Below are positions 1 through 64,000 of a stretch of DNA of 64,000 nucleotides, piece after piece. The position numbers were made by a program, and so were the translations under genes. Source of the DNA: an uncultured Chloroflexia bacterium (lineage in GTDB: Bacteria > Chloroflexota > Limnocylindria > Limnocylindrales > CSP1-4); contig CAWFXA010000002.1 of NCBI GenBank assembly GCA_963819655.1, positions 640,001 to 704,000 of the forward strand, written 5' to 3'. Positions within the stretch are counted from its first letter, which is position 1. Every line of letters begins with the position of its first letter. The notes under the pieces are model-generated. The model saw only the letters and a list, made by a program, of their open reading frames with translations, ran no database searches and was not told where the DNA came from.

Positions 1-96
1 GACTATCCGCGAGCTCGGGTCTGTGCGCGGGGGCGCTGTACCGAGACCGTCATCGCCACGAGGCGTATGCCTCACGCATCTTGGGGACCGTATCGA

Positions 97-778
97 ATGA
101 ATGCCCAAACGCGCTCCCGCCTCGGTCGGAGGCTGGCTTGGCTCGCTGTGATCGGGCTCGCCGCCGCCGCCCTCTTGGCGCCTTCGTCGACAGCCATAGC
201 TGCCGCGCCGGATACAGTGACGATCTGTCACGCGACCGGTTCGCACACCAACCCATACATCGTCCATGAGCCCGCCAAGAGCGGTGATGTCAGTGGGCAC
301 GCTGATCACACAGGCCCAGTCTGGTTCGCTGGGATCACTGTGGTTTGGGGCGATATCATCCCGCCCTTCACGTACCCCGGTGGGAGCTTCCCGGGGCTGA
401 ACTGGACGGTGGCGGGCCAGGCCTTCTACAACAACAATTGCAACATTCCCGGGGCGGCGACGCCCACGCCGCCGCCCGTCGTCCCCCGCGCCCGTCGTCA
501 CGCCGACGCCGCCGCCCGTCGTCACGCCGACGCCGCCGCCCGGTGTGACGCCTGCGCCGACTCCGACCGGCGGAGTCGGAGGAGTGATCGGCACGCCGCC
601 GGCTGGCGCGACTGCTGACCCGACGCTGCCGTCGACCAGCACGCTCGACGGCCAGGGCACTGGCTCGACCGGTGACGGCTGGCGGATCATCCTCCTTGTG
701 GTGGCGAGCCTGCTCGCCGTCGCACTCCTGCTGACGCCTGCTCGGGCCGTCGTTCGTAAGGACGACCGCTCCCGCTGA
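97..778 (+). CDS. Secreted, probably cell-wall-anchored protein (signal peptide, VTICHATGS domain, Pro/Thr linker, LPxT-like sorting signal + TM + basic tail); frameshifted near 485-490
   Basis: ATG at 97, then a signal peptide ending AIA-AA. The ORF 67..618 frame carries the N-terminal domain; the ORF 545..778 frame carries TPAPTPT..LPSTST..WRIILLVVASLLAVALLL..RKDDRSR. The frame break lies inside a 24-bp tandem repeat. Confidence 0.7.
466..541 (+). repeat. About 3 copies of a 24-bp coding repeat (acgccgacgccgccgcccgtcgtc = TPTPPPVV), one copy damaged
   Basis: Visible in the sequence; the damaged unit at ~484-490 shifts the frame. Confidence 0.8.
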
Positions 779-810
779 CCGTCGGCTTCCCTACGGGGTC
801 CCCGAGACCC

Positions 811-898
811 GGGCGGAGCGGCGCGCTGTCCGTGCGTCGCTCCGCCCATCGTCTCGAAGTCCTGAACGACCGGGTGGCCGTGCTGGCCTCCCGGTCGT
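811..898. terminator. Two GC-rich hairpins between convergent genes (probable bidirectional terminator region)
   Basis: GGGCGGAGCG 811-820 / CGCTCCGCCC 838-847 and ACGACCGGG 866-874 / CCCGGTCGT 890-898; no U-tract. Confidence 0.55.
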
Positions 899-917
899 CA
901 TCGTGCTGGTCCCGGGA

Positions 918-1688
918 TCAGATCAGGAATCGGGCTCCGGGCTCCACGAGGTCGACAGGCCCGTCATAGATCGCCGTGACCGACTCGATCGTCGCTGCCG
1001 GGTCGAAACCCATCTGGAGGTGGGTGAGCAGGACCCGACCTGCACGGGTCCGAGCGGCCAGGCTCCCGACCGCCGGCCCGTCCAGGTGCATCGCGTCGCG
1101 AACGACCGGGCCCGGCCCGAATGACACCTCGATGAGGAGGGCGTCCCCGACGCGGATCAGGGGATCGAGATCCTCCGCCCGCCCGCAATCGCCGGAGTAG
1201 ACGAGGCCGACGCCGCCATCCGGATGCGAGACCCGGAACGCGTGGCTGTTCTGCGTGTGCGTGACGCGGGCCGCCTCGACGCGCAGCTCGCCGATGTCGA
1301 TCGAGCCCGCGGAGATGGGTTCGACATCCAGGGACGCCGCCGTGAAACCTGGCTCATCGTGGAGCGCATCGATGCGCTTCGCGAGCCCGGTCGGCGCGAT
1401 CACCCGGACGCGCCGGGTCGGTTGGAACTGCCACCTGAGGTAGTGGCGCAGCGCCACGAGGTCGATGAAATGGTCCGGGTGGAGATGGCTCACCAGGACC
1501 GCGTCGAGCGAGCTCGGCTCTAATCGGGCCGTCAGCCGCGGGAACGCGCCCTGGCCGAGATCGAGGACGATGGCCGTCGAGCCGGATCGCACGAGGTAGG
1601 CCGCGCCCGCCGATCCGGGGCGGTCGCTGTACGCCGGTCCGGCGCCGAGCACGTCGAGCTGGATGGTGTCCGAAGGTCCGGCGGGCAT
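918..1688 (-). CDS. MBL-fold metallo-hydrolase (RNase Z / cyclic-nucleotide phosphodiesterase-like)
   Basis: SHLHPDHFID metal motif, YSGD, MHL, LLTH motifs. Confidence 0.85.
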   Translation of the reverse strand: MPAGPSDTIQLDVLGAGPAYSDRPGSAGAAYLVRSGSTAIVLDLGQGAFPRLTARLEPSSLDAVLVSHLHPDHFIDLVALRHYLRWQFQPTRRVRVIAPTGLAKRIDALHDEPGFTAASLDVEPISAGSIDIGELRVEAARVTHTQNSHAFRVSHPDGGVGLVYSGDCGRAEDLDPLIRVGDALLIEVSFGPGPVVRDAMHLDGPAVGSLAARTRAGRVLLTHLQMGFDPAATIESVTAIYDGPVDLVEPGARFLI

Positions 1689-1730
1689 GGCCGTCAGACT
1701 AGCCGACGACGATAGGTGCCGAGGGTCGGG

Positions 1731-2720
1731 TCAGTTGCGCGGGGTCCGCTTCGGTGTCGGTTGCGGCTTCGGCGTGGTCTTCGGGCCGTTCTCTCCGCCC
1801 TGACCCCCGGGGGCGCCTGGATCGGTCGGGCCGGCGTTGGGCTCCTTGGTCGGCTTCGGCGTGGGCGCGGCGGTCGGGGCCTTGGTCGGCTTGGCGGTCG
1901 GATCGGCAGGCTTGTCGGGGCCAGCGCCGTTGCCACCGCTCCCGCCGCCACCGCTCCCGCCACCGTTGCCGCCATTCGCGGGCCCGGCGGTGTCGATCCG
2001 CTCGATCGCTCGGTCACTCCGATCGACCGCGCGTTCGACGGCGCGCTGGACGGCACGGGAGATCGCGTCGGCGGCGCCATCGGGGACCCGCAGCGCAAGG
2101 GCCTGGAGCACCTCGACGTTGCGGCTGACGCCGGCCTCGAGGATCGCGACGGCGACCTCGTCCTGTGTCGCGATCGCGGCTTCGGATGCCGCCTCGACGA
2201 TACGCGCGTAGGCAGCCAGGGCGGCGGCCGCGCCGGCGGCATCGCCCGCGCGCGCCGCATCCTCGGCTTCCCGAAGGCGGACTTCGAGACGGGCCAGCTC
2301 GGCGATCGCTCGCGCCGAGGGATCGTTCGGCAGGGTGAGGGTCTCGATCCAGATGCGCTGTTCATATAGGGCGCCGCCCGGTCTCGCTGCGAAGGCCGTG
2401 CCGGCCGCGCCGGCAAGGACGACTGCAGCGGCGAGGAGCGCCGTCAGCGGACGCCGGATCCGGGACCGCGCGGATCTGCGGGTTCGGATGGAGCGACCGT
2501 CGGTCGGGATCGCGCCGGGCAGGACAATTCGCGGTACGACCGTCAGGGCCGCCGCGTCCGCCCGCGCGAGATCGGCTTGGCGATGGGCGACGGCCAGCAC
2601 CCGGGCCCGCATCCGCGAGGTCGACACGAGGTCCGGGGTCAGGCGGGCGTCGGCATACGCGTCAAGGCGCTGCCGCAATCGTGCGTCCCCGGCCACGAGA
2701 TCGATCATCCTGTCGTCCAT
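1731..2720 (-). CDS. Putative membrane anti-sigma factor (DUF5667-like helical domain, Gly/Pro-rich tail)
   Basis: Overlaps the ECF sigma stop; single TM followed by AARPGGALY..RIWIE motif; PTAKPTKAP tail. Confidence 0.6.
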   Translation of the reverse strand: MDDRMIDLVAGDARLRQRLDAYADARLTPDLVSTSRMRARVLAVAHRQADLARADAAALTVVPRIVLPGAIPTDGRSIRTRRSARSRIRRPLTALLAAAVVLAGAAGTAFAARPGGALYEQRIWIETLTLPNDPSARAIAELARLEVRLREAEDAARAGDAAGAAAALAAYARIVEAASEAAIATQDEVAVAILEAGVSRNVEVLQALALRVPDGAADAISRAVQRAVERAVDRSDRAIERIDTAGPANGGNGGGSGGGGSGGNGAGPDKPADPTAKPTKAPTAAPTPKPTKEPNAGPTDPGAPGGQGGENGPKTTPKPQPTPKRTPRN

Positions 2721-3313
2721 CAGCCGATCCGTCCCCCGGAGCCGGCAACGTCGTCGCCGGTGCCCGACTCGTCGATCCGGAGCTGCCGCCGCAGCGCGGC
2801 GATCGCCCGGAACTGGAGTCCGCGGATCGTCCCTTCCTGCTTGCCCATCACCTCCGCCGCTTCGCGGGCCGACAGGCCGGCGAAGAAGCGCAGGGCGATG
2901 GCTTCTCGTTGTTCGTCTGTGAGTGCGGCCAATGCGACCGCGACCTCATCCATCTCCTGGCGAGCGACGGTGACCTCGTCGGGTCCGGCGTCGCCGCCTG
3001 CCTGGCCACTCGCGGTGTCCAGGTCGAGATGGTCGTGCCGCGTGCGCACATGGTCGATGACGGTGTTCCTGGCCAGCCTGAAGAGCCAGCCCCCGAATGG
3101 GATGCCCCGCGATTGGTATCGCGGGAGCGCTTCCAGGGCCTTGACGAAGACGAGCTGCGTCAGGTCCTCCGCGTCCGACGGGCGGTGGACGCGGCTTGCG
3201 ATGTAGCGATAGACCGGCAGGTGGTAATGGTCGAACAAGAGGCCGAACGCCCAGGCGTCCCCGTCCCGGGCCTCCTGTACCAGCCGCTCGATCGCGCTGT
3301 CGTCGAGGGTCAC
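2720..3313 (-). CDS. ECF-type sigma-70 factor
   Basis: Region 2 DAEDLTQLVF..FGGWLFRLARN; region 4 LTDEQREAIALRFF..GTIRGLQFRA. Confidence 0.92.
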   Translation of the reverse strand: MTLDDSAIERLVQEARDGDAWAFGLLFDHYHLPVYRYIASRVHRPSDAEDLTQLVFVKALEALPRYQSRGIPFGGWLFRLARNTVIDHVRTRHDHLDLDTASGQAGGDAGPDEVTVARQEMDEVAVALAALTDEQREAIALRFFAGLSAREAAEVMGKQEGTIRGLQFRAIAALRRQLRIDESGTGDDVAGSGGRIG

Positions 3314-4176
3314 AACGAACGTCCTGCGACGACGTTAGGTGCGCTGGGGATGCGGACCGCGACCGGATCGTCCCCGCGCCGGAATGCAAGGGCGTCGAAA
3401 CCCGCATCCGCAGCGGCCCGATAGCCATCGTCCAGCCCCCACGCGAGGTTGTCGGCCCGATGCGCGTCCGACCCGACGGTCACGGCACGGCCGCCCAGCT
3501 CGCGGAACCGCGCCACGATGGCAGGCGAGGGGTAGCTCTCGTTCGGCGACTGACGCAGACCGCTGGTATTGATCTCGAGCGCGGTCCCGCTCTCCACGAG
3601 TGCGTCCAGGATCCGCTCGTACAGCTCCGGCGCGGCGGCCAGGTCGGCCGGCGTGACGTGCGGGAACAGGAAGCGCTTGACGAAGTCGATGTGGCCGAGC
3701 GCGTCGAACAGCCCGGACCGGGCAGCTGCCTCGACCTCGTCGAAGTAGGGTGCGACGATCTCGCGCAGCGACCGACCGTCGACCCAGCTCGCCACACGTG
3801 CCGCGGCGTACGGTGAATCCCGGTAGATGTGGACTGAGCCGATGGTGAAGTCGTACGCGTGGGTCGCGAGGTGACCCCTGATATCCGACTCCCAGCCGCT
3901 GTCCCACGTGATCTCGACCCCGAACCGGATGGCGACGCCGCGATCGGCCCAGCGCTCGGCGGCCTCGCGCACGATCCGCTCGCGCTGCTCGAAGGTCGTG
4001 AAGTCGTAGGCGGGCGCACTCGGCTCGAAGTCGACGTGGTCCGTGACCGCGATCTCCGCGATGCCCCGTTCCTCGGCCGCCGCGGCGAACGCGTCGATCG
4101 GCACATCGCTGTCCGGCGACAGGTCCGTGTGCAGATGCGCGTCCAGCGGCAGATCGCGCGCCTGGCGGTCGATCAT
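3310..4176 (-). CDS. PHP-family phosphatase (histidinol-phosphatase HisJ-like)
   Basis: DAHLHT, TDH, GSVH, GHID, EINTSG, GSDAH motifs. Confidence 0.85.
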   Translation of the reverse strand: MIDRQARDLPLDAHLHTDLSPDSDVPIDAFAAAAEERGIAEIAVTDHVDFEPSAPAYDFTTFEQRERIVREAAERWADRGVAIRFGVEITWDSGWESDIRGHLATHAYDFTIGSVHIYRDSPYAAARVASWVDGRSLREIVAPYFDEVEAAARSGLFDALGHIDFVKRFLFPHVTPADLAAAPELYERILDALVESGTALEINTSGLRQSPNESYPSPAIVARFRELGGRAVTVGSDAHRADNLAWGLDDGYRAAADAGFDALAFRRGDDPVAVRIPSAPNVVAGRSL

Positions 4177-4198
4177 CCGCCGTGCCCCCGTGTCCGGC

Positions 4199-5425
4199 TC
4201 ACCCCGAGATCACCCCGAGCTCACGTCCGACGGTCGAGAACGCCTCCAGCGCGAGGTCGAGGTGATCGTCGGTGTGGGCCGCAGTGACGATCGTCCGGAT
4301 ACGGGCGAGGTCGATGGCCACGGTGGGGAAGACGACGGGCTGCGCGAAGACGCCCTCGCCCATGAGCCGGTCGCTGAACCGCATCGCGACCTCGGGGTCG
4401 CCCATCATCACCGGCGTGATCGGCGTCTCGGACCGACCCGTATCGAAGCCGAGGCGGTTCAACTCCGCCTTGAACCGTCGGGTATTGGCCCACAGCCGCT
4501 CGAGCAGCTCGGGCTCCTCCTGCATGACCTTGATCGCCTCGCGGCAGGCGGCCACGACGGCCGGTGGATGGGACGTCGAGAAGAGGAACGGTCGCGCGCG
4601 CTGGGTCAGGATCTCGCGCAGGGCCGTCGACCCCGCCACGTAGCCACCGAGCGAGCCGACCGCCTTGCTGAGCGTGCCGACCTGGATCGCCACGCGGCCG
4701 TGGAGGCCGAAGTGGTCGACGCTCCCGCGGCCGTCCCGACCGAGGACGCCCGACGCATGCGCGTCATCCACGAACACCGCCGCACCTGCCGCCTCGGCTG
4801 CCTCGACGATGCCGGGGAGCGGGGCGATGTCGCCGTCCATCGAGAAGACGCCGTCAGTGACAACGAGGATCAGGCGGTACGGCTCACCGGTGCCGTTGCG
4901 GCCGTTCTCGATGGCCTCCTCGAGGATCGAGGCGAGGGCCAGGACGTCGGCGTGCGGGTAGATCTTGCGAGGGGCCTTGGACAGCCGCATCCCGTCGATG
5001 ATCGAGGCGTGATTGAGGCTGTCGCTGACGATCAGGTCGGTCTCGCCGGTGATCGTGGGGATGACACCGGTGTTGGCCGTGAAGCCGGACTGGAACGTGA
5101 GGACCGCGGCCGTGCCCTTGAACGCGGCCAGCTCCGTCTCAAGCTCCTCGTGCATCGACATCGTGCCGGCGATGGTCCGGACTGCCCCGGAGCCAACGCC
5201 GAAGGACTGCACCGCTTCGAGCGCTGCCTCGCGCAGCCGCGGATGGTGGGTGAGCCCGAGATAGTCGTTTGACGACAGGCTGATGAGGCGCTCGCCGTCG
5301 ATCGAGACGATCGGACCCTGGGCCGACGTCATCACGCGCAATGACCGGTACAGGTGGCGCTCGCGCAGGGCGGCGACCTCGTCCTCGAGGAAGCCGAGCG
5401 GGTCGGTGTGCGGGGCCATGGTCAT
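4199..5425 (-). CDS. kbl: Glycine C-acetyltransferase (2-amino-3-ketobutyrate CoA ligase, PLP-dependent)
   Basis: SSNDYLGL, NHASIIDG, DGVFSMDGD, DDAH, GTLSKA motifs; adjacent to tdh. Start is 5425 or 5419. Confidence 0.85.
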   Translation of the reverse strand: MTMAPHTDPLGFLEDEVAALRERHLYRSLRVMTSAQGPIVSIDGERLISLSSNDYLGLTHHPRLREAALEAVQSFGVGSGAVRTIAGTMSMHEELETELAAFKGTAAVLTFQSGFTANTGVIPTITGETDLIVSDSLNHASIIDGMRLSKAPRKIYPHADVLALASILEEAIENGRNGTGEPYRLILVVTDGVFSMDGDIAPLPGIVEAAEAAGAAVFVDDAHASGVLGRDGRGSVDHFGLHGRVAIQVGTLSKAVGSLGGYVAGSTALREILTQRARPFLFSTSHPPAVVAACREAIKVMQEEPELLERLWANTRRFKAELNRLGFDTGRSETPITPVMMGDPEVAMRFSDRLMGEGVFAQPVVFPTVAIDLARIRTIVTAAHTDDHLDLALEAFSTVGRELGVISG

Positions 5426-5470
5426 CGTGCGGTCGGCTCGGGCGTGCATCGGATGGGCATCGTGGTCAAC

Positions 5471-6499
5471 TCACTCGGTCCAGTCCATCACCACTTTGCC
5501 GGATGCGCCGGTACGAGCGGCGGCGAACGCGGCCTCGTGCTCGCGATAGCCGAAACGGTGGGTGATGACCGGCGAGATGTCGAGGCCCGACTTGAGCATG
5601 ACCGACATCTTGTACCAGGTCTCGTACATCTCCCGACCGTAGATGCCCTGCAGGCGGAGCTGGTTGAAGACGACGCGGCTGACATCGATCTTGATCTCGT
5701 CGGTCGGGATGCCCAGGATCGCCATCCCGGCGCCGTGGGCCATGTTCGCGAGGGCGTCCCGCAAGGCGCCCGCGTTGCCCGACATCTCGAAGACGACGTC
5801 GAAGCCCTCGACCATGCCGAGCTCGCGCTGGACGTCGCCGAGAGTCTCTGTCGTGGGATCGACCACGCGGGTGGCACCCATCGTCGTCGCGAGCGCGCGG
5901 CGCGTGGCGTTCGGCTCGCTGACCACGATGTAGCGTGCGCCCGCGTGACGCGCGACCGCCGTCGCCATGAGCCCGATCGGGCCCGCGCCGACCACCAGGA
6001 CGTCCTCGGTGAGAACGGGGAACGCAAGCGCGGTGTGGACCGCGTTGCCGAACGGGTCGAAGATCGCGGCCACATCCTCGTCGATGCCGGGCCAGTGGTG
6101 CCAGACGTTCGTCACCGGGAGGACGACCTGCTCGGCGAACGCGCCGTCCCGCTGGACGCCGAGGCCGACCGTATTGGCGCACAGGTGCCAACGGCCCGCG
6201 CGGCAATGGCGGCAGCGACCGCACACGACGTGGCCCTCGCCGCTGACGATGTCGCCCGGCGCGATGTCATGGACGTTGCTGCCGATCTCGAGGACCTCGC
6301 CGACGAACTCGTGGCCGACGATGAGAGGTGGTTTGATCGTCTTCTGCGCCCAGGGATCCCAGTCCGCGATGTGCAGGTCGGTGCCACAGATACCGGTCTT
6401 GCGGACGCGGATCCGGACGTCGTTTATCGTCATCGTGGGCTCGGGGACGTCGCGAAGCTCGAGGCCGGGTCCAGGTGCGGTCTTGACCAGTGCCTTCAT
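5471..6499 (-). CDS. tdh: L-threonine 3-dehydrogenase
   Basis: MKALVK start, [44 protein letters not shown]. Confidence 0.95.
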
Positions 6500-6542
6500 G
6501 TCCGGAGCGTACCGCGGGTCGCGTTGCGCCAGGGCGCCGCAT

Positions 6543-6697
6543 GTCGCTGACAGCGACGACGTCACTCTCAGTGACGCCTTGCGCATGAACCAGCGCGCGC
6601 CGATCGCTCAAACGACGACACACCGTCGTTCGGGTGTTGGATCACGCAGCGCTGTCGCGGATGTGTCACTCACAGTGACGTTGTCGCTCACAGTGAC
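6543..6697. repeat. Four 15-bp palindromes (GTCRCT-n3-AGYGAC) arranged as two tandem pairs upstream of tdh
   Basis: Copies at 6543-6557, 6561-6575, 6665-6679 and 6683-6697; 18-bp period within each pair. Confidence 0.8.
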
Positions 6698-6712
6698 GCC
6701 GGAGCACGGACG

Positions 6713-7618
6713 TCATTCGGCGCGGTGCGCCTCCGACCAGTCGATGATCGGGTTCTCGACCGACCCGATGCCTTCGATCTGGCAGCGGACGCGGTCGCCG
6801 GGCTCGAGGAACACCGGTGGATCGCGGAAGACACCGACACCGGCCGGGGTGCCGGTCGCGATCACGTCGCCTGGCCCGAGCGTGATGACGGCGCTGATGT
6901 ACTCGATGAGCGCCGGCACGTCCCAGATCATGTCGGCCGTCGTGCCGTTCTGCATCAGATGCTCCGTCCCGTCGGGCGTGATCCGCCAGCTCCGTAGACG
7001 GAGTCCCCCCGCAGGATCGATCTCGTCCCACGTCACGAAGATCGGCCCCATCGGCAAGAACGTGTCGCTGCCCTTGGCGCGCAGCCACTGGCCGTCGCCC
7101 TTCTCGCCCTCGCGAAGCGCCGCTGGGACGCCTTGCCAGTCGCGCGCGCTTACGTCGTTGACGACCACATAGCCCGCGACGTGTGCCATCGCATCAGCCC
7201 GCGAAACGCGCTTGGCGGTCCGGCCGATGACGACGCCCAGCTCGACCTCCAGGTCGAGCGCGTGCGTGCCCTCGGGTCGGACGATCGGCTCGCCGTCGGC
7301 GATGACTGTGTTGGCGAACTTTGAGAAGAGCAGCGGCCGGTCCGGCGGCGGGCGACCACCTTCCGCGACGTGGTCGCGATAGTTCAGCCCCACGCAGACG
7401 ATCTTGCTGGGTCGATGGACGGCGGGCGCCGGCACGAGCGACGAGAGCTCGTGGCGCTCGGTCGCCTCGCCCCGCGACTGTGCCTCGAGGTAGGCCTCAA
7501 GATCGTCGAGGGCGGCGTCCGAGAGGTTGTCGCGCCAGTCGGCGACAACGACCACCGACGTCCCGTCGAGACGGCCGGAGGTAACGCCAGAGTCCTCTTG
7601 AAATGCGAAGAGGCGCAT
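6713..7618 (-). CDS. Fumarylacetoacetate hydrolase family protein
   Basis: KIVCVGLNY..H, DLEVELGVVIG, NDVSARD, KGSDTF, GDVIATGTPAGVG; ATG at 7618 (MRLFAF). Confidence 0.9.
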   Translation of the reverse strand: MRLFAFQEDSGVTSGRLDGTSVVVVADWRDNLSDAALDDLEAYLEAQSRGEATERHELSSLVPAPAVHRPSKIVCVGLNYRDHVAEGGRPPPDRPLLFSKFANTVIADGEPIVRPEGTHALDLEVELGVVIGRTAKRVSRADAMAHVAGYVVVNDVSARDWQGVPAALREGEKGDGQWLRAKGSDTFLPMGPIFVTWDEIDPAGGLRLRSWRITPDGTEHLMQNGTTADMIWDVPALIEYISAVITLGPGDVIATGTPAGVGVFRDPPVFLEPGDRVRCQIEGIGSVENPIIDWSEAHRAE

Positions 7619-7632
7619 CCAGCAGCCGCCGG

Positions 7633-8574
7633 TCAGCTCGGCGAGGCGGCCGGTGACGCGCTCGGGGCTGCCGGTGACGCGCTCGGCGCAGCCGAGGGGC
7701 TCGCCGATGGCGCCGCAGACGGCGCCGCCGAACCGCTCGCGCCGGGCTCGGCCGACGGGCTGGGCGACGCGCACAGCTTCTCCGGGTTCGCCCGCTCGCC
7801 ATAGCGTGCGTAGAAGTCGAGGATCGCGGCCTGATCGATCGTGTCGAGTGGCAGCACGCGATCCCACAACAGCGCGGCGTACGGCCACGCCATCTGGTCG
7901 AACCGCGCGATGAGCGGACCTGGGGACTGCCCGCCTGGCTCGAAGCCGCATACCGGACTGGCCGGGATCGCGTCGTACAGAGCGCGCAAGGCCGCCTGAT
8001 CGGCCTCGGCGCCGCGGTACAGGATCACCAGACCGCCGTGCTCGAGGTTGTGGACCCAACCTTCCGGGATCACCGCGTCATTCGGCCCGTATGGGCGGGC
8101 GGCGATCGGCCCGATGCCGGCCCCGATGTAGTGCCGCCCCGATGCCGGCGGGCAGTACGTGTACTTGACGACAGTGCCCGGCGCGACGTGGGTGTTGCCC
8201 ATGTCGGGTTGCACGTAGCCGGGCTGTGGGGAAGCGCCGGCGGCCGGACTCGACGAGGGGGACGGCTGCCACACCGTCGAGCACGCGAAGGCCGGCTGCG
8301 TCGCGGCCGCGAACACGCCGGCTCCGACGATCGCGACGACGGCGACGATTGCCGCCGCAAGGAGCCATGTCCGGTAGCGCTCGATGAAGGACCGCCGTGG
8401 CGCCGGTCGAGCCCGCTCGCGCCGACCGGCTCGTTCCGCGCTTCGCTGGGTGGCGACAGGTCGGTCGGCGGCTCGCGCGCCCGACGCATCGGACGAACGC
8501 TTCTCTGCGGCGCCCGGGCGTGACCCGGACGGCTGGCCGGACGTGCGCTGACGCCGGCGTGATTCCTTGCTCAC
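7633..8574 (-). CDS. DUF3105-domain membrane protein
   Basis: Basic N-terminus, one TM, PPASGRHY and WVHNLEHGGLVILY motifs, SPSAAP repeats at the C-terminus. Confidence 0.8.
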   Translation of the reverse strand: MSKESRRRQRTSGQPSGSRPGAAEKRSSDASGARAADRPVATQRSAERAGRRERARPAPRRSFIERYRTWLLAAAIVAVVAIVGAGVFAAATQPAFACSTVWQPSPSSSPAAGASPQPGYVQPDMGNTHVAPGTVVKYTYCPPASGRHYIGAGIGPIAARPYGPNDAVIPEGWVHNLEHGGLVILYRGAEADQAALRALYDAIPASPVCGFEPGGQSPGPLIARFDQMAWPYAALLWDRVLPLDTIDQAAILDFYARYGERANPEKLCASPSPSAEPGASGSAAPSAAPSASPSAAPSASPAAPSASPAASPS

Positions 8575-8690
8575 TGGTGATGCCTCGGGTGGTCGAAAAA
8601 GGGTCGCCGGATCGGTGTCGGATCCAGCGGCGACGAAGACCGCGCCACGAGAGGGTACCTGCGTGGCCGCGAAAACGTGCGCGGCGGGCG

Positions 8691-9065
8691 TCAGTCCTCT
8701 GACAGGTAGCGCCGCACCTCCGGCCGCAGCAGTGCTCGGAACAGCAGTAGACCGAATGCGGCCGTGAAGACCGGCAGGGCCGGGTGCACCGGGCTGACCA
8801 GTAAGAGGAGTACCAGCGGCACCGTCAGGCTGGCGAGGCCGATCGCGAGGCCGTATGCCGCCTGTTTTCGCTGGAGCACGAGCGTCGTCGTGAAGATCGT
8901 GTAGGCCAGCAGGATCATCACGACGATCCCGGTCAGGCTGACCGGCGCGGAGATGGCCTGGTCGACGACGAACCGCAGGCTCAGTCCGATGCCGGCCAGA
9001 ATGAGCAAGGCGTACGCGAGGAAGAGCCGGATGCCGGCGGGCATCTCCCTGATCGAGCTGACCAT
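8691..9065 (-). CDS. Small 4-TM hypothetical membrane protein
   Basis: Hydrophobic 124-aa ORF from ATG 9065, preceded by a TACGAT -10-like hexamer. Confidence 0.7.
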   Translation of the reverse strand: MVSSIREMPAGIRLFLAYALLILAGIGLSLRFVVDQAISAPVSLTGIVVMILLAYTIFTTTLVLQRKQAAYGLAIGLASLTVPLVLLLLVSPVHPALPVFTAAFGLLLFRALLRPEVRRYLSED

Positions 9066-9198
9066 CGCGGGCGATCGTAGCGTCTCCCGGCAGGACGGGC
9101 CGTCCAACCTCGAGAACGTGCCGGAACTTGTGATTCCACGCGCCTCGGTTCGCCTACCATGGAGCGGTCGAAGGTCCACCGGGAGGAGAGGTGCTCTC

Positions 9199-10314
9199 AT
9201 GGCGACGATCACGTTCGATCACGTGGTGAAGGACTACGGCGACGTCCATGTCGTCAAGGACATGAACGTCGAGATCGCAGACGGTGAGTTCATGGTCCTC
9301 GTCGGCCCATCGGGCTGCGGGAAGACGACCGCGCTCCGGATGATCGCCGGGCTCGAGGAGATCACGGCTGGCACGGTGAAGATCGGCGATCGGGTCGTCA
9401 ACGACGTCGCACCCAAGGACCGCGACATCGCCATGGTCTTCCAGAGCTACGCGCTGTATCCGCACATGTCGGTCCGGGAGAACCTCGCGTTCGGACTCAA
9501 GCTGCGCAAGATGCCCAAATCCGAGATCGAGCGGAGGGTCAACGTCGCAGCGGAGACCACCCAGCTCACGAAACTGCTCGACCGCAAGCCCAAGGAGCTC
9601 TCCGGCGGCCAGCGGCAGCGCGTGGCCCTGGGTCGGGCGATCGTCCGCGAGCCGGCGGCGTTCCTGATGGACGAGCCGCTGTCGAACCTCGACGCCAAGC
9701 TGCGCGTCCAGACGCGCGCCGAGATCGCCCGCCTCCACCAGCGACTCAAGACGACGACGGTCTACGTCACCCACGACCAGGTCGAGGCGATGACGATGGG
9801 CCAGCGGATCGCAGTGATGAACGAGGGGATCCTCCAACAGGTCGGCCCGCCCCAGACTCTCTATGACAGCCCGGTCAACCGATTCGTCGGAGGCTTCATC
9901 GGCAGCCCCTCGATGAACTTCATCGAGGTCACCGTCGAGGGCTCTGGTGACGGTGCGCGGCTGATCGGCCCGTCCGGATGGGCGGTCCCGGTCCCGGCGC
10001 GCTTCCGCGACGCAGGTGCCACAGAAGGTCGCAAGCTCGTCGCGGGCTTCCGGCCGGAGCACCTCGATATCGGCGATCCGAGCGGGCACCGCGCCTCGTT
10101 CCGAGCTCGGGCCGACGTGGTCGAGTACCTCGGCAACGAGGAGCTCCTGCATGTCAACGCGGCGGACCAGGACATCGTGGCGATCGTCAACTCGAAGCAC
10201 CGCATCGTGCCGAACGACCTCGTGGATCTCATCATCCCGCTCGACCTGCTCCACCTGTTCGACAGCGAGACGGGCGAGGCACTCCACCCAAAGTCGACCG
10301 CGTCGGCCGCCTGA
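9199..10314 (+). CDS. Sugar ABC transporter ATP-binding subunit (MalK/MsmX/UgpC type)
   Basis: GPSGCGKTT, LSGGQRQR, DEPLSNLD, TOBE-like C-terminus; RBS ggagg upstream. Confidence 0.93.
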   Translation: MATITFDHVVKDYGDVHVVKDMNVEIADGEFMVLVGPSGCGKTTALRMIAGLEEITAGTVKIGDRVVNDVAPKDRDIAMVFQSYALYPHMSVRENLAFGLKLRKMPKSEIERRVNVAAETTQLTKLLDRKPKELSGGQRQRVALGRAIVREPAAFLMDEPLSNLDAKLRVQTRAEIARLHQRLKTTTVYVTHDQVEAMTMGQRIAVMNEGILQQVGPPQTLYDSPVNRFVGGFIGSPSMNFIEVTVEGSGDGARLIGPSGWAVPVPARFRDAGATEGRKLVAGFRPEHLDIGDPSGHRASFRARADVVEYLGNEELLHVNAADQDIVAIVNSKHRIVPNDLVDLIIPLDLLHLFDSETGEALHPKSTASAA

Positions 10315-10365
10315 CGGCCGGCGGCCGGCGGCCGTCCCGGCTGGCATTCGTCGAAGCGCGCTCCC

Positions 10366-11929
10366 GTGACGATCGAGACCCCGGCATGGGTGCGGGACGC
10401 GGTCTTCTACCAGATCTTCCCGGACCGCTTCGCGATGAGCGACCGTGTCGTCAAGCCCGGTCCCCTGGAGCCGTGGGATAGCCCGCCCACGGTCTACGGG
10501 TTCAAGGGCGGCGACCTGCTCGGGATCGTAGAGCACCTCGACCACATCCAGGCCGTCGGCGCGAACGCGATCTATCTGAACCCTGTCTTCAAATCGGCGT
10601 CGAACCACCGCTACCACACCTACGACTACATGGCGGTCGACCCGCTGCTCGGTGGCGACGCCGCCCTGCGCGAGCTGCTCGACGCATGCCACGCGCGCGG
10701 GATCCGCGTCGTGCTCGACGGGGTCTTCAACCATGCAAGTCGCGGGTTCTTCCCGTTCAACCATGTCCTCGAATTCGGGCAAGGCGTCGCCCTACCGCGA
10801 CTGGTTCTACTTCAACGTCGAGGATCTGGACGCGGGCCGCCCCATCCGCGCCTATCCGCTCGAGAACGTGCCCGTCGACCTGTCCGCACTGACGGCCGAG
10901 CAGGTCGCCGACCAGATGGCCGGCCGAACGTCGCTCACGTCCCTGGGCTATCGGGCGTGGTGGGACCTGCCCGCGCTGCCGAAGGTCAACACGTCGAACC
11001 CGTTCGCCCGCGAGTACCTGTTGTCGGTCGCCGAGCATTGGATCCGGTTCGGCATCGACGGGTGGCGGCTCGACGTCGCGGAGGAGGTCCCGGACGAATT
11101 CTGGCGCGAGTTTCGCAGCCGGGTGAAGGCGATCTCCCCCGAGGCATACATCGTCGCCGAGATCTGGCACGAGAAGCCGGGCGACCTGGGTGGGGATATG
11201 TACGACGCGCTCATGAACTACCCGCTGGCCACGGCGATCATCTCGTTCACGGGCTCGTGGCGCCTCGACCGGCGCGTCATCGCCCAGCATCTCACCATCG
11301 ATGCGATGGTCCGCGATGACGACGCTCCGGCCTTCGCTGTGCGCCTGGAGCGCGCAATGTCGATCTACGACCCGGCAGTCACGGCCGTCCAGCTCAACCT
11401 GCTCGACAGCCACGACACGCCGCGCTTCCTGTCGATGGTGAGCGGCGACCGAAGCGCCCTGCGGCTTGCCACGCTCATCCAGATGACCCTGCCCGGCGCG
11501 CCGCTGATCTACTACGGCGACGAGATCGGGCTCGCCGGCGAGCTCGACCCGTACAGCCGGCCCGCCTTCCCGTGGAGCGCGGAGGACGGCTGGGACCGCG
11601 ACCTGCTCGCGTACATCTCGGGCGTCGTGGCGCTGCGCCACGGCCAGCCGGTGTTGCGCGACGGCGGCTTCCGGGTCGTCGCTGCCGAGGCGCACTTCAT
11701 CGCCTACCTGCGCGCCGGTGACGCCGGTTCGGCGCTCGTTCTGGTCAACGCGGGCGACGAGCCCATCCAGGTCGAGCTGGTCGTACCTGAGCTGGACGGA
11801 CGGACCGTGGCAGCCCAACGCTGGCCCGGCAACGATCCTGCGTCGTTCCCGGACCCCCTCACCGTCCGCGACGGCCGGCTGGGAATCTCGCTTCCGGCTC
11901 GCGATGGCGCGGTGCTGATGGCCGACTGA
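10366..11929 (+). CDS. GH13 glycosidase (neopullulanase/cyclomaltodextrinase-like); +1 frameshift at ~10777-10779
   Basis: YQIFPDRF and DGVFNH in the first frame; [13 protein letters not shown] and LDSHD in the second. Removing one G from GGG 10777-10779 joins them. Confidence 0.88.
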
Positions 11930-12035
11930 TCGGCCGGTTCGTACCGACCGGCAGAGTGCCCCAGGCGTCGCACCCGTCCCGGCGCCTGACCACTTCCTGA
12001 GCGCTGGAGCCGCCCGCCCCTATACTTCGCGGCCT

Positions 12036-12650
12036 GTGGCAGATCTCCCCATCGACCTGGAGACCGGGCTGTCCGAACGTCTGGCCCGGATCCTCGATGT
12101 CGAGGGCAAGATCCCGCGGGCGATCGAGGCGCTGGGTCCGGTGGAGGGACGAGATGTTGTCGTCGTCGATGGATCCGCCGGTCTTCGCGCTCGGCAGCTC
12201 ATCTCACTCGGCGCTCGGGTCACGCTCGTGGACGCGAGCGGCCCCGCGGCGTTCGACGCGCCCGATGCGTCGGCCGACGTCGTCGTCGGGTTGTGGTCCC
12301 CGTTCCGCGGTGCAGGCTCCGCCGATATCGACCAGGCGGCCCGACTTCTTCGGCCCGGCGGCCGGCTGCTCGTCATCCACGATTACGGGCGCGATGACGT
12401 CGCACAACTCCGGGGCGATCTCCCGGAGTACGGGATCTGGACGCGGCGCGACGGTCCGTTCCTGACATCCGGGTTCAAGATCCGCGTCCTCCACTGCTGG
12501 TGGACGTTCGCGTCTCTGGACGAGGCGGGCACGTTCCTCGACGCCGCCTTCGGTGAGGTCGGGCGCACGGTCGCGGCCCGGTTGACCCGGCCGCGCCTGT
12601 CTTACAACGTCGCGGTCTACCATCGGACCCTGGATAGGGAGCACGCATGA
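12036..12650 (+). CDS. SAM-methyltransferase-like protein (degenerate motif I)
   Basis: DASADVVV..ARLLRPGGRLLVI motif; TATACT -10-like hexamer at 12021. Confidence 0.6.
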   Translation: MADLPIDLETGLSERLARILDVEGKIPRAIEALGPVEGRDVVVVDGSAGLRARQLISLGARVTLVDASGPAAFDAPDASADVVVGLWSPFRGAGSADIDQAARLLRPGGRLLVIHDYGRDDVAQLRGDLPEYGIWTRRDGPFLTSGFKIRVLHCWWTFASLDEAGTFLDAAFGEVGRTVAARLTRPRLSYNVAVYHRTLDREHA

Positions 12651-13057
12651 CCGAGCGCCGTGTCGGCCGGGATCCATATGCCGACCCACATCCCCGGGAT
12701 GCCCTTCTGGACGACGACCCCGCATACGAGCCCGAGGAGCGCCGGCGCGGCATCTCGCCCGGCGTGATCTTCTTCGTCGTCGCGGTGATCGGGTCGATCG
12801 CCTATATGGCGTACGTCCTCACCGTCCGGGAGGCGACGCAGATCCCGCTGCTTGCATCGGGCGCGGTCGTGCTCGCCATCGTCTTCGGGGCACTCGCGGT
12901 GTTCTGCCTGCGGTCGATCTGGCGCGCCGGGCTGCAGCGTGGCAACAGCGGCACGACGATCCTGACCGCAATCGTCGGGGGCGGCGCGGCGATGGCCGCG
13001 TCGGGCTTCGCGGCAGCCGCGATCATCCTCTTCCAGCTCGCCATCCGGCCGGCCTGA
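12647..13057 (+). CDS. Hypothetical 3-TM membrane protein
   Basis: ATGA overlap with the upstream gene; three hydrophobic segments. Confidence 0.7.
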   Translation: MTERRVGRDPYADPHPRDALLDDDPAYEPEERRRGISPGVIFFVVAVIGSIAYMAYVLTVREATQIPLLASGAVVLAIVFGALAVFCLRSIWRAGLQRGNSGTTILTAIVGGGAAMAASGFAAAAIILFQLAIRPA

Positions 13058-13068
13058 GAGGGACCCTC

Positions 13069-13077
13069 TGCTAGAAT
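13069..13077 (+). promoter_or_regulatory. Extended -10 promoter (TGcTAGAAT) of tRNA-Glu
   Basis: TGnTAnnnT 21 nt upstream of the tRNA, followed by a GC-rich discriminator. Confidence 0.65.
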
Positions 13078-13098
13078 CCGGCCTCGGCGCGCCCGCCC

Positions 13099-13175
13099 GC
13101 CCCCATCGTCTAGAGGCCTAGGACGCCACCCTTTCAAGGTGGAGATCAGGGGTTCGAATCCCCTTGGGGGCACCA
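13099..13175 (+). tRNA. tRNA-Glu (anticodon TTC), CCA encoded
   Basis: Acceptor GCCCCCA/TGGGGGC, anticodon arm CCACC-CTTTCAA-GGTGG, T arm AGGGG-TTCGAAT-CCCCT, 3' ACCA. Confidence 0.97.
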
Positions 13176-13221
13176 CCGCTGTCTTTCGAAGAACGGCCGC
13201 ACCGGACGCGTCCACTCGATC
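13146..13221 (-). pseudogene. Relic 3' end of a probable serine recombinase overlapping the tRNA (left att-like repeat)
   Basis: Minus strand reads IEWTRPVRPFFERQRWCPQGDSNP*; 13160-13221 is 52/62 identical to 17320-17381. Confidence 0.6.
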
Positions 13222-13321
13222 CGTACGCCTCCGGATCTGCGGCCCGCCACAGGGTGTCGGGGACGGTGATCGGTGTGGCTTCGGTGGCCGCACCTCGATC
13301 GCGGGCTCCGTCGCCGATCAC
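13221..13321 (-). pseudogene. Truncated 5' fragment of a nuoB-like gene
   Basis: [18 protein letters not shown] versus [18 protein letters not shown] in 60443..61153; 29 identical bp; its GTG overlaps the oxidoreductase stop (GTGA). Confidence 0.7.
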
Positions 13322-14325
13322 GTGACGACTGCGGAGGGCCGGCCACGCTGCAACGGCGACGTCTCCGAGTCGGTCCCGGATACGCCAGCCACGAGCAGCA
13401 CGACCTTGCCCGGCCCGCTCCTGATGCCCATCCTCCCGTACGCTTGCTGTCCGCGGATGAGCGGCAACTCCGCTGACACGATCGGTCGAAGGTGGCCGGC
13501 ATCGATCAAGCCGGCGATCTCAAGCAGCTGTTCCCGGTCCTGCTTGACGATGAACCAGATCGCTCGTCGGTCGTCGTCGCTCGGGCGCTCGGGTGGACGG
13601 GGCACGGCGATCGACACGAGTCTGCCACGAGGACCAAGGACGTCCCACGATCGCTCCCAGGTTTCGCCACCGACCGTGTCGAACACGAGATCCAGGTCCG
13701 CCACGACATCCTCGAACCGTTGCGACCGATAGTCGATGACGTCGTCGGCGCCGAGTCCACGGACAAGATCGGCGTCACGCGCCGAACTGGTCGCCGTGAC
13801 GCGCGCCCCTCGCCATCGAGCGAGTTGGACGGCGAACGAGCCGACGCCGCCGCCCCCACCGTGGACGAGCACCCGCTGGCCAGGGGCGAGATCGCCCTGA
13901 TCGAAGAGCGCCTGCCATGCCGTCAGCGCGGACAGCGGGACGGCGGCCGCCTCGGCGTGGGTCGCGATGGCGGGCTTGGGCACAAGTTCGTCGGCGCGCA
14001 CCGCCACGAAGTCCGCGTCGGCGCCGTCACGACGGAAATCGATCACTCCGAACACTTCATCCCCGACCTCGATCCCTGCGGCACCCGCTCCCACCTTCTC
14101 GACGACCCCGGAGACCTCATGGCCAGGGATGATGGGCGGCGTGCGTCGAGCGCCGTCATCGCGGAGCCATGTCCCGTTCCAGTCGAGTTCCCCCGGCGAG
14201 ACGCCGCTGGCGTGGACCCGGACTAGGACGTCTTCGGGTCCGAGCGTGGGCAGCGGCACGTCTTCGACGACCAGTCGGGAGGGGTCATGTTGGGCATAGG
14301 CGTGCAGGGCGCGCATAGTCCTCAT
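13318..14325 (-). CDS. NADP-dependent oxidoreductase (MDR / quinone reductase family)
   Basis: IPGHEVSGVV, PLSALTAWQAL, HGGGGGVGSFAVQLA, GKVVL. Confidence 0.9.
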   Translation of the reverse strand: MRTMRALHAYAQHDPSRLVVEDVPLPTLGPEDVLVRVHASGVSPGELDWNGTWLRDDGARRTPPIIPGHEVSGVVEKVGAGAAGIEVGDEVFGVIDFRRDGADADFVAVRADELVPKPAIATHAEAAAVPLSALTAWQALFDQGDLAPGQRVLVHGGGGGVGSFAVQLARWRGARVTATSSARDADLVRGLGADDVIDYRSQRFEDVVADLDLVFDTVGGETWERSWDVLGPRGRLVSIAVPRPPERPSDDDRRAIWFIVKQDREQLLEIAGLIDAGHLRPIVSAELPLIRGQQAYGRMGIRSGPGKVVLLVAGVSGTDSETSPLQRGRPSAVVT

Positions 14326-14409
14326 CTCCTCCGGGCGAGTACAACCTCGCCGTCAGTCAGGGGCCGGACGCCGCTGCGATCCACAGCGTCCGGCCTTCCG
14401 CGATCGAGA

Positions 14410-15606
14410 TCAGCGCAGAGCCCTAAACGCGGCTCGCAGCTCCTCGGAGAACAGCTGCGGCTCCTCCCAGGCGGCGAAGTGGCCGCCCTTGTCGACCGCG
14501 TTGAAGTAGGTGAGGCCGGGGTATACCGCCTCGACCCAGCTGCGCGGGGAGGCCCAGATCTCGCCGGGGAACGTCGTGAAGCCGACCGGCACGGAGACCG
14601 GCGGAGGAGGTTGGCCGCTTGCGATCGCTGCGGCCAGCGCTCGAGCGTCCTCCCAGTACGACCGCGCCGCCGACGCAGCGGTGCCGGTGAACCAGTACAG
14701 CGTGATGTTGTCGACGATGCTCTGCCGGGTAAGATCGCCGACAGGCTCGGCGCCGAGGAGCGCGCGGGAGATCTTGTAGTAGCTGTCCGTGTCGTGGTCG
14801 AGCAACCAGGCCGCCAACGCGACGGGTGAATCCAGCAGTGCGTAGCCGATCGTCTGGGGCCGAGTTGCCATCTCGAGGAAGTAGCCGAAGCCGTCCTGCC
14901 TGAACGTCGCAAGCGCCTCGGCCGCTGCGCGTTCCTGTTCGGATTCCTTGGGCAGTCGATCGCCGATCGCGAGCACCGCCGTGAGCAGGTTCAGGTGGTA
15001 GCCGACCAGACCCTCGACCGCCTGGCGGCCCATCAGGTCCGTGACGAGTGCACCCACGTCGCCGCCCTGCGCGACGTAGCGGGTGTAGCCGAGGCGGCGC
15101 ATCAGGTCCGACCAGGCGCGTGCGGTGCGGCCGGCGTCCCAGCCGAGCTCGGCTGGCTCGCTGGAGAAGCCGTACCCGGGCAGCGACGGCAGCACGAGGT
15201 GGAACGCATCCTGCGCTTGCCCGCCGTGCGCGGTCGGATCGGTCAGCGGTCCGATCGTTTCGAGCAGCTCGATGACCGAGCCGGGCCAGCCGTGCGTCAC
15301 GATCAGCGGCAAGGCGTTCTCGTGCGGGGACTTCACATGGATGAAGTGGATGTCGACGCCGTCGATCTCCGTCGTGAACTGCGGAAGCGCGTTGAGCTTC
15401 GCCTCGGCCTTGCGCCAGTCGTAGTCCGTTGCCCAGTAGCGCGCGAGCTCCTGCATCGCCGCCAGCTGCACGCCCTGTGATCGATCGGCGACCAACTCCT
15501 TGGTGGGCCAGCGTGTCGCCGCGATGCGCCGACGCAAGTCGTCGATCTGTTCCTGTTCGACCTCCACGCGGAATGGACGGATCTCGGTCTCGACGATGGT
15601 CGTCAT
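14410..15606 (-). CDS. Epoxide hydrolase (EHN + alpha/beta hydrolase)
   Basis: IRPFRV, YDWRKAE, HGWPGS, QGGDVG, GGHFAAWEEP. Confidence 0.92.
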   Translation of the reverse strand: MTTIVETEIRPFRVEVEQEQIDDLRRRIAATRWPTKELVADRSQGVQLAAMQELARYWATDYDWRKAEAKLNALPQFTTEIDGVDIHFIHVKSPHENALPLIVTHGWPGSVIELLETIGPLTDPTAHGGQAQDAFHLVLPSLPGYGFSSEPAELGWDAGRTARAWSDLMRRLGYTRYVAQGGDVGALVTDLMGRQAVEGLVGYHLNLLTAVLAIGDRLPKESEQERAAAEALATFRQDGFGYFLEMATRPQTIGYALLDSPVALAAWLLDHDTDSYYKISRALLGAEPVGDLTRQSIVDNITLYWFTGTAASAARSYWEDARALAAAIASGQPPPPVSVPVGFTTFPGEIWASPRSWVEAVYPGLTYFNAVDKGGHFAAWEEPQLFSEELRAAFRALR

Positions 15607-15712
15607 GGCGCTCCTCCAGTGCGTACGCGAACCCGGTTGTACGTCGTCAGCAGCTGTGCTGCGCGATCCCGTTTACCGGGTCAAGTGGTGAGCGCGCAGC
15701 CAGTTCCACGTA

Positions 15713-16939
15713 TCAGCGAACCGGGCGGAACGCTGCGCGGATCTCCTGACTGAACAATTGCGGTTGCTCCCAAGCGGCGAAGTGGCCGCCCTTGTCGACT
15801 TCGTTGTAGTAGATGAGGTTGGGATAGGCTCGTTCCGCCCAGTTGCGCGGAGCCTGGTATTGCTCGCCCGGAAAAATCGTGATCGCGACCGGGATAGCCA
15901 CACCCTTCGCGTTGAAGAAGCCGCCCTTGTATTCCCAATAGAGGCGAGACGCCGATACGCCGGTGTCTGTCAGCCAATAGAGCGTGATGTTGTCGAGGAT
16001 CTCGTCACGAGTCAGTTCGCCCGCGGCACTCGTGGTGCGGTCTAGGGCGGCCACGACTGCCGCGGCGGGCTGGCCGTCAGCGTCGTTGTGGTCGAGGAGC
16101 CAAGCGGCAAGGCCGACGGGCGAATCCGCGATGCCGTACAGCGTCTGCGGGCGAGCCGCCATCATCCTCGCGTACTCCACCTGTTTGAAGGTGCGGACCA
16201 GCTGGTCGCAGGCACGCTTCTCGACCGACGAGAGACCGTCCGGCGCCGGATCGCCGCGACTCAGAGCGTCGTTGATGGCAGTGGGTACGGTGGCCGGCAT
16301 GTTCGTGTGGATGGCGAGGAGTCCTGTCGGTGCCTGCAGCCCCATCTGGTCGACGACGAAAGCGCCCCAGTCGCCGCCCTGGGCCACGTAGCGGGTGTAC
16401 CCGAGGCGCTGCATCAAGGTGTTCCACGCTAGGCCGATGCGCTCCGGACCCCACCCGACACGCGTCGGCTTCGCGGAGAATCCGTACCCCGGCATCGACG
16501 GGATGACGACATCGAAGGCGTCGCCGGCGATGCCGCCATGGGCGGTGGGGTCCGTCAGTCGATCGATGATCTTGAGTTGCTCGATGATCGATCCGGGCCA
16601 GCCGTGACTGACGATGATCGGCAACGCGCCCTCGTGTCCTGAACGGACGTGGATGAAATGGATGTCCAGTCCGTCTATCTCGGTGATGAACTGCGGCAGG
16701 CCGTTCAGCCGCGCTTCCACCCGTCGCCAGTCGTAGTCCGTCATCCAATGGCGCACGAGTCGCTGGACCATCGCGAGCGGCACGCCCTGGGACTGATCCG
16801 TGACCGTCTCCTTGTCCGGCCAGTTCGTCATCTCCAGGCGGCGTCCGAGGTCGTCGATCCTCGCCTGGGGCACGTCGACTCGGAATGGCCGGATCGCGGC
16901 ATCTACGGACGCCTTCGGCTCGGGACTAACGATCGTCAT
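15713..16939 (-). CDS. Epoxide hydrolase (paralog of 14410..15606)
   Basis: HGWPGS, QGGDWG, GGHFAAWEQP. Confidence 0.92.
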   Translation of the reverse strand: MTIVSPEPKASVDAAIRPFRVDVPQARIDDLGRRLEMTNWPDKETVTDQSQGVPLAMVQRLVRHWMTDYDWRRVEARLNGLPQFITEIDGLDIHFIHVRSGHEGALPIIVSHGWPGSIIEQLKIIDRLTDPTAHGGIAGDAFDVVIPSMPGYGFSAKPTRVGWGPERIGLAWNTLMQRLGYTRYVAQGGDWGAFVVDQMGLQAPTGLLAIHTNMPATVPTAINDALSRGDPAPDGLSSVEKRACDQLVRTFKQVEYARMMAARPQTLYGIADSPVGLAAWLLDHNDADGQPAAAVVAALDRTTSAAGELTRDEILDNITLYWLTDTGVSASRLYWEYKGGFFNAKGVAIPVAITIFPGEQYQAPRNWAERAYPNLIYYNEVDKGGHFAAWEQPQLFSQEIRAAFRPVR

Positions 16940-17180
16940 CTCCGTTCCTCCCCGCTGTGACCCGTTCGAAGTGGACTTGGCTTCACAGCGGAACGGATGA
17001 CGAACTCGACGATGCCGCCTGGAGTAGTCCCAAGATGCGCGGCGTCAGGGGCACCCGCCGATGGATGGCACGCGCGTAAGACCTGCACCCCGGGAGGGGG
17101 CCCTCCGCTGCGAGTGCCTTGGGCGAATCTGGGGCCCACCGCGATCGACGTCATGACAGTCCGTCATTACCGAGGGTGTC

Positions 17181-17321
17181 AGGCGCTCCTCATCGTGGGT
17201 CAGGTCGTCGTACGTGAACGGGAACGGTCGCCTCGTCACGGGCGAGAGCGAGCTCGATCCGGAGGTGACCGTCGACGACGTTACCGGTCGAGCGGTCGAC
17301 TATGACCTCGGTGACCCACCC
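17181..17321 (-). pseudogene. Fragment of a ParB/Srx-like N-terminal domain (phage-type ParB-methylase), frameshifted
   Basis: GWVTEVIVDRSTGNVVDGHLRIELALARDEATVPV, then a frameshift to TYDDLTHDEERL; DGHxR motif; abuts the right repeat. Confidence 0.6.
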
Positions 17322-17437
17322 CTTTGGAAGCACCACCGCTGTCGGTCGAAGAAAGGCCGGACCGGAGGCGTTCATTCGATCGCCTCCACCTGGCGGTCTC
17401 GGATGACCACCCGCTGGATCACCATCCGGCTGAGTTC
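17318..17437 (-). pseudogene. Second, longer serine-recombinase C-terminal relic containing the right att-like repeat
   Basis: ELSRMVIQRVVIRDRQVEAIE*TPPVRPFFDRQRWCFQRG; TGA at 17374-17372 where the left copy has TGG. Confidence 0.6.
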
Positions 17438-17456
17438 GGTGGGACACGCCCTAAGT

Positions 17457-18389
17457 TCAAGGTGGTGAGGGACTTGGCCAGGGCGGATTCACATTGTTTG
17501 AAATGACGTATAGGTCGTAGAGCCGATCCCAGAGGGTGACGTACACCCGCGAGGGTGGAGCCGTGCCACGCGGCATAGCGAACCAGATCCCCGTGAGATC
17601 CAGCGGCTCCGCGAGGGCACAGAACCCGTAGATCCGGTCGTCCACGTCGGCGTCGACGATGTCCACCCAGGTCCGGCTAGCGCTGTCGTTGAGACCGCAC
17701 GGCTCGAGGTCCGGGGCTGCCGCGAACAACTCGGCCGGGTAGTCGAACCAGTTCGCGATGGTCAGTTCATATCGGGTGAACGGGTTCCCGAACGCGTCGT
17801 CGTAGTCCTCGGTACCCGCTGCGGCGAGCACCGGATCGGGGAGGGCGGGGTACTCCGGCTCGGGCACGGGCTCCGTATCGACCCCGAACCAGTCGAGCCA
17901 TAGCTCACCGTCGTGGTCGGCCGCCGCGACCCAACCAGTCGTGATCCCGTCCCGGAGGGTTGAGTCCACGAGACGCACTCGATACCACCAGTAGCCCGAC
18001 GCCGCGACGGGTCCCCCGAGGACCTCCAAAACCGTCCCGATCGCGAGCAGCGGCTGGTACTTCGCCGAGTCGGCGCTCACGCGCGGCTTGGACCGGACCC
18101 GAAGATCGTCGGAGACCGTAACCACGAGCGCCTCGGGCTGGAACGGGGGTCTCGGACCCATCGTCGGGGTTCGCGCCGGCGTGCCCGGGCTCGGCTCGAA
18201 GCCCGCCTGCGGCGAGCTGAGACCCGTTGGTGCAGCGAATGACGGTCCGGCGGAAGGTACGCCTGCGCTCACCGAGGGCAGCGGAGGCCACGGACTCACT
18301 CGACTCACCGAGGCCGCCGGGGACGGCGTAGGCGCGCCGCAGCCGGCGATGACGATGGCCACGAAGAGGATCGAGCCGAGTCGTCCCAC
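17457..18389 (-). CDS. Lipoprotein with Pro-rich linker and SH3b-like domain
   Basis: Lipobox VIAGC; DLRVRSKP..GTVLEVLGGPV..GYWWYRV..GWVA pattern. Confidence 0.7.
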   Translation of the reverse strand: MGRLGSILFVAIVIAGCGAPTPSPAASVSRVSPWPPLPSVSAGVPSAGPSFAAPTGLSSPQAGFEPSPGTPARTPTMGPRPPFQPEALVVTVSDDLRVRSKPRVSADSAKYQPLLAIGTVLEVLGGPVAASGYWWYRVRLVDSTLRDGITTGWVAAADHDGELWLDWFGVDTEPVPEPEYPALPDPVLAAAGTEDYDDAFGNPFTRYELTIANWFDYPAELFAAAPDLEPCGLNDSASRTWVDIVDADVDDRIYGFCALAEPLDLTGIWFAMPRGTAPPSRVYVTLWDRLYDLYVISNNVNPPWPSPSPP

Positions 18390-18488
18390 GTTTAGCTCCC
18401 CACAGGCTTGTCAGCACCGACAAGGTTGCGATGCAGCTCAGCCCCGACCCGGAGGATCGGAGCTGAGCGTCGCGAGGTTCGGCCGATG

Positions 18489-19097
18489 TCAGCCGTTGCT
18501 GTGCTCACTCCAGCTATACGAGGCCATGATGGCCCAGCCGAAGTCTCGGGTACCCATCGAGCCGAGATCGATGGCCCCGGTCCCAGGACGTTCCTTCCCG
18601 CGATAGCGAGAGTGCGAGTTGTACTCGCCGGGGATCTTGAAGGTTCCGGAGTTGCGGAACGTCGCGACGGAGCCTGTCCCTGTGACGTCCACGGTGACCC
18701 TCACGGTGTCGAATGCGACGTCGTACGACTCCGCGCACTCGTCGACGCTCTCGATGGCGATCTCGAAGTCGCCGGCCGCGGAGCCCGCGCTGAGCTTCGT
18801 GTCGACACTGATCGTCAGGCCGTTCGCCCACCCAAAAACGCGCGTGCCCTGGAAGCCGTAGACACCATCCGGTCCGTCGCATGGGGTGTACTCGCCGGTT
18901 TCCTCGAAGATCTCGCCGTACGCCCCGGACGACTCGTCGAACAGATACACCGCCCCATATCCCGAGTCGCTGTACCACTCGCCTTGGATCGTCCGGCCGC
19001 TACCGCTGAGGTTGCTCGTGTTCGGCCCAGCGGCGACCGGCGCCGCCGTTGCCAGTGCGAGTGCACCGACCAACGGGATGATCATGAGTCTGCGCAT
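18489..19097 (-). CDS. Secreted hypothetical beta-rich protein
   Basis: Signal peptide MRRLMIIPLVGALALATAAPVAA; RBS-like gaagggg upstream. Confidence 0.75.
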   Translation of the reverse strand: MRRLMIIPLVGALALATAAPVAAGPNTSNLSGSGRTIQGEWYSDSGYGAVYLFDESSGAYGEIFEETGEYTPCDGPDGVYGFQGTRVFGWANGLTISVDTKLSAGSAAGDFEIAIESVDECAESYDVAFDTVRVTVDVTGTGSVATFRNSGTFKIPGEYNSHSRYRGKERPGTGAIDLGSMGTRDFGWAIMASYSWSEHSNG

Positions 19098-19197
19098 CTC
19101 TGTTGCCCCTTCCGCTCCCCGATCGCGCCGACCGCATGGCCTGCTCGTCGGATGCTGGGATGACGCAGCTCGGGCGAGTCTGTGGCGCGATCACGCA

Positions 19198-19213
19198 TGT
19201 CAGAGATTTGACA
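19198..19213. promoter_or_regulatory. Palindromic operator-like site TGTCA-N6-TGACA
   Basis: TGTCAGAGATTTGACA about 100 bp upstream of the secreted-protein gene. Confidence 0.4.
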
Positions 19214-19383
19214 GTCGGCCACCTGCAACAAGTGGTGGGGTTCGGCGTCGGAAGTACTTCATGGCGGAACTCATGTTCGATGGCCATCCGGCCGTAGCAG
19301 GCCGCACCGGCCTGGAGTTCCGCGACGCGCGTCGCTGACGCTGACCCGGTTCGGACCTGGGCACCACCACCGCGTGAGCCGGG

Positions 19384-20721
19384 TCAGGCCGCCGGGACCG
19401 GTAGCCCTGTGTCGCGGTCATCACGGGTGGGGACGGCGGCGTATCGAGCAGACAGCTTGCGGTAGCTCGTCGAGCGGAGAGCCAGCAGCGTGACGAGCAG
19501 GCCGATCGAGCCAGCCACGATGAAGATCAGCGCGATGCCCCGCTCAGGCCCGACACCGAACCACGCGCCGATGGCGGCTGCGCCAGCACCGTCGGTCATG
19601 AACGGGATCACCCAGAACTGAGCGATCGGCCCGATCATGAAGGCTGTGATCGGTGAGGCCGCTGTCTCCAGGGTCTGCGCGAATCCGAAGACGCGGCCCT
19701 GCTCGCCGAGCGGGACGACCTTCTGGATGACCGTCTGTTCCGACGCTTCCGCCACCGGGATCAGCGTCATGTACACGAAGAAGCCGATCGCGAGCGGCAA
19801 GATGGCCGAGACGATCGGAAAGGCGATCGTCACGCCCCAGAGCACGACGTTGACCAGGAGAAGGGTCCGGACCGGATTGACGCCCAGCCCACGCCGGGCC
19901 ACAGCGATGCCGCCGATGATGAACCCGAGACTGGACAAACCGAGGAGCACGCCATAGGCCTCGACCGACATGAGGGTCAGCCCGTACGGGTCGATGAGCG
20001 CCATGAACACGCCGCCAAGGAAGTTGTTGAAGGTGCTGAACAGCAGAAGCGCGAGCAGACCGGGAACGATCCGCACCGCTCGGATCGATCCCTTTACGTC
20101 GATGATGGTCGGGTCGCCCTCGCTGGGCTCGGGTGCGTCCTCGACTATGCGGATGGTGATGAGATGCGCTAACGCAACCGCGGTCAGCACGATCGCGATG
20201 ACGAGGCTGGCGCCCATGCCGAGCAGGCCGATGGCCAGGCCACTGAACACCGAGGTGATGGCGAATGCGACGCCGTTCACCGTGCCGACGAGCCCGTTGG
20301 CCCTATCGCGGCGGTCCTCGGGCACAAGGAGGGTCACCGTCGTCGCCAGCGCCACACTGCGCAGATTGCCCGCGATCGCGCCGGCGAGCACGAGCGTGGT
20401 GAATGCCCAGAACGCTGGGTGGCCGAGATCCTGCAGCGAGCCTGCAGGTGCCATCAGGTAGACGGCGCCGGCGAGCAGGAAAGCCGCCAATGTCAACGCG
20501 TTCGAGAGCAGCATCGAGGCCTTGCGTCGATGTCGGTCGACGAATGTCCCGAAGAACATCCCGGATACGGCGAGCAGCAGCATGTACCCGCCACCGATGA
20601 CCGCGCTGGCCACGACCGACCGTGTCTCCAGGTACACCCAGAACGTCAGGGCGAACCACAGGAAGTTGTTCGTGACGTTGGCGACGAGCGTGTTGGCGAC
20701 GAGCAGGCGGAAAGTCTTCAT
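19384..20721 (-). CDS. MFS transporter (DHA3-like efflux)
   Basis: About 12 TM; GTFVDRHRRK, RDRANGL, QGRVFG motifs; ATG at 20721. Confidence 0.9.
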   Translation of the reverse strand: MKTFRLLVANTLVANVTNNFLWFALTFWVYLETRSVVASAVIGGGYMLLLAVSGMFFGTFVDRHRRKASMLLSNALTLAAFLLAGAVYLMAPAGSLQDLGHPAFWAFTTLVLAGAIAGNLRSVALATTVTLLVPEDRRDRANGLVGTVNGVAFAITSVFSGLAIGLLGMGASLVIAIVLTAVALAHLITIRIVEDAPEPSEGDPTIIDVKGSIRAVRIVPGLLALLLFSTFNNFLGGVFMALIDPYGLTLMSVEAYGVLLGLSSLGFIIGGIAVARRGLGVNPVRTLLLVNVVLWGVTIAFPIVSAILPLAIGFFVYMTLIPVAEASEQTVIQKVVPLGEQGRVFGFAQTLETAASPITAFMIGPIAQFWVIPFMTDGAGAAAIGAWFGVGPERGIALIFIVAGSIGLLVTLLALRSTSYRKLSARYAAVPTRDDRDTGLPVPAA

Positions 20722-20909
20722 AGTGGCGTGATCGTCAGCATATGCGGCCCGCGATGGCAGACGGTTGCGGCACACGCGGCGATCGCTTCGTTACAACGGT
20801 GATGCCCCATGATGCTCGCGGACTCGATCGTCAAAGCCGTCCGCGGCGAGCCCGTGGAGGATCAGGTAGACGATTCGGATCGCCGGGGGAAGCTGACGAG
20901 GAGGTCGGT

Positions 20910-21158
20910 ATGCCGAAGTTCATGGACGTCCACCACGGGATGCACGGTGTCACGCCGGAAGCTCTCAAGGCGGCGCATCAGGCAGATCTTGATATCCAGG
21001 CCGACGAAGGAGTGGACTTCCAGCGCGCATGGGGCGATCCAGACTCCGGCATGGTCTGGTGTGTGTCAGAGGCTCCGAACGCCGAAGCCGTGCGCAAGAT
21101 CCACGAGCGAGCGGGCCACCCGGCGACCGAGGTGTATCCCGTACCGGTCGAGGCCTGA
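20910..21158 (+). CDS. DUF4242 / SCO4226-like small metal-binding protein
   Basis: MPKFMDVH..AHQADL..WCVSEAPNAEAV..HERAGHP; RBS gaggagg. Confidence 0.85.
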   Translation: MPKFMDVHHGMHGVTPEALKAAHQADLDIQADEGVDFQRAWGDPDSGMVWCVSEAPNAEAVRKIHERAGHPATEVYPVPVEA

Positions 21159-21215
21159 CCGTACGTCGGCGAGGGTGTTGACCCGTCGCACCGGCACCTT
21201 CGGTACGTTTCGATA

Positions 21216-21243
21216 GCCCCGACGCTGACAGGTGCGTCGGGGC
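21216..21243 (+). terminator. Perfect 10-bp stem hairpin after the DUF4242 gene
   Basis: GCCCCGACGC-tgacaggt-GCGTCGGGGC. Confidence 0.5.
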
Positions 21244-21396
21244 ACGGATCGCCATCTTCGCGGCTGGTCCACCGCGCGGAACAGAACGCCGCGGATCGGG
21301 GCAGGATGGGTCCTCGCGTCCGGCGCCCAGCCACCGATGGCAGTCCTCCACGTCCTCCCCTGAGCCTGGCCAACGCCCCTGCTACCATCGCTCGCG

Positions 21397-21765
21397 ATGG
21401 AGATCATGGGCATCCAGCTCCGGACGATCATCAGCGATAACAACGCGAAGCGATGCGCCGGCTGCGACCAGGTGATCGAAGGCACGCCGTGGCGCGTCAA
21501 CTTGCTCGACATCGTCGCCGCGGAGACGCCCGTCGGCTGGGCCGAGCGACCGGTGATCAACCCCGGGCCGTTCCAATTCCACGGGGATCCGGTGTGCGTC
21601 CGCCGCTGGATGGCCGCCCGCGACTACCTGTTCTGTCGCAAGGGCGAGGTCCGCGAGATCATGCGACCGGTCCCGATCCCGGGCCCTGACGAGGCGCCCG
21701 ATGCAGGTCGATGGGGCTTGTGCGACGGCATCCATCGCGACGATCACGAGTTCGTGCCCGCCTGA
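21397..21765 (+). CDS. Hypothetical Cys/His-rich (zinc-binding-like) protein
   Basis: CAGC..FHxxxxC..FC..LCDGIH..H; TACCAT 8 nt upstream. Confidence 0.75.
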   Translation: MEIMGIQLRTIISDNNAKRCAGCDQVIEGTPWRVNLLDIVAAETPVGWAERPVINPGPFQFHGDPVCVRRWMAARDYLFCRKGEVREIMRPVPIPGPDEAPDAGRWGLCDGIHRDDHEFVPA

Positions 21766-21778
21766 CCCGGTCCTTGGT

Positions 21779-21851
21779 TTGACACAAAGTTCGACGGAGG
21801 CATATCCTCCGCTCGCCCGGGCGATATCTGGTACCCAGATTTACCCAGGTT
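21779..21851 (+). promoter_or_regulatory. Sigma70-like promoter (TTGACA-18-TATCCT) followed by palindromes and 10-bp direct repeats
   Basis: TTGACA 21779-84; TATCCT 21803-08; ATCTGG-TAC-CCAGAT 21826-40; TACCCAGATT/TACCCAGGTT 21832-51. Confidence 0.65.
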
Positions 21852-21935
21852 TTCGTGCCGGCGGGCTAGCCAGCCGTTTCCCCCCACGGTCAGGCTGGCC
21901 CGTCGGCGCCCGTACACCCAGCCCAGCGAGGTCCG

Positions 21936-22604
21936 ATGGCCGACCCGACCACCTCCAGCATCCCGTCCGGGCGCTGGCTGTCTCTGGGGCCCGCCAGCCT
22001 GGTGCTCGGGGTCGACCCTGACACCTTGCGCCGATGGGCGGACGACGGTCGCATCCCGGCGTGGACGACGCCTGGCGGCCATCGTCGCTTCGACCGCGTC
22101 GCCCTAGAGAGGCTGACCAGCCAGCGGCGCGGCTCGGCCTTCCGCTCGCTGACGACGCTCGGCGCCACCCCTGCCCGCCTGACCCGCGCGTATCGCCGGC
22201 ACTACGCCAGTGCGCTCGGCGCATCGAGGCAGCCGGCCGGCGCACCGGGGGCCGATCCAGAGCGCGAGGCGTTCCGCCGCGACGGACGACGGCTCATCGG
22301 GGCGCTCATCGAATTCCTGGACGCCGATGCGGCCGACGCCGCGACACGCGACCGGCTAGAGGCTGACGCATGCGCGATCGTCGATGACCAGGCGACTCGC
22401 CTGGCCGACGGCGGCGGCAGTCTGACCGAAGCCGTGTCCGGGTTCGTCGCCGCGCGGGGTCCGTTCCTCGCGGAGTTGGCCGGCCTGGGCCACCGCCGCT
22501 CGCTCGATCCGGCCCGCCTCGCCGACCTGTACGGGGACGCCACGGCGCTACTTGATCGGCTTCTGTTGCGCTTCATCGAGACCCACCAGCGGATCGAGCG
22601 CTGA
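21936..22604 (+). CDS. Excisionase/MerR-like HTH (HTH_17/BldC-like) regulator with a helical C-terminal domain
   Basis: WLSLGPASLVLGVDPDTLRRWADDGRIPAWTTPGGHRRF. Confidence 0.8.
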   Translation: MADPTTSSIPSGRWLSLGPASLVLGVDPDTLRRWADDGRIPAWTTPGGHRRFDRVALERLTSQRRGSAFRSLTTLGATPARLTRAYRRHYASALGASRQPAGAPGADPEREAFRRDGRRLIGALIEFLDADAADAATRDRLEADACAIVDDQATRLADGGGSLTEAVSGFVAARGPFLAELAGLGHRRSLDPARLADLYGDATALLDRLLLRFIETHQRIER

Positions 22605-22607
22605 TCG

Positions 22608-23696
22608 ATGCGCGTCGACGTCCTGCTCCCGGCGCTCACCGCGCTCCTCGCGATCGTCTTCAGCGCGGCCCTGTTCGACCAGTGGCGTGAGCGGCGGGGC
22701 GGCTTCCAGCTGATCTGGGGCATCGGCATGCTGTTCTACGGGATCGCAGCCGGCTGTGAGGCACTCGCCGGCCTCGGCGGCTGGAACGAGGCCCTGTACC
22801 GGACCTGGTATCTGACCGGCGCGGTGTGGACCGCTGGCTGGCTCGGTCTGGGTACCGCGTACCTGCTCGGTCGCACCCGGTTCGGCTACAGCGTGGCCCT
22901 GTGCCTGTTCCTGGCCGGGCTGTTCACGTTCCTCGTGCGCAACCGCCCGGAATACGCAGGGGCCGGGGCGCTGCCGCTCCTGTACTTCATCGCCGCAGGC
23001 GTCCTCGCACTCGCCGTGGCCGTCGAGACCTACTTCCAGAACGAGCGCTGGCCGTCGCTGGCCGCGGGTGCCGTGGTCGGGGCGACCGTCCTCAGCCTCG
23101 TGCTCATGGCGACGTCCACGATCGCGCCACCCGGGTACGCCGTCGACGCGGCGACGGGGATGCCCGTCGCGACACTGCTCCCGCCGCACCTCCGGCTGCT
23201 GACGCCGTTCCTCAACGTGACCGGGGCGTTCGTGCTGATCCTCGGGGCCGTCTTCAGCACGTACGTGTTCATGCCAAAGCACCGGGTGCTGCCCTACTCG
23301 CTCGATCCACGACAGCCGGGTGATCAGTTCCTCTTCAACCTGCTCATCGCGCCCGTGGCGATCGTTGTCAACCTCGTTGCGTCGCTGCCGGGGACGATCC
23401 GGGCGCTGGCCGCGGGCCGGATCCACAGCCGCGTGCCTGCGACCATCCTCATCGCGGTCGGGGCCTTCATCCCGACCCTCACGGACTCGCTGAATCGGTT
23501 CGGCTCGACCGACCTGTTCCAGCTCGGGAAGTTCCTCGGCGTCGTGTTCCTGTTCCTCGGCTTCCTTGTCTCGATCGAGGTATTCCGCGAGATCCGCATC
23601 CCGTTCACCGGGATTCGTCTCGCGAACCCGCGGCGCGAGCCGCCCGGCGCCGTCCGCGAGCCGCCCGGCGCCGTCCGCGAGCCGCGTACCGGATAG
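22608..23696 (+). CDS. Polytopic membrane protein of unknown function, co-transcribed with the HTH gene
   Basis: About 9-10 TM; 3-bp gap after the HTH gene; YRTWYLTGA..LGLGT motif; C-terminal 21-bp tandem repeat (REPPGAV x2). Confidence 0.8.
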   Translation: MRVDVLLPALTALLAIVFSAALFDQWRERRGGFQLIWGIGMLFYGIAAGCEALAGLGGWNEALYRTWYLTGAVWTAGWLGLGTAYLLGRTRFGYSVALCLFLAGLFTFLVRNRPEYAGAGALPLLYFIAAGVLALAVAVETYFQNERWPSLAAGAVVGATVLSLVLMATSTIAPPGYAVDAATGMPVATLLPPHLRLLTPFLNVTGAFVLILGAVFSTYVFMPKHRVLPYSLDPRQPGDQFLFNLLIAPVAIVVNLVASLPGTIRALAAGRIHSRVPATILIAVGAFIPTLTDSLNRFGSTDLFQLGKFLGVVFLFLGFLVSIEVFREIRIPFTGIRLANPRREPPGAVREPPGAVREPRTG

Positions 23697-23789
23697 ATCG
23701 CACAGGTCGCCGGACCGCTCGCCGCGCGACGGGCCGCGCGGGTAGCCTGGCCCGCGGCGGATCATCGGCCCGGGCTCTACGATGCGCGG

Positions 23790-24818
23790 ATGCCCACCCC
23801 GGACGGAACCTCGAGCAGCGCCTCGACGGCCGCGGCGAGCGACCAGCCCGTGCCGCTCCGCGGGTTCGCGATCGTCATCGGCGCGGCGGCGCTGTTCGGT
23901 ATGCTCGGCCCGCTGTCGCGATTCGCGTACGACGCAGGGATGGAGCCGCCGGCCTTCGTCGCATGGCGGGCGATGATCGGATTCCTCGGTCTGGTCGCCT
24001 ACGTCGGGTGGCGCGTCTCCCGCGGCGCGACCCGCCTCGTCCGCCTGGGTGCGCTGCCGCTGCGGGCTCGCGTGTCGCTCCTCGCCGCCGCCGCCGCCGG
24101 GACGACCCTCAACCTGTGCATGTTCATCGCCTTCGATCGCATCACGATCGCCCTGGCGCTGCTCGGTTTCTACACGTATCCAGCGCTCGTGGCGGTTACC
24201 AACGTCGCGCTCGGTCGGGAGCGGCTGGACGGCAATCGGGTGCTGGCTCTCGCGCTGGCGATCGTCGGCATGGTCCTCGTCGTCGCGTCGCAACTCGATC
24301 CGGCGGCGGGGATCCGGCTCGACGTCATCGGCATCGCGCTGGCACTTGGCGCGGCCGTCAGCCAGACGATCTTCGTGATCCTCGCGCGCGACGGGTACCC
24401 GGAGGTCCCGACCGAGCAGGCGATGACGACCGTCCTGCTGGCGTCCGGGATAGGCGCCATCGCGGTCGCCCTTGTGGCGGGCGGCGTGGAGTCACTCGCC
24501 CAGCCGCTCGCCAACCCGAGCGTCCTGCCGCTCCTCGCCTTCACCGGGCTCGCTGCGGCAGCCATCCCGTCGTTGGGTTTTCTGACCGGCATCCGGCTGA
24601 TCGGAGGCACCCGCGCAGGCATCCTGATGCTGTTCGAGCCGGTCGTCGGGGTCGCGCTGGCAGCGTGGCTGCTGTCAGAGGCGCTGGCCCCCATCCAGAT
24701 CCTCGGGGCGATCGCGATCCTCGGTGCCGCGTTGCTGCTGCAGCGCCCGTCGCGACCCGCGGCAAGCGGGGCGGCCGAGGACGCCACGGGACCGGTCATC
24801 GTGCCGGGCGGCCCGTAG
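23790..24818 (+). CDS. DMT/EamA family transporter
   Basis: 10 TM in two EamA repeats; YTYPALV, LFEPVVGV. Confidence 0.88.
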   Translation: MPTPDGTSSSASTAAASDQPVPLRGFAIVIGAAALFGMLGPLSRFAYDAGMEPPAFVAWRAMIGFLGLVAYVGWRVSRGATRLVRLGALPLRARVSLLAAAAAGTTLNLCMFIAFDRITIALALLGFYTYPALVAVTNVALGRERLDGNRVLALALAIVGMVLVVASQLDPAAGIRLDVIGIALALGAAVSQTIFVILARDGYPEVPTEQAMTTVLLASGIGAIAVALVAGGVESLAQPLANPSVLPLLAFTGLAAAAIPSLGFLTGIRLIGGTRAGILMLFEPVVGVALAAWLLSEALAPIQILGAIAILGAALLLQRPSRPAASGAAEDATGPVIVPGGP

Positions 24819-24867
24819 CGCAAACGGAGCACCACGTCATGCCCGACGGCACTGGCCAGCCGCACGC

Positions 24868-25635
24868 ATGACCGCGGACGTCTCGCCCGGCTCGTACGAC
24901 GTCGCGGGACCCGCGACGGCGCCGGCGATCGTCTTCGTCCACGGCACGCGCCTGACCCGGTCGTCCTGGACACCCCAGCTGGAGGCCTTGCGCGACTCAT
25001 TTCGGGTCGTCGCGATGGATCTGCCCGGTCACGGGGCGCTGGCGGACCGGCCATTCTCGATGGCCGCTGCCTCCCAGGAGCTGGCGCGGGTCATCGAATC
25101 CGCGGCCGGCGGCAACGCGATCGTCGTCGGGCTGTCGCTGGGCGGCTACGTCGGGATGGATCTCGCCGCGTCTCGTCCGGACCTCGTCCGCGGGTTGGTC
25201 CTCTCGGGGGCGACCCAGGAGCCGGTCGGCCTTCGGTCGACCCCGTATCTCGCCCTCGCGTGGGTCATGGACCGGCTCGACGGGCGGGCCCTCGGCGCTC
25301 TCAATCGGTGGTTCTTCCGGACCCGCTACCCGCCGGCTATCGCCGACCCGATCGTGGCCGGGGGCTTCTTCGGGGCCGGTGGCGCAGCCGCCCTGCGCGC
25401 CCTGATCGGCGAACGATTCGCGCCGCGCCTGGCCGCCTACGACGGGCCGGTGCTCATCCTCAACGGCGAGCTCGACCCCCTGTTTCGGGTCGGTGCCAAC
25501 GGGTTCGCTCGTGACGCCCGGAACGTGCGCCGGGTGCGCCTCGGTGGTGCCACGCACCTTGCCAATCTGGACCGCCCGGAGGCGTTCAGCATCGCCGTCC
25601 GACGCTTCGCCGAGGAGCTCCAGGACCGGCCCTGA
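24868..25635 (+). CDS. Alpha/beta hydrolase
   Basis: FVHG, DLPGHG, GLSLGG nucleophile elbow, GATHL. Confidence 0.88.
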   Translation: MTADVSPGSYDVAGPATAPAIVFVHGTRLTRSSWTPQLEALRDSFRVVAMDLPGHGALADRPFSMAAASQELARVIESAAGGNAIVVGLSLGGYVGMDLAASRPDLVRGLVLSGATQEPVGLRSTPYLALAWVMDRLDGRALGALNRWFFRTRYPPAIADPIVAGGFFGAGGAAALRALIGERFAPRLAAYDGPVLILNGELDPLFRVGANGFARDARNVRRVRLGGATHLANLDRPEAFSIAVRRFAEELQDRP

Positions 25636-25689
25636 ACGGGCCCGGTGCTAGACTTGGCCGACCCACCCAACCCTTGGCGAAGAGGTTCG

Positions 25690-26568
25690 ATGCGCGTTCG
25701 AAAAGCCGTTTTCCCCGCCGCGGGCTGGGGCACCCGCTTCCTGCCCGCCACCAAGGCACAGCCCAAAGAGATGCTGCCGTTGGTGGACAAGCCGATCATC
25801 CAGTACGCGGTGGAAGAGGCTGTCGCCGCGGGCATCGAGCAGGTCATCATCGTCACGTCGAGTCAGAAACGCGCCATCGAAGACCACTTCGACCTGTCGT
25901 ACGAGCTCGAGCACCTGCTCGAGGAGAAGGGCGACATCGAGATGCTCCGCCAGGTGCGGCACATCAGCGACCTGGCGCAGGTGGCGTACGTCCGCCAGAA
26001 GGAGCAGCTCGGCCTCGGGCACGCCGTTCTCATGGCCAAGGACCTCATCGGGCACGAGCCGTTCGCCGTGCTCCTGCCCGACGACGTGGTCGTCGGCGAC
26101 CGGCCGTGCATCGGCCAGCTCATCCATGCCTACCAGCAGACCCATGGGTCGGTGGTGGCGGTCATGGAGGTCCCGCACGAGGAGACCAGTCGCTACGGGA
26201 TCATCGCCGCCGAGCGGTCTACGGATCCCCTAGATCACGGGCGACTGCATCGCGTCACGCGCCTCGTCGAGAAGCCGAAGCCATCCGAGGCGCCGTCGAA
26301 CCTGGCCATCATCGGACGCTATGTGCTCACCCCGAAGATCTTCGACAAGCTCGAGCAGACCCAGCGCGGCGCGGGCGGCGAGATCCAGCTGACCGACGCG
26401 ATCGGCGCGATGATGGAAGAGCAGGGCGTCTGGGCTTACGAGTTCGAAGGCACGCGCTACGACGCCGGGACCACGATGGGTTGGCTGAAGGCATCGGTCG
26501 AGCTCGCTCTGCAGCGCCCCGAGCTCGCCACAGAGTTCCGGACTTATCTGGCAGGTCTCCAGCTCTGA
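25690..26568 (+). CDS. galU: UTP--glucose-1-phosphate uridylyltransferase
   Basis: KAVFPAAGWGTRFLPATKAQPKEMLPLVDKP, GLGHAV, GEIQLTDA. Confidence 0.95.
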   Translation: MRVRKAVFPAAGWGTRFLPATKAQPKEMLPLVDKPIIQYAVEEAVAAGIEQVIIVTSSQKRAIEDHFDLSYELEHLLEEKGDIEMLRQVRHISDLAQVAYVRQKEQLGLGHAVLMAKDLIGHEPFAVLLPDDVVVGDRPCIGQLIHAYQQTHGSVVAVMEVPHEETSRYGIIAAERSTDPLDHGRLHRVTRLVEKPKPSEAPSNLAIIGRYVLTPKIFDKLEQTQRGAGGEIQLTDAIGAMMEEQGVWAYEFEGTRYDAGTTMGWLKASVELALQRPELATEFRTYLAGLQL

Positions 26569-26706
26569 ACCGTTCCGGGGCGGTGACCCCGGGATCACGT
26601 CTCGGCGGCCGCTGACCGGACGCCGAACGGAGGGGCATGGGATACCATGCTCGCCGGAGCGCGTCGCGGACGTCGGCGGCGCGCCGAACCATGTCGAGGG
26701 GCACGT

Positions 26707-28377
26707 TTGGCGGAGATCGGAACGATCCTGGGAGGCCGATACCGGCTCGTGGAGCTGCTCGGCCAGGGCGGCATGGCGACGATCTACCGGGCGGTCGACA
26801 CCCAGCTCGGCCGTGACGTTGCCGTCAAGCTGCTCCGCCCGGAGTACCTGCGCGATCCCGATTTCTCCTCACGTTTCCGGCAGGAGGCACAGAACGCCGC
26901 GTCGCTGAACCACCCAAACGTGGTCAGCGTCTACGACTACGGTGAGGACCCGTCGGGGCCGTACATCGTCATGGAGCTGGTCGACGGCGAGGACCTCGCC
27001 ACGATCCTGCGGCGGACAGGCTCGTTGCCGCCGTCCCAGGCCGCCCGGATCGCCGGGGCCGTGGCACGCGCCCTGGCCGCAGCCCACGCACGCGGCATCG
27101 TCCATCGCGATGTGAAGCCCGGCAACGTGCTGATCGGTCGGGACGGGCGGGTCAAGGTCGTCGACTTCGGCATCGCCCGAGCCGTGGCCGAGGCCCAGAT
27201 GACGCTCCCGGGCACCACGCTTGGGTCGGTCCACTACTTCAGCCCGGAGCAGGCCCGCGGCGAGACCGCGACGAACGAATCCGACATCTACGCCCTCGGC
27301 ATCGTCCTGTACGAGATGCTTACCGGTACGCGGCCGTGGGAAGGCGACACGGCCGCCGCCGTCGCGCTCGCCCGCCTCAGCGGAACGACGCCGGACCCGG
27401 CCCTCGTCAGGCCGTCGATCCCGCCGGATGTGGCGGCGATCACGCGCAAGGCCCTCGCGCCGCTGCCGATGGACCGCTTCGCCTCGGCCGCATCGATGGC
27501 CGACGCTCTCGAGACATCGCGGACCGTGGCAGGCGGCGCGGCCGCGGGAGCCGCCGCGATCGCGGGGGCCGGAGTGGCTGCCTCGGCCGGGGTCGCCCGA
27601 TCCAATCCGACCGTCACCGCCTACCCGGCTGACGCCTATGCCGGTGCCACCGACGCGCCGGTCCGCCAACCGACGAGCAAGCCGACCCGGAAGCAGCTGG
27701 AGGACGACGACGAGGCCGAAGGCCCAAGCCCTCTCGTCTGGCTGGCCGGGATCGCCGCCATCGCGCTGCTCGCCGCGATCGCGTTCATCGTGTTCCAGCT
27801 CCTGTCCGGTCCGAACCAGCCCACGGCGCCCGAGCAGGTCGCCGTCCCCGAGTTCGTCGGGAAGCTGCTCGCCGACGCGACCGGGGAGGCCGATGCCGTC
27901 GGGCTGAGGCTCGAGGTGACCGAGCAGCCGAGCGACCAGCCGGTCGGCACAATCATCGCCCAGGACCGGCCGGCCGGCACCCTTGTCGCGGCCGGCTCCA
28001 CCGTGCGCGTGGCCGTCGCGTCGGGCCTCGAACAGGTGCCGATGCCGGACCTGCGCAACAAGACCGAGGCCCAGGCGGTCCAGGAGATCGTGACGGCCGG
28101 CCTCCAACCGGGTCTCAAGACCGAGGCATTCGACCCGGTCGTCGCGGTCGGCCTCGTCGTGACGCAGGTCCCAGCTCCAGGCGTTGTCGTTGCGAAGGGC
28201 AGCGCCGTCGACTACGTCATCTCGAAGGGGCCTGAACCGACGCCCAGCCCGACGCCGAGTCCCACGCCGAGCCCGACGCCGACGCCGACACCGACGCCGA
28301 CGCCGACGCCCACACCGACACCAACGCCCACACCGACACCAACGCCGACGCCGACCCCCACGCCGACGCCATCCTGA
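26707..28377 (+). CDS. pknB: PknB-like Ser/Thr kinase with TM, two PASTA domains and a (PT)n tail
   Basis: LGQGGMA, HRDVKPGN, DFGIA, SPEQ; PASTA starts VPEFVG and MPDLRN; TTG start inferred. Confidence 0.88.
   Translation: MAEIGTILGGRYRLVELLGQGGMATIYRAVDTQLGRDVAVKLLRPEYLRDPDFSSRFRQEAQNAASLNHPNVVSVYDYGEDPSGPYIVMELVDGEDLATILRRTGSLPPSQAARIAGAVARALAAAHARGIVHRDVKPGNVLIGRDGRVKVVDFGIARAVAEAQMTLPGTTLGSVHYFSPEQARGETATNESDIYALGIVLYEMLTGTRPWEGDTAAAVALARLSGTTPDPALVRPSIPPDVAAITRKALAPLPMDRFASAASMADALETSRTVAGGAAAGAAAIAGAGVAASAGVARSNPTVTAYPADAYAGATDAPVRQPTSKPTRKQLEDDDEAEGPSPLVWLAGIAAIALLAAIAFIVFQLLSGPNQPTAPEQVAVPEFVGKLLADATGEADAVGLRLEVTEQPSDQPVGTIIAQDRPAGTLVAAGSTVRVAVASGLEQVPMPDLRNKTEAQAVQEIVTAGLQPGLKTEAFDPVVAVGLVVTQVPAPGVVVAKGSAVDYVISKGPEPTPSPTPSPTPSPTPTPTPTPTPTPTPTPTPTPTPTPTPTPTPTPS
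28238..28372 (+). repeat. Coding hexamer microsatellite (ccgacg)n giving Pro-Thr repeats
   Basis: About 22 PT/PS dipeptides at the kinase C-terminus. Confidence 0.85.
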
Positions 28378-28803
28378 TCAGCGGTCGGGTTCGCCCCACA
28401 GGTTCCAGCCAGGCTCGTTCCGGACCGGCTCGGCCGGCGCGGTCAGAGCCCCGGCCGCCGATGGTGCCGGCCTCTCGCCGCTGACCGCCAGGCCCGTCGC
28501 CGTATCCACCTCGACGAACGCGAGCGGCCGTCGCCGCTCGTCGATGGCAGGCGCCGGGGCGGTCGTGAGCGAAGGTGTCGAGCCCTGCGCTGCGCCGGCC
28601 GGCCAGCCCTCCCAGCATCCGCGGATCTCATCACCGCTCAGGGGTTGGCGACGCGAATCAAGGCCACAGTAGCCGAGCTGTCCGGCGACCGACCGCCGGT
28701 AGTGCCGGCACGTCGCGCACGAGGTGGAGGACCGCCGACAGACCCAGCACCGTGCCGTCTCGGTCTGGGGGGTCCCGCAATGCGGACACCGCCACATCGG
28801 CAT
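28378..28803 (-). CDS. Hypothetical Cys-rich zinc-ribbon-like protein
   Basis: CPHC..CWVC..CATCRH..C..C; TACCAT 7 nt upstream. Confidence 0.7.
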   Translation of the reverse strand: MPMWRCPHCGTPQTETARCWVCRRSSTSCATCRHYRRSVAGQLGYCGLDSRRQPLSGDEIRGCWEGWPAGAAQGSTPSLTTAPAPAIDERRRPLAFVEVDTATGLAVSGERPAPSAAGALTAPAEPVRNEPGWNLWGEPDR

Positions 28804-28851
28804 GGCGCGGATGGTAGCTGCGAGTCCGGGCCGTGTCGAGCCCGCGCAGCT

Positions 28852-30051
28852 CTACTTCTTGATGTTGATGACGGTCTCGTCCGTCGCCCGGCCGAATTCC
28901 GTCGTCCGCACGAGCACGCCCGCGGTTCCCCCGCCGCGATCGGCGCTCTTCGGGATCCGTGTCGAGAAGGACGCCTGGCCGTTCGCGTCCGTCACGGCGT
29001 CGCCGGTCACGGTCTTGACGCCCGGCACGCTCAGCGTGAATGTCACGCGCGCGCCCGCCAGCGGGCGACCGTCCGGGTCGTCGACGAGGACGACCAGGCG
29101 GATCTGGGTCGGCAGGCTCTTCTGGCTGATCGAGTAGGCGGACGCGCTGAGCGACGCGCGCAGCTGGCCGGACCCGCGCCGGACGGTCAGCGCCAGCGCC
29201 TTCGTGTTCCCCGCCGGGTCCGTCGCGGTGAGGCGGATCGGGTTGGACCCGCTGGTGAGCGGCAGGCTCAGCGAGAACGTCCCGTCACCTGCGGCCGTCC
29301 CGCCGATCGATTCGCCCGTCTTCGTGTTCCGCGCGTTGACCGTCGACCGGCCCTGCGTGCGACCTTCGAGCGTGACGGCCTTGCGATTGACCAGCGCGCC
29401 GTCCTTCGGGGAGGTGAGGCGGATGGCCGGTGGATCCGTGTCGAGCACCCACCGGGCGAGCGGCGATGACTCGGATTCGCCGCCCGGACCCACCAGCGTG
29501 ACCGAGAAGTCGTTGATGCCGTCCGTCAGCGTCACCGGGATGATCATCTGCGCCGTCGGGGCCAGCGGCTTCTCATCGATCGGCGTCGGCGCCTGGTCCT
29601 TGAGCGCGAGGTAGACCCGCACGAGATAGTCGGGGTTCCCGGCGATGCGCGAGGGGACCGTCACCGTCAGGTCGGCCTGGGCGTGGTTGGTGTACGGCTC
29701 GGTGGGGGACTCGATGGTCGGCGCTTCGGGGGCCGTCGGTGCGAGGACCGATGGGACCGGGGTCGCCGTCACCCCCTGCACGAAGTTCGTGATCGTGCCG
29801 CCGAGGGCCCCCGCGACGACGCTGAGCCCGCCTGCGCCGACGTACAGGACGAGGACGGCCACGGCGAGCACGCCCGCGCCGAGGGCCAGTCGTCCGATGA
29901 GCGGGATCCCGCGGCTGCGACGGATCGGCGCGTGCACGGACAGGCGGCTCTGCGATGGGGCTCGGGGCCGGGCCTTGACGGGGGTCGGACGCCCGCCGGA
30001 CGGGGGACGGGGTCGAACGTGGTTTGGGCGCGTGCCGCGCCGAGTCGCCAT
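28852..30051 (-). CDS. Membrane-anchored protein with bacterial Ig-like domains
   Basis: Basic N-terminus + TM; DTDPPAIRLTSP, GSNPIRLTATDPAGN, VTDANGQASF Ig-fold motifs. Confidence 0.75.
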   Translation of the reverse strand: MATRRGTRPNHVRPRPPSGGRPTPVKARPRAPSQSRLSVHAPIRRSRGIPLIGRLALGAGVLAVAVLVLYVGAGGLSVVAGALGGTITNFVQGVTATPVPSVLAPTAPEAPTIESPTEPYTNHAQADLTVTVPSRIAGNPDYLVRVYLALKDQAPTPIDEKPLAPTAQMIIPVTLTDGINDFSVTLVGPGGESESSPLARWVLDTDPPAIRLTSPKDGALVNRKAVTLEGRTQGRSTVNARNTKTGESIGGTAAGDGTFSLSLPLTSGSNPIRLTATDPAGNTKALALTVRRGSGQLRASLSASAYSISQKSLPTQIRLVVLVDDPDGRPLAGARVTFTLSVPGVKTVTGDAVTDANGQASFSTRIPKSADRGGGTAGVLVRTTEFGRATDETVINIKK

Positions 30052-30192
30052 CGCGGGCGATTGTCGCATGCCATCGCCAGTCGGCCCGCGAGGAGGCGGC
30101 ACGCGTCGCAGCGCCTGCGAATATCGGAGCGGCACGGTGCGTTGTACTCTGGCGCGGTCGCGTGTGCTGAACGACGCGGCGCGCCCCGCAGC

Positions 30193-30660
30193 ATGGGAGG
30201 ACGCGTGCAGGCCCGCGATCCACGCACCGGACGACCGCTTACGGACCCAGGTCCCGGCCAGCCGGGCCGGACCGGCTCGGGGTCCGGTCGTCCCGCGAAG
30301 GGACCGACGGCCGCAGGTCGTCCGGCCTTCGGCCTCGGGCCGATCGCGCGCGTCACGCCGTCGCCGCTCGCCGCTCGCCCCGCGAGCGCGGCCACGATGC
30401 CGATGGGCGTGCGGCCTGGCTTCGGCCTCCCGAACCTGCGACGGAACGTCTGTCCGCACTTCTACATGACGGGTTCCCGCGGGGCGATCCCCATCCAGGC
30501 GCCACATCTGCTCAAGGCGCTGATCCGACAGGACACGAACGTCTCGCGCTGCCAGCTCCGTGGCGGGGTCCACCTCGACCAGGGCTATGTCAACGACGTG
30601 TGCCTGACCCCCCGCTTCAATCAGTGCGTCTTCTACGAGGACGAGCTGACTCGCGAGTGA
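30193..30660 (+). CDS. Hypothetical protein with a four-Cys C-terminal domain, coupled to folC
   Basis: CPHF..C..C..CVFY; stop overlaps the folC GTG (GTGA); start uncertain. Confidence 0.6.
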   Translation: MGGRVQARDPRTGRPLTDPGPGQPGRTGSGSGRPAKGPTAAGRPAFGLGPIARVTPSPLAARPASAATMPMGVRPGFGLPNLRRNVCPHFYMTGSRGAIPIQAPHLLKALIRQDTNVSRCQLRGGVHLDQGYVNDVCLTPRFNQCVFYEDELTRE

Positions 30661-31994
30661 CGGCCAGCTCGCCCGCCACCGACTACCAGGCCGCGCTCGA
30701 TGCGCTCGCGGCGCGCGGCAGGTTCGGGATCCGGCTCGGTCTCGGGCGCACGCGGGCGCTGCTGGCGGAGCTCGGCGATCCGCAGCTCGCGGTCCGTGGC
30801 GCGCTCGTCGCGGGGACCAACGGCAAGGGCAGCGTCCTCGCCCTGGCCGGGAGCGCGTTGCGGGCGGCCGGTCTGCGGGTCGGCGAGACCCCCAAGCCGC
30901 ATCTCGTCTCCTACCGCGAACGGGTGACCATCGACGGCCGGCCGATCTCGGCGACCGATCTCACGCGGCACGTGCAGGCGGTGCTGGCGGTCGCGGACCG
31001 TGTTGCGCGACGTCACGGTGAACCGACGGAGTTCGAGCTGTTGACCGCGGTCGTCTTCCGCCATTTCGCCGAGGCTTCGCTCGACGTCGCGCTGGTCGAG
31101 GTCGGTCTCGGCGGCCGCCTCGACGCGACGCATGCCTGGGACGGCGGCGTCGCGGTCGTGACCAACGTCGCGCTGGACCACACCGACCGGCTCGGGACGA
31201 CGATCGCGGCGATCGCCCGCGAGAAGGCCGCGATCATCGAGCGCGGGGACAGGGCCGTGACCGGTGCCGACGGCGAGGCACTCGCCATCGTCCGCCGGCG
31301 GGCACGCAGGATGGGCGTCCCGCTCACCGAGGTCCGGCCGGCGCCCCTGCTCGGCTGGGATCGCGACGGCCTGACCGTCGAGCTGGCGCGGCTCGGGGAG
31401 GTGCGGGTCGGTCTGCGGGGCCGGCACCAGGCCGCGAACGTCGCCGTCGCCGATGCGCTGCTGGACACATTGGCCGACGCCGGGATCGCACAGGCCGACG
31501 CCGCGAGCAGGCGTGCCGGGTATGCGAACGCGATGTGGCCCGGTCGCCTCGAGCTCCTGACCGTGGATGGCGACGAGATCCTGCTCGACGGGGCGCACAA
31601 CCCGGCGGGCGCCGCCGCCCTCGCCCAGGCCCTCGACGACCTGCGTCCGTACCTCGCGCCCGGTCGACTGACGCTGGTCATGGCGTCGATGGCCGACAAG
31701 GACGTCGACGGGATCATCGACGCGATGAGCGCGGCGACCGCCCTGCAGGACGCGACCGTGATCGCGACGACGGTCGACGCGGCGCGCGCCATGCCGGCCG
31801 AGGCTCTGGCGGCGCGGTGGGTCGCGCGGCCGGCGCCGGCGCAGGTGATCGCCGAACCCGACCCGCTCGTGGCGCTCGAGCGTGCGCGCCGGCAGCCCGG
31901 GCCGACGGTCGTGGCCGGGTCGCTCTATCTTGTCGGGGCCGTCCGGTCGCACCTCGTCGACGACCCAGACCTCCGGGATCCGCCCCAGCCATGA
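30657..31994 (+). CDS. folC: Folylpolyglutamate synthase / dihydrofolate synthase
   Basis: VAGTNGKGS, PHL..RER, TEFE, EVGLGGRLDAT, WPGR, DGAHN, GSLYLVG. Confidence 0.93.
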   Translation: MTASSPATDYQAALDALAARGRFGIRLGLGRTRALLAELGDPQLAVRGALVAGTNGKGSVLALAGSALRAAGLRVGETPKPHLVSYRERVTIDGRPISATDLTRHVQAVLAVADRVARRHGEPTEFELLTAVVFRHFAEASLDVALVEVGLGGRLDATHAWDGGVAVVTNVALDHTDRLGTTIAAIAREKAAIIERGDRAVTGADGEALAIVRRRARRMGVPLTEVRPAPLLGWDRDGLTVELARLGEVRVGLRGRHQAANVAVADALLDTLADAGIAQADAASRRAGYANAMWPGRLELLTVDGDEILLDGAHNPAGAAALAQALDDLRPYLAPGRLTLVMASMADKDVDGIIDAMSAATALQDATVIATTVDAARAMPAEALAARWVARPAPAQVIAEPDPLVALERARRQPGPTVVAGSLYLVGAVRSHLVDDPDLRDPPQP

Positions 31995-32892
31995 CCACCG
32001 AACCCGCCGACGACTCGGCCACGTCCCTCGCTCGCCAGCCCTCCCGCATCGGTCCGACCACCTTCGCCTGGGGCGAACGGACGTTCGTGATGGGCATCCT
32101 CAACGTCACGCCCGACTCGTTCTCGGGCGACGGGCTGCTGGGCGCTGCCGACCCGGTCGCGGCGGCCGTGGAGCTGGCACGCCAGATGGTCGACGCGGGG
32201 GCCGACCTGCTCGACATCGGCGGCGAATCGACCCGTCCCGGCCACGCCTCGGTGGATGCAGAAGAGGAGATCGGTCGGGTGATCCCGGTCCTCGCCGCGG
32301 TCTCGGACGCGCTGCCGGGCACACCGTTGAGCATCGACACCACCAAGGTCGTCGTCGCCGAGGCCGCCTTGGGCGCCGGTGCGGACTGCTCAACGACGTG
32401 TGGGGAACCGGCTCGGACCCCGGGCTGGCCGAGCTGGCCGCGAGCGCCGGCGTCCCGCTGCTCGTGATGCACAACAGGGCCGAGGCCCGCTACGACGACG
32501 TCGTGCGCGAGGTCGTCGACGATCTCCGGGCTGCCCTTGAGCGAGCCGAGCGTGCCGGTGTCCCGCCGTCCGGTCTCATCGTCGACCCGGGCATCGGGTT
32601 CGGGAAGACCGCGGACCACAATGTCGCCGTGCTTCGCCATCTCGGCGCGCTGCGGTCGCTGCGCCGTCCGATCCTGCTCGGCACATCGCGCAAGTCGACG
32701 CTTGGAAAGATCCTCGACCTGCCGCCCGAGGACCGACTCGAGGCGACGCTCGCGACCACGGCCCTGGGGATCGCGGCGGGCATCGATATCGTCCGTGTCC
32801 ACGACGTCCGGCCGAACGTCCGCGTCGCGCGCGTCAGCGATGCCATCGTCCGCGGTCGATGGCGGAGCGCACCGGAGGGAGGCCCAGCCTGA
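31991..32892 (+). CDS. folP: Dihydropteroate synthase; 1-nt deletion at ~32386
   Basis: MGILNVTPDSFS, GGESTRPG and SIDT in the first frame; NDVWG, DPGIGFGK, SRKS and RVHDV in the second. Confidence 0.9.
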
Positions 32893-33266
32893 GCGATCGG
32901 ATCGTCCTCGCGAACATGCGGTTCGAAGGCCGGCACGGCTACTACGATTGGGAGCTGCAGGCGGCCCAGCCGTTCGAGATCGATGTCGAGCTCGTCATGA
33001 ACCTCCAGCCGGCCGGCATCGACGACGACCTGACGAAGACCGTCGACTACGGGCGCGTCTACGAGATCGCGCGCCAGGTCGTCGAAGCGACCTCGTTCCG
33101 GTTGCTCGAGGCGATCGCCGAGGCGATCAGCCACGAGGTGCTCGTCGCATTCGACGTCCAGGAGGTCGGTGTCCGGGTGCGCAAACCGAAGGTCAAGCTG
33201 GGTGGACCGCTCGACTACGCGTCGGTCGAGATCTGGCGCAGGCGAAATCCCCGGGCTGATGGCTAG
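32889..33266 (+). CDS. folB: Dihydroneopterin aldolase (probable CTG start)
   Basis: SDRIVLANMRFEGRHG, DDLTKTVDY, LLEAIAE, VRKP; RBS GGAGG 6 nt before CTG 32889. Confidence 0.9.
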   Translation: MSDRIVLANMRFEGRHGYYDWELQAAQPFEIDVELVMNLQPAGIDDDLTKTVDYGRVYEIARQVVEATSFRLLEAIAEAISHEVLVAFDVQEVGVRVRKPKVKLGGPLDYASVEIWRRRNPRADG

Positions 33267-33310
33267 CAGGAGCGTCGCCTCAGCCGTCGGAGCGGTCCTC
33301 GCCGGTTCGC

Positions 33311-34690
33311 TTAGCGGTCGGGGCGGGTTCCCAGCGTCAGTTGGACACTTGTCGACTGGCCACCGCGCAGCAGCTCGAGCGTCACGGTGTCGCCGGGGGC
33401 GTACTCGCTGAGCGTCGCATCGAGCGGATGGTCGCCATCGATCGCCTGGTCGTTGACCTTGACGATGATGTCGCCCTCACGGATGCCCGCGTCGTCGGCC
33501 GGGCTGCCGGGGACGACCGCAGGGGTCGGCGAGCCCTGGCTTTCGCCCTGCTGGACGAGTGCCCCCGCGTCGACTGGGAGGTTGTTCGTGTCGGAGAACT
33601 GCTTGTCGAGCGGCCGGTAGACGACCCCCATATACGGTCGCGCGAGCTGCTGGCCGGCGAGGGCCTGCTCCATGATCGGCCGGGCGATGTCGATCGGGAT
33701 CGCGAAGCCGATGCCATTGGAGTCAGCCGCGATGGCGGTATTGATGCCGACCACGTTGGCGGCGGCGTCGAGCAGAGGTCCACCCGAGTTGCCCGGGTTG
33801 ATCGCGGCGTCTGTCTGGATGAGGTTGTTGAGGTTCGTGTTGCCATCCGTCGTGATGGTCCGGCCCTTGGCCGACACGATCCCGCTCGTGACCGAATTCG
33901 AGTACGTGCCGAGCGGGCTGCCGATGGCGACGACGAGCTGACCGACCTTCAGGCTGTTCGACTGCCCGAGCTGGGCGACCGGCAGATCCGTACCCTCCAC
34001 CTTGACGATCGCCAGATCGGTCAGGGTGTCGATGCCATAGACGGTGCCGCGTAGGACCCGACCGTCGTTGAGCTCGACCGACAGCGTGTCGCTGCCCTCG
34101 ACGACGTGGCGGTTCGTGAGGATCCAGCCGCGCGAGTCGTAGATGACGCCCGAGCCCACCCCGGTCTCCGGGATGATGCCGGTCGAGGTGTCGACGCTGC
34201 CGCCGACAGTGATCCGGACGACTGCCGGGCTGGCCTTCGCAGCGACGTTGATCGTGGCCGACGACTCGTCGATCGTCACGGGCTGGTTGTTGGCCCCGAC
34301 GCTCGTGACGTTCGGCGTGGACACGACTGCCGCCGGACGGTCGAGGGCGCCCGATGCGTTGAGGGCGACGACAGTGCCACCGGATGCCAGCGCGGCTGAC
34401 AGGAGCGCGGCACCCAGGACCGTTCCCATCCCGGCCCGACCGGTCCCGGTGCCGCGGACGGCACCTTCGCTCACGGGTGCGGGGGAGACGGCGGAGGCCG
34501 GTTCGTACCAGCGCTCCGGTGTCGGTGGGCTCACCGCATCGTCCTGGCGGGTCCACTCGGGTCGGGCCGTCGCGGGCGGTGTATAGCCCTCGGGATCGCC
34601 GGATGTCCGCATCACGGGCGGCGGGGTCGGTTCGGCAGGCAGCTCGTGGCGCTGCGTGAGTTCAGGGTCGTCGGAGCGGTTGTCGGTCAT
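33311..34690 (-). CDS. HtrA/DegP-family serine protease with PDZ domain
   Basis: TNRHVV, DLAIVK, GNSGGPL catalytic motifs; N-terminal TM; C-terminal PDZ. Confidence 0.93.
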   Translation of the reverse strand: MTDNRSDDPELTQRHELPAEPTPPPVMRTSGDPEGYTPPATARPEWTRQDDAVSPPTPERWYEPASAVSPAPVSEGAVRGTGTGRAGMGTVLGAALLSAALASGGTVVALNASGALDRPAAVVSTPNVTSVGANNQPVTIDESSATINVAAKASPAVVRITVGGSVDTSTGIIPETGVGSGVIYDSRGWILTNRHVVEGSDTLSVELNDGRVLRGTVYGIDTLTDLAIVKVEGTDLPVAQLGQSNSLKVGQLVVAIGSPLGTYSNSVTSGIVSAKGRTITTDGNTNLNNLIQTDAAINPGNSGGPLLDAAANVVGINTAIAADSNGIGFAIPIDIARPIMEQALAGQQLARPYMGVVYRPLDKQFSDTNNLPVDAGALVQQGESQGSPTPAVVPGSPADDAGIREGDIIVKVNDQAIDGDHPLDATLSEYAPGDTVTLELLRGGQSTSVQLTLGTRPDR

Positions 34691-34755
34691 CGTCTGCTGG
34701 TTCCTTTGGTCGGTGCCCCCGCCGGTGAGCGGCGAGGAGGCGAGTCCGTCGCTCC

Positions 34756-36465
34756 CTACGGTGCCGAGGCCGGATTCACGTGGGGAGAGTCGGACGGTGA
34801 AGTTTCCGTGATGTTGCGCAGCGCATCCTGAGAGGCGTCTGAGGCCGCCTCCCCTGGATCGGAGGCGCTCGCCGCGGCGATCCGCTCGCTCCCCTCGGCC
34901 GCCGACGCCACGGCCGCCCGCTGGGCGGCAGGCGTGCCCGCCACGCTTCGTGGGTCGCTCGGCAGCCGGACCGTGAACCGGCTGCCGGTCCCGGGTCCGC
35001 TCTCGACCGTCACGGTGCCGCCGTGCATATCGACGATCGATCGGACGATCGCGAGGCCGAGCCCGCTGCCCGAACCCCGCGCCTCGTTGGCCCGGGATCC
35101 GCGATAGAAGCGCTCGAAGATATGGGGCAGCTCGGAGGCGTCGATCCCGACGCCTGTGTCGGTCACGTCGATGCGTGCGCCGTCCGCGGCCGACGCTACC
35201 GACACCCGCACGACCCCTCCGCGCGGCGTGAACTTCACCGCGTTGCCGACGAGGTTGGCGACGACCTGGCCGATCCGCGGCGGATCGTGGCGGATCCTGA
35301 TCGGCGTCGAGGGCAGGTCCAGCTCGACAGTGACTCCGCGACGGGCGGCGAGGGCGTCGTGCTGGTGGGCCGCCGATTCGACGGCTGCCCGCAGATCGTC
35401 CGGTCGCAGGTCGAGCAGGACGAGACCGGAGTCGAGCTTCGAGAGCTCAAGCAGGTTCTGCGCCAGCCAGTCGAGCCGTTCGATCTGACCGGCGCTCGAC
35501 TCCAGGAACTCGGAGCGCGCCTCCGGGTCGTCCCCTGCTGTTTCCATGAGCAGCTGGTTGAACGTCCGGAGCGCCGCCAACGGTGTGCGCAGCTCGTGGG
35601 AGACGTCGGCCAGGAAGTCGCGACTTCGGTCCCGGTCGCGCCGGATGAGCTCGACGCTCTCGGCCAGCCTGTCCGCCATCGTGTTGAACTGCACCGCCAG
35701 CTCGCCGAGCTCGGATGCTCCGGCGCGCAGCTGGGCCGCGGGCACGCGTCGGGTGAGGTCGCCTTCCGCCAGGGCACGGGACGCATCCGTCAGCTGCCGG
35801 ATCGGCGTGGTGAAGCGGCGCGCGAGAGCTGCCGACACGACGACGGCCAGCCCTAGGGCGAACAGGCCGATCGCGGCGAGCAGCCCTGTCACGTTGTTGA
35901 TCGCCGTCGCGCGATACGTGTACGGGTCCGCCAGCGTGACTTCGATCGTGTATCGCCGGTTTTCCGGGCCGCCCGCCACGAAGTCGCTGACCGACGTGCG
36001 CTCACGTGCCTGCCCGGCGTCGGGCGGGGCCTGGCGTGGCAGGAACACCGTGCCGTTCGACGCCGGCTGGAACTGGGTTTGTTCGTCGGGGACCGTCACG
36101 GTGGTCCCGATCCGGACGATGACATCGGCTTGAGCGATCTGGTCGGCGATCAGGTCACGGAGCCCATCGTCCTCCAACCCGATCAGCACGCGTTCGGCGA
36201 CGAAACCATCCCTATCGATGACCGGCAACCCTCGCGACGCGGCCGACGTGGTCAACTTGACGAACGTGCTGACGGTCGTCAGCCGCTCCTTGAGGTCGGC
36301 CTCCTGCTGACGCGTGAAGTAGTCGTCGAGCCGATTCACGACGAAGATCGACACCAGGGCGAGCGTCAGCGCGATGACGGTCACGAAAGCGACGCTCAAG
36401 CGAGCCTGGAACGTCCGCGGCTTCAACCGCCGCAGCCAGCGCAGCCAGGTGAACCGCCTGTGCAC
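34756..36465 (-). CDS. HAMP-domain sensor histidine kinase
   Basis: Two TM, HAMP, SHELRTPL, NLVGNAVKF, DTGVG, GSGLGL. Confidence 0.93.
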   Translation of the reverse strand: MHRRFTWLRWLRRLKPRTFQARLSVAFVTVIALTLALVSIFVVNRLDDYFTRQQEADLKERLTTVSTFVKLTTSAASRGLPVIDRDGFVAERVLIGLEDDGLRDLIADQIAQADVIVRIGTTVTVPDEQTQFQPASNGTVFLPRQAPPDAGQARERTSVSDFVAGGPENRRYTIEVTLADPYTYRATAINNVTGLLAAIGLFALGLAVVVSAALARRFTTPIRQLTDASRALAEGDLTRRVPAAQLRAGASELGELAVQFNTMADRLAESVELIRRDRDRSRDFLADVSHELRTPLAALRTFNQLLMETAGDDPEARSEFLESSAGQIERLDWLAQNLLELSKLDSGLVLLDLRPDDLRAAVESAAHQHDALAARRGVTVELDLPSTPIRIRHDPPRIGQVVANLVGNAVKFTPRGGVVRVSVASAADGARIDVTDTGVGIDASELPHIFERFYRGSRANEARGSGSGLGLAIVRSIVDMHGGTVTVESGPGTGSRFTVRLPSDPRSVAGTPAAQRAAVASAAEGSERIAAASASDPGEAASDASQDALRNITETSPSDSPHVNPASAP

Positions 36466-36473
36466 CGGCTAGC

Positions 36474-37172
36474 TCAACGTTCCGCGAAGGCGTATCCGAC
36501 GCCCCGCACGGTCAGGACGAATGCGGGCGTCGTCGGGTCGTCCTCGATCTTCTCCCGAAGATGGCTGACATGGACGTTGATCGTCTTCTCGTCCTGGTCG
36601 AGCGCCTCGTAATCGCGCAGCAGCTCGAGCAACTCGCCACGCGTGTACACCCTCCCCGGGCGCGAAGCGAGGTGGCGGAGGATCTCGAATTCGGTCGGCG
36701 TCAGACTGATCCGGCGCGCTCCGCGCTGGACACGCCGCCGCTCGAGGTCGATCACGAGATCGCGGTGACGGAGGACGCGACCGCCGGCGGCATCGGCGAG
36801 ATCGCCGTACGACCGTCGCAGCAGTGCCTTGATCCGGCTGAGCAGCTCGCGCAGGCTGTACGGCTTGGTGAGGTAGTCGTCGGCGCCCATCTCGAGCCCG
36901 ATGACCTTGTCGACCTCGTCGTCACGCGCGGTGAGCACGAGGATCGGCATCTTGGCGCCGGCCGCGCGGACGCGCCGGAGGACCTCGAAGCCGTCGATGC
37001 CGGGCAACCGCACATCGAGCACGACCAGGTCGGGAGCCTCGCGCGTCGCGATATCGAGGCCCTCCTCGCCGGATCGAGCCACACCGACGTCGTAGCCCTC
37101 TTGCTGCAGGGCGTACTGGATGCCGCGCGCAACGGCGTGCTCGTCCTCGACGATGAGAATGGTGGCTGCCAC
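36474..37172 (-). CDS. OmpR-family response regulator
   Basis: VEDE, LDVRLP, GADDYLTKP, winged helix ending TVRGVGY. Confidence 0.94.
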   Translation of the reverse strand: MAATILIVEDEHAVARGIQYALQQEGYDVGVARSGEEGLDIATREAPDLVVLDVRLPGIDGFEVLRRVRAAGAKMPILVLTARDDEVDKVIGLEMGADDYLTKPYSLRELLSRIKALLRRSYGDLADAAGGRVLRHRDLVIDLERRRVQRGARRISLTPTEFEILRHLASRPGRVYTRGELLELLRDYEALDQDEKTINVHVSHLREKIEDDPTTPAFVLTVRGVGYAFAER

Positions 37173-37349
37173 GCGGCGATGCTATACCCGGGCCCAGATT
37201 CAGGCCCGCCGCAGGAGGTGTGCCGCCCACCGGCGCCCTCATGCGGCGGGCCCTTGTGGTATCTTGCGCAGCGCTCCGGGCGCCTCGCTCCACCGGCGAG
37301 CCGCGGCCCGTGGTCCGCACGAACGAAACACCACCCGAGGTCCGACCCA

Positions 37350-38042
37350 ATGGCAACCGCCCGCCCGACGCTGGCCGCCGAGCACCGCGAGGTGACCGGC
37401 AAGGCCGTCTCACGACTTCGCAAGGACGGCCGCCTCCCGGCCGTCGTCTACGGACACGGCGTGGAATCGACCAACGTCTCGATCGATGCCCACGACTTCG
37501 ACCAGCTGCGCAAGCATGCGGGGCCGAACGCCCTCATCGACCTGTCGGTCGACGGGAAAGCGGCGAACCCGGTCCTCATCAACGGGGTGCAGATCCATCC
37601 CGTCCACCGCCGGCCGCTGCATGCCGACCTGTTCCTGGTGCGGATGACCGAGGAGCTCATCGTCGACGTGCCGCTCGTTGCCACCGGTGAGTCGTACGCG
37701 GTCACGCAGCTGAACGGGACCCTCCTGCACCCGACCGAGACGGTCCGGGTGAAGGCCCTACCGGATCACCTGCCCCAGTCGATCGAGTACTCGGTCGAGT
37801 CGCTCGCCGACTTCGACGCGACGATCCACGTGCGCGACCTGCAGATCCCTTCGGACGTGACGCTCCTGACCGACGCTGACGAGATCATCGCCAAGGTCCA
37901 GGCGCCGCGGATCGAGATCGAGGAAGAGCCCGTCGTCGCCGAGGGCGAAGAGGCCGAGGGCGAGGAGGCCGAGGGCGAGGGCGCCGACGGCGAAGCCCCC
38001 TCCGGCGAGGCGCCGGCTGCGGCAGACACCAACGAGGGCTGA
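37350..38042 (+). CDS. rplY: 50S ribosomal protein L25 / Ctc (long form)
   Basis: GKAVSRLRKDGRLPAVVYG, HPV..LHADL, IHVRDL, acidic tail. Confidence 0.93.
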   Translation: MATARPTLAAEHREVTGKAVSRLRKDGRLPAVVYGHGVESTNVSIDAHDFDQLRKHAGPNALIDLSVDGKAANPVLINGVQIHPVHRRPLHADLFLVRMTEELIVDVPLVATGESYAVTQLNGTLLHPTETVRVKALPDHLPQSIEYSVESLADFDATIHVRDLQIPSDVTLLTDADEIIAKVQAPRIEIEEEPVVAEGEEAEGEEAEGEGADGEAPSGEAPAAADTNEG

Positions 38043-38186
38043 GCGCTCAAACGTTTAGTCGCCGTCCTTCGAGTTCAGCGGGAAGGCGAGCGACTGATCG
38101 TGATAGCCGGCACATCACGGTCCGCGCTGGGACCAGGCTTGGGCCGAACGGCCGAATCAGGACGCGGGCCTACAGCCAGAAGGGAC

Positions 38187-38385
38187 TTGCATCTGATGCA
38201 ACCAAGGTCGCTCGACGCGGTCGCCAGATGCCAGATGTGGTCCGATTCGTGCATCTGACGCAACTTCTCGGCGATCGATCCGCGAATCGCTGCGTCAAAC
38301 GCAAGCAACCGACCCGCTCAGTGTGCTGATTGGCGCTTACGTGCATCTGATGCAACCGGCAGCCGGAGATGCAGCATCAGACGCA
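38187..38385. repeat. Cluster of about 5 palindromic repeats, consensus TGCRTCWRAYGCA(A), REP-like
   Basis: 38187-201 (perfect TTGCATC-T-GATGCAA), 38250-263, 38291-304, 38342-355, 38374-385, in a non-coding, lower-GC gap. Confidence 0.75.
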
Positions 38386-38540
38386 GGCGTCCGACCAGCT
38401 CACCGCGGCCACGACGCGCCGCCTCCTGACGCCCCGGTTCTCATGACGCTCTCAGCCACGGTCCGGACGATGCCCTGCGACGGAGGGACATCGACCAGAA
38501 CGTAGCGACGGTTCCGAGCCCACGGACCGCGAGGGCTCCT

Positions 38541-39557
38541 ATGAACGACACCCGTGTGCTCCATCCGGTAGACGACCCCCTGGACGGCCGGACGGCCAGT
38601 GAGGCCGTCCTTTTCGAGATCAGACGAGTCATCGTCGGCCAGGATGCGATGCTCGAGCGCGTCCTGATCGCGCTCCTCGCCGGCGGCCACCTCCTGCTGG
38701 AGGGCGTGCCCGGCCTCGCCAAGACGCTGACCGTCAAGACGCTGGCCGACGTCCTTGATGCGAGCTTCCAGCGCATCCAGTTCACGCCCGACCTCGTGCC
38801 GGCCGACCTCATCGGCACGCGCATCTTCCGACCCGACCGAAGCTCGTTCGAGACCGAACGCGGACCGGTCTTCTGCAACTTCCTGCTCGCGGACGAGATC
38901 AATCGGGCACCCGCCAAGGTCCAGTCGGCGCTGCTCGAGGTCATGCAGGAGCGGCAGGTCACGATCGGCCCGGAGACCTTCCCCGTGCCCCGGCCGTTCC
39001 TCGTGATGGCCACCCAGAACCCGATCGAATCCGAGGGCACCTACCCGCTGCCCGAGGCGCAGGTCGACCGATTCATGATGAAGGTGCGGGTCGATTACCC
39101 GACGCCCGGCGAGGAGGCCGTGGTCGTGGAGCGCTCGCTCCGCGCCGCCGCCGAGCTCGTGCCGATCCTGACCGCCGAGATGCTGGCACGACTGCAGGCG
39201 CTGACCGCCGACGTCTACGTCGACCGAGCGGTGATCGACTATGCGGTCGCCCTGGCCGGCGCGACCCGCGCCCCCTCCTTGGTCGGGCTGCCGAACGTGG
39301 CCCCCTTCATCGCCTACGGTGCCAGCCCGCGCGGGTCGATCTACCTCATCCATGCGGCCCGGGCTCTAGCGGTCGTGCGCGGGCGTCGCTACGTCCTGCC
39401 GTCCGACGTGACGGAGCTCGCGCCGGACGTCCTGCGCCATCGCATCGTGCCGAGCTTCACCGCGCTGGCAGAGGAGGTCTCGGCCGACATGATCCTCGAC
39501 CGCATCCTGCCGGCCGTCCCAATGCCCGACCTGGTCGCGACGGAGGAGACGGCATGA
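38541..39557 (+). CDS. MoxR-family AAA+ ATPase
   Basis: EGVPGLAKT, RIQFTPDL, DEINRA, TQNPIE, LPEAQVDRF, GASPR. Confidence 0.94.
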   Translation: MNDTRVLHPVDDPLDGRTASEAVLFEIRRVIVGQDAMLERVLIALLAGGHLLLEGVPGLAKTLTVKTLADVLDASFQRIQFTPDLVPADLIGTRIFRPDRSSFETERGPVFCNFLLADEINRAPAKVQSALLEVMQERQVTIGPETFPVPRPFLVMATQNPIESEGTYPLPEAQVDRFMMKVRVDYPTPGEEAVVVERSLRAAAELVPILTAEMLARLQALTADVYVDRAVIDYAVALAGATRAPSLVGLPNVAPFIAYGASPRGSIYLIHAARALAVVRGRRYVLPSDVTELAPDVLRHRIVPSFTALAEEVSADMILDRILPAVPMPDLVATEETA

Positions 39558-40474
39558 CGGCCGTGCGACCCGCCGCGCAACCGGGCCCCGGCCCCACCCC
39601 CGTCGCCATGCTGCGAGCGCTCGACCTGACGATCGGTCGACGCATCCGCGGCCTGCTGCCGGGTGATTTCCGGGCCCACGACCTCGGTGGAGGTCTCGAG
39701 CTGGCCCAGGTCCGGCCCTACCAGCCCGGAGACGATGTCCGCCGCATCGACTGGAACGCGACTGCGCGGACGACGATCCCGCATGTCCGCGTCCACGTCC
39801 CGGAGCGGGCGCTCACGAGCTGGCTGGTCCTCGACGTCTCGGCGTCCATGGCGTTCGGCACGGCGCTCCGGCGCAAGGCCGACGTGGCAGAAGGGGTCGC
39901 GATCGCGGCCGCGCATCTCGCCACGCAACGCGGGAACCGCCTCGGGATCGTGACGTTCGGCGGACCGGTCGACCGGCGCCTGGCCCCGACCGGCGGCCGC
40001 GACGGCGTCCTCTCGGCCCTCCTCCTCGCCCGCCAGGACATCGACCTGGACGTGCCCGCAGGCGCCGTTCAGTCGCCGGCGGCAGCGCTGCGCTTGGTCG
40101 CGGCTGCCGCCAGGCGCGGCGGACTCGTGGTCATCGTGTCCGACTTCCGCGGTCCCCGCGATTGGCTGCGCCCGCTGGCGGCGGTCGCGGCACGGCATCA
40201 GCTCCTGGCGATCGAGATCGCCGACCCGCGTGAGGGCGATCTGCCGGATGTCGGCGACCTGACGCTGATCGACGCAGAGACCGGCCGCGAGGTGCGGGTC
40301 GACACGTCGTCGGCGCTCCTCCGCGAGCGGTTCGCCGCCGCGGCCGCCGATGAACGTCGGTCGCTCGCGCGCGAGCTCCGGCGACTGGGTGTCGGCCACG
40401 TCACCCTGTCCACCGCGACGAGCTGGCTGGACAGCCTCGCGGGGCAGTTGCGCATCCTGGGGCGGGCGTCATGA
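39554..40474 (+). CDS. DUF58 protein
   Basis: RPYQPGDDVRRIDWN, DVSASM, VSDF; ATGA overlap. Confidence 0.9.
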   Translation: MTAVRPAAQPGPGPTPVAMLRALDLTIGRRIRGLLPGDFRAHDLGGGLELAQVRPYQPGDDVRRIDWNATARTTIPHVRVHVPERALTSWLVLDVSASMAFGTALRRKADVAEGVAIAAAHLATQRGNRLGIVTFGGPVDRRLAPTGGRDGVLSALLLARQDIDLDVPAGAVQSPAAALRLVAAAARRGGLVVIVSDFRGPRDWLRPLAAVAARHQLLAIEIADPREGDLPDVGDLTLIDAETGREVRVDTSSALLRERFAAAAADERRSLARELRRLGVGHVTLSTATSWLDSLAGQLRILGRAS

Positions 40475-41532
40475 GCTTCGCGTCGCCCGTGCTGCTCCTC
40501 GCCCTGCTGCTGGTCCCGCTCGCGATCGCCGGGTATCTCGTCGTCCAGCGGCGGCGAGCGCGGTACGCCGTGCGCTTCACGAACGTCGACCTGCTATCCA
40601 ATCTGGTGCCACGAACCCCGGCCTGGCGCCGCCATGTTCCGCCGGCGCTCTACGTGCTGGCGCTCGCGGCGCTCGTCATCGGGCTCGCCAGGCCGTCGGC
40701 GATGCTGGCGGTCTCGCGTGAGGATGCGACGATCGTCCTGACGATGGACGTCTCGGGCTCGATGCTCGCGACCGATGTCGCCCCATCCCGCCTCGACAGC
40801 GCGAAGCAGGCCGCTTCCGCGTTCATCGACCAGCTGCCGGCCACGTTCCGGGTCGGGCTCGTCACGTTCGGCACGGCGGCCCAAGTGGCCGTCTCCCCGA
40901 CGACCGATCGAGCGGAGGTGCGCTCCGCACTCGATGCTCTTCAGGCGGACGGCGGGACAGCCCTTGGCGACGCGATCGGGCTGTCGCTGGGGATGGCGCA
41001 GGACGTGATCGACGCGGCCGCGAACTCGGCCGCCGACCCGGGTGCGGGCTCGCCCAGCCCCTCGTCGTCGCCGCCGTCGGCCGGCTCGTCGCCCGATCCG
41101 TCGGCGCCGGCCGGTGCGGCCGAGCCGCCGTTGGTCGCGACCGTGCTCCTGTCCGATGGTGCGAACTCGACGGGCCGGCTCGAACCGGCCGAGGCGGCAC
41201 GCGCCGCCGCGGCCGCCGGGATGCCGGTCTACACGATCGCGCTCGGCACCGCGACGGGCGTCGTGACGGTGACCGACGAGTTCGGTGTGCCGCACACGGT
41301 CGAGGTCCCGCCGGACACCGACACGCTCGCCGCGATCGCCGAAACGACCGGTGCGCGCTCGTTCGAGGCGCCAACAGCCGACGATCTCCAGCAGATCTAC
41401 GAGAGCCTCGGTTCACGCGTCGGCGTTCGCTACGAGGCCCAGGAGATCACCCAGTGGTTCGCCGCCGCTGGCCTGATCCTGATGGTCGCCGGCGCCGGTC
41501 TCGCCGCCCACTGGTTCAACCGGTTCCCATGA
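40471..41532 (+). CDS. VWA-domain membrane protein (BatA-like)
   Basis: N-terminal TMs, LARP, DVSGSM MIDAS motif, GTALG, LLSDG, C-terminal TM. Confidence 0.9.
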   Translation: MSFASPVLLLALLLVPLAIAGYLVVQRRRARYAVRFTNVDLLSNLVPRTPAWRRHVPPALYVLALAALVIGLARPSAMLAVSREDATIVLTMDVSGSMLATDVAPSRLDSAKQAASAFIDQLPATFRVGLVTFGTAAQVAVSPTTDRAEVRSALDALQADGGTALGDAIGLSLGMAQDVIDAAANSAADPGAGSPSPSSSPPSAGSSPDPSAPAGAAEPPLVATVLLSDGANSTGRLEPAEAARAAAAAGMPVYTIALGTATGVVTVTDEFGVPHTVEVPPDTDTLAAIAETTGARSFEAPTADDLQQIYESLGSRVGVRYEAQEITQWFAAAGLILMVAGAGLAAHWFNRFP

Positions 41533-41619
41533 CCGACACGCACGCCCGGACCGAGGTTGCGATGGCCTGACCCGTGTTGTGCCCCCAGCCACACGACCTA
41601 CCACTGACAGGAGACGCAC

Positions 41620-42021
41620 ATGCAATGGGATGACCAGCCGACGGGCGGGACGGAGACGCCCCAGCCCGTGGCGAACACTACGACGACCTCTCCGGCGACG
41701 GCTCCGAACCCGTTCCGTCGGACCCTTCTCACCGCCGGGATGGCGGCAGCACTGCTCGTCGCCGGCGGTGCCGCGGTCGTTGCGGCCGCCAGCCCGGATC
41801 CGTCGACCAGCCCGGCGCCGGGAGCGAGCGGGCAGCCCTCGACCGATGGGTCGACGGACTCCTCGCGAGGTGAACGGCTCCGCGACGGCCAGCCGTGCGA
41901 CGAGTCCAGCGGTGGTTCCGGCGGTTCGGGTGGCTCCGGCGGCTCGGATGGCGGCCAGACCCCGGACCCGTCGCCCGACACCCCGGACCCGTCGCCGAGC
42001 ACGCCTGCCCCGGTGACCTAG
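41620..42021 (+). CDS. Hypothetical exported Ser/Gly/Pro-rich protein
   Basis: RBS aggag; one hydrophobic segment after RR; low-complexity tail. Confidence 0.55.
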   Translation: MQWDDQPTGGTETPQPVANTTTTSPATAPNPFRRTLLTAGMAAALLVAGGAAVVAAASPDPSTSPAPGASGQPSTDGSTDSSRGERLRDGQPCDESSGGSGGSGGSGGSDGGQTPDPSPDTPDPSPSTPAPVT

Positions 42022-42067
42022 GCGGAGCCCCACGACTCGAGCGGCCGGCATCCCACTGGCCGCTCGA

Positions 42068-42976
42068 TCATGCCGTCCAGCCTGGAGGGACGTTGTCGAT
42101 CTCCTGGAGGACGTCCAGGAAGCCCGCAACCGGGCCCGATGGCGGCCCGATGTCGCGTCGCCTGATCGCCACGATCCGACGACGGATCGGCGCCGCTCCC
42201 TCGATGTCGATCGCGCGGAGCCGACCGTTCGCCAGCTCGACGGCGACCGACGTGTGGGGCAGCAGCGCGACGCCGAGGCCCTGGCCGACCATCTGTTTCG
42301 CCGAGTCGATGTTGTCGAGCTCCATGACCCCGCCGGGCGCGACGCCTGCCTCCCGGAAGAATGCGTTCGTCAGGTCGTAGTAGCTGGACGTGCGATCGAA
42401 CAGGATGAGCCGGGCGCCCTCCAGCTCGTGGATCCCGACCGTCGTCCGGTCCCCGAACCGGTGGCTGCCTGCTGCCACGAGGACGAGCTCGTCGTCATAG
42501 AGCGGCCGCATCTCGACGTCCGGGTGGCGGAGCTCACGCACCAATCCGAGATCGATCTCGCGGCGCAGCGCCAGATCGAGGATCTCCTCCGAGTGGCCGG
42601 TCCTGACGACCAGCCGAACATTCGGGAACCGTTGCGTGTACCGGACGAGGAGCGACGGCAAGACGTACGTACTGACCGCGGGCGCGGCACCCAGGACGAG
42701 TTCGCCGGTCCCGCCGCGGCGGAGCTCCGAGAGCAGGCTCGCTCCTGCATCGAGCGCGGCCATGGCCCGCTCCGCATACGGGAGGAACGCCCGGCCCGCA
42801 TCGGTCAGATCCATCCCGTGCCGCCCGCGAACGAACAACGCTGTGCCCAGTTCCGACTCGAGCGCCTGGATCCTGGCGGTCAGAGCCGGCTGCGTCACGT
42901 GCAGTGCACCGGCGGCGCGGCTGAGATTGCGATGACGGGCGGTCTCGAGGAACCCCTCGACCTGGCTGAGGAGCAT
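42068..42976 (-). CDS. LysR-family transcriptional regulator
   Basis: SRAAGALHVTQPALTARIQALE..LF.R..LTDAG; divergent from the peptide-ICL operon. Confidence 0.93.
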   Translation of the reverse strand: MLLSQVEGFLETARHRNLSRAAGALHVTQPALTARIQALESELGTALFVRGRHGMDLTDAGRAFLPYAERAMAALDAGASLLSELRRGGTGELVLGAAPAVSTYVLPSLLVRYTQRFPNVRLVVRTGHSEEILDLALRREIDLGLVRELRHPDVEMRPLYDDELVLVAAGSHRFGDRTTVGIHELEGARLILFDRTSSYYDLTNAFFREAGVAPGGVMELDNIDSAKQMVGQGLGVALLPHTSVAVELANGRLRAIDIEGAAPIRRRIVAIRRRDIGPPSGPVAGFLDVLQEIDNVPPGWTA

Positions 42977-42997
42977 GGCTGACTGTCCTACGGGTGA

Positions 42998-43014
42998 TAT
43001 CAACGAGATTGATA
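42998..43014. promoter_or_regulatory. LysR box (T-N11-A inside the TATCAA-N5-TTGATA palindrome)
   Basis: AT-rich inverted repeat 22 bp upstream of the LysR start in the divergent intergenic region. Confidence 0.7.
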
Positions 43015-43110
43015 GGAAACATAACATCATTCGATTGGACTGATGGGTCAGCATCGACTAGCCTTGGCCACCTCGCTGGCCTTCCCAGCGGGCGCACCGA
43101 GGAGACCGTC

Positions 43111-43365
43111 ATGGGCCCGAACGCGATACCCACCCGCATCACGATCGACTTCCGGGACACGGCTATGCCATCGCGGACGTGGATCCTCGGCGTCGACGAG
43201 GGCGGGCCGGACCGCCTCGAGCTCATCGCCTTCGAAGGTCGTGACGTGGCGCGGCCGCCTGCCGGACGCCCGAGCGGATCGCTCCGATCAGCGGGGCCTG
43301 CGGCCGCCCTCCTCGCGGAGTGCGCCTGCCCGGACTTCTGCGAACGCGACCACGCGAACGAGTAG
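43111..43365 (+). CDS. Small protein ending in a CxCPxxCxxDH motif
   Basis: RBS gaggag; 84 aa; C-terminus [15 protein letters not shown]; ends 25 nt before ICL. Confidence 0.65.
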
Positions 43366-43390
43366 TCGAGCGCCAGCCGTCAACCGCCAG

Positions 43391-45697
43391 ATGCCTCCGC
43401 GCTCCGATCCGGCCACCGACGCTCGCGTCGCCGATCTGCGGGACTGGTTCGCCTCGCCACGGTTCGCCGGGATCGTCCGACTCCATACGCCTGGCGAAGT
43501 CGCCGAGCAGCAGGGGACGATCCCGCACGACTACACGATCGCTCGCGAGGCGGCCGAGGCGTTCTATGCACGTCTCCGCGACCTGTTCGAGGCGGGACGG
43601 CAGATCACGACCTTCGGGCCGTACTCACCCGGACAGGCCGTGGTGATGAAGCGGCTGGGCATCGAGGGCATCTATCTCGGCGGCTGGGCGACGTCGGCCA
43701 AGGGCTCGGCGACGGAGGACCCCGGGCCCGATCTCGCGAGCTACCCGCTGAGCCAGGTGCCGGACGAAGCCGCGGGACTCGTCCGCGCCCTGCTCGCGGC
43801 CGACCGCAACCAGCACTTCCACCGCACGCGGATGACCGATGACCAGAGGGCCGCGACCCCGATGGTCGACTTCCGGCCGTTCATCATCGCCGACGCCGAC
43901 ACCGGGCATGGCGGCGACGGGCATGTCCGCAACCTCATCCGCCGGTTCGTCGAGGCGGGCGTGCCCGGCTATCACATCGAGGACCAGAAACCGGGTGCCA
44001 AGAAGTGTGGGCATCAGGCCGGCAAAGTCCTGGTCTCGTCTGAGGAGCAGATCAAACGGCTGAATGCCGCCCGACTGCAGCTCGACATCATGGGCGTGCC
44101 CGGGATCATCGTGGCGCGGACGGACGCGGAGGCCGCGACGTTCCTCGAGGGTCGGACCGACGAACGCGACCAGCCGTTCATCCTTGGCGCGACCAATCTC
44201 GCGGTCCCGAGCTATCGCGCCGGACTGGTCGCGATCCTCGGGACGCTCGCCAGTCTCGGGCTCGAGGACGTTCGCGGCCATCTGCTGTTCGCGATCCCCG
44301 ATGGGGAGCTCACGGTCGCGACGGACTGGCTCGACCGGACCGGTCTGCTCGATCGCGCCCGACGGCTCGGCGAGGCTGCCGTCGGAGGCGATCGCGATGG
44401 GGTCCACACCACGTTGGACGCGCTCGATGACGAATACGCCGCGACATGGCAGGCCCACGCCGTCCTGCGGACCTACAGCGAGGCCGTGGCCGACATCCTG
44501 GCGACCCGGATCGCTGACGGCGAAACGTTCACGACGAGCGTCGATGCGTGGCGGACTTTCGCCCGATCGGCGTCCTTCAGCGAGATCCGCGTCGCGGCCG
44601 ACGGGCTCGGTCTTCGGGTCGCCTGGGATCCGGAACTGCCCAAGACGCCCGACGGCTATTACCAGGTCCAGGGCGGTATCGAGTACGCGATCGCCAAGTC
44701 GCTGGCGGTCGCGCCGTTCGCCGACCTGCTCTGGATGGAGACCAAGACCGCCGATCTCGAGGACGCGCGCCGATTCGCCGACGCCATCCACGCGGTGTAC
44801 CCGGACAAGATGCTGGCCTACAACCTGTCGCCGTCGTTCAACTGGGACACGACCGGGATGGGCGACGACGAGATGCGTCGCTTCCCGGAGGAGCTCGGCA
44901 AGCTCGGCTACGTCTTCGACTTCATCACCTACGGGGGCCACCAGATCGACGGGCTCGCGGCCGAGGAGTTCGCGCGAGCGCTCAATGAGGACGGGATGCT
45001 CGCGCTCGCGCGGCTGCAACGCCGGTTCCGCCTGCTTGAATCGCCATACCGGACACCGCAGTCGCTCGTCGGCGGCGACCGTCTGGATGCGGCGCTCATG
45101 GCCTCGTCCGGTCGGACGGCGGCGACCAAGGCCATGGGCAAGGCCTCGACCCAGCACCAGCATCTCGTCCAGACCGAGGTGCCGACCTCGCTGCTCGAGT
45201 CGTGGCTGGCGGTGTGGCAGGACCATTGGGACCACGACGGAGAGCTGCGGGTCGAGCTGCGGCCCCACGTCGCGGGCTCGGACCTCCTGGAGATCCGGGT
45301 CGCCGACGCGGAGGGGGCGTCCATGGCGGACGTCGTGTTCACGAGCATCGTCGATCGCCGCGGCCGGACGATCCTGTCGGTCCGCGATCAGAACACGGAC
45401 GCGACGGTCCGCCGCCGTCGCCTGATGACGCTTATCCAGCTGTTCCTCGTGCACCGCTACGGGGCCTCGTCGATCCACTACCTCACCCCGACCGACGACA
45501 ACGCCGCGCAGACGGAGCGAATGCGCGAACTCGGGTTGTTCTCGACCGTCCAGACCGAGATCGGGCAGATCATCGTCGGACAGGTCGATCGCGCGCGGGT
45601 CGCAGAGCTCGTGGCGCCGGACAGCGAAGCGTTGGGCGACCTCATCCGCACGGCCACCGGCGCGCACCGGGGCGCACCGGTCCGCGTGGGCGGCTAG
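43391..45697 (+). CDS. aceA: Isocitrate lyase, long ICL2-type with C-terminal acyl-CoA-sensing domain
   Basis: 768 aa; [30 protein letters not shown]; C-terminus [24 protein letters not shown] resembles mycobacterial ICL2. Confidence 0.9.
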
Positions 45698-46519
45698 CTA
45701 GCCGGACCGCACACCCGAGGCGTACACGATGGCTGCCCGGAAATGGAGCTCGTCGGGATCAAGTGCCATCAGGCGCTCGCGGAACCGCATCAGGAACCGA
45801 CGCCGGTCGGCGCGGCCCATCTCCTCGAACAGCGTCTCCTCGTCGTACTCGGTCAGGAACGCGATGTAGCCGTCAACCGTGAATGCGTGGTCGAGCAGCG
45901 CGCGCGATGCATCGACATCACCGAAACCGGCACGCCGCAGTTCCGCCACCGCACGGTCGACCGACGGGATGTCGCCGCTCCTCGGCCGGTCCTCCTCGTC
46001 CTCGTAGCCGAACTCGGTGAGCAGCGCATCGAAGATCCGGTCCGGCGCGAACGCCCGCTCGTCGACGAGCCACGTGACGTATTCGAGGCGACCGCCCGGC
46101 CGCAACACCCGCCGGATCTCGCGCAGCGCCTTCGGTCGGCTTGCGACGAGCTGGAGCACGAACGATGACATCGCCAGGTCGAACGTGGCGTCGGCGAACG
46201 GCATGTCGGCCGCGGCTGCCACTGTGCCCGTGAAGCGTGCGCGCAGCCCGTCACCGGCCTCGGCGACGAGCGCCTCCGTCGTCGCGACCATCTCCCGTGA
46301 CGCGTCGACACCCGTCACGCGGACCGTCGGCCAGCGGGCGAGTGCCGGCCGGCTCAGGTTGCCGGTGCCGACACCGACATCGAGCAGCTCGGTCGCTCCG
46401 GCGTCGACGGCGGGAGCGACCCGGTCGAGCAGCGCGACGGCGCTCGGGGCCAGCACCGGCGCCCACCAGCGTTCGTAGCCAGCGGCGATCCGGTCGTACT
46501 TCTCAGCCTGTTCCGACAC
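45698..46519 (-). CDS. Class I SAM-dependent methyltransferase
   Basis: LLDVGVGTG, MPFADATFD, RVLRPGG. Confidence 0.88.
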   Translation of the reverse strand: MSEQAEKYDRIAAGYERWWAPVLAPSAVALLDRVAPAVDAGATELLDVGVGTGNLSRPALARWPTVRVTGVDASREMVATTEALVAEAGDGLRARFTGTVAAAADMPFADATFDLAMSSFVLQLVASRPKALREIRRVLRPGGRLEYVTWLVDERAFAPDRIFDALLTEFGYEDEEDRPRSGDIPSVDRAVAELRRAGFGDVDASRALLDHAFTVDGYIAFLTEYDEETLFEEMGRADRRRFLMRFRERLMALDPDELHFRAAIVYASGVRSG

Positions 46520-46563
46520 CGCCTCATCGTGCCATGCCCGCGAGGGCGGGTCAGGCCGACGGG

Positions 46564-47505
46564 TCAGCCGGGCGCCGCGACGTCTCCCCGACGCCGCCCG
46601 ATCCCGATCAGACCGAGGCGGCGCAGGATGGCGATCACGATGACGGCGAGGACGCCGATGACGACGATCAGCGGCAGCCAGACGATGGCGAACCAGATCC
46701 CCGCGGTCGTGAGCGCCTGAAGGATGTCGACCAGGCTCGCCGTGGCCTCGTCCACGACGGCAGCCGGCTCCCAGCCCTCGGCCGCGACCTGCACGGCCAC
46801 GACCGGCGTGCTGAAGCCCGCGGTCAATGTCGCATAGGACGCCTGATCCTCGAGCGCGGTCAGTTGGGCCGTGAGTTGCTCGATCTGGCCGCGCACCGCG
46901 GTCAGCTGGGCCTGGACCTCGAGCACGTCGGTGACCCGTGCTGCCTTCGCCGAGATGTCCTGGAGTGCCACCTCGCTCGCCCGCAGGTTCTTGATCCGTG
47001 CCTCGAGATCCACGACGGCGCCGGTGACCTCGACCGCGTTGGTCCTTTCGTTCATGACCTTCGTCGATGGGCCGGCGATGCCCCGGAGCAGATCGAGCGC
47101 CTCCTCCCAGCGGTCGACCGGCACGCGATAGGTGATCGTCGCGACCGGGCGGTCATCGACGTTCTCGGTCTGCGAGGCGCCGATATAGCCACCCATGCGG
47201 CGGATGCCGTCACGGGCCGCAAGGAGCGCAGCCGGGACGTCGGTGACCTGCAGCTCGATCGTGCCGGTGCGCACGATCTTGGCTTCGTCCACGAGGTTGC
47301 CGACCTCGTCGGGAGCCGACGCCGCGCTCGGGGCGGCGCTGGCTGCGGGTGCGGCCTGGCCGCCGCCGAACTCGTCTGGTGGCGAGACCGCATTCCCGAC
47401 CGTGGACAGCGTCGCGCCGCCGCCGGCGCCGGCACAGCCGGCGATCGCAACGAGCGCGACGAGGAACAGGACCGTTCGGGTGATCGATGATCGGTTCGGA
47501 CGCAT
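46564..47505 (-). CDS. DUF4349 lipoprotein / membrane protein
   Basis: Lipobox IAGC; KIVRTGTIEL, VDLEARIKNL, VRGQIEQL; C-terminal TM. Confidence 0.85.
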   Translation of the reverse strand: MRPNRSSITRTVLFLVALVAIAGCAGAGGGATLSTVGNAVSPPDEFGGGQAAPAASAAPSAASAPDEVGNLVDEAKIVRTGTIELQVTDVPAALLAARDGIRRMGGYIGASQTENVDDRPVATITYRVPVDRWEEALDLLRGIAGPSTKVMNERTNAVEVTGAVVDLEARIKNLRASEVALQDISAKAARVTDVLEVQAQLTAVRGQIEQLTAQLTALEDQASYATLTAGFSTPVVAVQVAAEGWEPAAVVDEATASLVDILQALTTAGIWFAIVWLPLIVVIGVLAVIVIAILRRLGLIGIGRRRGDVAAPG

Positions 47506-47565
47506 CGCGCGACCTCCTGATGCCCGGCGGCCGAGTGGTCGCGCGCGGCACCGTGCGGACGCCCG

Positions 47566-49215
47566 ATGTCGACCAGCGGTTCCGCCACCGCACGTCAGGG
47601 GATCGCCCCACCCCGCCACATCGGGGCGCCAACGGGCGTCCAACCGCCGAGCGCCAGGATCCCGTCGTGCAGCCCGACGCCCGGCTCCAACCCCGAGGTG
47701 TGGCCCATGGATCGTCGCGACGCCCGTTCCCTCGCTCGAGGCCTCCTTCTCATGGCACTCGGGATCGGTGTGCTCGGTGACATCGCGCTCGATGGGCCGG
47801 CACCCGGACTCAACGTGCCCTTGATGACGGGTGTCGTCCTGGGCCTCGCATGGATCGTCCGTCGACCGGGCCGCGCGCCGGATCCGCTCGATGCCTGGCT
47901 GCCGATCACGGCGATGGTGCTCGCCACGTTCGTGGCGATCCGTGCCGACCCCTTCGTCGCGTTGCTGGACCTGGTCGGGGTCGCGGCATTCACCGGCGCG
48001 TCGGTCGTCGCGTTCTCCGGTCTGGCGGTCACCCGGCGATCCCTGAGCGCGATCGTCGCGATCGGCGTGTGGGTCGTCGAGTCGACGCTGGCGGGCACCG
48101 CCCGCTTGCTGCGAACGGCGCGCCCGCGGCCGGGTGAGAGCCTGCCGAAAGGGCCTGCCTGGACGGGTTCGGTGCTCCGCGGGCTGGTCCTGGCCGTTCC
48201 GCTCGTGATGATCTTCGCGGCCCTTTTCGCTTCCGCGGATCCGATCTTCCGGCGCGGCATGGACGATCTGCTCGGCTTCCGCATCGATCTGGGTGATCTG
48301 CCCGGTCGGCTGATCTTCGTGGCATCGGTCGCATGGCTGGCCGGCGGCCTGCTGGCCATCTCGACGCGCGGGATCCCGGCGATGGAGGGCGCGTCGCTCG
48401 GTGCGGCGTCACGATCTGCAACGGTCGGCATCGCCAGGTCCCTGGGGACCACTGAAGCGCTGGTCGTCCTCGTCGCGGTCGACCTGATCGTCGGCCTGTT
48501 CGTGGTGCTGCAGCTGGCCTACCTGTTCGGCGGCCTCGACACGCTGGCGGCCGCGGGGATGTCGTACAGCTCGTACGCCAGGCGGGGCTATTTCGAACTC
48601 GTCGCGGCCGCGGCGCTCGCCGGCGGGATCCTGGTCGTCCTCGAATACCAGGTGCTCGCGCGGACGCGCGCCTACCTGGCATTGGCGGTCGGGTTGGTCG
48701 GGCTGACGCTCGTCGTGCTGGCGTCGGCGGTGATGCGCCTGCAGCTCTATCAGGATGCGTACGGATGGACCGAGCTGCGCCTGTACGTCGCGGTCTCGAT
48801 CGCCGCGATGGCGCTGACGCTCGGGACCATGGCCGCCTTCCTTGCGACCGACCGAACCCGCTGGCTCGGCCACGCGATGGCGGTCATCGGCGTCGTCGCG
48901 CTCGTCGGCCTGAACGTCCTCGCGCCCGCCGCGTTCGTGGCCGAGCGCAACCTCGAGAGGGTCATCGACCCGAGCCTGGTCCCGCCGGACGGCGAGGTCG
49001 CGCTCGATGCCGACTACCTGGGCGTCCTCCCGGACGACGCGATCCCGGCCCTCGTCGCCGCCCTGCCACGCCTCCCGGAGGTCGAGGCCGACAGGATCCG
49101 GCGCCTGCTCGTCGAGCGGCGGACCGAGCTGGATGCGCTCCCGGCGTACGACGGGCCGTTCGCCTGGAACCTCGGTCGTGAACGCGCGCGTGACGCGCTC
49201 GAGACGGTCCGCTGA
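47566..49215 (+). CDS. DUF4153/DUF4173 polytopic membrane protein
   Basis: LFASADPIF, YARRGYFEL, RLQLYQDAYGWTELRL, WNLGR motifs; start uncertain. Confidence 0.8.
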   Translation: MSTSGSATARQGIAPPRHIGAPTGVQPPSARIPSCSPTPGSNPEVWPMDRRDARSLARGLLLMALGIGVLGDIALDGPAPGLNVPLMTGVVLGLAWIVRRPGRAPDPLDAWLPITAMVLATFVAIRADPFVALLDLVGVAAFTGASVVAFSGLAVTRRSLSAIVAIGVWVVESTLAGTARLLRTARPRPGESLPKGPAWTGSVLRGLVLAVPLVMIFAALFASADPIFRRGMDDLLGFRIDLGDLPGRLIFVASVAWLAGGLLAISTRGIPAMEGASLGAASRSATVGIARSLGTTEALVVLVAVDLIVGLFVVLQLAYLFGGLDTLAAAGMSYSSYARRGYFELVAAAALAGGILVVLEYQVLARTRAYLALAVGLVGLTLVVLASAVMRLQLYQDAYGWTELRLYVAVSIAAMALTLGTMAAFLATDRTRWLGHAMAVIGVVALVGLNVLAPAAFVAERNLERVIDPSLVPPDGEVALDADYLGVLPDDAIPALVAALPRLPEVEADRIRRLLVERRTELDALPAYDGPFAWNLGRERARDALETVR

Positions 49216-49237
49216 CCGGCTGACCTACACTCCGGGC

Positions 49238-50331
<1,094 letters not shown>

Positions 50332-50332
<1 letters not shown>

Positions 50333-50985
50333 TGGACGCCTGCGGCTGCGACGATCGATTCTCGATCTTCGACCGGGCATCGGCCGAGGCCGACCTGCAC
50401 AGGTATCGTCGCAACGGGCCGGATCGGACCACGCGCCTCCTCCTCGACATGATCCGCGCCGAGAGCGTACGAAATGCCAGCGTGCTGGACATCGGCGGCG
50501 GGATCGGAGTCGTCGACCATGAGTTGCTCCAGGAGGGCGCGGCACAGGCGGTGCTCGTTGATGCATCCGCGCCGTCGCTCGACGCCGCCCGGGAGGAGGG
50601 CCGCCGACGGAGCCACCTCGATCGCCTCGAGACTGTCCACGGGGATTTCGTGACGCAAGCAGCTGCCATAGAACCCGCGGACATCGTCACCCTCGACCGC
50701 GTCGTGTGCTGCTACCCGGACATGCCATCGCTGGTGCGGCTGTCGGCGACGCGGGCGCGCGCCATGTACGGGCTGGTGCTGCCGCGTGATCGCGCGATCA
50801 TCCGCGTGGGCTTGCGCCTGATGAATGTCTGGTTCCGGGTCCGCGGCATGACCTACCGGGCTTTCGCCCATCCGAACGACCGCATCGACGCGATCGTCGG
50901 GGAGGCCGGCCTGCGACCCCGCTCCGAGACCCGCACGTTCTTCTGGCGGGTCGTGCTCTATGAGCGCCAGCCCGCCCGATCCTGA
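50332..50985 (+). CDS. SAM-dependent methyltransferase (BchM-like group)
   Basis: VLDIGGGIG, DIVTLDRVVCCYPD; TGATG overlap with ligC. Confidence 0.8.
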
Positions 50986-50992
50986 GCGAAAC

Positions 50993-51072
50993 GTGACCTT
51001 CGGCCGCTGATTCGCGGTGCGCCGGCGCCCCGTTGACGCGGCCGCTCACCGGCGAGTGGGACCTTCGTCCCA
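50993..51072. promoter_or_regulatory. Two DosR/NarL-like boxes upstream of the GGDEF/HD-GYP gene
   Basis: GTGACCTTCGGCC 50993-51005 and the palindrome TGGGAC-CTTC-GTCCCA 51057-51072. Confidence 0.5.
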
Positions 51073-51144
51073 TGGTGGGCCGCTCGGTGCGCGTGCCTAA
51101 AGTCGGGTATCAGGGGAGCCACCCACTCGAGGCATCGTCAAGCA

Positions 51145-52983
51145 TTGTTCGGCACACGCGCGCGACCGCCACGGCCAGTGCTTCTGATCCTGGTCTACGG
51201 CGCCTTCCTGGCGATCGTCGGGGCCGCCGCCACGGCGCAGTCCTTCCTCGTCGGTGCGCACTTCTCGACCGCGACCCTCACCGGCCTGGTCGGGAGCGAC
51301 GCGGCGACGATCCGGGCGTTCGTGAACGCCTACGTGCAGCCCGACGTCCTGTCCGGGACGGCGACACCGTCACCGGCAGACGTCGCGCGACTCGAGGCGC
51401 AGCTCGCGACCCTGCCGCGCGCCGGCGAGATCCTGCGCGTCGAGCTCCGACGGCCGGATGGCACGATCGTCGCCGCTAGCGACCCGGGCCTCCATGGCAC
51501 GGCCACCCCGGCCTCCGGCGAGTTCGACCTCGCGCGCGGTGGGACCGCCCAGGCGGCCATGGGCCCCGCCGCTGAGTCCGGTGCCGGTCCTGCCGACTTC
51601 GCGTCGCCGATGATCCTGCGGGAGTTCCTACCGCTCAAGGTGGGCAGCGAGGTCCTCGGAGTCGTGGGCGTCTGGCGAGACGCCGTCCCGATCCTCGATC
51701 GACTCGACCAGATGCGGCGCGAGATCGTGATCGTCACGCTCACGGCCGGCCTGGTCGCGGCCGGCCTCCTGTTCATCGTCTTCCGCTCGGCGCAGCTGCG
51801 ACTGACTCGACAGACGGCGGCCCTCATCGAATCGACCCGCCGCGACCCGCTGACCGAGACCCTCAACCACGGCGCTCTCGTCGCGTGGTTGGCGGAGCAG
51901 ATCGAAGGGGCGCGCGATGAGGTCAGGCCGCTCGGGATCGCGCTGATCGACATCGACAACTTCCGGCTGCTCAACGACAACCATGGCCATGAAGCCGGCG
52001 ATCAGGCGTTGCTCGCGGTCGCAGGGACGCTCCGACAGCACGTCCCTGGCGGCATCGAGATGGGACGCTACGGCCCCGACGAGTTCCTGCTCGTCGCCTC
52101 ACCGACCGCCGTCGCCGACCTCGAGCCGGTCGTCGACCGCGTCCGGACGAGCCTGGTCGACCTCAGCCTCCGGTTTGCGGAGACCGAGCGGCTGCCCATC
52201 ACGGTCAGCGTCGGGATCGCCACCTTCCCCGACCACGGCACGTCCGTCACGACCCTGCTCGCGGGCGTCGTGCGGGTCCTCGAGGAGGCGAAGGCCAGCG
52301 GCGGCGACACCGTCCGCCACGCCGCCGATCGCTCGGAGGACGACGCCGCGGCCAGCACCAGCTTCGATGTCCTGCAGGGCCTGGTCATCGCGGTCGACAC
52401 CAAGGACCGCTACACCAAGCGTCACTCCGAGGACGTCGCCCGCTACGCGACGTTCCTCGCGCGGCGGATCGACATGCCGGCGGACGAGATCCGGACCCTG
52501 GCCGTCGCTGGGCTGCTGCACGACATCGGGAAGATCGGTATCCCGGACGGGATCCTGCGCAAGCCGGGCCAGCTGACCGAAGCGGAGTACGCGATCGTGA
52601 AGCAGCACGTCGCACTCGGCGACATGATCGTCCGCGACCTGCCCGACGTCGCGGTGGTCCGGGCCGGCATCCGGCATCACCACGAACGGTGGGATGGGCA
52701 GGGCTACCTCGACCGGCTCGAAGGCGAGGCCATCCCTCTCATCGCGCGGATCCTTGCCGTGGCCGACGCCTTCTCGGCGATGACGACGACGCGCCCCTAT
52801 CGCAAGGCGCTCGACGTTCGAGAGGCCCTCGTGCGACTCGGTGACGCCGCAGGGACGCAGCTCGAGGAGCGCCTCGTCATCGCGTTCATCGATGGCATCG
52901 AGCGCGATGCCGATCCGCCGCTGCCCGGCGAGGCCGGGACCGAGCATGGCGCGCTGTGGGTCCCGAAGAGGTGGGTCGCGTGA
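51145..52983 (+). CDS. Membrane GGDEF + HD-GYP protein (degenerate GPDEF and GYL motifs)
   Basis: Two TM; DPLT, DIDNF, GHEAGD, RYGPDEF; HSEDVA, LHDIGKIG, HHERWDGQGYL. Confidence 0.88.
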   Translation: MFGTRARPPRPVLLILVYGAFLAIVGAAATAQSFLVGAHFSTATLTGLVGSDAATIRAFVNAYVQPDVLSGTATPSPADVARLEAQLATLPRAGEILRVELRRPDGTIVAASDPGLHGTATPASGEFDLARGGTAQAAMGPAAESGAGPADFASPMILREFLPLKVGSEVLGVVGVWRDAVPILDRLDQMRREIVIVTLTAGLVAAGLLFIVFRSAQLRLTRQTAALIESTRRDPLTETLNHGALVAWLAEQIEGARDEVRPLGIALIDIDNFRLLNDNHGHEAGDQALLAVAGTLRQHVPGGIEMGRYGPDEFLLVASPTAVADLEPVVDRVRTSLVDLSLRFAETERLPITVSVGIATFPDHGTSVTTLLAGVVRVLEEAKASGGDTVRHAADRSEDDAAASTSFDVLQGLVIAVDTKDRYTKRHSEDVARYATFLARRIDMPADEIRTLAVAGLLHDIGKIGIPDGILRKPGQLTEAEYAIVKQHVALGDMIVRDLPDVAVVRAGIRHHHERWDGQGYLDRLEGEAIPLIARILAVADAFSAMTTTRPYRKALDVREALVRLGDAAGTQLEERLVIAFIDGIERDADPPLPGEAGTEHGALWVPKRWVA

Positions 52984-54011
52984 GTCCCTCCTGGAAGGCG
53001 GCTGCGTCGCTCGTCGGCGCCGTGGCGATGGTCGTCACGCTCGGCGTTCAGCCCACGAACGCCGCAGTGCTGGCCACCGCCCGCAACGATTCCTATTCGG
53101 TGATGACCGGCAACCTGCTGACCGTCCCCGCCCCCGGCGTCCTGGACAACGACACGTTCGTCGTCGGGGCGGGCGCCGCCGACCTGCGTGACGACGTCAA
53201 CCATGGGTCGCTCACACTCGACGAGGACGGCGGGTTCCGGTATCAGCCGGCGAACGGGTTTGTCGGGACCGACCAGTTCAAGTACCGCATCCCGGGAGGC
53301 GTGCTGCTGCTTCTCCCGTCGAATACGGCGACGGTGACCATCACCGTGACGGCCCCGCCACCGACACCGACACCGACCCCCGCGCCCACGCCGGCGCCCA
53401 CTCCGGCGCCGACACCGGCGCCAACCGCGGCGCCGACACCGGCACCAACGCCGAAGCCCACGCCGACCCTGCCACCGCCACCGGCCGTGACCTTGCCGCC
53501 GGCGCCGACGATCGAGCCCCTCCCCACCGTCCGGCCCCTGCCGACGCTGCCGTCGCTTCCGTCCGCCTCCCCGATCTCGTCGGGGCGGCCCACGCCCACC
53601 CCGACTCCGCGACCCTCTGCCTCGGGTGAGACGCGCCCGGCATCGAACACGGATCCGTCGAACCCGCCGGCGATCGCACCGGGTGGTCCGATCGACTCCG
53701 GGGGCGGCGGGGCATCCGCCCGACCCGGATCAGACGAACCTGCTGCCCCCGTCGCAGGACCCGCGGAGCTGTTCGTCGTCCCGGCCGCCGGTTTCGAAGA
53801 TGGGCACGACTTCGACCCATCCTCGATGTCGTTCGCCGGGTTCGAATGGGCCGTCCCCGCGCTGGTCCTGACCGTGCCCGGGATCCTCATCGTCATCGCC
53901 GTGGTGGTCCAGACGATGATCGGGCTGGCCTGGCTGCCGGTCGCCCGCCGCTCGCTGGACAACGATCGGCGCCGCCGCCGTTCGGGTCTCGCCGCAGTCA
54001 GCTCTCGCTGA
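52980..54011 (+). CDS. Surface protein: signal peptide, Ig-like (Big_9/cadherin-like) domain, Pro-rich stalk, C-terminal TM
   Basis: ARNDSY..GVLDND..HGSLTL..DGGFRYQPANGFVGTDQFKY; PTPA repeats; TM followed by RRRRR. Confidence 0.8.
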   Translation: MSPSWKAAASLVGAVAMVVTLGVQPTNAAVLATARNDSYSVMTGNLLTVPAPGVLDNDTFVVGAGAADLRDDVNHGSLTLDEDGGFRYQPANGFVGTDQFKYRIPGGVLLLLPSNTATVTITVTAPPPTPTPTPAPTPAPTPAPTPAPTAAPTPAPTPKPTPTLPPPPAVTLPPAPTIEPLPTVRPLPTLPSLPSASPISSGRPTPTPTPRPSASGETRPASNTDPSNPPAIAPGGPIDSGGGGASARPGSDEPAAPVAGPAELFVVPAAGFEDGHDFDPSSMSFAGFEWAVPALVLTVPGILIVIAVVVQTMIGLAWLPVARRSLDNDRRRRRSGLAAVSSR

Positions 54012-55464
54012 CCTTCTTGCGCGGCGCGCGCTCGAGCTGACCAGCGCGATCCGGCCACTCGTAGCCGGCCCACGGGTCGTAGTCCGGATCCAGCTTCTCC
54101 TGCGGAGGCCGTTCTCCGTCGGGCACGTGGGTCAGATTGACCCGGACCCGATACCACAGCGACGAGCGGCCGCGCATCCCATCGACCAGGACGTCCGCCG
54201 GCTCGAGCGCCTCGGCGGCCGTCGGATGGCGCGCCTTCCAGCGCTCGAACCCCTCGAGTGCCTCGGCCTTCGATGCGGCGCGTGAGATCTCGATCACCGG
54301 GACGTTGGTGCGCCGCCTGCCGGTCGGGGTCGGGCGCGAGCCCTCCCAGTCGGTCGGGAGCCCGGCGTTGCGATCGCCCGCGGCGACCGCGGCAGCTCGT
54401 TCCGCGGCGACTTCCGGCGGTGGCCCGCCCGCCTCGCCTCGTCCCGTCTCGTACTCGGTGTCGGGTCTGCGCTTGCGCGACGGCTGCACCCGCGGCGGCT
54501 CACCGGCCTGCTTCGCGTAGTTCGGCGGCCACGGTGCGTCGCCCTCTCCCTCCGCCTCGTGCTTCGCCGACAGCTCGAGGAGGGCCTCCAGGGAGCCGAC
54601 GGCGTCGTCGATCCCGGCGCCCGGGTCGCCGATCGAGGCGTACCGCGCCGGCACCGTGGCGATCGTGAACGCCTCGGCTTCGCAGGTCGGCACCTCGTCC
54701 CAGGACAGGGGCATCGAGACCCGCGCGTCAGGCAGCGGCCGCACCGAATACGCCGATGCGACCGTGCGGTCCTTGGCGTTCTGGTTGTAGTCGAGGAACA
54801 CGCCCTGGCGCTCCTCTTTCCACCACTTGGATGTCGCCCTGCCCGGCATCCGCCGCTCGACGTCCCGGGCCAGGGCCAACGCGGCACGCCGCACCTCGGG
54901 ATACGTCCAGCGGCGCTCGATGCGCACGTTGATGTGGATCCCGCGCGATCCCGACGTCTTCGGCCAGCCGACCAGGTCGACGTCGGTCAGCGCCTCGTGG
55001 CACGCCATCGCCACATCGCGGATCTGCGGCCACTCGATGCCCGGCACCGGGTCGAGGTCGACCCGTAACTCGTCGGGATGGTCGAGGTCATCGGCGCGGA
55101 CGGGATGCGGGTTGAGATCGATGCAGCCGAGGTTGACGACCCAGATCAGAGCGGCAGCCTCGTCCACGACGATCTCGTCGGCGGTCCGGCCGGACGGGAA
55201 GGTGAGCTCAGCGGTCCTGATCCAGTCGGGCGTGTTGTCCGGTGCACGCTTCTGGAAGAACGGCTCCTTGGTGATCCCATCGACGAATCGCTTGAGGGCC
55301 ATCGGGCGCCCGCGGATGCCGGTCAGCGCACCGTCGGCGACAGCAAGGTAGTACTGGACCAGGTCGAGCTTCGTGTACCCGGTGTCTGGGAAGTACACCT
55401 TCTGCGGGTTGGAGATCGACACCTCGCGACCGCCGATCTCGAGGATCTCCTTGGGCGTCGGCAT
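53998..55464 (-). CDS. LigD-type primase-polymerase (Prim-PolC-like) with a long C-terminal extension
   Basis: ISNPQKVYFP, FFQKRAP, DELRVDLDP, KTSGSRGIH, VFLDYNQN, AYSVRP. Confidence 0.9.
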   Translation of the reverse strand: MPTPKEILEIGGREVSISNPQKVYFPDTGYTKLDLVQYYLAVADGALTGIRGRPMALKRFVDGITKEPFFQKRAPDNTPDWIRTAELTFPSGRTADEIVVDEAAALIWVVNLGCIDLNPHPVRADDLDHPDELRVDLDPVPGIEWPQIRDVAMACHEALTDVDLVGWPKTSGSRGIHINVRIERRWTYPEVRRAALALARDVERRMPGRATSKWWKEERQGVFLDYNQNAKDRTVASAYSVRPLPDARVSMPLSWDEVPTCEAEAFTIATVPARYASIGDPGAGIDDAVGSLEALLELSAKHEAEGEGDAPWPPNYAKQAGEPPRVQPSRKRRPDTEYETGRGEAGGPPPEVAAERAAAVAAGDRNAGLPTDWEGSRPTPTGRRRTNVPVIEISRAASKAEALEGFERWKARHPTAAEALEPADVLVDGMRGRSSLWYRVRVNLTHVPDGERPPQEKLDPDYDPWAGYEWPDRAGQLERAPRKKVSES

Positions 55465-55606
55465 AGGGGAACGATACGCTCGACAGCCATCCCGCCGGGA
55501 GGGATGATGCCAGGGCTCCGGCGCGACGCTGTCGATTCGGGTGCCGGCCGTTCGTCGTACGGGTGATGGTCACCGACCGAGGCCAGGAGCCACCAGGAGG
55601 CACGAC

Positions 55607-56008
55607 ATGCGCTACGCGATCCTCATCTACGACTCCGAGACTGCGAACCCATCGCCCGAACCGCCGGATCCCGAGATCCTCGGCGAGGTCATGTCCGCCT
55701 ACAGCGGCTACAGCCAGATGCTCAAGGACCGCGGCGCCTACCTGGGCGGCGAGGCCCTCCAGCCCAATCCGACCGCGACGACCCTGCGCCTCAAGGACGG
55801 CCAGACCGTCACGACCGACGGCCCGTTCGCTGAGACCAAGGAGGGGCTCGGCGGCTTCTACCTGATCGAGGCCAAGGATCTCGACGAGGCCTTGGCGCTT
55901 GCCGCGCAGTGCCCGGGCATCCGTGCAGGGACCATCGAGGTCCGGCCGGTCTGGGAGACCGCCGGGTCGGAGCAGGATCAGGCACCGGTCGGGGCGACCG
56001 CGGGCTGA
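55607..56008 (+). CDS. YciI/DGPF-family protein
   Basis: TDGPFAETKEGLGGFYLIEA..IEVRP; RBS aggagg. Confidence 0.9.
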   Translation: MRYAILIYDSETANPSPEPPDPEILGEVMSAYSGYSQMLKDRGAYLGGEALQPNPTATTLRLKDGQTVTTDGPFAETKEGLGGFYLIEAKDLDEALALAAQCPGIRAGTIEVRPVWETAGSEQDQAPVGATAG

Positions 56009-57302
56009 ACCTCGACACCGCCGCCACCCACGACATCGTCGACCGCCTGTTCCGCGAGGAGCAGGGACGGGCGGTCGCGACGCTCATCCGCGTCCTCGGC
56101 GACTTCGACCTCGCCGAGGAGGCGGTCCAGGACGCGTTCATCGCCGCACTCGAGGTCTGGCCCGACCGCGGCATCCCGGCAAATCCGGGTGCATGGATCA
56201 CGACGACCGCCCGGAACCGGGCGATCGACCGGATCCGCCGCCGTCGGAGACTTCGCGACAAGACCGACGAGCTGGCCCGCGATGCGGCGATCGAGGCGGA
56301 TCTGGCGGCGATCGAGACCGGCACCGGTTCGGACGACGACATGCCGATCGCCGACGATCGACTGCGCCTGATCTTCACGTGCTGTCACCCGGCCCTGCCG
56401 CTCGACGGCCGGGTCGCGCTGACGCTGCGCACGCTGGGCGGCCTCACGACACCCGAGATCGCGCGCGCGTTCCTCGTCCCCGAATCGACGCTGGCCCAGC
56501 GGCTGGTCCGTGCCAAGGGCAAGATCCGCGCGGCCGGCATCCCGTATCGCGTGCCGCCGCGCGAGCTGCTGCCCGAGAGGCTCGACGGCGTCCTGAAGGT
56601 GCTCTATCTCGTGTTCAACGAGGGCTACTCTGCGTCGTCGGGCGACGCCCTCGTCCGGCGCGAGCTGAGTGCCGAGGCGATCCGACTGGCACGGATCGTG
56701 GTCTCGTTGCTCCCCGACGAGCCCGAGGCGAGCGGGTTGCTGGCACTCATGCTCCTCCACGACGCCCGGCGCGATGCGCGCGTCGACGCGGCCGGTGATC
56801 TCGTGCTGCTCGAGCACCAGGATCGGAGTCGGTGGGATGCCGAGCGGATCGACGAGGGCCGCGCGCTCGTGGAGCGTGCGCTGCGGCTCGGTCGCGCAGG
56901 TCCCTACCAGATCCAGGCGGCGATCGCCGCGCTGCACGACGACGCGACCACGTGGGCCGCGACCGACTGGCCGCAGATCGTGGAGCTGTATCGACGCCAT
57001 CTCGCGTTCGATCCGTCACCGGTCGTGGAGCTCAACCTCGGCGTCGCCGTCGCGATGGCCGACGGGCCGGCCGTCGGCCTCGCGGTCATCGACGGCGTGG
57101 CGGCCGGTGGCCAGCTCGACGGCTACCCGTATCTGCACTCTGCGCGCGCGGACCTGCTCCGACGCCTCGATCGGCGATCGGAAGCGGCGGCGGCGTACGG
57201 TCGCGCCCTCGAGCTCACCACGAACCGGGCGGAGCGAGCCTTCCTCGAGCGGCGTTGGCAGGACTGTGCACGGCAGGCCCGGGAACGGAGCGCCTTTCCT
57301 GA
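56005..57302 (+). CDS. ECF42-type sigma factor with C-terminal DUF6596/TPR extension; frameshift at ~57255
   Basis: DLAEEAVQDAF, LRLIFTCCHPAL, QRLVRAK, LVFNEGY, QDRSRWD, GPYQIQAAIA; restoring one T gives RRLAGL..* at 57302; start uncertain (CTG 56005). Confidence 0.85.
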
Positions 57303-57372
57303 GGGGCGCCGTGATGGGCGGCGTCGGCGCCGCCCGACCGAGGGGCGGCTCCCGCGCACTACCATCGGTATC

Positions 57373-58146
57373 GTGACTCGTGGCCGGATCGTCGCGACCC
57401 TCGACCGGCCGCCGGTCGCCGTGGCGCTGTCCGCGGCGACGATCCTGGTGCCACTGCTCTTCGTGGTCGCGCTCCAGCCGCCCCTCGACCAGCCCTTCGC
57501 CAAGGACGTGACGCTGTACCTGGATGCCGCGGACCGGTGGCTGGCCGGCGGCCCGTTCTACGAGCCGCGTCAGCTGGCCGGACCGTACGAGGTCGCGCAC
57601 GGCGACATCCTCTATCCGCCAGTCGGGCTGTGGCTGTTCGCCCCGGCCGCGATCCTGCCGGAGATCCCGGCGCTGGTCCTGTGGTGGGGCATCCCGGCCG
57701 CCCTCACTGCATGGGCGATCCATCGGGTCGGGCCCCGACCCGCGGTCTGGCCGCTCATCGCGCTGTGTCTGGCCTGGCCGACGACGCCGCTCAAGATCTG
57801 GACGGGCAACCCGGTCATCTGGAGCATGGCCGCGATGGCGGTCGCGATCGTCTGGCGCGGTGGCGCCCCGTTCGCGCTGCTAAAGCCGAGCCTGTTCCCG
57901 TTCGCCCTGTTCGGGCTCCGGCAACGGGCGTGGTGGATCGGGCTCGGGATCTTTGTCGCGCTGTGCCTGCCGTTCGGCGCGATGTGGCTCGACTGGACCA
58001 CGACCGTTCTCAACGCGCAGGGTGGCGGGCTCCTCTATTCGACACTGGAAGCGCCGATGCTGGCGCTGCCGCTCGTTGCATGGGCTGGGCGGCGCCGCGA
58101 GCCGGCCGGACCGTCGGGCACGGATATGCCATCCTCGGGGGCATGA
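57373..58146 (+). CDS. GT87/GT-C-like polytopic membrane glycosyltransferase
   Basis: DVTLYLDAADRWLAGGPFY, LYPP, GN, LLKP motifs; own GTG with TACCAT 7 nt upstream. Confidence 0.65.
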   Translation: MTRGRIVATLDRPPVAVALSAATILVPLLFVVALQPPLDQPFAKDVTLYLDAADRWLAGGPFYEPRQLAGPYEVAHGDILYPPVGLWLFAPAAILPEIPALVLWWGIPAALTAWAIHRVGPRPAVWPLIALCLAWPTTPLKIWTGNPVIWSMAAMAVAIVWRGGAPFALLKPSLFPFALFGLRQRAWWIGLGIFVALCLPFGAMWLDWTTTVLNAQGGGLLYSTLEAPMLALPLVAWAGRRREPAGPSGTDMPSSGA

Positions 58147-58168
58147 TCCCGACCACTCCGGGGCGTCG

Positions 58169-59224
58169 ATGCTGACCGACGTCCTCGTTCTGCTCGTCAG
58201 CCTCGTCGTCATCCTGTTCGCGGCCGAGCTCTTCACCAACGGCATCGAATGGATGGGTCGCAAGCTCGGTCTCGGCGAAGGCGCCGTCGGATCGGTGCTT
58301 GCGGCGGTCGGCACCGCGCTGCCCGAGACCCTCATCCCGATCATCGCGATCGTCTTCGCGACGGCCGAGGGGTCGCACGAGGTCGGGGTCGGCGCGATCC
58401 TGGGCGCACCGTTCATGCTGTCGACGCTGGCGATGTTCGTGACGGGCGTGGCCATCGTCGCGTTCCGGGCGCGCCGGACGATGGGCACCGTCGTGGCCGT
58501 CGATACCGGGATCCTCGCGTACGACCTGCGCTACTTCTTCGTCGGGTACGGACTGGCCGTAGGGGCGGCCTTCCTGCCGGCAGACCTGTCCGCCGCTCGC
58601 TGGATCGTTGCGGTCGTCCTGATCGGCCTGTACATCTGGTATGTCAAGGGTCACTTGGCAGGCGAGGCGGCCGATCACAGCGAGGATCTCGCGCCGCTCC
58701 GGATGCGCACGCTCGATCGAGGCGCCTATCGACTCGAGCCAGGTGATCCGCGGCTCCGCGTCATCGTTCTCCAGGTCCTGGCGGCCATCGGCCTGATCAT
58801 CATCGGCGCGGTGTTCTTCATCGATGCCGTCAACAACGTCGCCCACACGCTCGGAGTGAGCGAGGTGCTCCTGGCCCTCGTGATCGCCCCGATCGCCACG
58901 GAACTGCCCGAGAAGTTCAACTCGATCATCTGGGTTCGCCAGGGCAAGGACACTCTCGCGCTCGGCAACATCACCGGCGCGATGGTCTTCCAATCGACGA
59001 TCCCGACCGTCGTCGGCCTGACCCTGGCAGCGGACACCTGGGTCGTCCAGGAGGGCTCGTACACGGCCTTTGCGTCGGCGGCGATCGCGCTCATCGCGAC
59101 TGCGGTGATCTTCATCCCGGCACGTCGGCGGGGCGGCCTGGAGGCGCGCCACCTGCTCGTCGGCGGGCTGTTCTACCTGGGTTACCTGATCTTCGTGGTC
59201 GGCCTGATCGCAGGCGTGTTCTAG
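58169..59224 (+). CDS. Sodium:calcium exchanger (CaCA) family antiporter
   Basis: Alpha repeats GTALPET and ATELPEK..GNITG. Confidence 0.88.
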   Translation: MLTDVLVLLVSLVVILFAAELFTNGIEWMGRKLGLGEGAVGSVLAAVGTALPETLIPIIAIVFATAEGSHEVGVGAILGAPFMLSTLAMFVTGVAIVAFRARRTMGTVVAVDTGILAYDLRYFFVGYGLAVGAAFLPADLSAARWIVAVVLIGLYIWYVKGHLAGEAADHSEDLAPLRMRTLDRGAYRLEPGDPRLRVIVLQVLAAIGLIIIGAVFFIDAVNNVAHTLGVSEVLLALVIAPIATELPEKFNSIIWVRQGKDTLALGNITGAMVFQSTIPTVVGLTLAADTWVVQEGSYTAFASAAIALIATAVIFIPARRRGGLEARHLLVGGLFYLGYLIFVVGLIAGVF

Positions 59225-59340
59225 CGTCTCCGCCTGGGCCCGCGCGGCTCGGGCTAGCACGACGGTCACGGGGTCATACTGTGGAGCGAGTCCAGCCGCC
59301 TGAGCGGGATGCCGTCGCGGCGGCCTGGCAGGAGGCCGAT

Positions 59341-60430
59341 ATGTCCGACGACACCCGCAGCCGTGACCACCCGACCGGCGCGGCGACGATGTCCGTGCCG
59401 ACCAGCGGGCCCGGCTTGATCCGGTCCATCGCTCATCGCCTCGCAGGCGAGCAACTCGGGCTGCCAGTCGAGGGGCACCTGGCATCGTTCAGCGGCGCGA
59501 CCGGCTGGCTCAACTCCGAGCCGCTGACGCCAGAAGGACTCCGGGGACGGGTGGTCCTCGTCGACTTCTGGACATACACGTGCGTCAACTGGCTCCGGAC
59601 GCTGCCCTATGTCCGGGCCTGGGCGGCGAAGTACGGCGACGCCGGCCTCACCGTCGTCGGGGTGCACACGCCGGAGTTCGGGTTCGAGCGAAACGTCGAC
59701 AACGTCGTACGCGAGTCGCGCAACTTCCGGGTCGAGTTTCCGATCGCACTCGACCCCGACTACGCGGTCTGGAGCGCGTTCGCGAACCACTTCTGGCCGG
59801 CCGTCTACATCGCCGACGTCGACGGACGGATCCGTTACCACCACTTCGGCGAGGGTGAGTACGCCGCGATCGAGATGGCGATCCAGCAGCTCCTCCTGGA
59901 CGCGGGCGTGGAAGACGTCGATCAGGATCTCGTGGACGTCGACCCCGTCGGGCTCGAGGTGGCCGCCGACTGGCGGACGCTCCAGTCTCCTGAGTCCTAC
60001 ACCGGCTATGGGCAGAGTGCCGGCTTCGCCCAGGGCGAGGTCGCTCGCTTCGACGAACCCCATGCGTACACCGCCCCCTCGCCATTGCCCCTCAACTACT
60101 GGGGGCTCGCGGGGACGTGGACGGTTGCCCGACACGCTGCCGTGGTGAACGAGCCTGGCGGACGGATCGCGTTCCGCTTCCATGCCCGCGACGTCAACCT
60201 CGTCATGGGACCGGCGTCGCGCGGTGCGTTCTATCCCGTTCCGGGTCTTCCTCGACGGTCAGCTCGCGCGGGACGTCCACGGGACCGACGTCGACCCCGA
60301 CGGCAGCGGAGTCGTGAACGACCAGCGCACGTATCAACTGATCCGCCAACGTGGGCCGATCGCCGACCGCACCTTCGAGATCGAGTTCCTCGATCGAGGT
60401 GCGGAGGCTTACTGCTTCACGTTCGGCTGA
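59341..60430 (+). CDS. Thioredoxin-like / DipZ C-terminal-like redoxin (TCVNW active site); +1 frameshift at ~60229
   Basis: WLNSEPL, DFWTYTCVNW, GVHTPEF, HHFGEGEY, SPESY, FHARDVNLVM, then PFRVFLDG..YQLIRQ..FTFG in the next frame. Confidence 0.85.
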
Positions 60431-60442
60431 GGCGGGAACGAT

Positions 60443-61153
60443 ATGGCCGACGATCCTTCGACTTCGGACGCACCCGTACCCGCACCCGCAGTCGCATTGT
60501 CGCCACGCGATCCCGTCGCACCGATCGTCGTGCCGAACACGCTCTGGCGGGCCGCAGATCCGGAGGCGTACGGCGGGGGTCAACCCAGCGACATCACCCA
60601 CCTGGCCGAGTTCGAGGCGAGCGGGCTCGGTCGACGAGACGACGCACGCTGGTCGGGCGCCCTCGAGGTCATCCCGACCAAGGCCGACGTCGTGCTCGAC
60701 CTGATCCGGTTGAACAGCCTATGGCCATTGCTCTCGGGCCTCGCCTGCTGCGCCATCGAGATGATCTCGGCGGCGACCAGCAAGAACGATATGGACCGGT
60801 TCGGCTGGTTCCCGTTCCGGGCCAGCCCACGCCAGGCCGACGTCCTGATCGTCGCCGGGACGTGCACGACGAAGATGGCCGGTCCGCTCATCCGGCTGTG
60901 GGACCAGATGCCGGAGCCCAAGTGGTGCATCGCCCTGGGCGACTGCACCTGCTCCGGCGGTCGCTATAAGCGGAGCTATTCGACGATCGAGGGGATCGAC
61001 CGGATCATGCCCGTCGACATCTACATCCCCGGCTGCCCGCCGCGGCCGGAGGGTCTGATCTTCGGGTTCCTCAAGCTCCAGCAGCTGATCAAGGACCGTC
61101 GCGGCCACTGGCCGGAGCGGGCGATCGGGCCGAACGTGCCGGACGGCGTCTAG
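60443..61153 (+). CDS. nuoB: Orphan NADH-quinone oxidoreductase subunit B-like 4Fe-4S protein
   Basis: [45 protein letters not shown]; no other nuo gene in the window. Confidence 0.9.
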
Positions 61154-61372
61154 CGCCTGGCGATCGCGCGTCCCAGCGCGGCCGGTCAGAAGCCCCGCCG
61201 GGGGTATGTGCCCCAGGTCCGCATCGGCCGCGCGACCACGCCCGCTACCCGGTAGCGGGTAAGGCAGAACTCCGGCCAGCAGCCGCGTGCGACGTCCGCC
61301 AGCTGTGATGCCAGTGCCGCCCGCATCTGCGACCTTCAGATGAACTCCCTGTTCACTGAAGGAGACCCACAA

Positions 61373-61948
61373 ATGTCCTCAGATCGGAACCAAGACGCTC
61401 GCGCCAGAGGCACGCGGATCGCAGCCCGGTGGCTCGGCATCGGCGTGTTGGCGTTGGCCGCTGCCGGCTGCGCCACGGGAGGCGCCGGTTCGGCCGGCTA
61501 CGGAGCCCCGGCGGCGTCCGCCGCCGCGGTGCCCGCCACGGGCGAGGCCATCACTGCGCAGACCACGTCGCTCGGCGTGATCCTGGTCGACGGCGCCGGC
61601 CGCACCGTGTACGAGTTCGCCAACGACACCAACGGCACGTCGGCATGCACCGGGGCGTGCGCGGCCAACTGGCCGCCCGTCGCGGCGCCGTCGCCGCTGC
61701 CCACGTCGCTGCCCGGAGTGACCGGCCAGCTCGGCGCGATCACCCGCCAGGACGGGACCAGCCAGATCACCGTGGCCGGCCACCCGCTCTACACGTTCGC
61801 CGGCGACACCGCGCCCGGCCAGACCAACGGTCAAGGCAAGGTTCTCGACGGTGGCCTCTGGACAGTCGCGTCCGCGGCGGGCGCGCCGGTGGCGAACGCC
61901 AACCCGCCCAGCGCTGCGCCGGCAGCCCCGGTCGCTCCCGGCTACTGA
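61373..61948 (+). CDS. Secreted repeat lipoprotein (COG4315, Y-X4-D repeats)
   Basis: Lipobox AAGC; GRTVYEFAND, CTGACAANWPP, GHPLYTFAGD. Confidence 0.85.
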   Translation: MSSDRNQDARARGTRIAARWLGIGVLALAAAGCATGGAGSAGYGAPAASAAAVPATGEAITAQTTSLGVILVDGAGRTVYEFANDTNGTSACTGACAANWPPVAAPSPLPTSLPGVTGQLGAITRQDGTSQITVAGHPLYTFAGDTAPGQTNGQGKVLDGGLWTVASAAGAPVANANPPSAAPAAPVAPGY

Positions 61949-61955
61949 GACTTGT

Positions 61956-61986
61956 GCGGCAGGCAGGCCGGGGGCCTGCCTGCCGC
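61956..61986 (+). terminator. Perfect 14-bp hairpin after the lipoprotein gene
   Basis: GCGGCAGGCAGGCC-GGG-GGCCTGCCTGCCGC. Confidence 0.6.
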
Positions 61987-62031
61987 CGAGAGAGCCCATC
62001 GCGGCCGATGAACCGATAGGAGCGGGAGCCC

Positions 62032-62634
62032 ATGCGACCCGACATCAAGCCCTCGATGCCGTTCCCCGACTACGAGCTGCCTGACCAGAACGGCCGCCGC
62101 CGCCGGCTGTCGGAGATGCAGGGCGGCGACTCGATGATCCTTGTGCTGTCGCGCGGCCACTTCTGCCCCAAGGATCGCCGCCAGCACGCCAACCTCGTCG
62201 ACATGTACCCGGAGATCCGGGTCGCCTACACGAAGATCGTCACGATCAGCACCGACAACCTGCTCGAACTCAACGAGATGCGCGATGGGCTCGGCGCCGG
62301 GTGGCCGTTCCTGTCCGACCCCGGCCGAACCATCCAGAAGGACCTCGACATCGCCGAGTACACCGACCCGAGGCATGATCCGATGATCCCGTACACGCTC
62401 GTCCTCGAGCCGGGCCTCCGGATCTACTCGATGTACAACGGGTACTGGTACTGGGGTCGCCCGTCGAATGATGACCTGCGCCGCGATCTGCGGGAGGTCA
62501 CCCGGAGGATCCGGCCCGACTGGGATCTCGGCACGCCGGGCCTGCGGGAGAAGTGGGACCAGGGCCAGCGCGATGACGACTTCTGGCCGTATGGCCGCTC
62601 GATGCGCGAGGTCCTTGCCGCCCAGGAGGCATGA
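62032..62634 (+). CDS. AhpC/TSA redoxin-domain protein (single Cys, FCPKD)
   Basis: FPDYELPDQNG, RGHFCPKD, WPFLSDP, YNGYWYWGRP. Confidence 0.82.
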   Translation: MRPDIKPSMPFPDYELPDQNGRRRRLSEMQGGDSMILVLSRGHFCPKDRRQHANLVDMYPEIRVAYTKIVTISTDNLLELNEMRDGLGAGWPFLSDPGRTIQKDLDIAEYTDPRHDPMIPYTLVLEPGLRIYSMYNGYWYWGRPSNDDLRRDLREVTRRIRPDWDLGTPGLREKWDQGQRDDDFWPYGRSMREVLAAQEA

Positions 62635-62698
62635 GCCTGACATCCAGGCGCACCCCGGCGTCCAACCCAGGCCCATCCAGGAGATCAAGGAGCACGTC

Positions 62699-63172
62699 AT
62701 GTCCAAGATCCACGTCAAGCAGACGACCACGCTGACGCCAGAGCAGTTCATCGCGGGGCTCACCGACTTCGGCCCGGGTCGCTCGAAGCTCTTCCCAAAC
62801 AGCGCCGACCAGTACCTCAAGGTGCATGACGAGGGCCCCGATCAAGCCGACGTCACCGAGGGCTCGGCCGGGATCTGGGAACGCCTGCACTACGACTGGT
62901 CCGATCCCAACCGCGTCGTGCTCACGACCACCGACTCCAACGTGTGGGGAGGCGACTCGGGCCACACCTACACCTTCACACGACAGCCCGGCGGGACGAC
63001 CGATGTTGACGTCGTTATGGTGCGCGAGGGCAAGAACCTCAGGGGACGGGTGCTCGCGCTCGTCGTCGGGATGGTCGGCAAGCGTGCGCTGGAGAAGGGG
63101 CTCGGACAGACCATCAAGGCGATCGAAGCCCGGAACCAACGCCAGCCCCAGTTGCGGGTGTCGAGATCCTGA
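62699..63172 (+). CDS. Hypothetical SRPBCC/START-like protein
   Basis: RBS aaggag; LTDFGPGR..ADVTEG..WERLHYDWS pattern. Confidence 0.65.
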   Translation: MSKIHVKQTTTLTPEQFIAGLTDFGPGRSKLFPNSADQYLKVHDEGPDQADVTEGSAGIWERLHYDWSDPNRVVLTTTDSNVWGGDSGHTYTFTRQPGGTTDVDVVMVREGKNLRGRVLALVVGMVGKRALEKGLGQTIKAIEARNQRQPQLRVSRS

Positions 63173-63187
63173 CTCCGAGAGCTCGCT

Positions 63188-64000
63188 TCAGACCCGAGCG
63201 TCGGCCTCTGACCGGGCCGGAACACTGAAGCGGTAGCCGAGTCCTCGAACGGTTTCGATCGAGCCCGCGTGGTCTCCCAGTTTCCGCCTTAGCGAGCGAA
63301 CGTTGGCCTCGATCACGTTGCTCCCGCCCGCGTATTCGTAGCCCCAGACGTCTCGCAGCAGCGCGGCGCGCTCCACGACGTGCCCCTGGTGCTGCTGGAG
63401 GTAGCTGATCACGTCGAACTCGAGCTTCGTGAGGTCGACCCGTCGCCCGTCAAGGACGAGCTGATGCTGCACGAGATCCAGGATCGAGTCGTCCTCGATC
63501 TGGAGCTCCGCGGCGACGAGCCTGGCCAACCAGCCGTCGATCGACGACGGACCGAAATCATTCTGTGTCGCGTAGTACGGCACGCCATCGAACTCGATGG
63601 GATCGCCCGGTAGCAGCTCGAAACCGAGCGGGGCCACCATCGGGCCGTACGTGGCGACGTCCTGGACGATCGAATAGATCCGCCGGAGGGTCGGCCGCAT
63701 CTCCATGTACAGGCGCTTGATGTCGAGCCAGCTGGCGGCCTGGACCGGAGATGGCGCCTCGCCGTGATCGCGAGACAGCCAGGCCCGGCTGTACAGGACG
63801 CGTTGGCCGCTTGGCACGGGATGCCGCCGGAGATGATCCCAACACCTGGCGAGGAAGAGATCCTCTTCGACGAGCCGGTGGCTCACGCTGTCGATCTCGC
63901 ACACGGTATAGAAGCCGGCGACCGTATCAAGCCGGTCACGCAGGACCCGGAAGGCATCCGGCGCGAGGCGCCACCATGCCGCCATCACGCTCGCCGAAGC
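63188..64000 (-). CDS. Transcriptional regulator with C-terminal OmpR-type winged helix and a non-receiver N-terminal part (5' end outside the window)
   Basis: LTKLEFDV..RDVWG..SNVIEANVRSLRRKL..ETVRGLGY; frame open to the window edge. Confidence 0.8.
   Translation of the reverse strand, partial: ASASVMAAWWRLAPDAFRVLRDRLDTVAGFYTVCEIDSVSHRLVEEDLFLARCWDHLRRHPVPSGQRVLYSRAWLSRDHGEAPSPVQAASWLDIKRLYMEMRPTLRRIYSIVQDVATYGPMVAPLGFELLPGDPIEFDGVPYYATQNDFGPSSIDGWLARLVAAELQIEDDSILDLVQHQLVLDGRRVDLTKLEFDVISYLQQHQGHVVERAALLRDVWGYEYAGGSNVIEANVRSLRRKLGDHAGSIETVRGLGYRFSVPARSEADARV

Follow-up and report, generated by a model that had tools for sequence, protein, structure and literature searches.

Two decayed serine-integrase gene ends at a single-copy tRNA-Glu(TTC) gene in Chloroflexota suggest repeated use of one attachment site

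Serine integrases at tRNA genes and attachment (att) sites inside integrase genes (int) have each been published already, and both are rare. In the streptococcal ICEs found at rumA, according to the sections of Ambroset et al. (2016, PMC4701971) drawn on here, the serine integrases are large serine recombinases (LSRs) with Resolvase, Recombinase and usually Zn-ribbon domains, the att site lies within int, and integration exchanges the int 3' end, altering both length and sequence of the C-terminus. The same sections describe IntP/IntX of myxophage Mx8, where attP also lies in the integrase gene and the C-terminus is replaced by a short different one. Serine-family integrases that specify a tRNA gene are called uncommon, with few cases known in 2012, in the parts of Bordeleau, Ghinet and Burrus (2012, PMC3429521) used here, which cover actinobacterial AICEs at tRNA-Leu of Mycobacterium. 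The tRNA islands of tyrosine integrases (Islander, PMC4383910, in part; TIGER/Islander resource, PMC12424338) restore the tRNA 3' end, reuse the same tRNA, and form arrays and decayed remnants beside it. In integration-dependent immunity of mycobacteriophages, as set out in sections of Dedrick et al. (2021, PMC8092301), attP lies in a gene from which integration removes a C-terminal tail, and many of these tails are ssrA-like (XXXAA).

The locus described here shares features with each of these systems. The rumA ICEs have similar LSR domains and an att site within int, but their target is a protein-coding gene in Firmicutes, whereas the target here is a tRNA in Chloroflexota from which the C-terminus is read antisense; no close sequence relationship between their integrases and the intact integrase of our relative G006 was detectable. 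The Mycobacterium elements use another tRNA in another phylum and are likened to ours by description only, a description that mentions neither an int gene overlapping the tRNA nor an altered C-terminus. Mx8 Int is a tyrosine recombinase in which 112 residues are replaced, compared with ~18 here. Unlike the tyrosine-integrase islands, our locus involves a serine-type recombinase and a shared core of only ~14 bp, and their explanation of tandem entry, a full core retained at attL, is not simply transferable to serine integrases. The mycobacteriophages have a tyrosine-type integrase, and it is their repressor gene that is split; here integration splits the gene of the integrase, and the tails of its free form end in AA or VA. 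Searches of paper texts, on att sites within serine integrase genes at tRNAs and on integrases of Limnocylindrales, turned up no description of this family.

The window, i.e. the whole 64-kb stretch that was analyzed and to which all coordinates refer, belongs to a 3.49-Mb assembly of three contigs. ARAGORN called a single tRNA in it, tRNA-Glu(TTC) at 13099-13175 on the plus strand, which is the attachment target; since a single Glu-TTC and a single Glu-CTC were among the 50 tRNAs of the genome-wide run, this gene is single-copy in the assembly. The att core, CCCCTTGGGGGCAC (13160-13173, plus strand), is the block common to the tRNA 3' end and to contigs carrying the attP form, and a direct repeat begins at this position. 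The first-pass annotation, made from the letters alone, had reported this repeat (13160-13221 and 17320-17381) and the related minus-strand peptides of its two copies, had likened the peptides to LSR C-termini, and had proposed that two related elements integrated in succession and lost most of their integrases, leaving a feature that a gene caller would miss. A repeat search with a base count reproduced 52 of 62 identical positions (84%), the peptides were read identically, with that of copy 1 ending inside the tRNA, and the two scars are indeed invisible to a gene caller. The tail sequence occurs in only these two places of the 3.49-Mb genome (E 1.3e-12), far beyond chance.

Frame reading and tblastn identify both copies as the 3' end of an LSR gene. 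Fossil 1 (13146-13220, minus strand) consists of the final 24 codons and the stop; its frame reads ...IEWTRPVRPFFERQRWCPQGDSNP and stops at 13146-13148 within the tRNA, which places nine codons (WCPQGDSNP) and the TGA on the antisense strand of the tRNA, and the gene is cut at 13220/13221. Fossil 2 (17309-17437, minus strand) retains the last ~43 codons, reads ...ELSRMVIQRVVIRDRQVEAIE, meets a TGA at 17372-17374 in place of a conserved Trp, continues as TPPVRPFFDRQRWCFQRG... and terminates against the 3' end of the neighbouring gene at 17457. Its core, at 17320-17333 on the plus strand, is a degenerate copy found by repeat search and pattern scan, with three mismatches to the tRNA copy. Intact integrases of two relatives, both located beside tRNA-Glu, matched these stretches with their C-termini in tblastn: that of G004 with 27/44 identities to copy 2 (E 8e-10) and 19/25 to copy 1 (E 2e-6), that of G006 with 22/43 and 18/24, respectively. 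These were the only significant matches of the two proteins in the 64-kb window, which contains no further int-like stretch by this search, and the own genome carries no integrase of the G006 int family at E<=1e-20. Since the N-terminal catalytic domain with its nucleophilic serine is absent and only 24 and ~43 C-terminal codons remain, the pieces are fossils and not genes, and they do nothing now. Fossil 1 is closest to the tails of L143 and L132 (55/58, 95%), while fossil 2 reaches at most 81% identity to tails from other genomes and 84% to copy 1; together with its in-frame TGA, the lower best identity indicates that fossil 2 is the more decayed.

The intact relatives show what the fossils would have belonged to. 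In G004 and G006, an LSR gene converges on tRNA-Glu(TTC) and ends antisense inside it, the final 8-9 codons and the stop lying opposite the tRNA 3' part. Both proteins carry Resolvase (PF00239), Recombinase (PF07508) and Zn_ribbon_recom (PF13408) domains above the curated Pfam cut-offs, and an alignment shows that the motif I-Y-V/I-R-R/Q-S is retained, its serine being presumably the nucleophile. Membership in named, characterized LSR subfamilies (XisF, CcrA/B/C and others) did not result from the comparison: the best NCBIfam match, XisF, reached 64.5 bits where its cut-off is 375, and the scores of the Ccr models lay far under theirs. The best PDB match of the G006 integrase, a weak one (E 1e-4), was the catalytic domain of a Gin-type invertase.

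Within the genus, 21 of 131 genomes match the G006 integrase at E<=1e-20; 14 of these loci abut tRNA-Glu(TTC), four abut tRNA-Arg(CCT) and three have no tRNA. A set of 51 loci retrieved from genome contigs, which partly shares genomes with the genus set, contains tRNA-Glu(TTC) in 31 cases (overlapping the int 3' end in 30), tRNA-Arg(CCT) in seven, tRNA-Arg(TCG) in one and no tRNA in 12. The family is thus tied to tRNA genes. Fragments of int truncated at the 5' side were found in eleven genus genomes, and all of them terminate at the last residue beside the tRNA; one-sided erosion of int is the rule in the genus. Deletions cannot run into the single-copy tRNA, which accounts for the survival of the piece nearest to it.

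The tail beside the tRNA might alternatively be retained for a function of its own, as a tRNA 3' trailer or terminator or as a small conserved ORF. Six of the 15 relatives compared conserve the 46 nt that follow the tRNA, and the motif of tRNA end plus tail occurs in 21 of the 131 genus genomes, with 0 matches for the reversed control. Against this, the tail is wholly absent from 6 of the 15 relatives, where the tRNA is followed directly by the flank gene, the pieces that were kept show continuous variation in length, a terminator-like site was not found in the tail, folding energies are ordinary (z-scores -0.59 and -1.59), and copy 2 has an in-frame stop. We regard such a function as barely credible and read the tails as remnants of integrase genes.

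Comparison of loci with and without a tRNA shows that the int gene spans its own attP and that its reading frame crosses the att core. In integrated copies, int ends ...CPQGDSNP inside the tRNA. Five tRNA-less loci (L104, L106, L108, L120, L122) share the core block, diverge from the tRNA left of the core and have a common P arm after it. In such forms, contigs that may be free circles or array junctions, the int frame continues for ~18 codons beyond the core to an AWYAA or AWWVA end, with a stop codon overlapping the start of a ParB/methylase gene; L104 and L106 read ...CPQG plus ~18 residues ending AWYAA. Two of the five loci are in frame as ...CPQG followed by GLGTRPLLSDDDLAWYAA or ALRTRPLLTDDVLAWYAA, and the P arm of G006, whose junction has the att core at L092 2001-2014, encodes ...DSSTRPLSEDDPLAWWVA. 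Because int reads past the core into the start of parB in the tRNA-less forms, integration swaps the integrase C-terminus and separates int from parB. Several assemblies hold an integrated copy together with an attP-form copy (L101 with L106, L109 with L120, L113 with L122).

This arrangement bears on copy 2, whose homology to the tRNA begins at the left edge of the att core. A frameshifted fragment of a ParB-like/DNA-methyltransferase gene (17184-17320, minus strand) abuts this core in the orientation predicted for the P side and lacks ~the first 68 codons. Homologous stretches were found in other loci (G000:C2 near 722 kb, L094 and L122), and the assignment relies on PHROG 498 (E 1.8e-4) and PHROG 620 (E 4e-4), since Pfam returned no family at E<=0.01 for the L122 and L094 proteins and the window fragment. 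In G006, which has an intact int at the tRNA, the same ParB/methylase gene lies at the element's right end, placed and oriented as in the window, and the contig bearing the flank gene reads methylase-ParB, P arm, core, older tail fossil (~45 nt), ~0.9 kb, flank gene. By this correspondence, copy 2 appears to be a tandem junction of the type P(new)-core-P'(old), which G006 holds in undecayed form, and the ParB fragment appears to be the P-side gene of the proximal element. The claim of successive integration is strengthened by both observations. A P arm was not recognized left of copy 2, as local alignments to five attP-form P arms were equalled or exceeded by 103 to 315 of 500 shuffles; a deletion of ~240-880 nt must have taken both the P arm and the 5' portion of parB from this place. 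A resemblance of the left flank of copy 2 to the junction type of L114/L129 was considered and rejected, as 654 of 1000 shuffles reached its score.

The DNA between the fossils is mostly chromosomal. A segment at 13221-17168 (minus strand), with a gene truncated at each end, comprises the opening codons of a NuoB-like gene (13221-13275), a zinc-dependent alcohol dehydrogenase (ADH, 13318-14325) and two epoxide hydrolases, EH1 (14410-15606) and EH2 (15713-16939), all on the minus strand and assigned by Pfam and by identity to the closest relative, G021. Over 3959 nt it is 91.1% identical to G021:C12 170138-174088, inverted, at a place 45 kb from the tRNA-Glu of that genome. The order EH2-EH1-ADH-NuoB-like recurs in G021 and G057 at another locus, and the 9.1-kb region of G021 that includes the ADH block contains DUF4386, PrpD, a phosphonate-binding protein and the NuoB-like gene, with no integrase or transposase. 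These genes are a relocated chromosomal block and not evident element cargo, and nothing of the proximal element's own interior is left in the window. The 29 nt leading up to the junction at 13221 have an exact match in a paralogue 47 kb away. An inverted match of 37-55 nt hinted at an inversion of 47 kb between 13221 and 60573, which was rejected because 21379-59223 and the upstream side of the tRNA are both collinear with G021.

The chromosomal origin of this DNA invites the explanation that there was only ever one fossil and that the 62-nt direct repeat is a target duplication made when a 4.1-kb insertion (block plus ParB fragment) arose by staggered break or template switch. The repeats directly flank the insert (13222-17319), which is mostly chromosomal and truncated at both ends, copy 2 is closest to copy 1 (84%, next best 81%), and the 29-nt identity hints at template switching. 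However, the duplication and the att core share their left edge, and the core was set independently from the attP-form contigs, the ParB/methylase fragment lies at the place and in the orientation expected of the P side of an LSR element, and in G006 an intact element stands to the left of such a junction. A single fossil is therefore unlikely, and we favour two successive integrations.

That the junctions at 13221 and/or 17168-17320 are metagenome assembly errors seems highly improbable. The 29-nt exact repeat lies at the 13221 junction, and among the contigs listed from four public runs none bridges 13221 or 17168-17320, so the 13221 junction is known from one assembly. Yet the sequence beyond the 29-nt repeat is not what a mis-join there would give, the assembly has three contigs only, repeats at 84% identity are too diverged to collapse, and the same type of junction was found independently in G006. 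In the public runs the share of window words was <=0.15, and related organisms are the source of the contigs matched at 90% likeness. In one X4 contig, 13203 is followed by 17376, the short side of the join being 37 nt; as both copies are repeats of each other, this join is no proof of an ancestral single-fossil state. One X6 contig carries the tail of a longer relative.

The limits of the island were set by comparison with relatives. In six of 15 (G007, G001, G015, G012, G010, G020) the site is empty, with the flank gene beginning 112-150 nt after the tRNA start, in a comparison that the first-pass annotation had suggested; the region is thus an insertion and not core sequence. In the window, the conserved right flank (21377-21765, plus strand) opens with the motif CCCTGCTACCATCG, followed by a 122-aa gene at 21397-21762 with 76% identity to the flank protein of G007 (E 8e-66), in agreement with the earlier estimate that the older element might extend to ~21.3 kb. 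Because this conserved gene appears only at 21397, the island measures ~8.2 kb; occupied sites in relatives span 1 kb to 41 kb. Its distal remnant (17457-21376, mixed strands; Pfam and identity to the G021 island) contains a 310-aa ORF (17457-18389, minus), a 202-aa ORF (18489-19097, minus), an MFS transporter (19384-20775, minus) and an SCO4226-like gene (20742-21158, plus), and 17461-19259 is 79.5% identical to a stretch within the 41-kb island of G021. In G021 no counterpart of copy 2 was found beside its homologue of the 310-aa gene. The tRNA with its P' tail forms a clear attL, and a further copy of the core lies internally at 17320; a scan of 17.5-21.4 kb found no attR, core, P arm, tail or tRNA remnant at the right edge; G004 and G009 have tRNA 3'-end remnants directly before the flank gene. 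The two-element proposal stood in respect of successive integration, while the DNA between the fossils is mostly chromosomal and a right-hand attR is not recognizable. The region from 13176 to ~21376 is very probably a decayed composite island at the attachment site of a family of integrative elements that an LSR mobilizes in Limnocylindrales-type Chloroflexota.

The history that we propose starts with an older element, of which fossil 2 would be the P' side. A second, related element would then have recombined at the same core, giving the order tRNA, fossil 1, element, parB fragment, core, fossil 2. Deletions would have left 24 and ~43 integrase codons and removed the P arm as well as the 5' portion of parB. 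The place of the proximal element is now taken by the 3.95-kb chromosomal block with its NuoB-like fragment, the ADH and both epoxide hydrolases. Two elements may also have arrived in another order or by another route, with the second entering at the distal attR of the first, which would make the proximal fossil the older, or with a circle joined by homologous recombination within int that left an internal attP. Either course would give the same map of tRNA, P', element, P-core-P' and element, and the assemblies with both integrated and attP-form copies are compatible with it. The distal fossil is the more decayed one in the window and also in G006, where the proximal element is intact, which fits new entries at the tRNA side; we consider another order or route quite unlikely and retain the proposed sequence of events.

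Serine integrases of the phiC31 and Bxb1 type are known to recombine attP with attB only. Under this rule, entry beside a resident fossil, that is, into an attL-like or attR-like site, is mechanistically unexplained. Entry at an attL-like site may be possible since the need to resemble the tRNA 3' end would keep the P' half similar to attB. As a tentative proposal, the family might enter fossil-bearing sites (attP with an attL-like site made of the tRNA half and an old P' half), coupled to a switch that rewrites the integrase C-terminus. An 18-residue tail (AWYAA/AWWVA) with translational coupling to parB is exchanged for DSNP, which the tRNA supplies, and this change could act as such a switch on integrase stability or directionality, and by analogy with the mycobacteriophage tails one may speculate that the tail of the free form is a degradation tag. 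If the proposal is true, the tRNA-Glu locus accretes arrays in which fossils record past entries. The window and G006 raise a testable question about half-site discrimination by serine integrases, and the two scars of the window would date repeated use of one site.

The distribution of the family points to a whole clade of serine integrases at tRNA genes in Chloroflexota of soil and freshwater, and sister lineages use tRNA-Arg. Short peptide tails read antisense to a tRNA, such as ...RPFFE..CPQGDSNP, can mark decayed serine-integrase islands in metagenome-assembled genomes, and the intact G004 and G006 enzymes, whose 14-bp core is defined and lies in a tRNA that is universally present, are possible tools. 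At one further locus of the family, L129, an apparent insertion-sequence copy, judged by eye from a transposase-like frame, lies between int and the tRNA.

The only tRNA gene in the window, tRNA-Glu(TTC), lies on the plus strand at 13099-13175. Its last 16 nt together with the following 46 nt (13160-13221) recur at 17320-17381 with 52 of 62 positions identical, and a whole-genome search of the 3.49-Mb genome located this sequence at just these two places (E 1.3e-12). Read on the minus strand, the first copy encodes ...IEWTRPVRPFFERQRWCPQGDSNP and stops at 13146-13148, within the tRNA, while the second encodes ...ELSRMVIQRVVIRDRQVEAIE, followed by a TGA at 17372-17374 and then TPPVRPFFDRQRWCFQRG.

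To identify these tails, the tRNA-Glu locus was compared across 15 relatives of the genus, and six of these have this tail downstream of the tRNA. In two, G004 and G006, an intact minus-strand gene of ~480-490 codons ends in the tail, with its stop at tRNA position 48. Since the Resolvase, Recombinase and Zn_ribbon_recom domains of both proteins score above the Pfam cut-offs, these are large serine recombinases (serine integrases). No named NCBIfam equivalog fitted either integrase, and their sole PDB sequence match, to an invertase catalytic domain, was weak. In tblastn searches of the whole window, the G004 and G006 integrases matched both tails (for G004, 27/44 identities and E 8e-10 at copy 2; 19/25 and E 2e-6 at copy 1) and no integrase sequence beyond them. 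The first-pass annotation had given the repeat, both peptides and the stop inside the tRNA exactly as found here, and its suggestion that the tails are recombinase C-termini is borne out by these matches and by the domains of the intact proteins.

It had also looked to relatives for an empty site, and 6 of the 15 have one: a conserved 123-aa gene (the flank gene) follows the tRNA directly, starting 112-150 nt after the tRNA start. The flank gene orthologue in the window lies at 21397-21762, so that ~8.2 kb is inserted at this hotspot; inserts in other relatives measure 1, 2, 3, 10.5 and 41 kb. A motif, CCCTGCTACCATCG, at 21377-21390, sits a few bases ahead of the flank gene start and is conserved there in every relative examined, at empty and occupied sites alike; it could serve this gene as a promoter or leader element.

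The G006 integrase matches 21 of 131 genus genomes at E<=1e-20. Among these, a full-length open gene is found only in G006 and G004, that of G021 is near full length and frameshifted, and in 11 genomes the gene survives as 5'-truncated pieces of every size between residues 119-494 and 427-494, which end at the last residue. That tRNA-Glu(TTC) is single-copy in the window's own genome explains why erosion of the integrase always halts short of the tRNA. Fourteen of the 21 loci adjoin tRNA-Glu(TTC), four adjoin tRNA-Arg(CCT) and are 37-46%-identical paralogues, and three are without a tRNA. A wider scan with one genome per species, which shares some genomes with the genus set, gave 51 loci, mostly in assemblies titled Limnocylindrales or Chloroflexota: 31 at tRNA-Glu(TTC) (30 overlapping the integrase end), 7 at tRNA-Arg(CCT), 1 at tRNA-Arg(TCG) and 12 at none. 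The tRNA end plus tail was found as a motif in 21 of the 131 genus genomes, with no matches in the reversed control. Since 12 of these 21, including the window's own genome, lack any Glu-type integrase fragment at E<=1e-20, scars as short as those in the window are common.

A sister integrase clade (loci L071, L073, L082, L086, L123, L128, L130, L135, L137, L138, L144 and L145), 36-47% identical to the G006 integrase where full length, adjoins tRNA-Arg(CCT), or tRNA-Arg(TCG) in a single case. Where the reading frame was followed (L071, L073, L082 and L086), it continues antisense into the tRNA, for ~20 codons in L071 and L073 (...PPDGFEPPTQALGRPRS..). At locus L129, ~1.3 kb (3950-5250) at the 3' end of a full-length integrase gene separates it from its tRNA-Glu; this stretch resembles an insertion sequence and has what looks like a DDE-type transposase frame.

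Beyond ...CPQG, five loci without a tRNA (L104, L106, L108, L120 and L122) have a different continuation in common, which runs in frame in L104 and L106 for 18 more residues ending AWYAA; the other three carry the same continuation DNA, but frameshifted or read out of frame. This different continuation where the tRNA is absent indicates that attP lies inside the integrase gene and that integration swaps the tail for DSNP read off the tRNA. The block common to the tRNA-less forms and the tRNA is CCCCTTGGGGGCAC; left of this block, the attP forms show the right arm again as an imperfect mirror image. In L104 and G006, the stop of the free-form integrase gene and the start of a ParB-like/DNA-methyltransferase gene overlap, and integration displaces the latter gene to the opposite end of the element. 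The overlap is ATGA, and free-form tails (L104, L106 and L092 1940-2000) end AWYAA or AWWVA, a sequence resembling ssrA-like degradation tags.

At copy 2, the tRNA homology starts at the left edge of the core. Directly to the left, the minus strand carries 45 codons, frameshifted, of a ParB-like/methyltransferase gene (PHROG 498, E 1.8e-4; PHROG 620, E 4e-4), with homologues near 722 kb on contig C2 of the same genome and at loci L094, L122 and L092. This piece is placed and oriented as predicted for the P side of an element to its left. Copy 2 is also more decayed than copy 1: its 14-bp core is altered at three positions and a stop codon interrupts the frame. Compared with the tails fetched from other genomes, it reaches at most 81% identity and copy 1 reaches 95%; the two copies are 84% identical to each other. 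The start at the core edge, the ParB piece and the greater decay of copy 2 lead to a reading of the locus as two elements. In order from the tRNA, these would be the P' arm of the newer element (fossil 1), its remains and its parB fragment, then the core, the P' arm of the older element (fossil 2), the older remnant and the flank gene. The P arm is not recognisable left of copy 2, which requires the assumption that some hundreds of bases were deleted, and no attR is visible at the right edge of the island.

A living model is provided by G006, in which an intact integrase gene lies at the tRNA on one contig and the flank gene on another. The latter contig carries, in order, methylase and ParB genes (minus strand), a P arm that encodes ...DSSTRPLSEDDPLAWWVA, the core, ~45 nt of a decayed older tail, ~0.9 kb and the flank gene. 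This locus is a newer element adjoining the fossil of an older one. Serine integrases are not known to recombine attP with anything but attB, and the entry of one beside a resident fossil does not fit this mechanism. The succession of two related elements proposed in the first-pass annotation nevertheless agrees with the position of the ParB piece, the decay of copy 2 and the parallel in G006; its overall reading is supported, and the finding is real.

Parts of this arrangement have precedents. One study describes eight serine integrases clustered at a mycobacterial tRNA-Leu and calls such cases few (Bordeleau et al., 2012, PMC3429521). Another, on streptococcal serine integrases, reports an att site inside the integrase gene with a changed C-terminus, and cites Mx8 as the tyrosine-family counterpart (Ambroset et al., 2016, PMC4701971); in mycobacteriophages, repressors split by attP lose ssrA-like tails upon integration (PMC8092301). 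A literature search of main texts returned no paper on a serine integrase that targets a tRNA and whose tail is read antisense from it. The scars in the window itself are inert and stem from a variant kind of integrative element, and the interesting biology resides in the intact relatives and the tandem junctions.

Between fossil 1 and the parB fragment lies a 3.95-kb block (13221-17168) with 91% identity to G021:C12 170138-174088. By sequence comparison (window 13221-17168; G021:C12 165594-174751; contig C2 of the window's genome, 609014-609048), this block is chromosomal DNA that was relocated, rather than evident cargo of the recombinase element, given that in G021 it is 45 kb away from the tRNA-Glu gene and runs epoxide hydrolase 2, epoxide hydrolase 1, zinc-ADH and NuoB-like gene, which is also the order in G057; that the window block is cut within genes at both ends; that its syntenic place in its own genome is empty; and that 47 of the 131 genus genomes have ADH-epoxide hydrolase clusters, G007 with its empty tRNA site among them. 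The 91% identity to G021 compares with ~80% in flanking synteny, and the block occupies different loci in the two genomes, which suggests recent exchange or relocation. Its two epoxide hydrolases (14410-15606 and 15713-16939, minus strand; EHN plus alpha/beta hydrolase fold) are tandem paralogues, with more paralogues elsewhere in the genome.

The block begins at 13221-13275 with the first codons of the NuoB-like gene, left beside the ADH gene, and these 55 nt (minus) form an inverted match to 60519-60573 (plus). Over the last 29 nt at the junction there is no mismatch to the NuoB-like paralogue (60545-60573), whereas the G021 orthologue differs at 7 of the 29 positions. This identity may reflect gene conversion or template switching at the junction with fossil 1 at 13221. 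The region around this paralogue, from ~59200 to 64000 and beyond (contig C2, 699-739 kb; L164 8100-9402), is a second one non-syntenic with G021. It encodes a NuoB-like protein, a MalT-type regulator, a DUF4386 protein and a ParB-like/DNA-methyltransferase split into two ORFs, and may be another decayed element.
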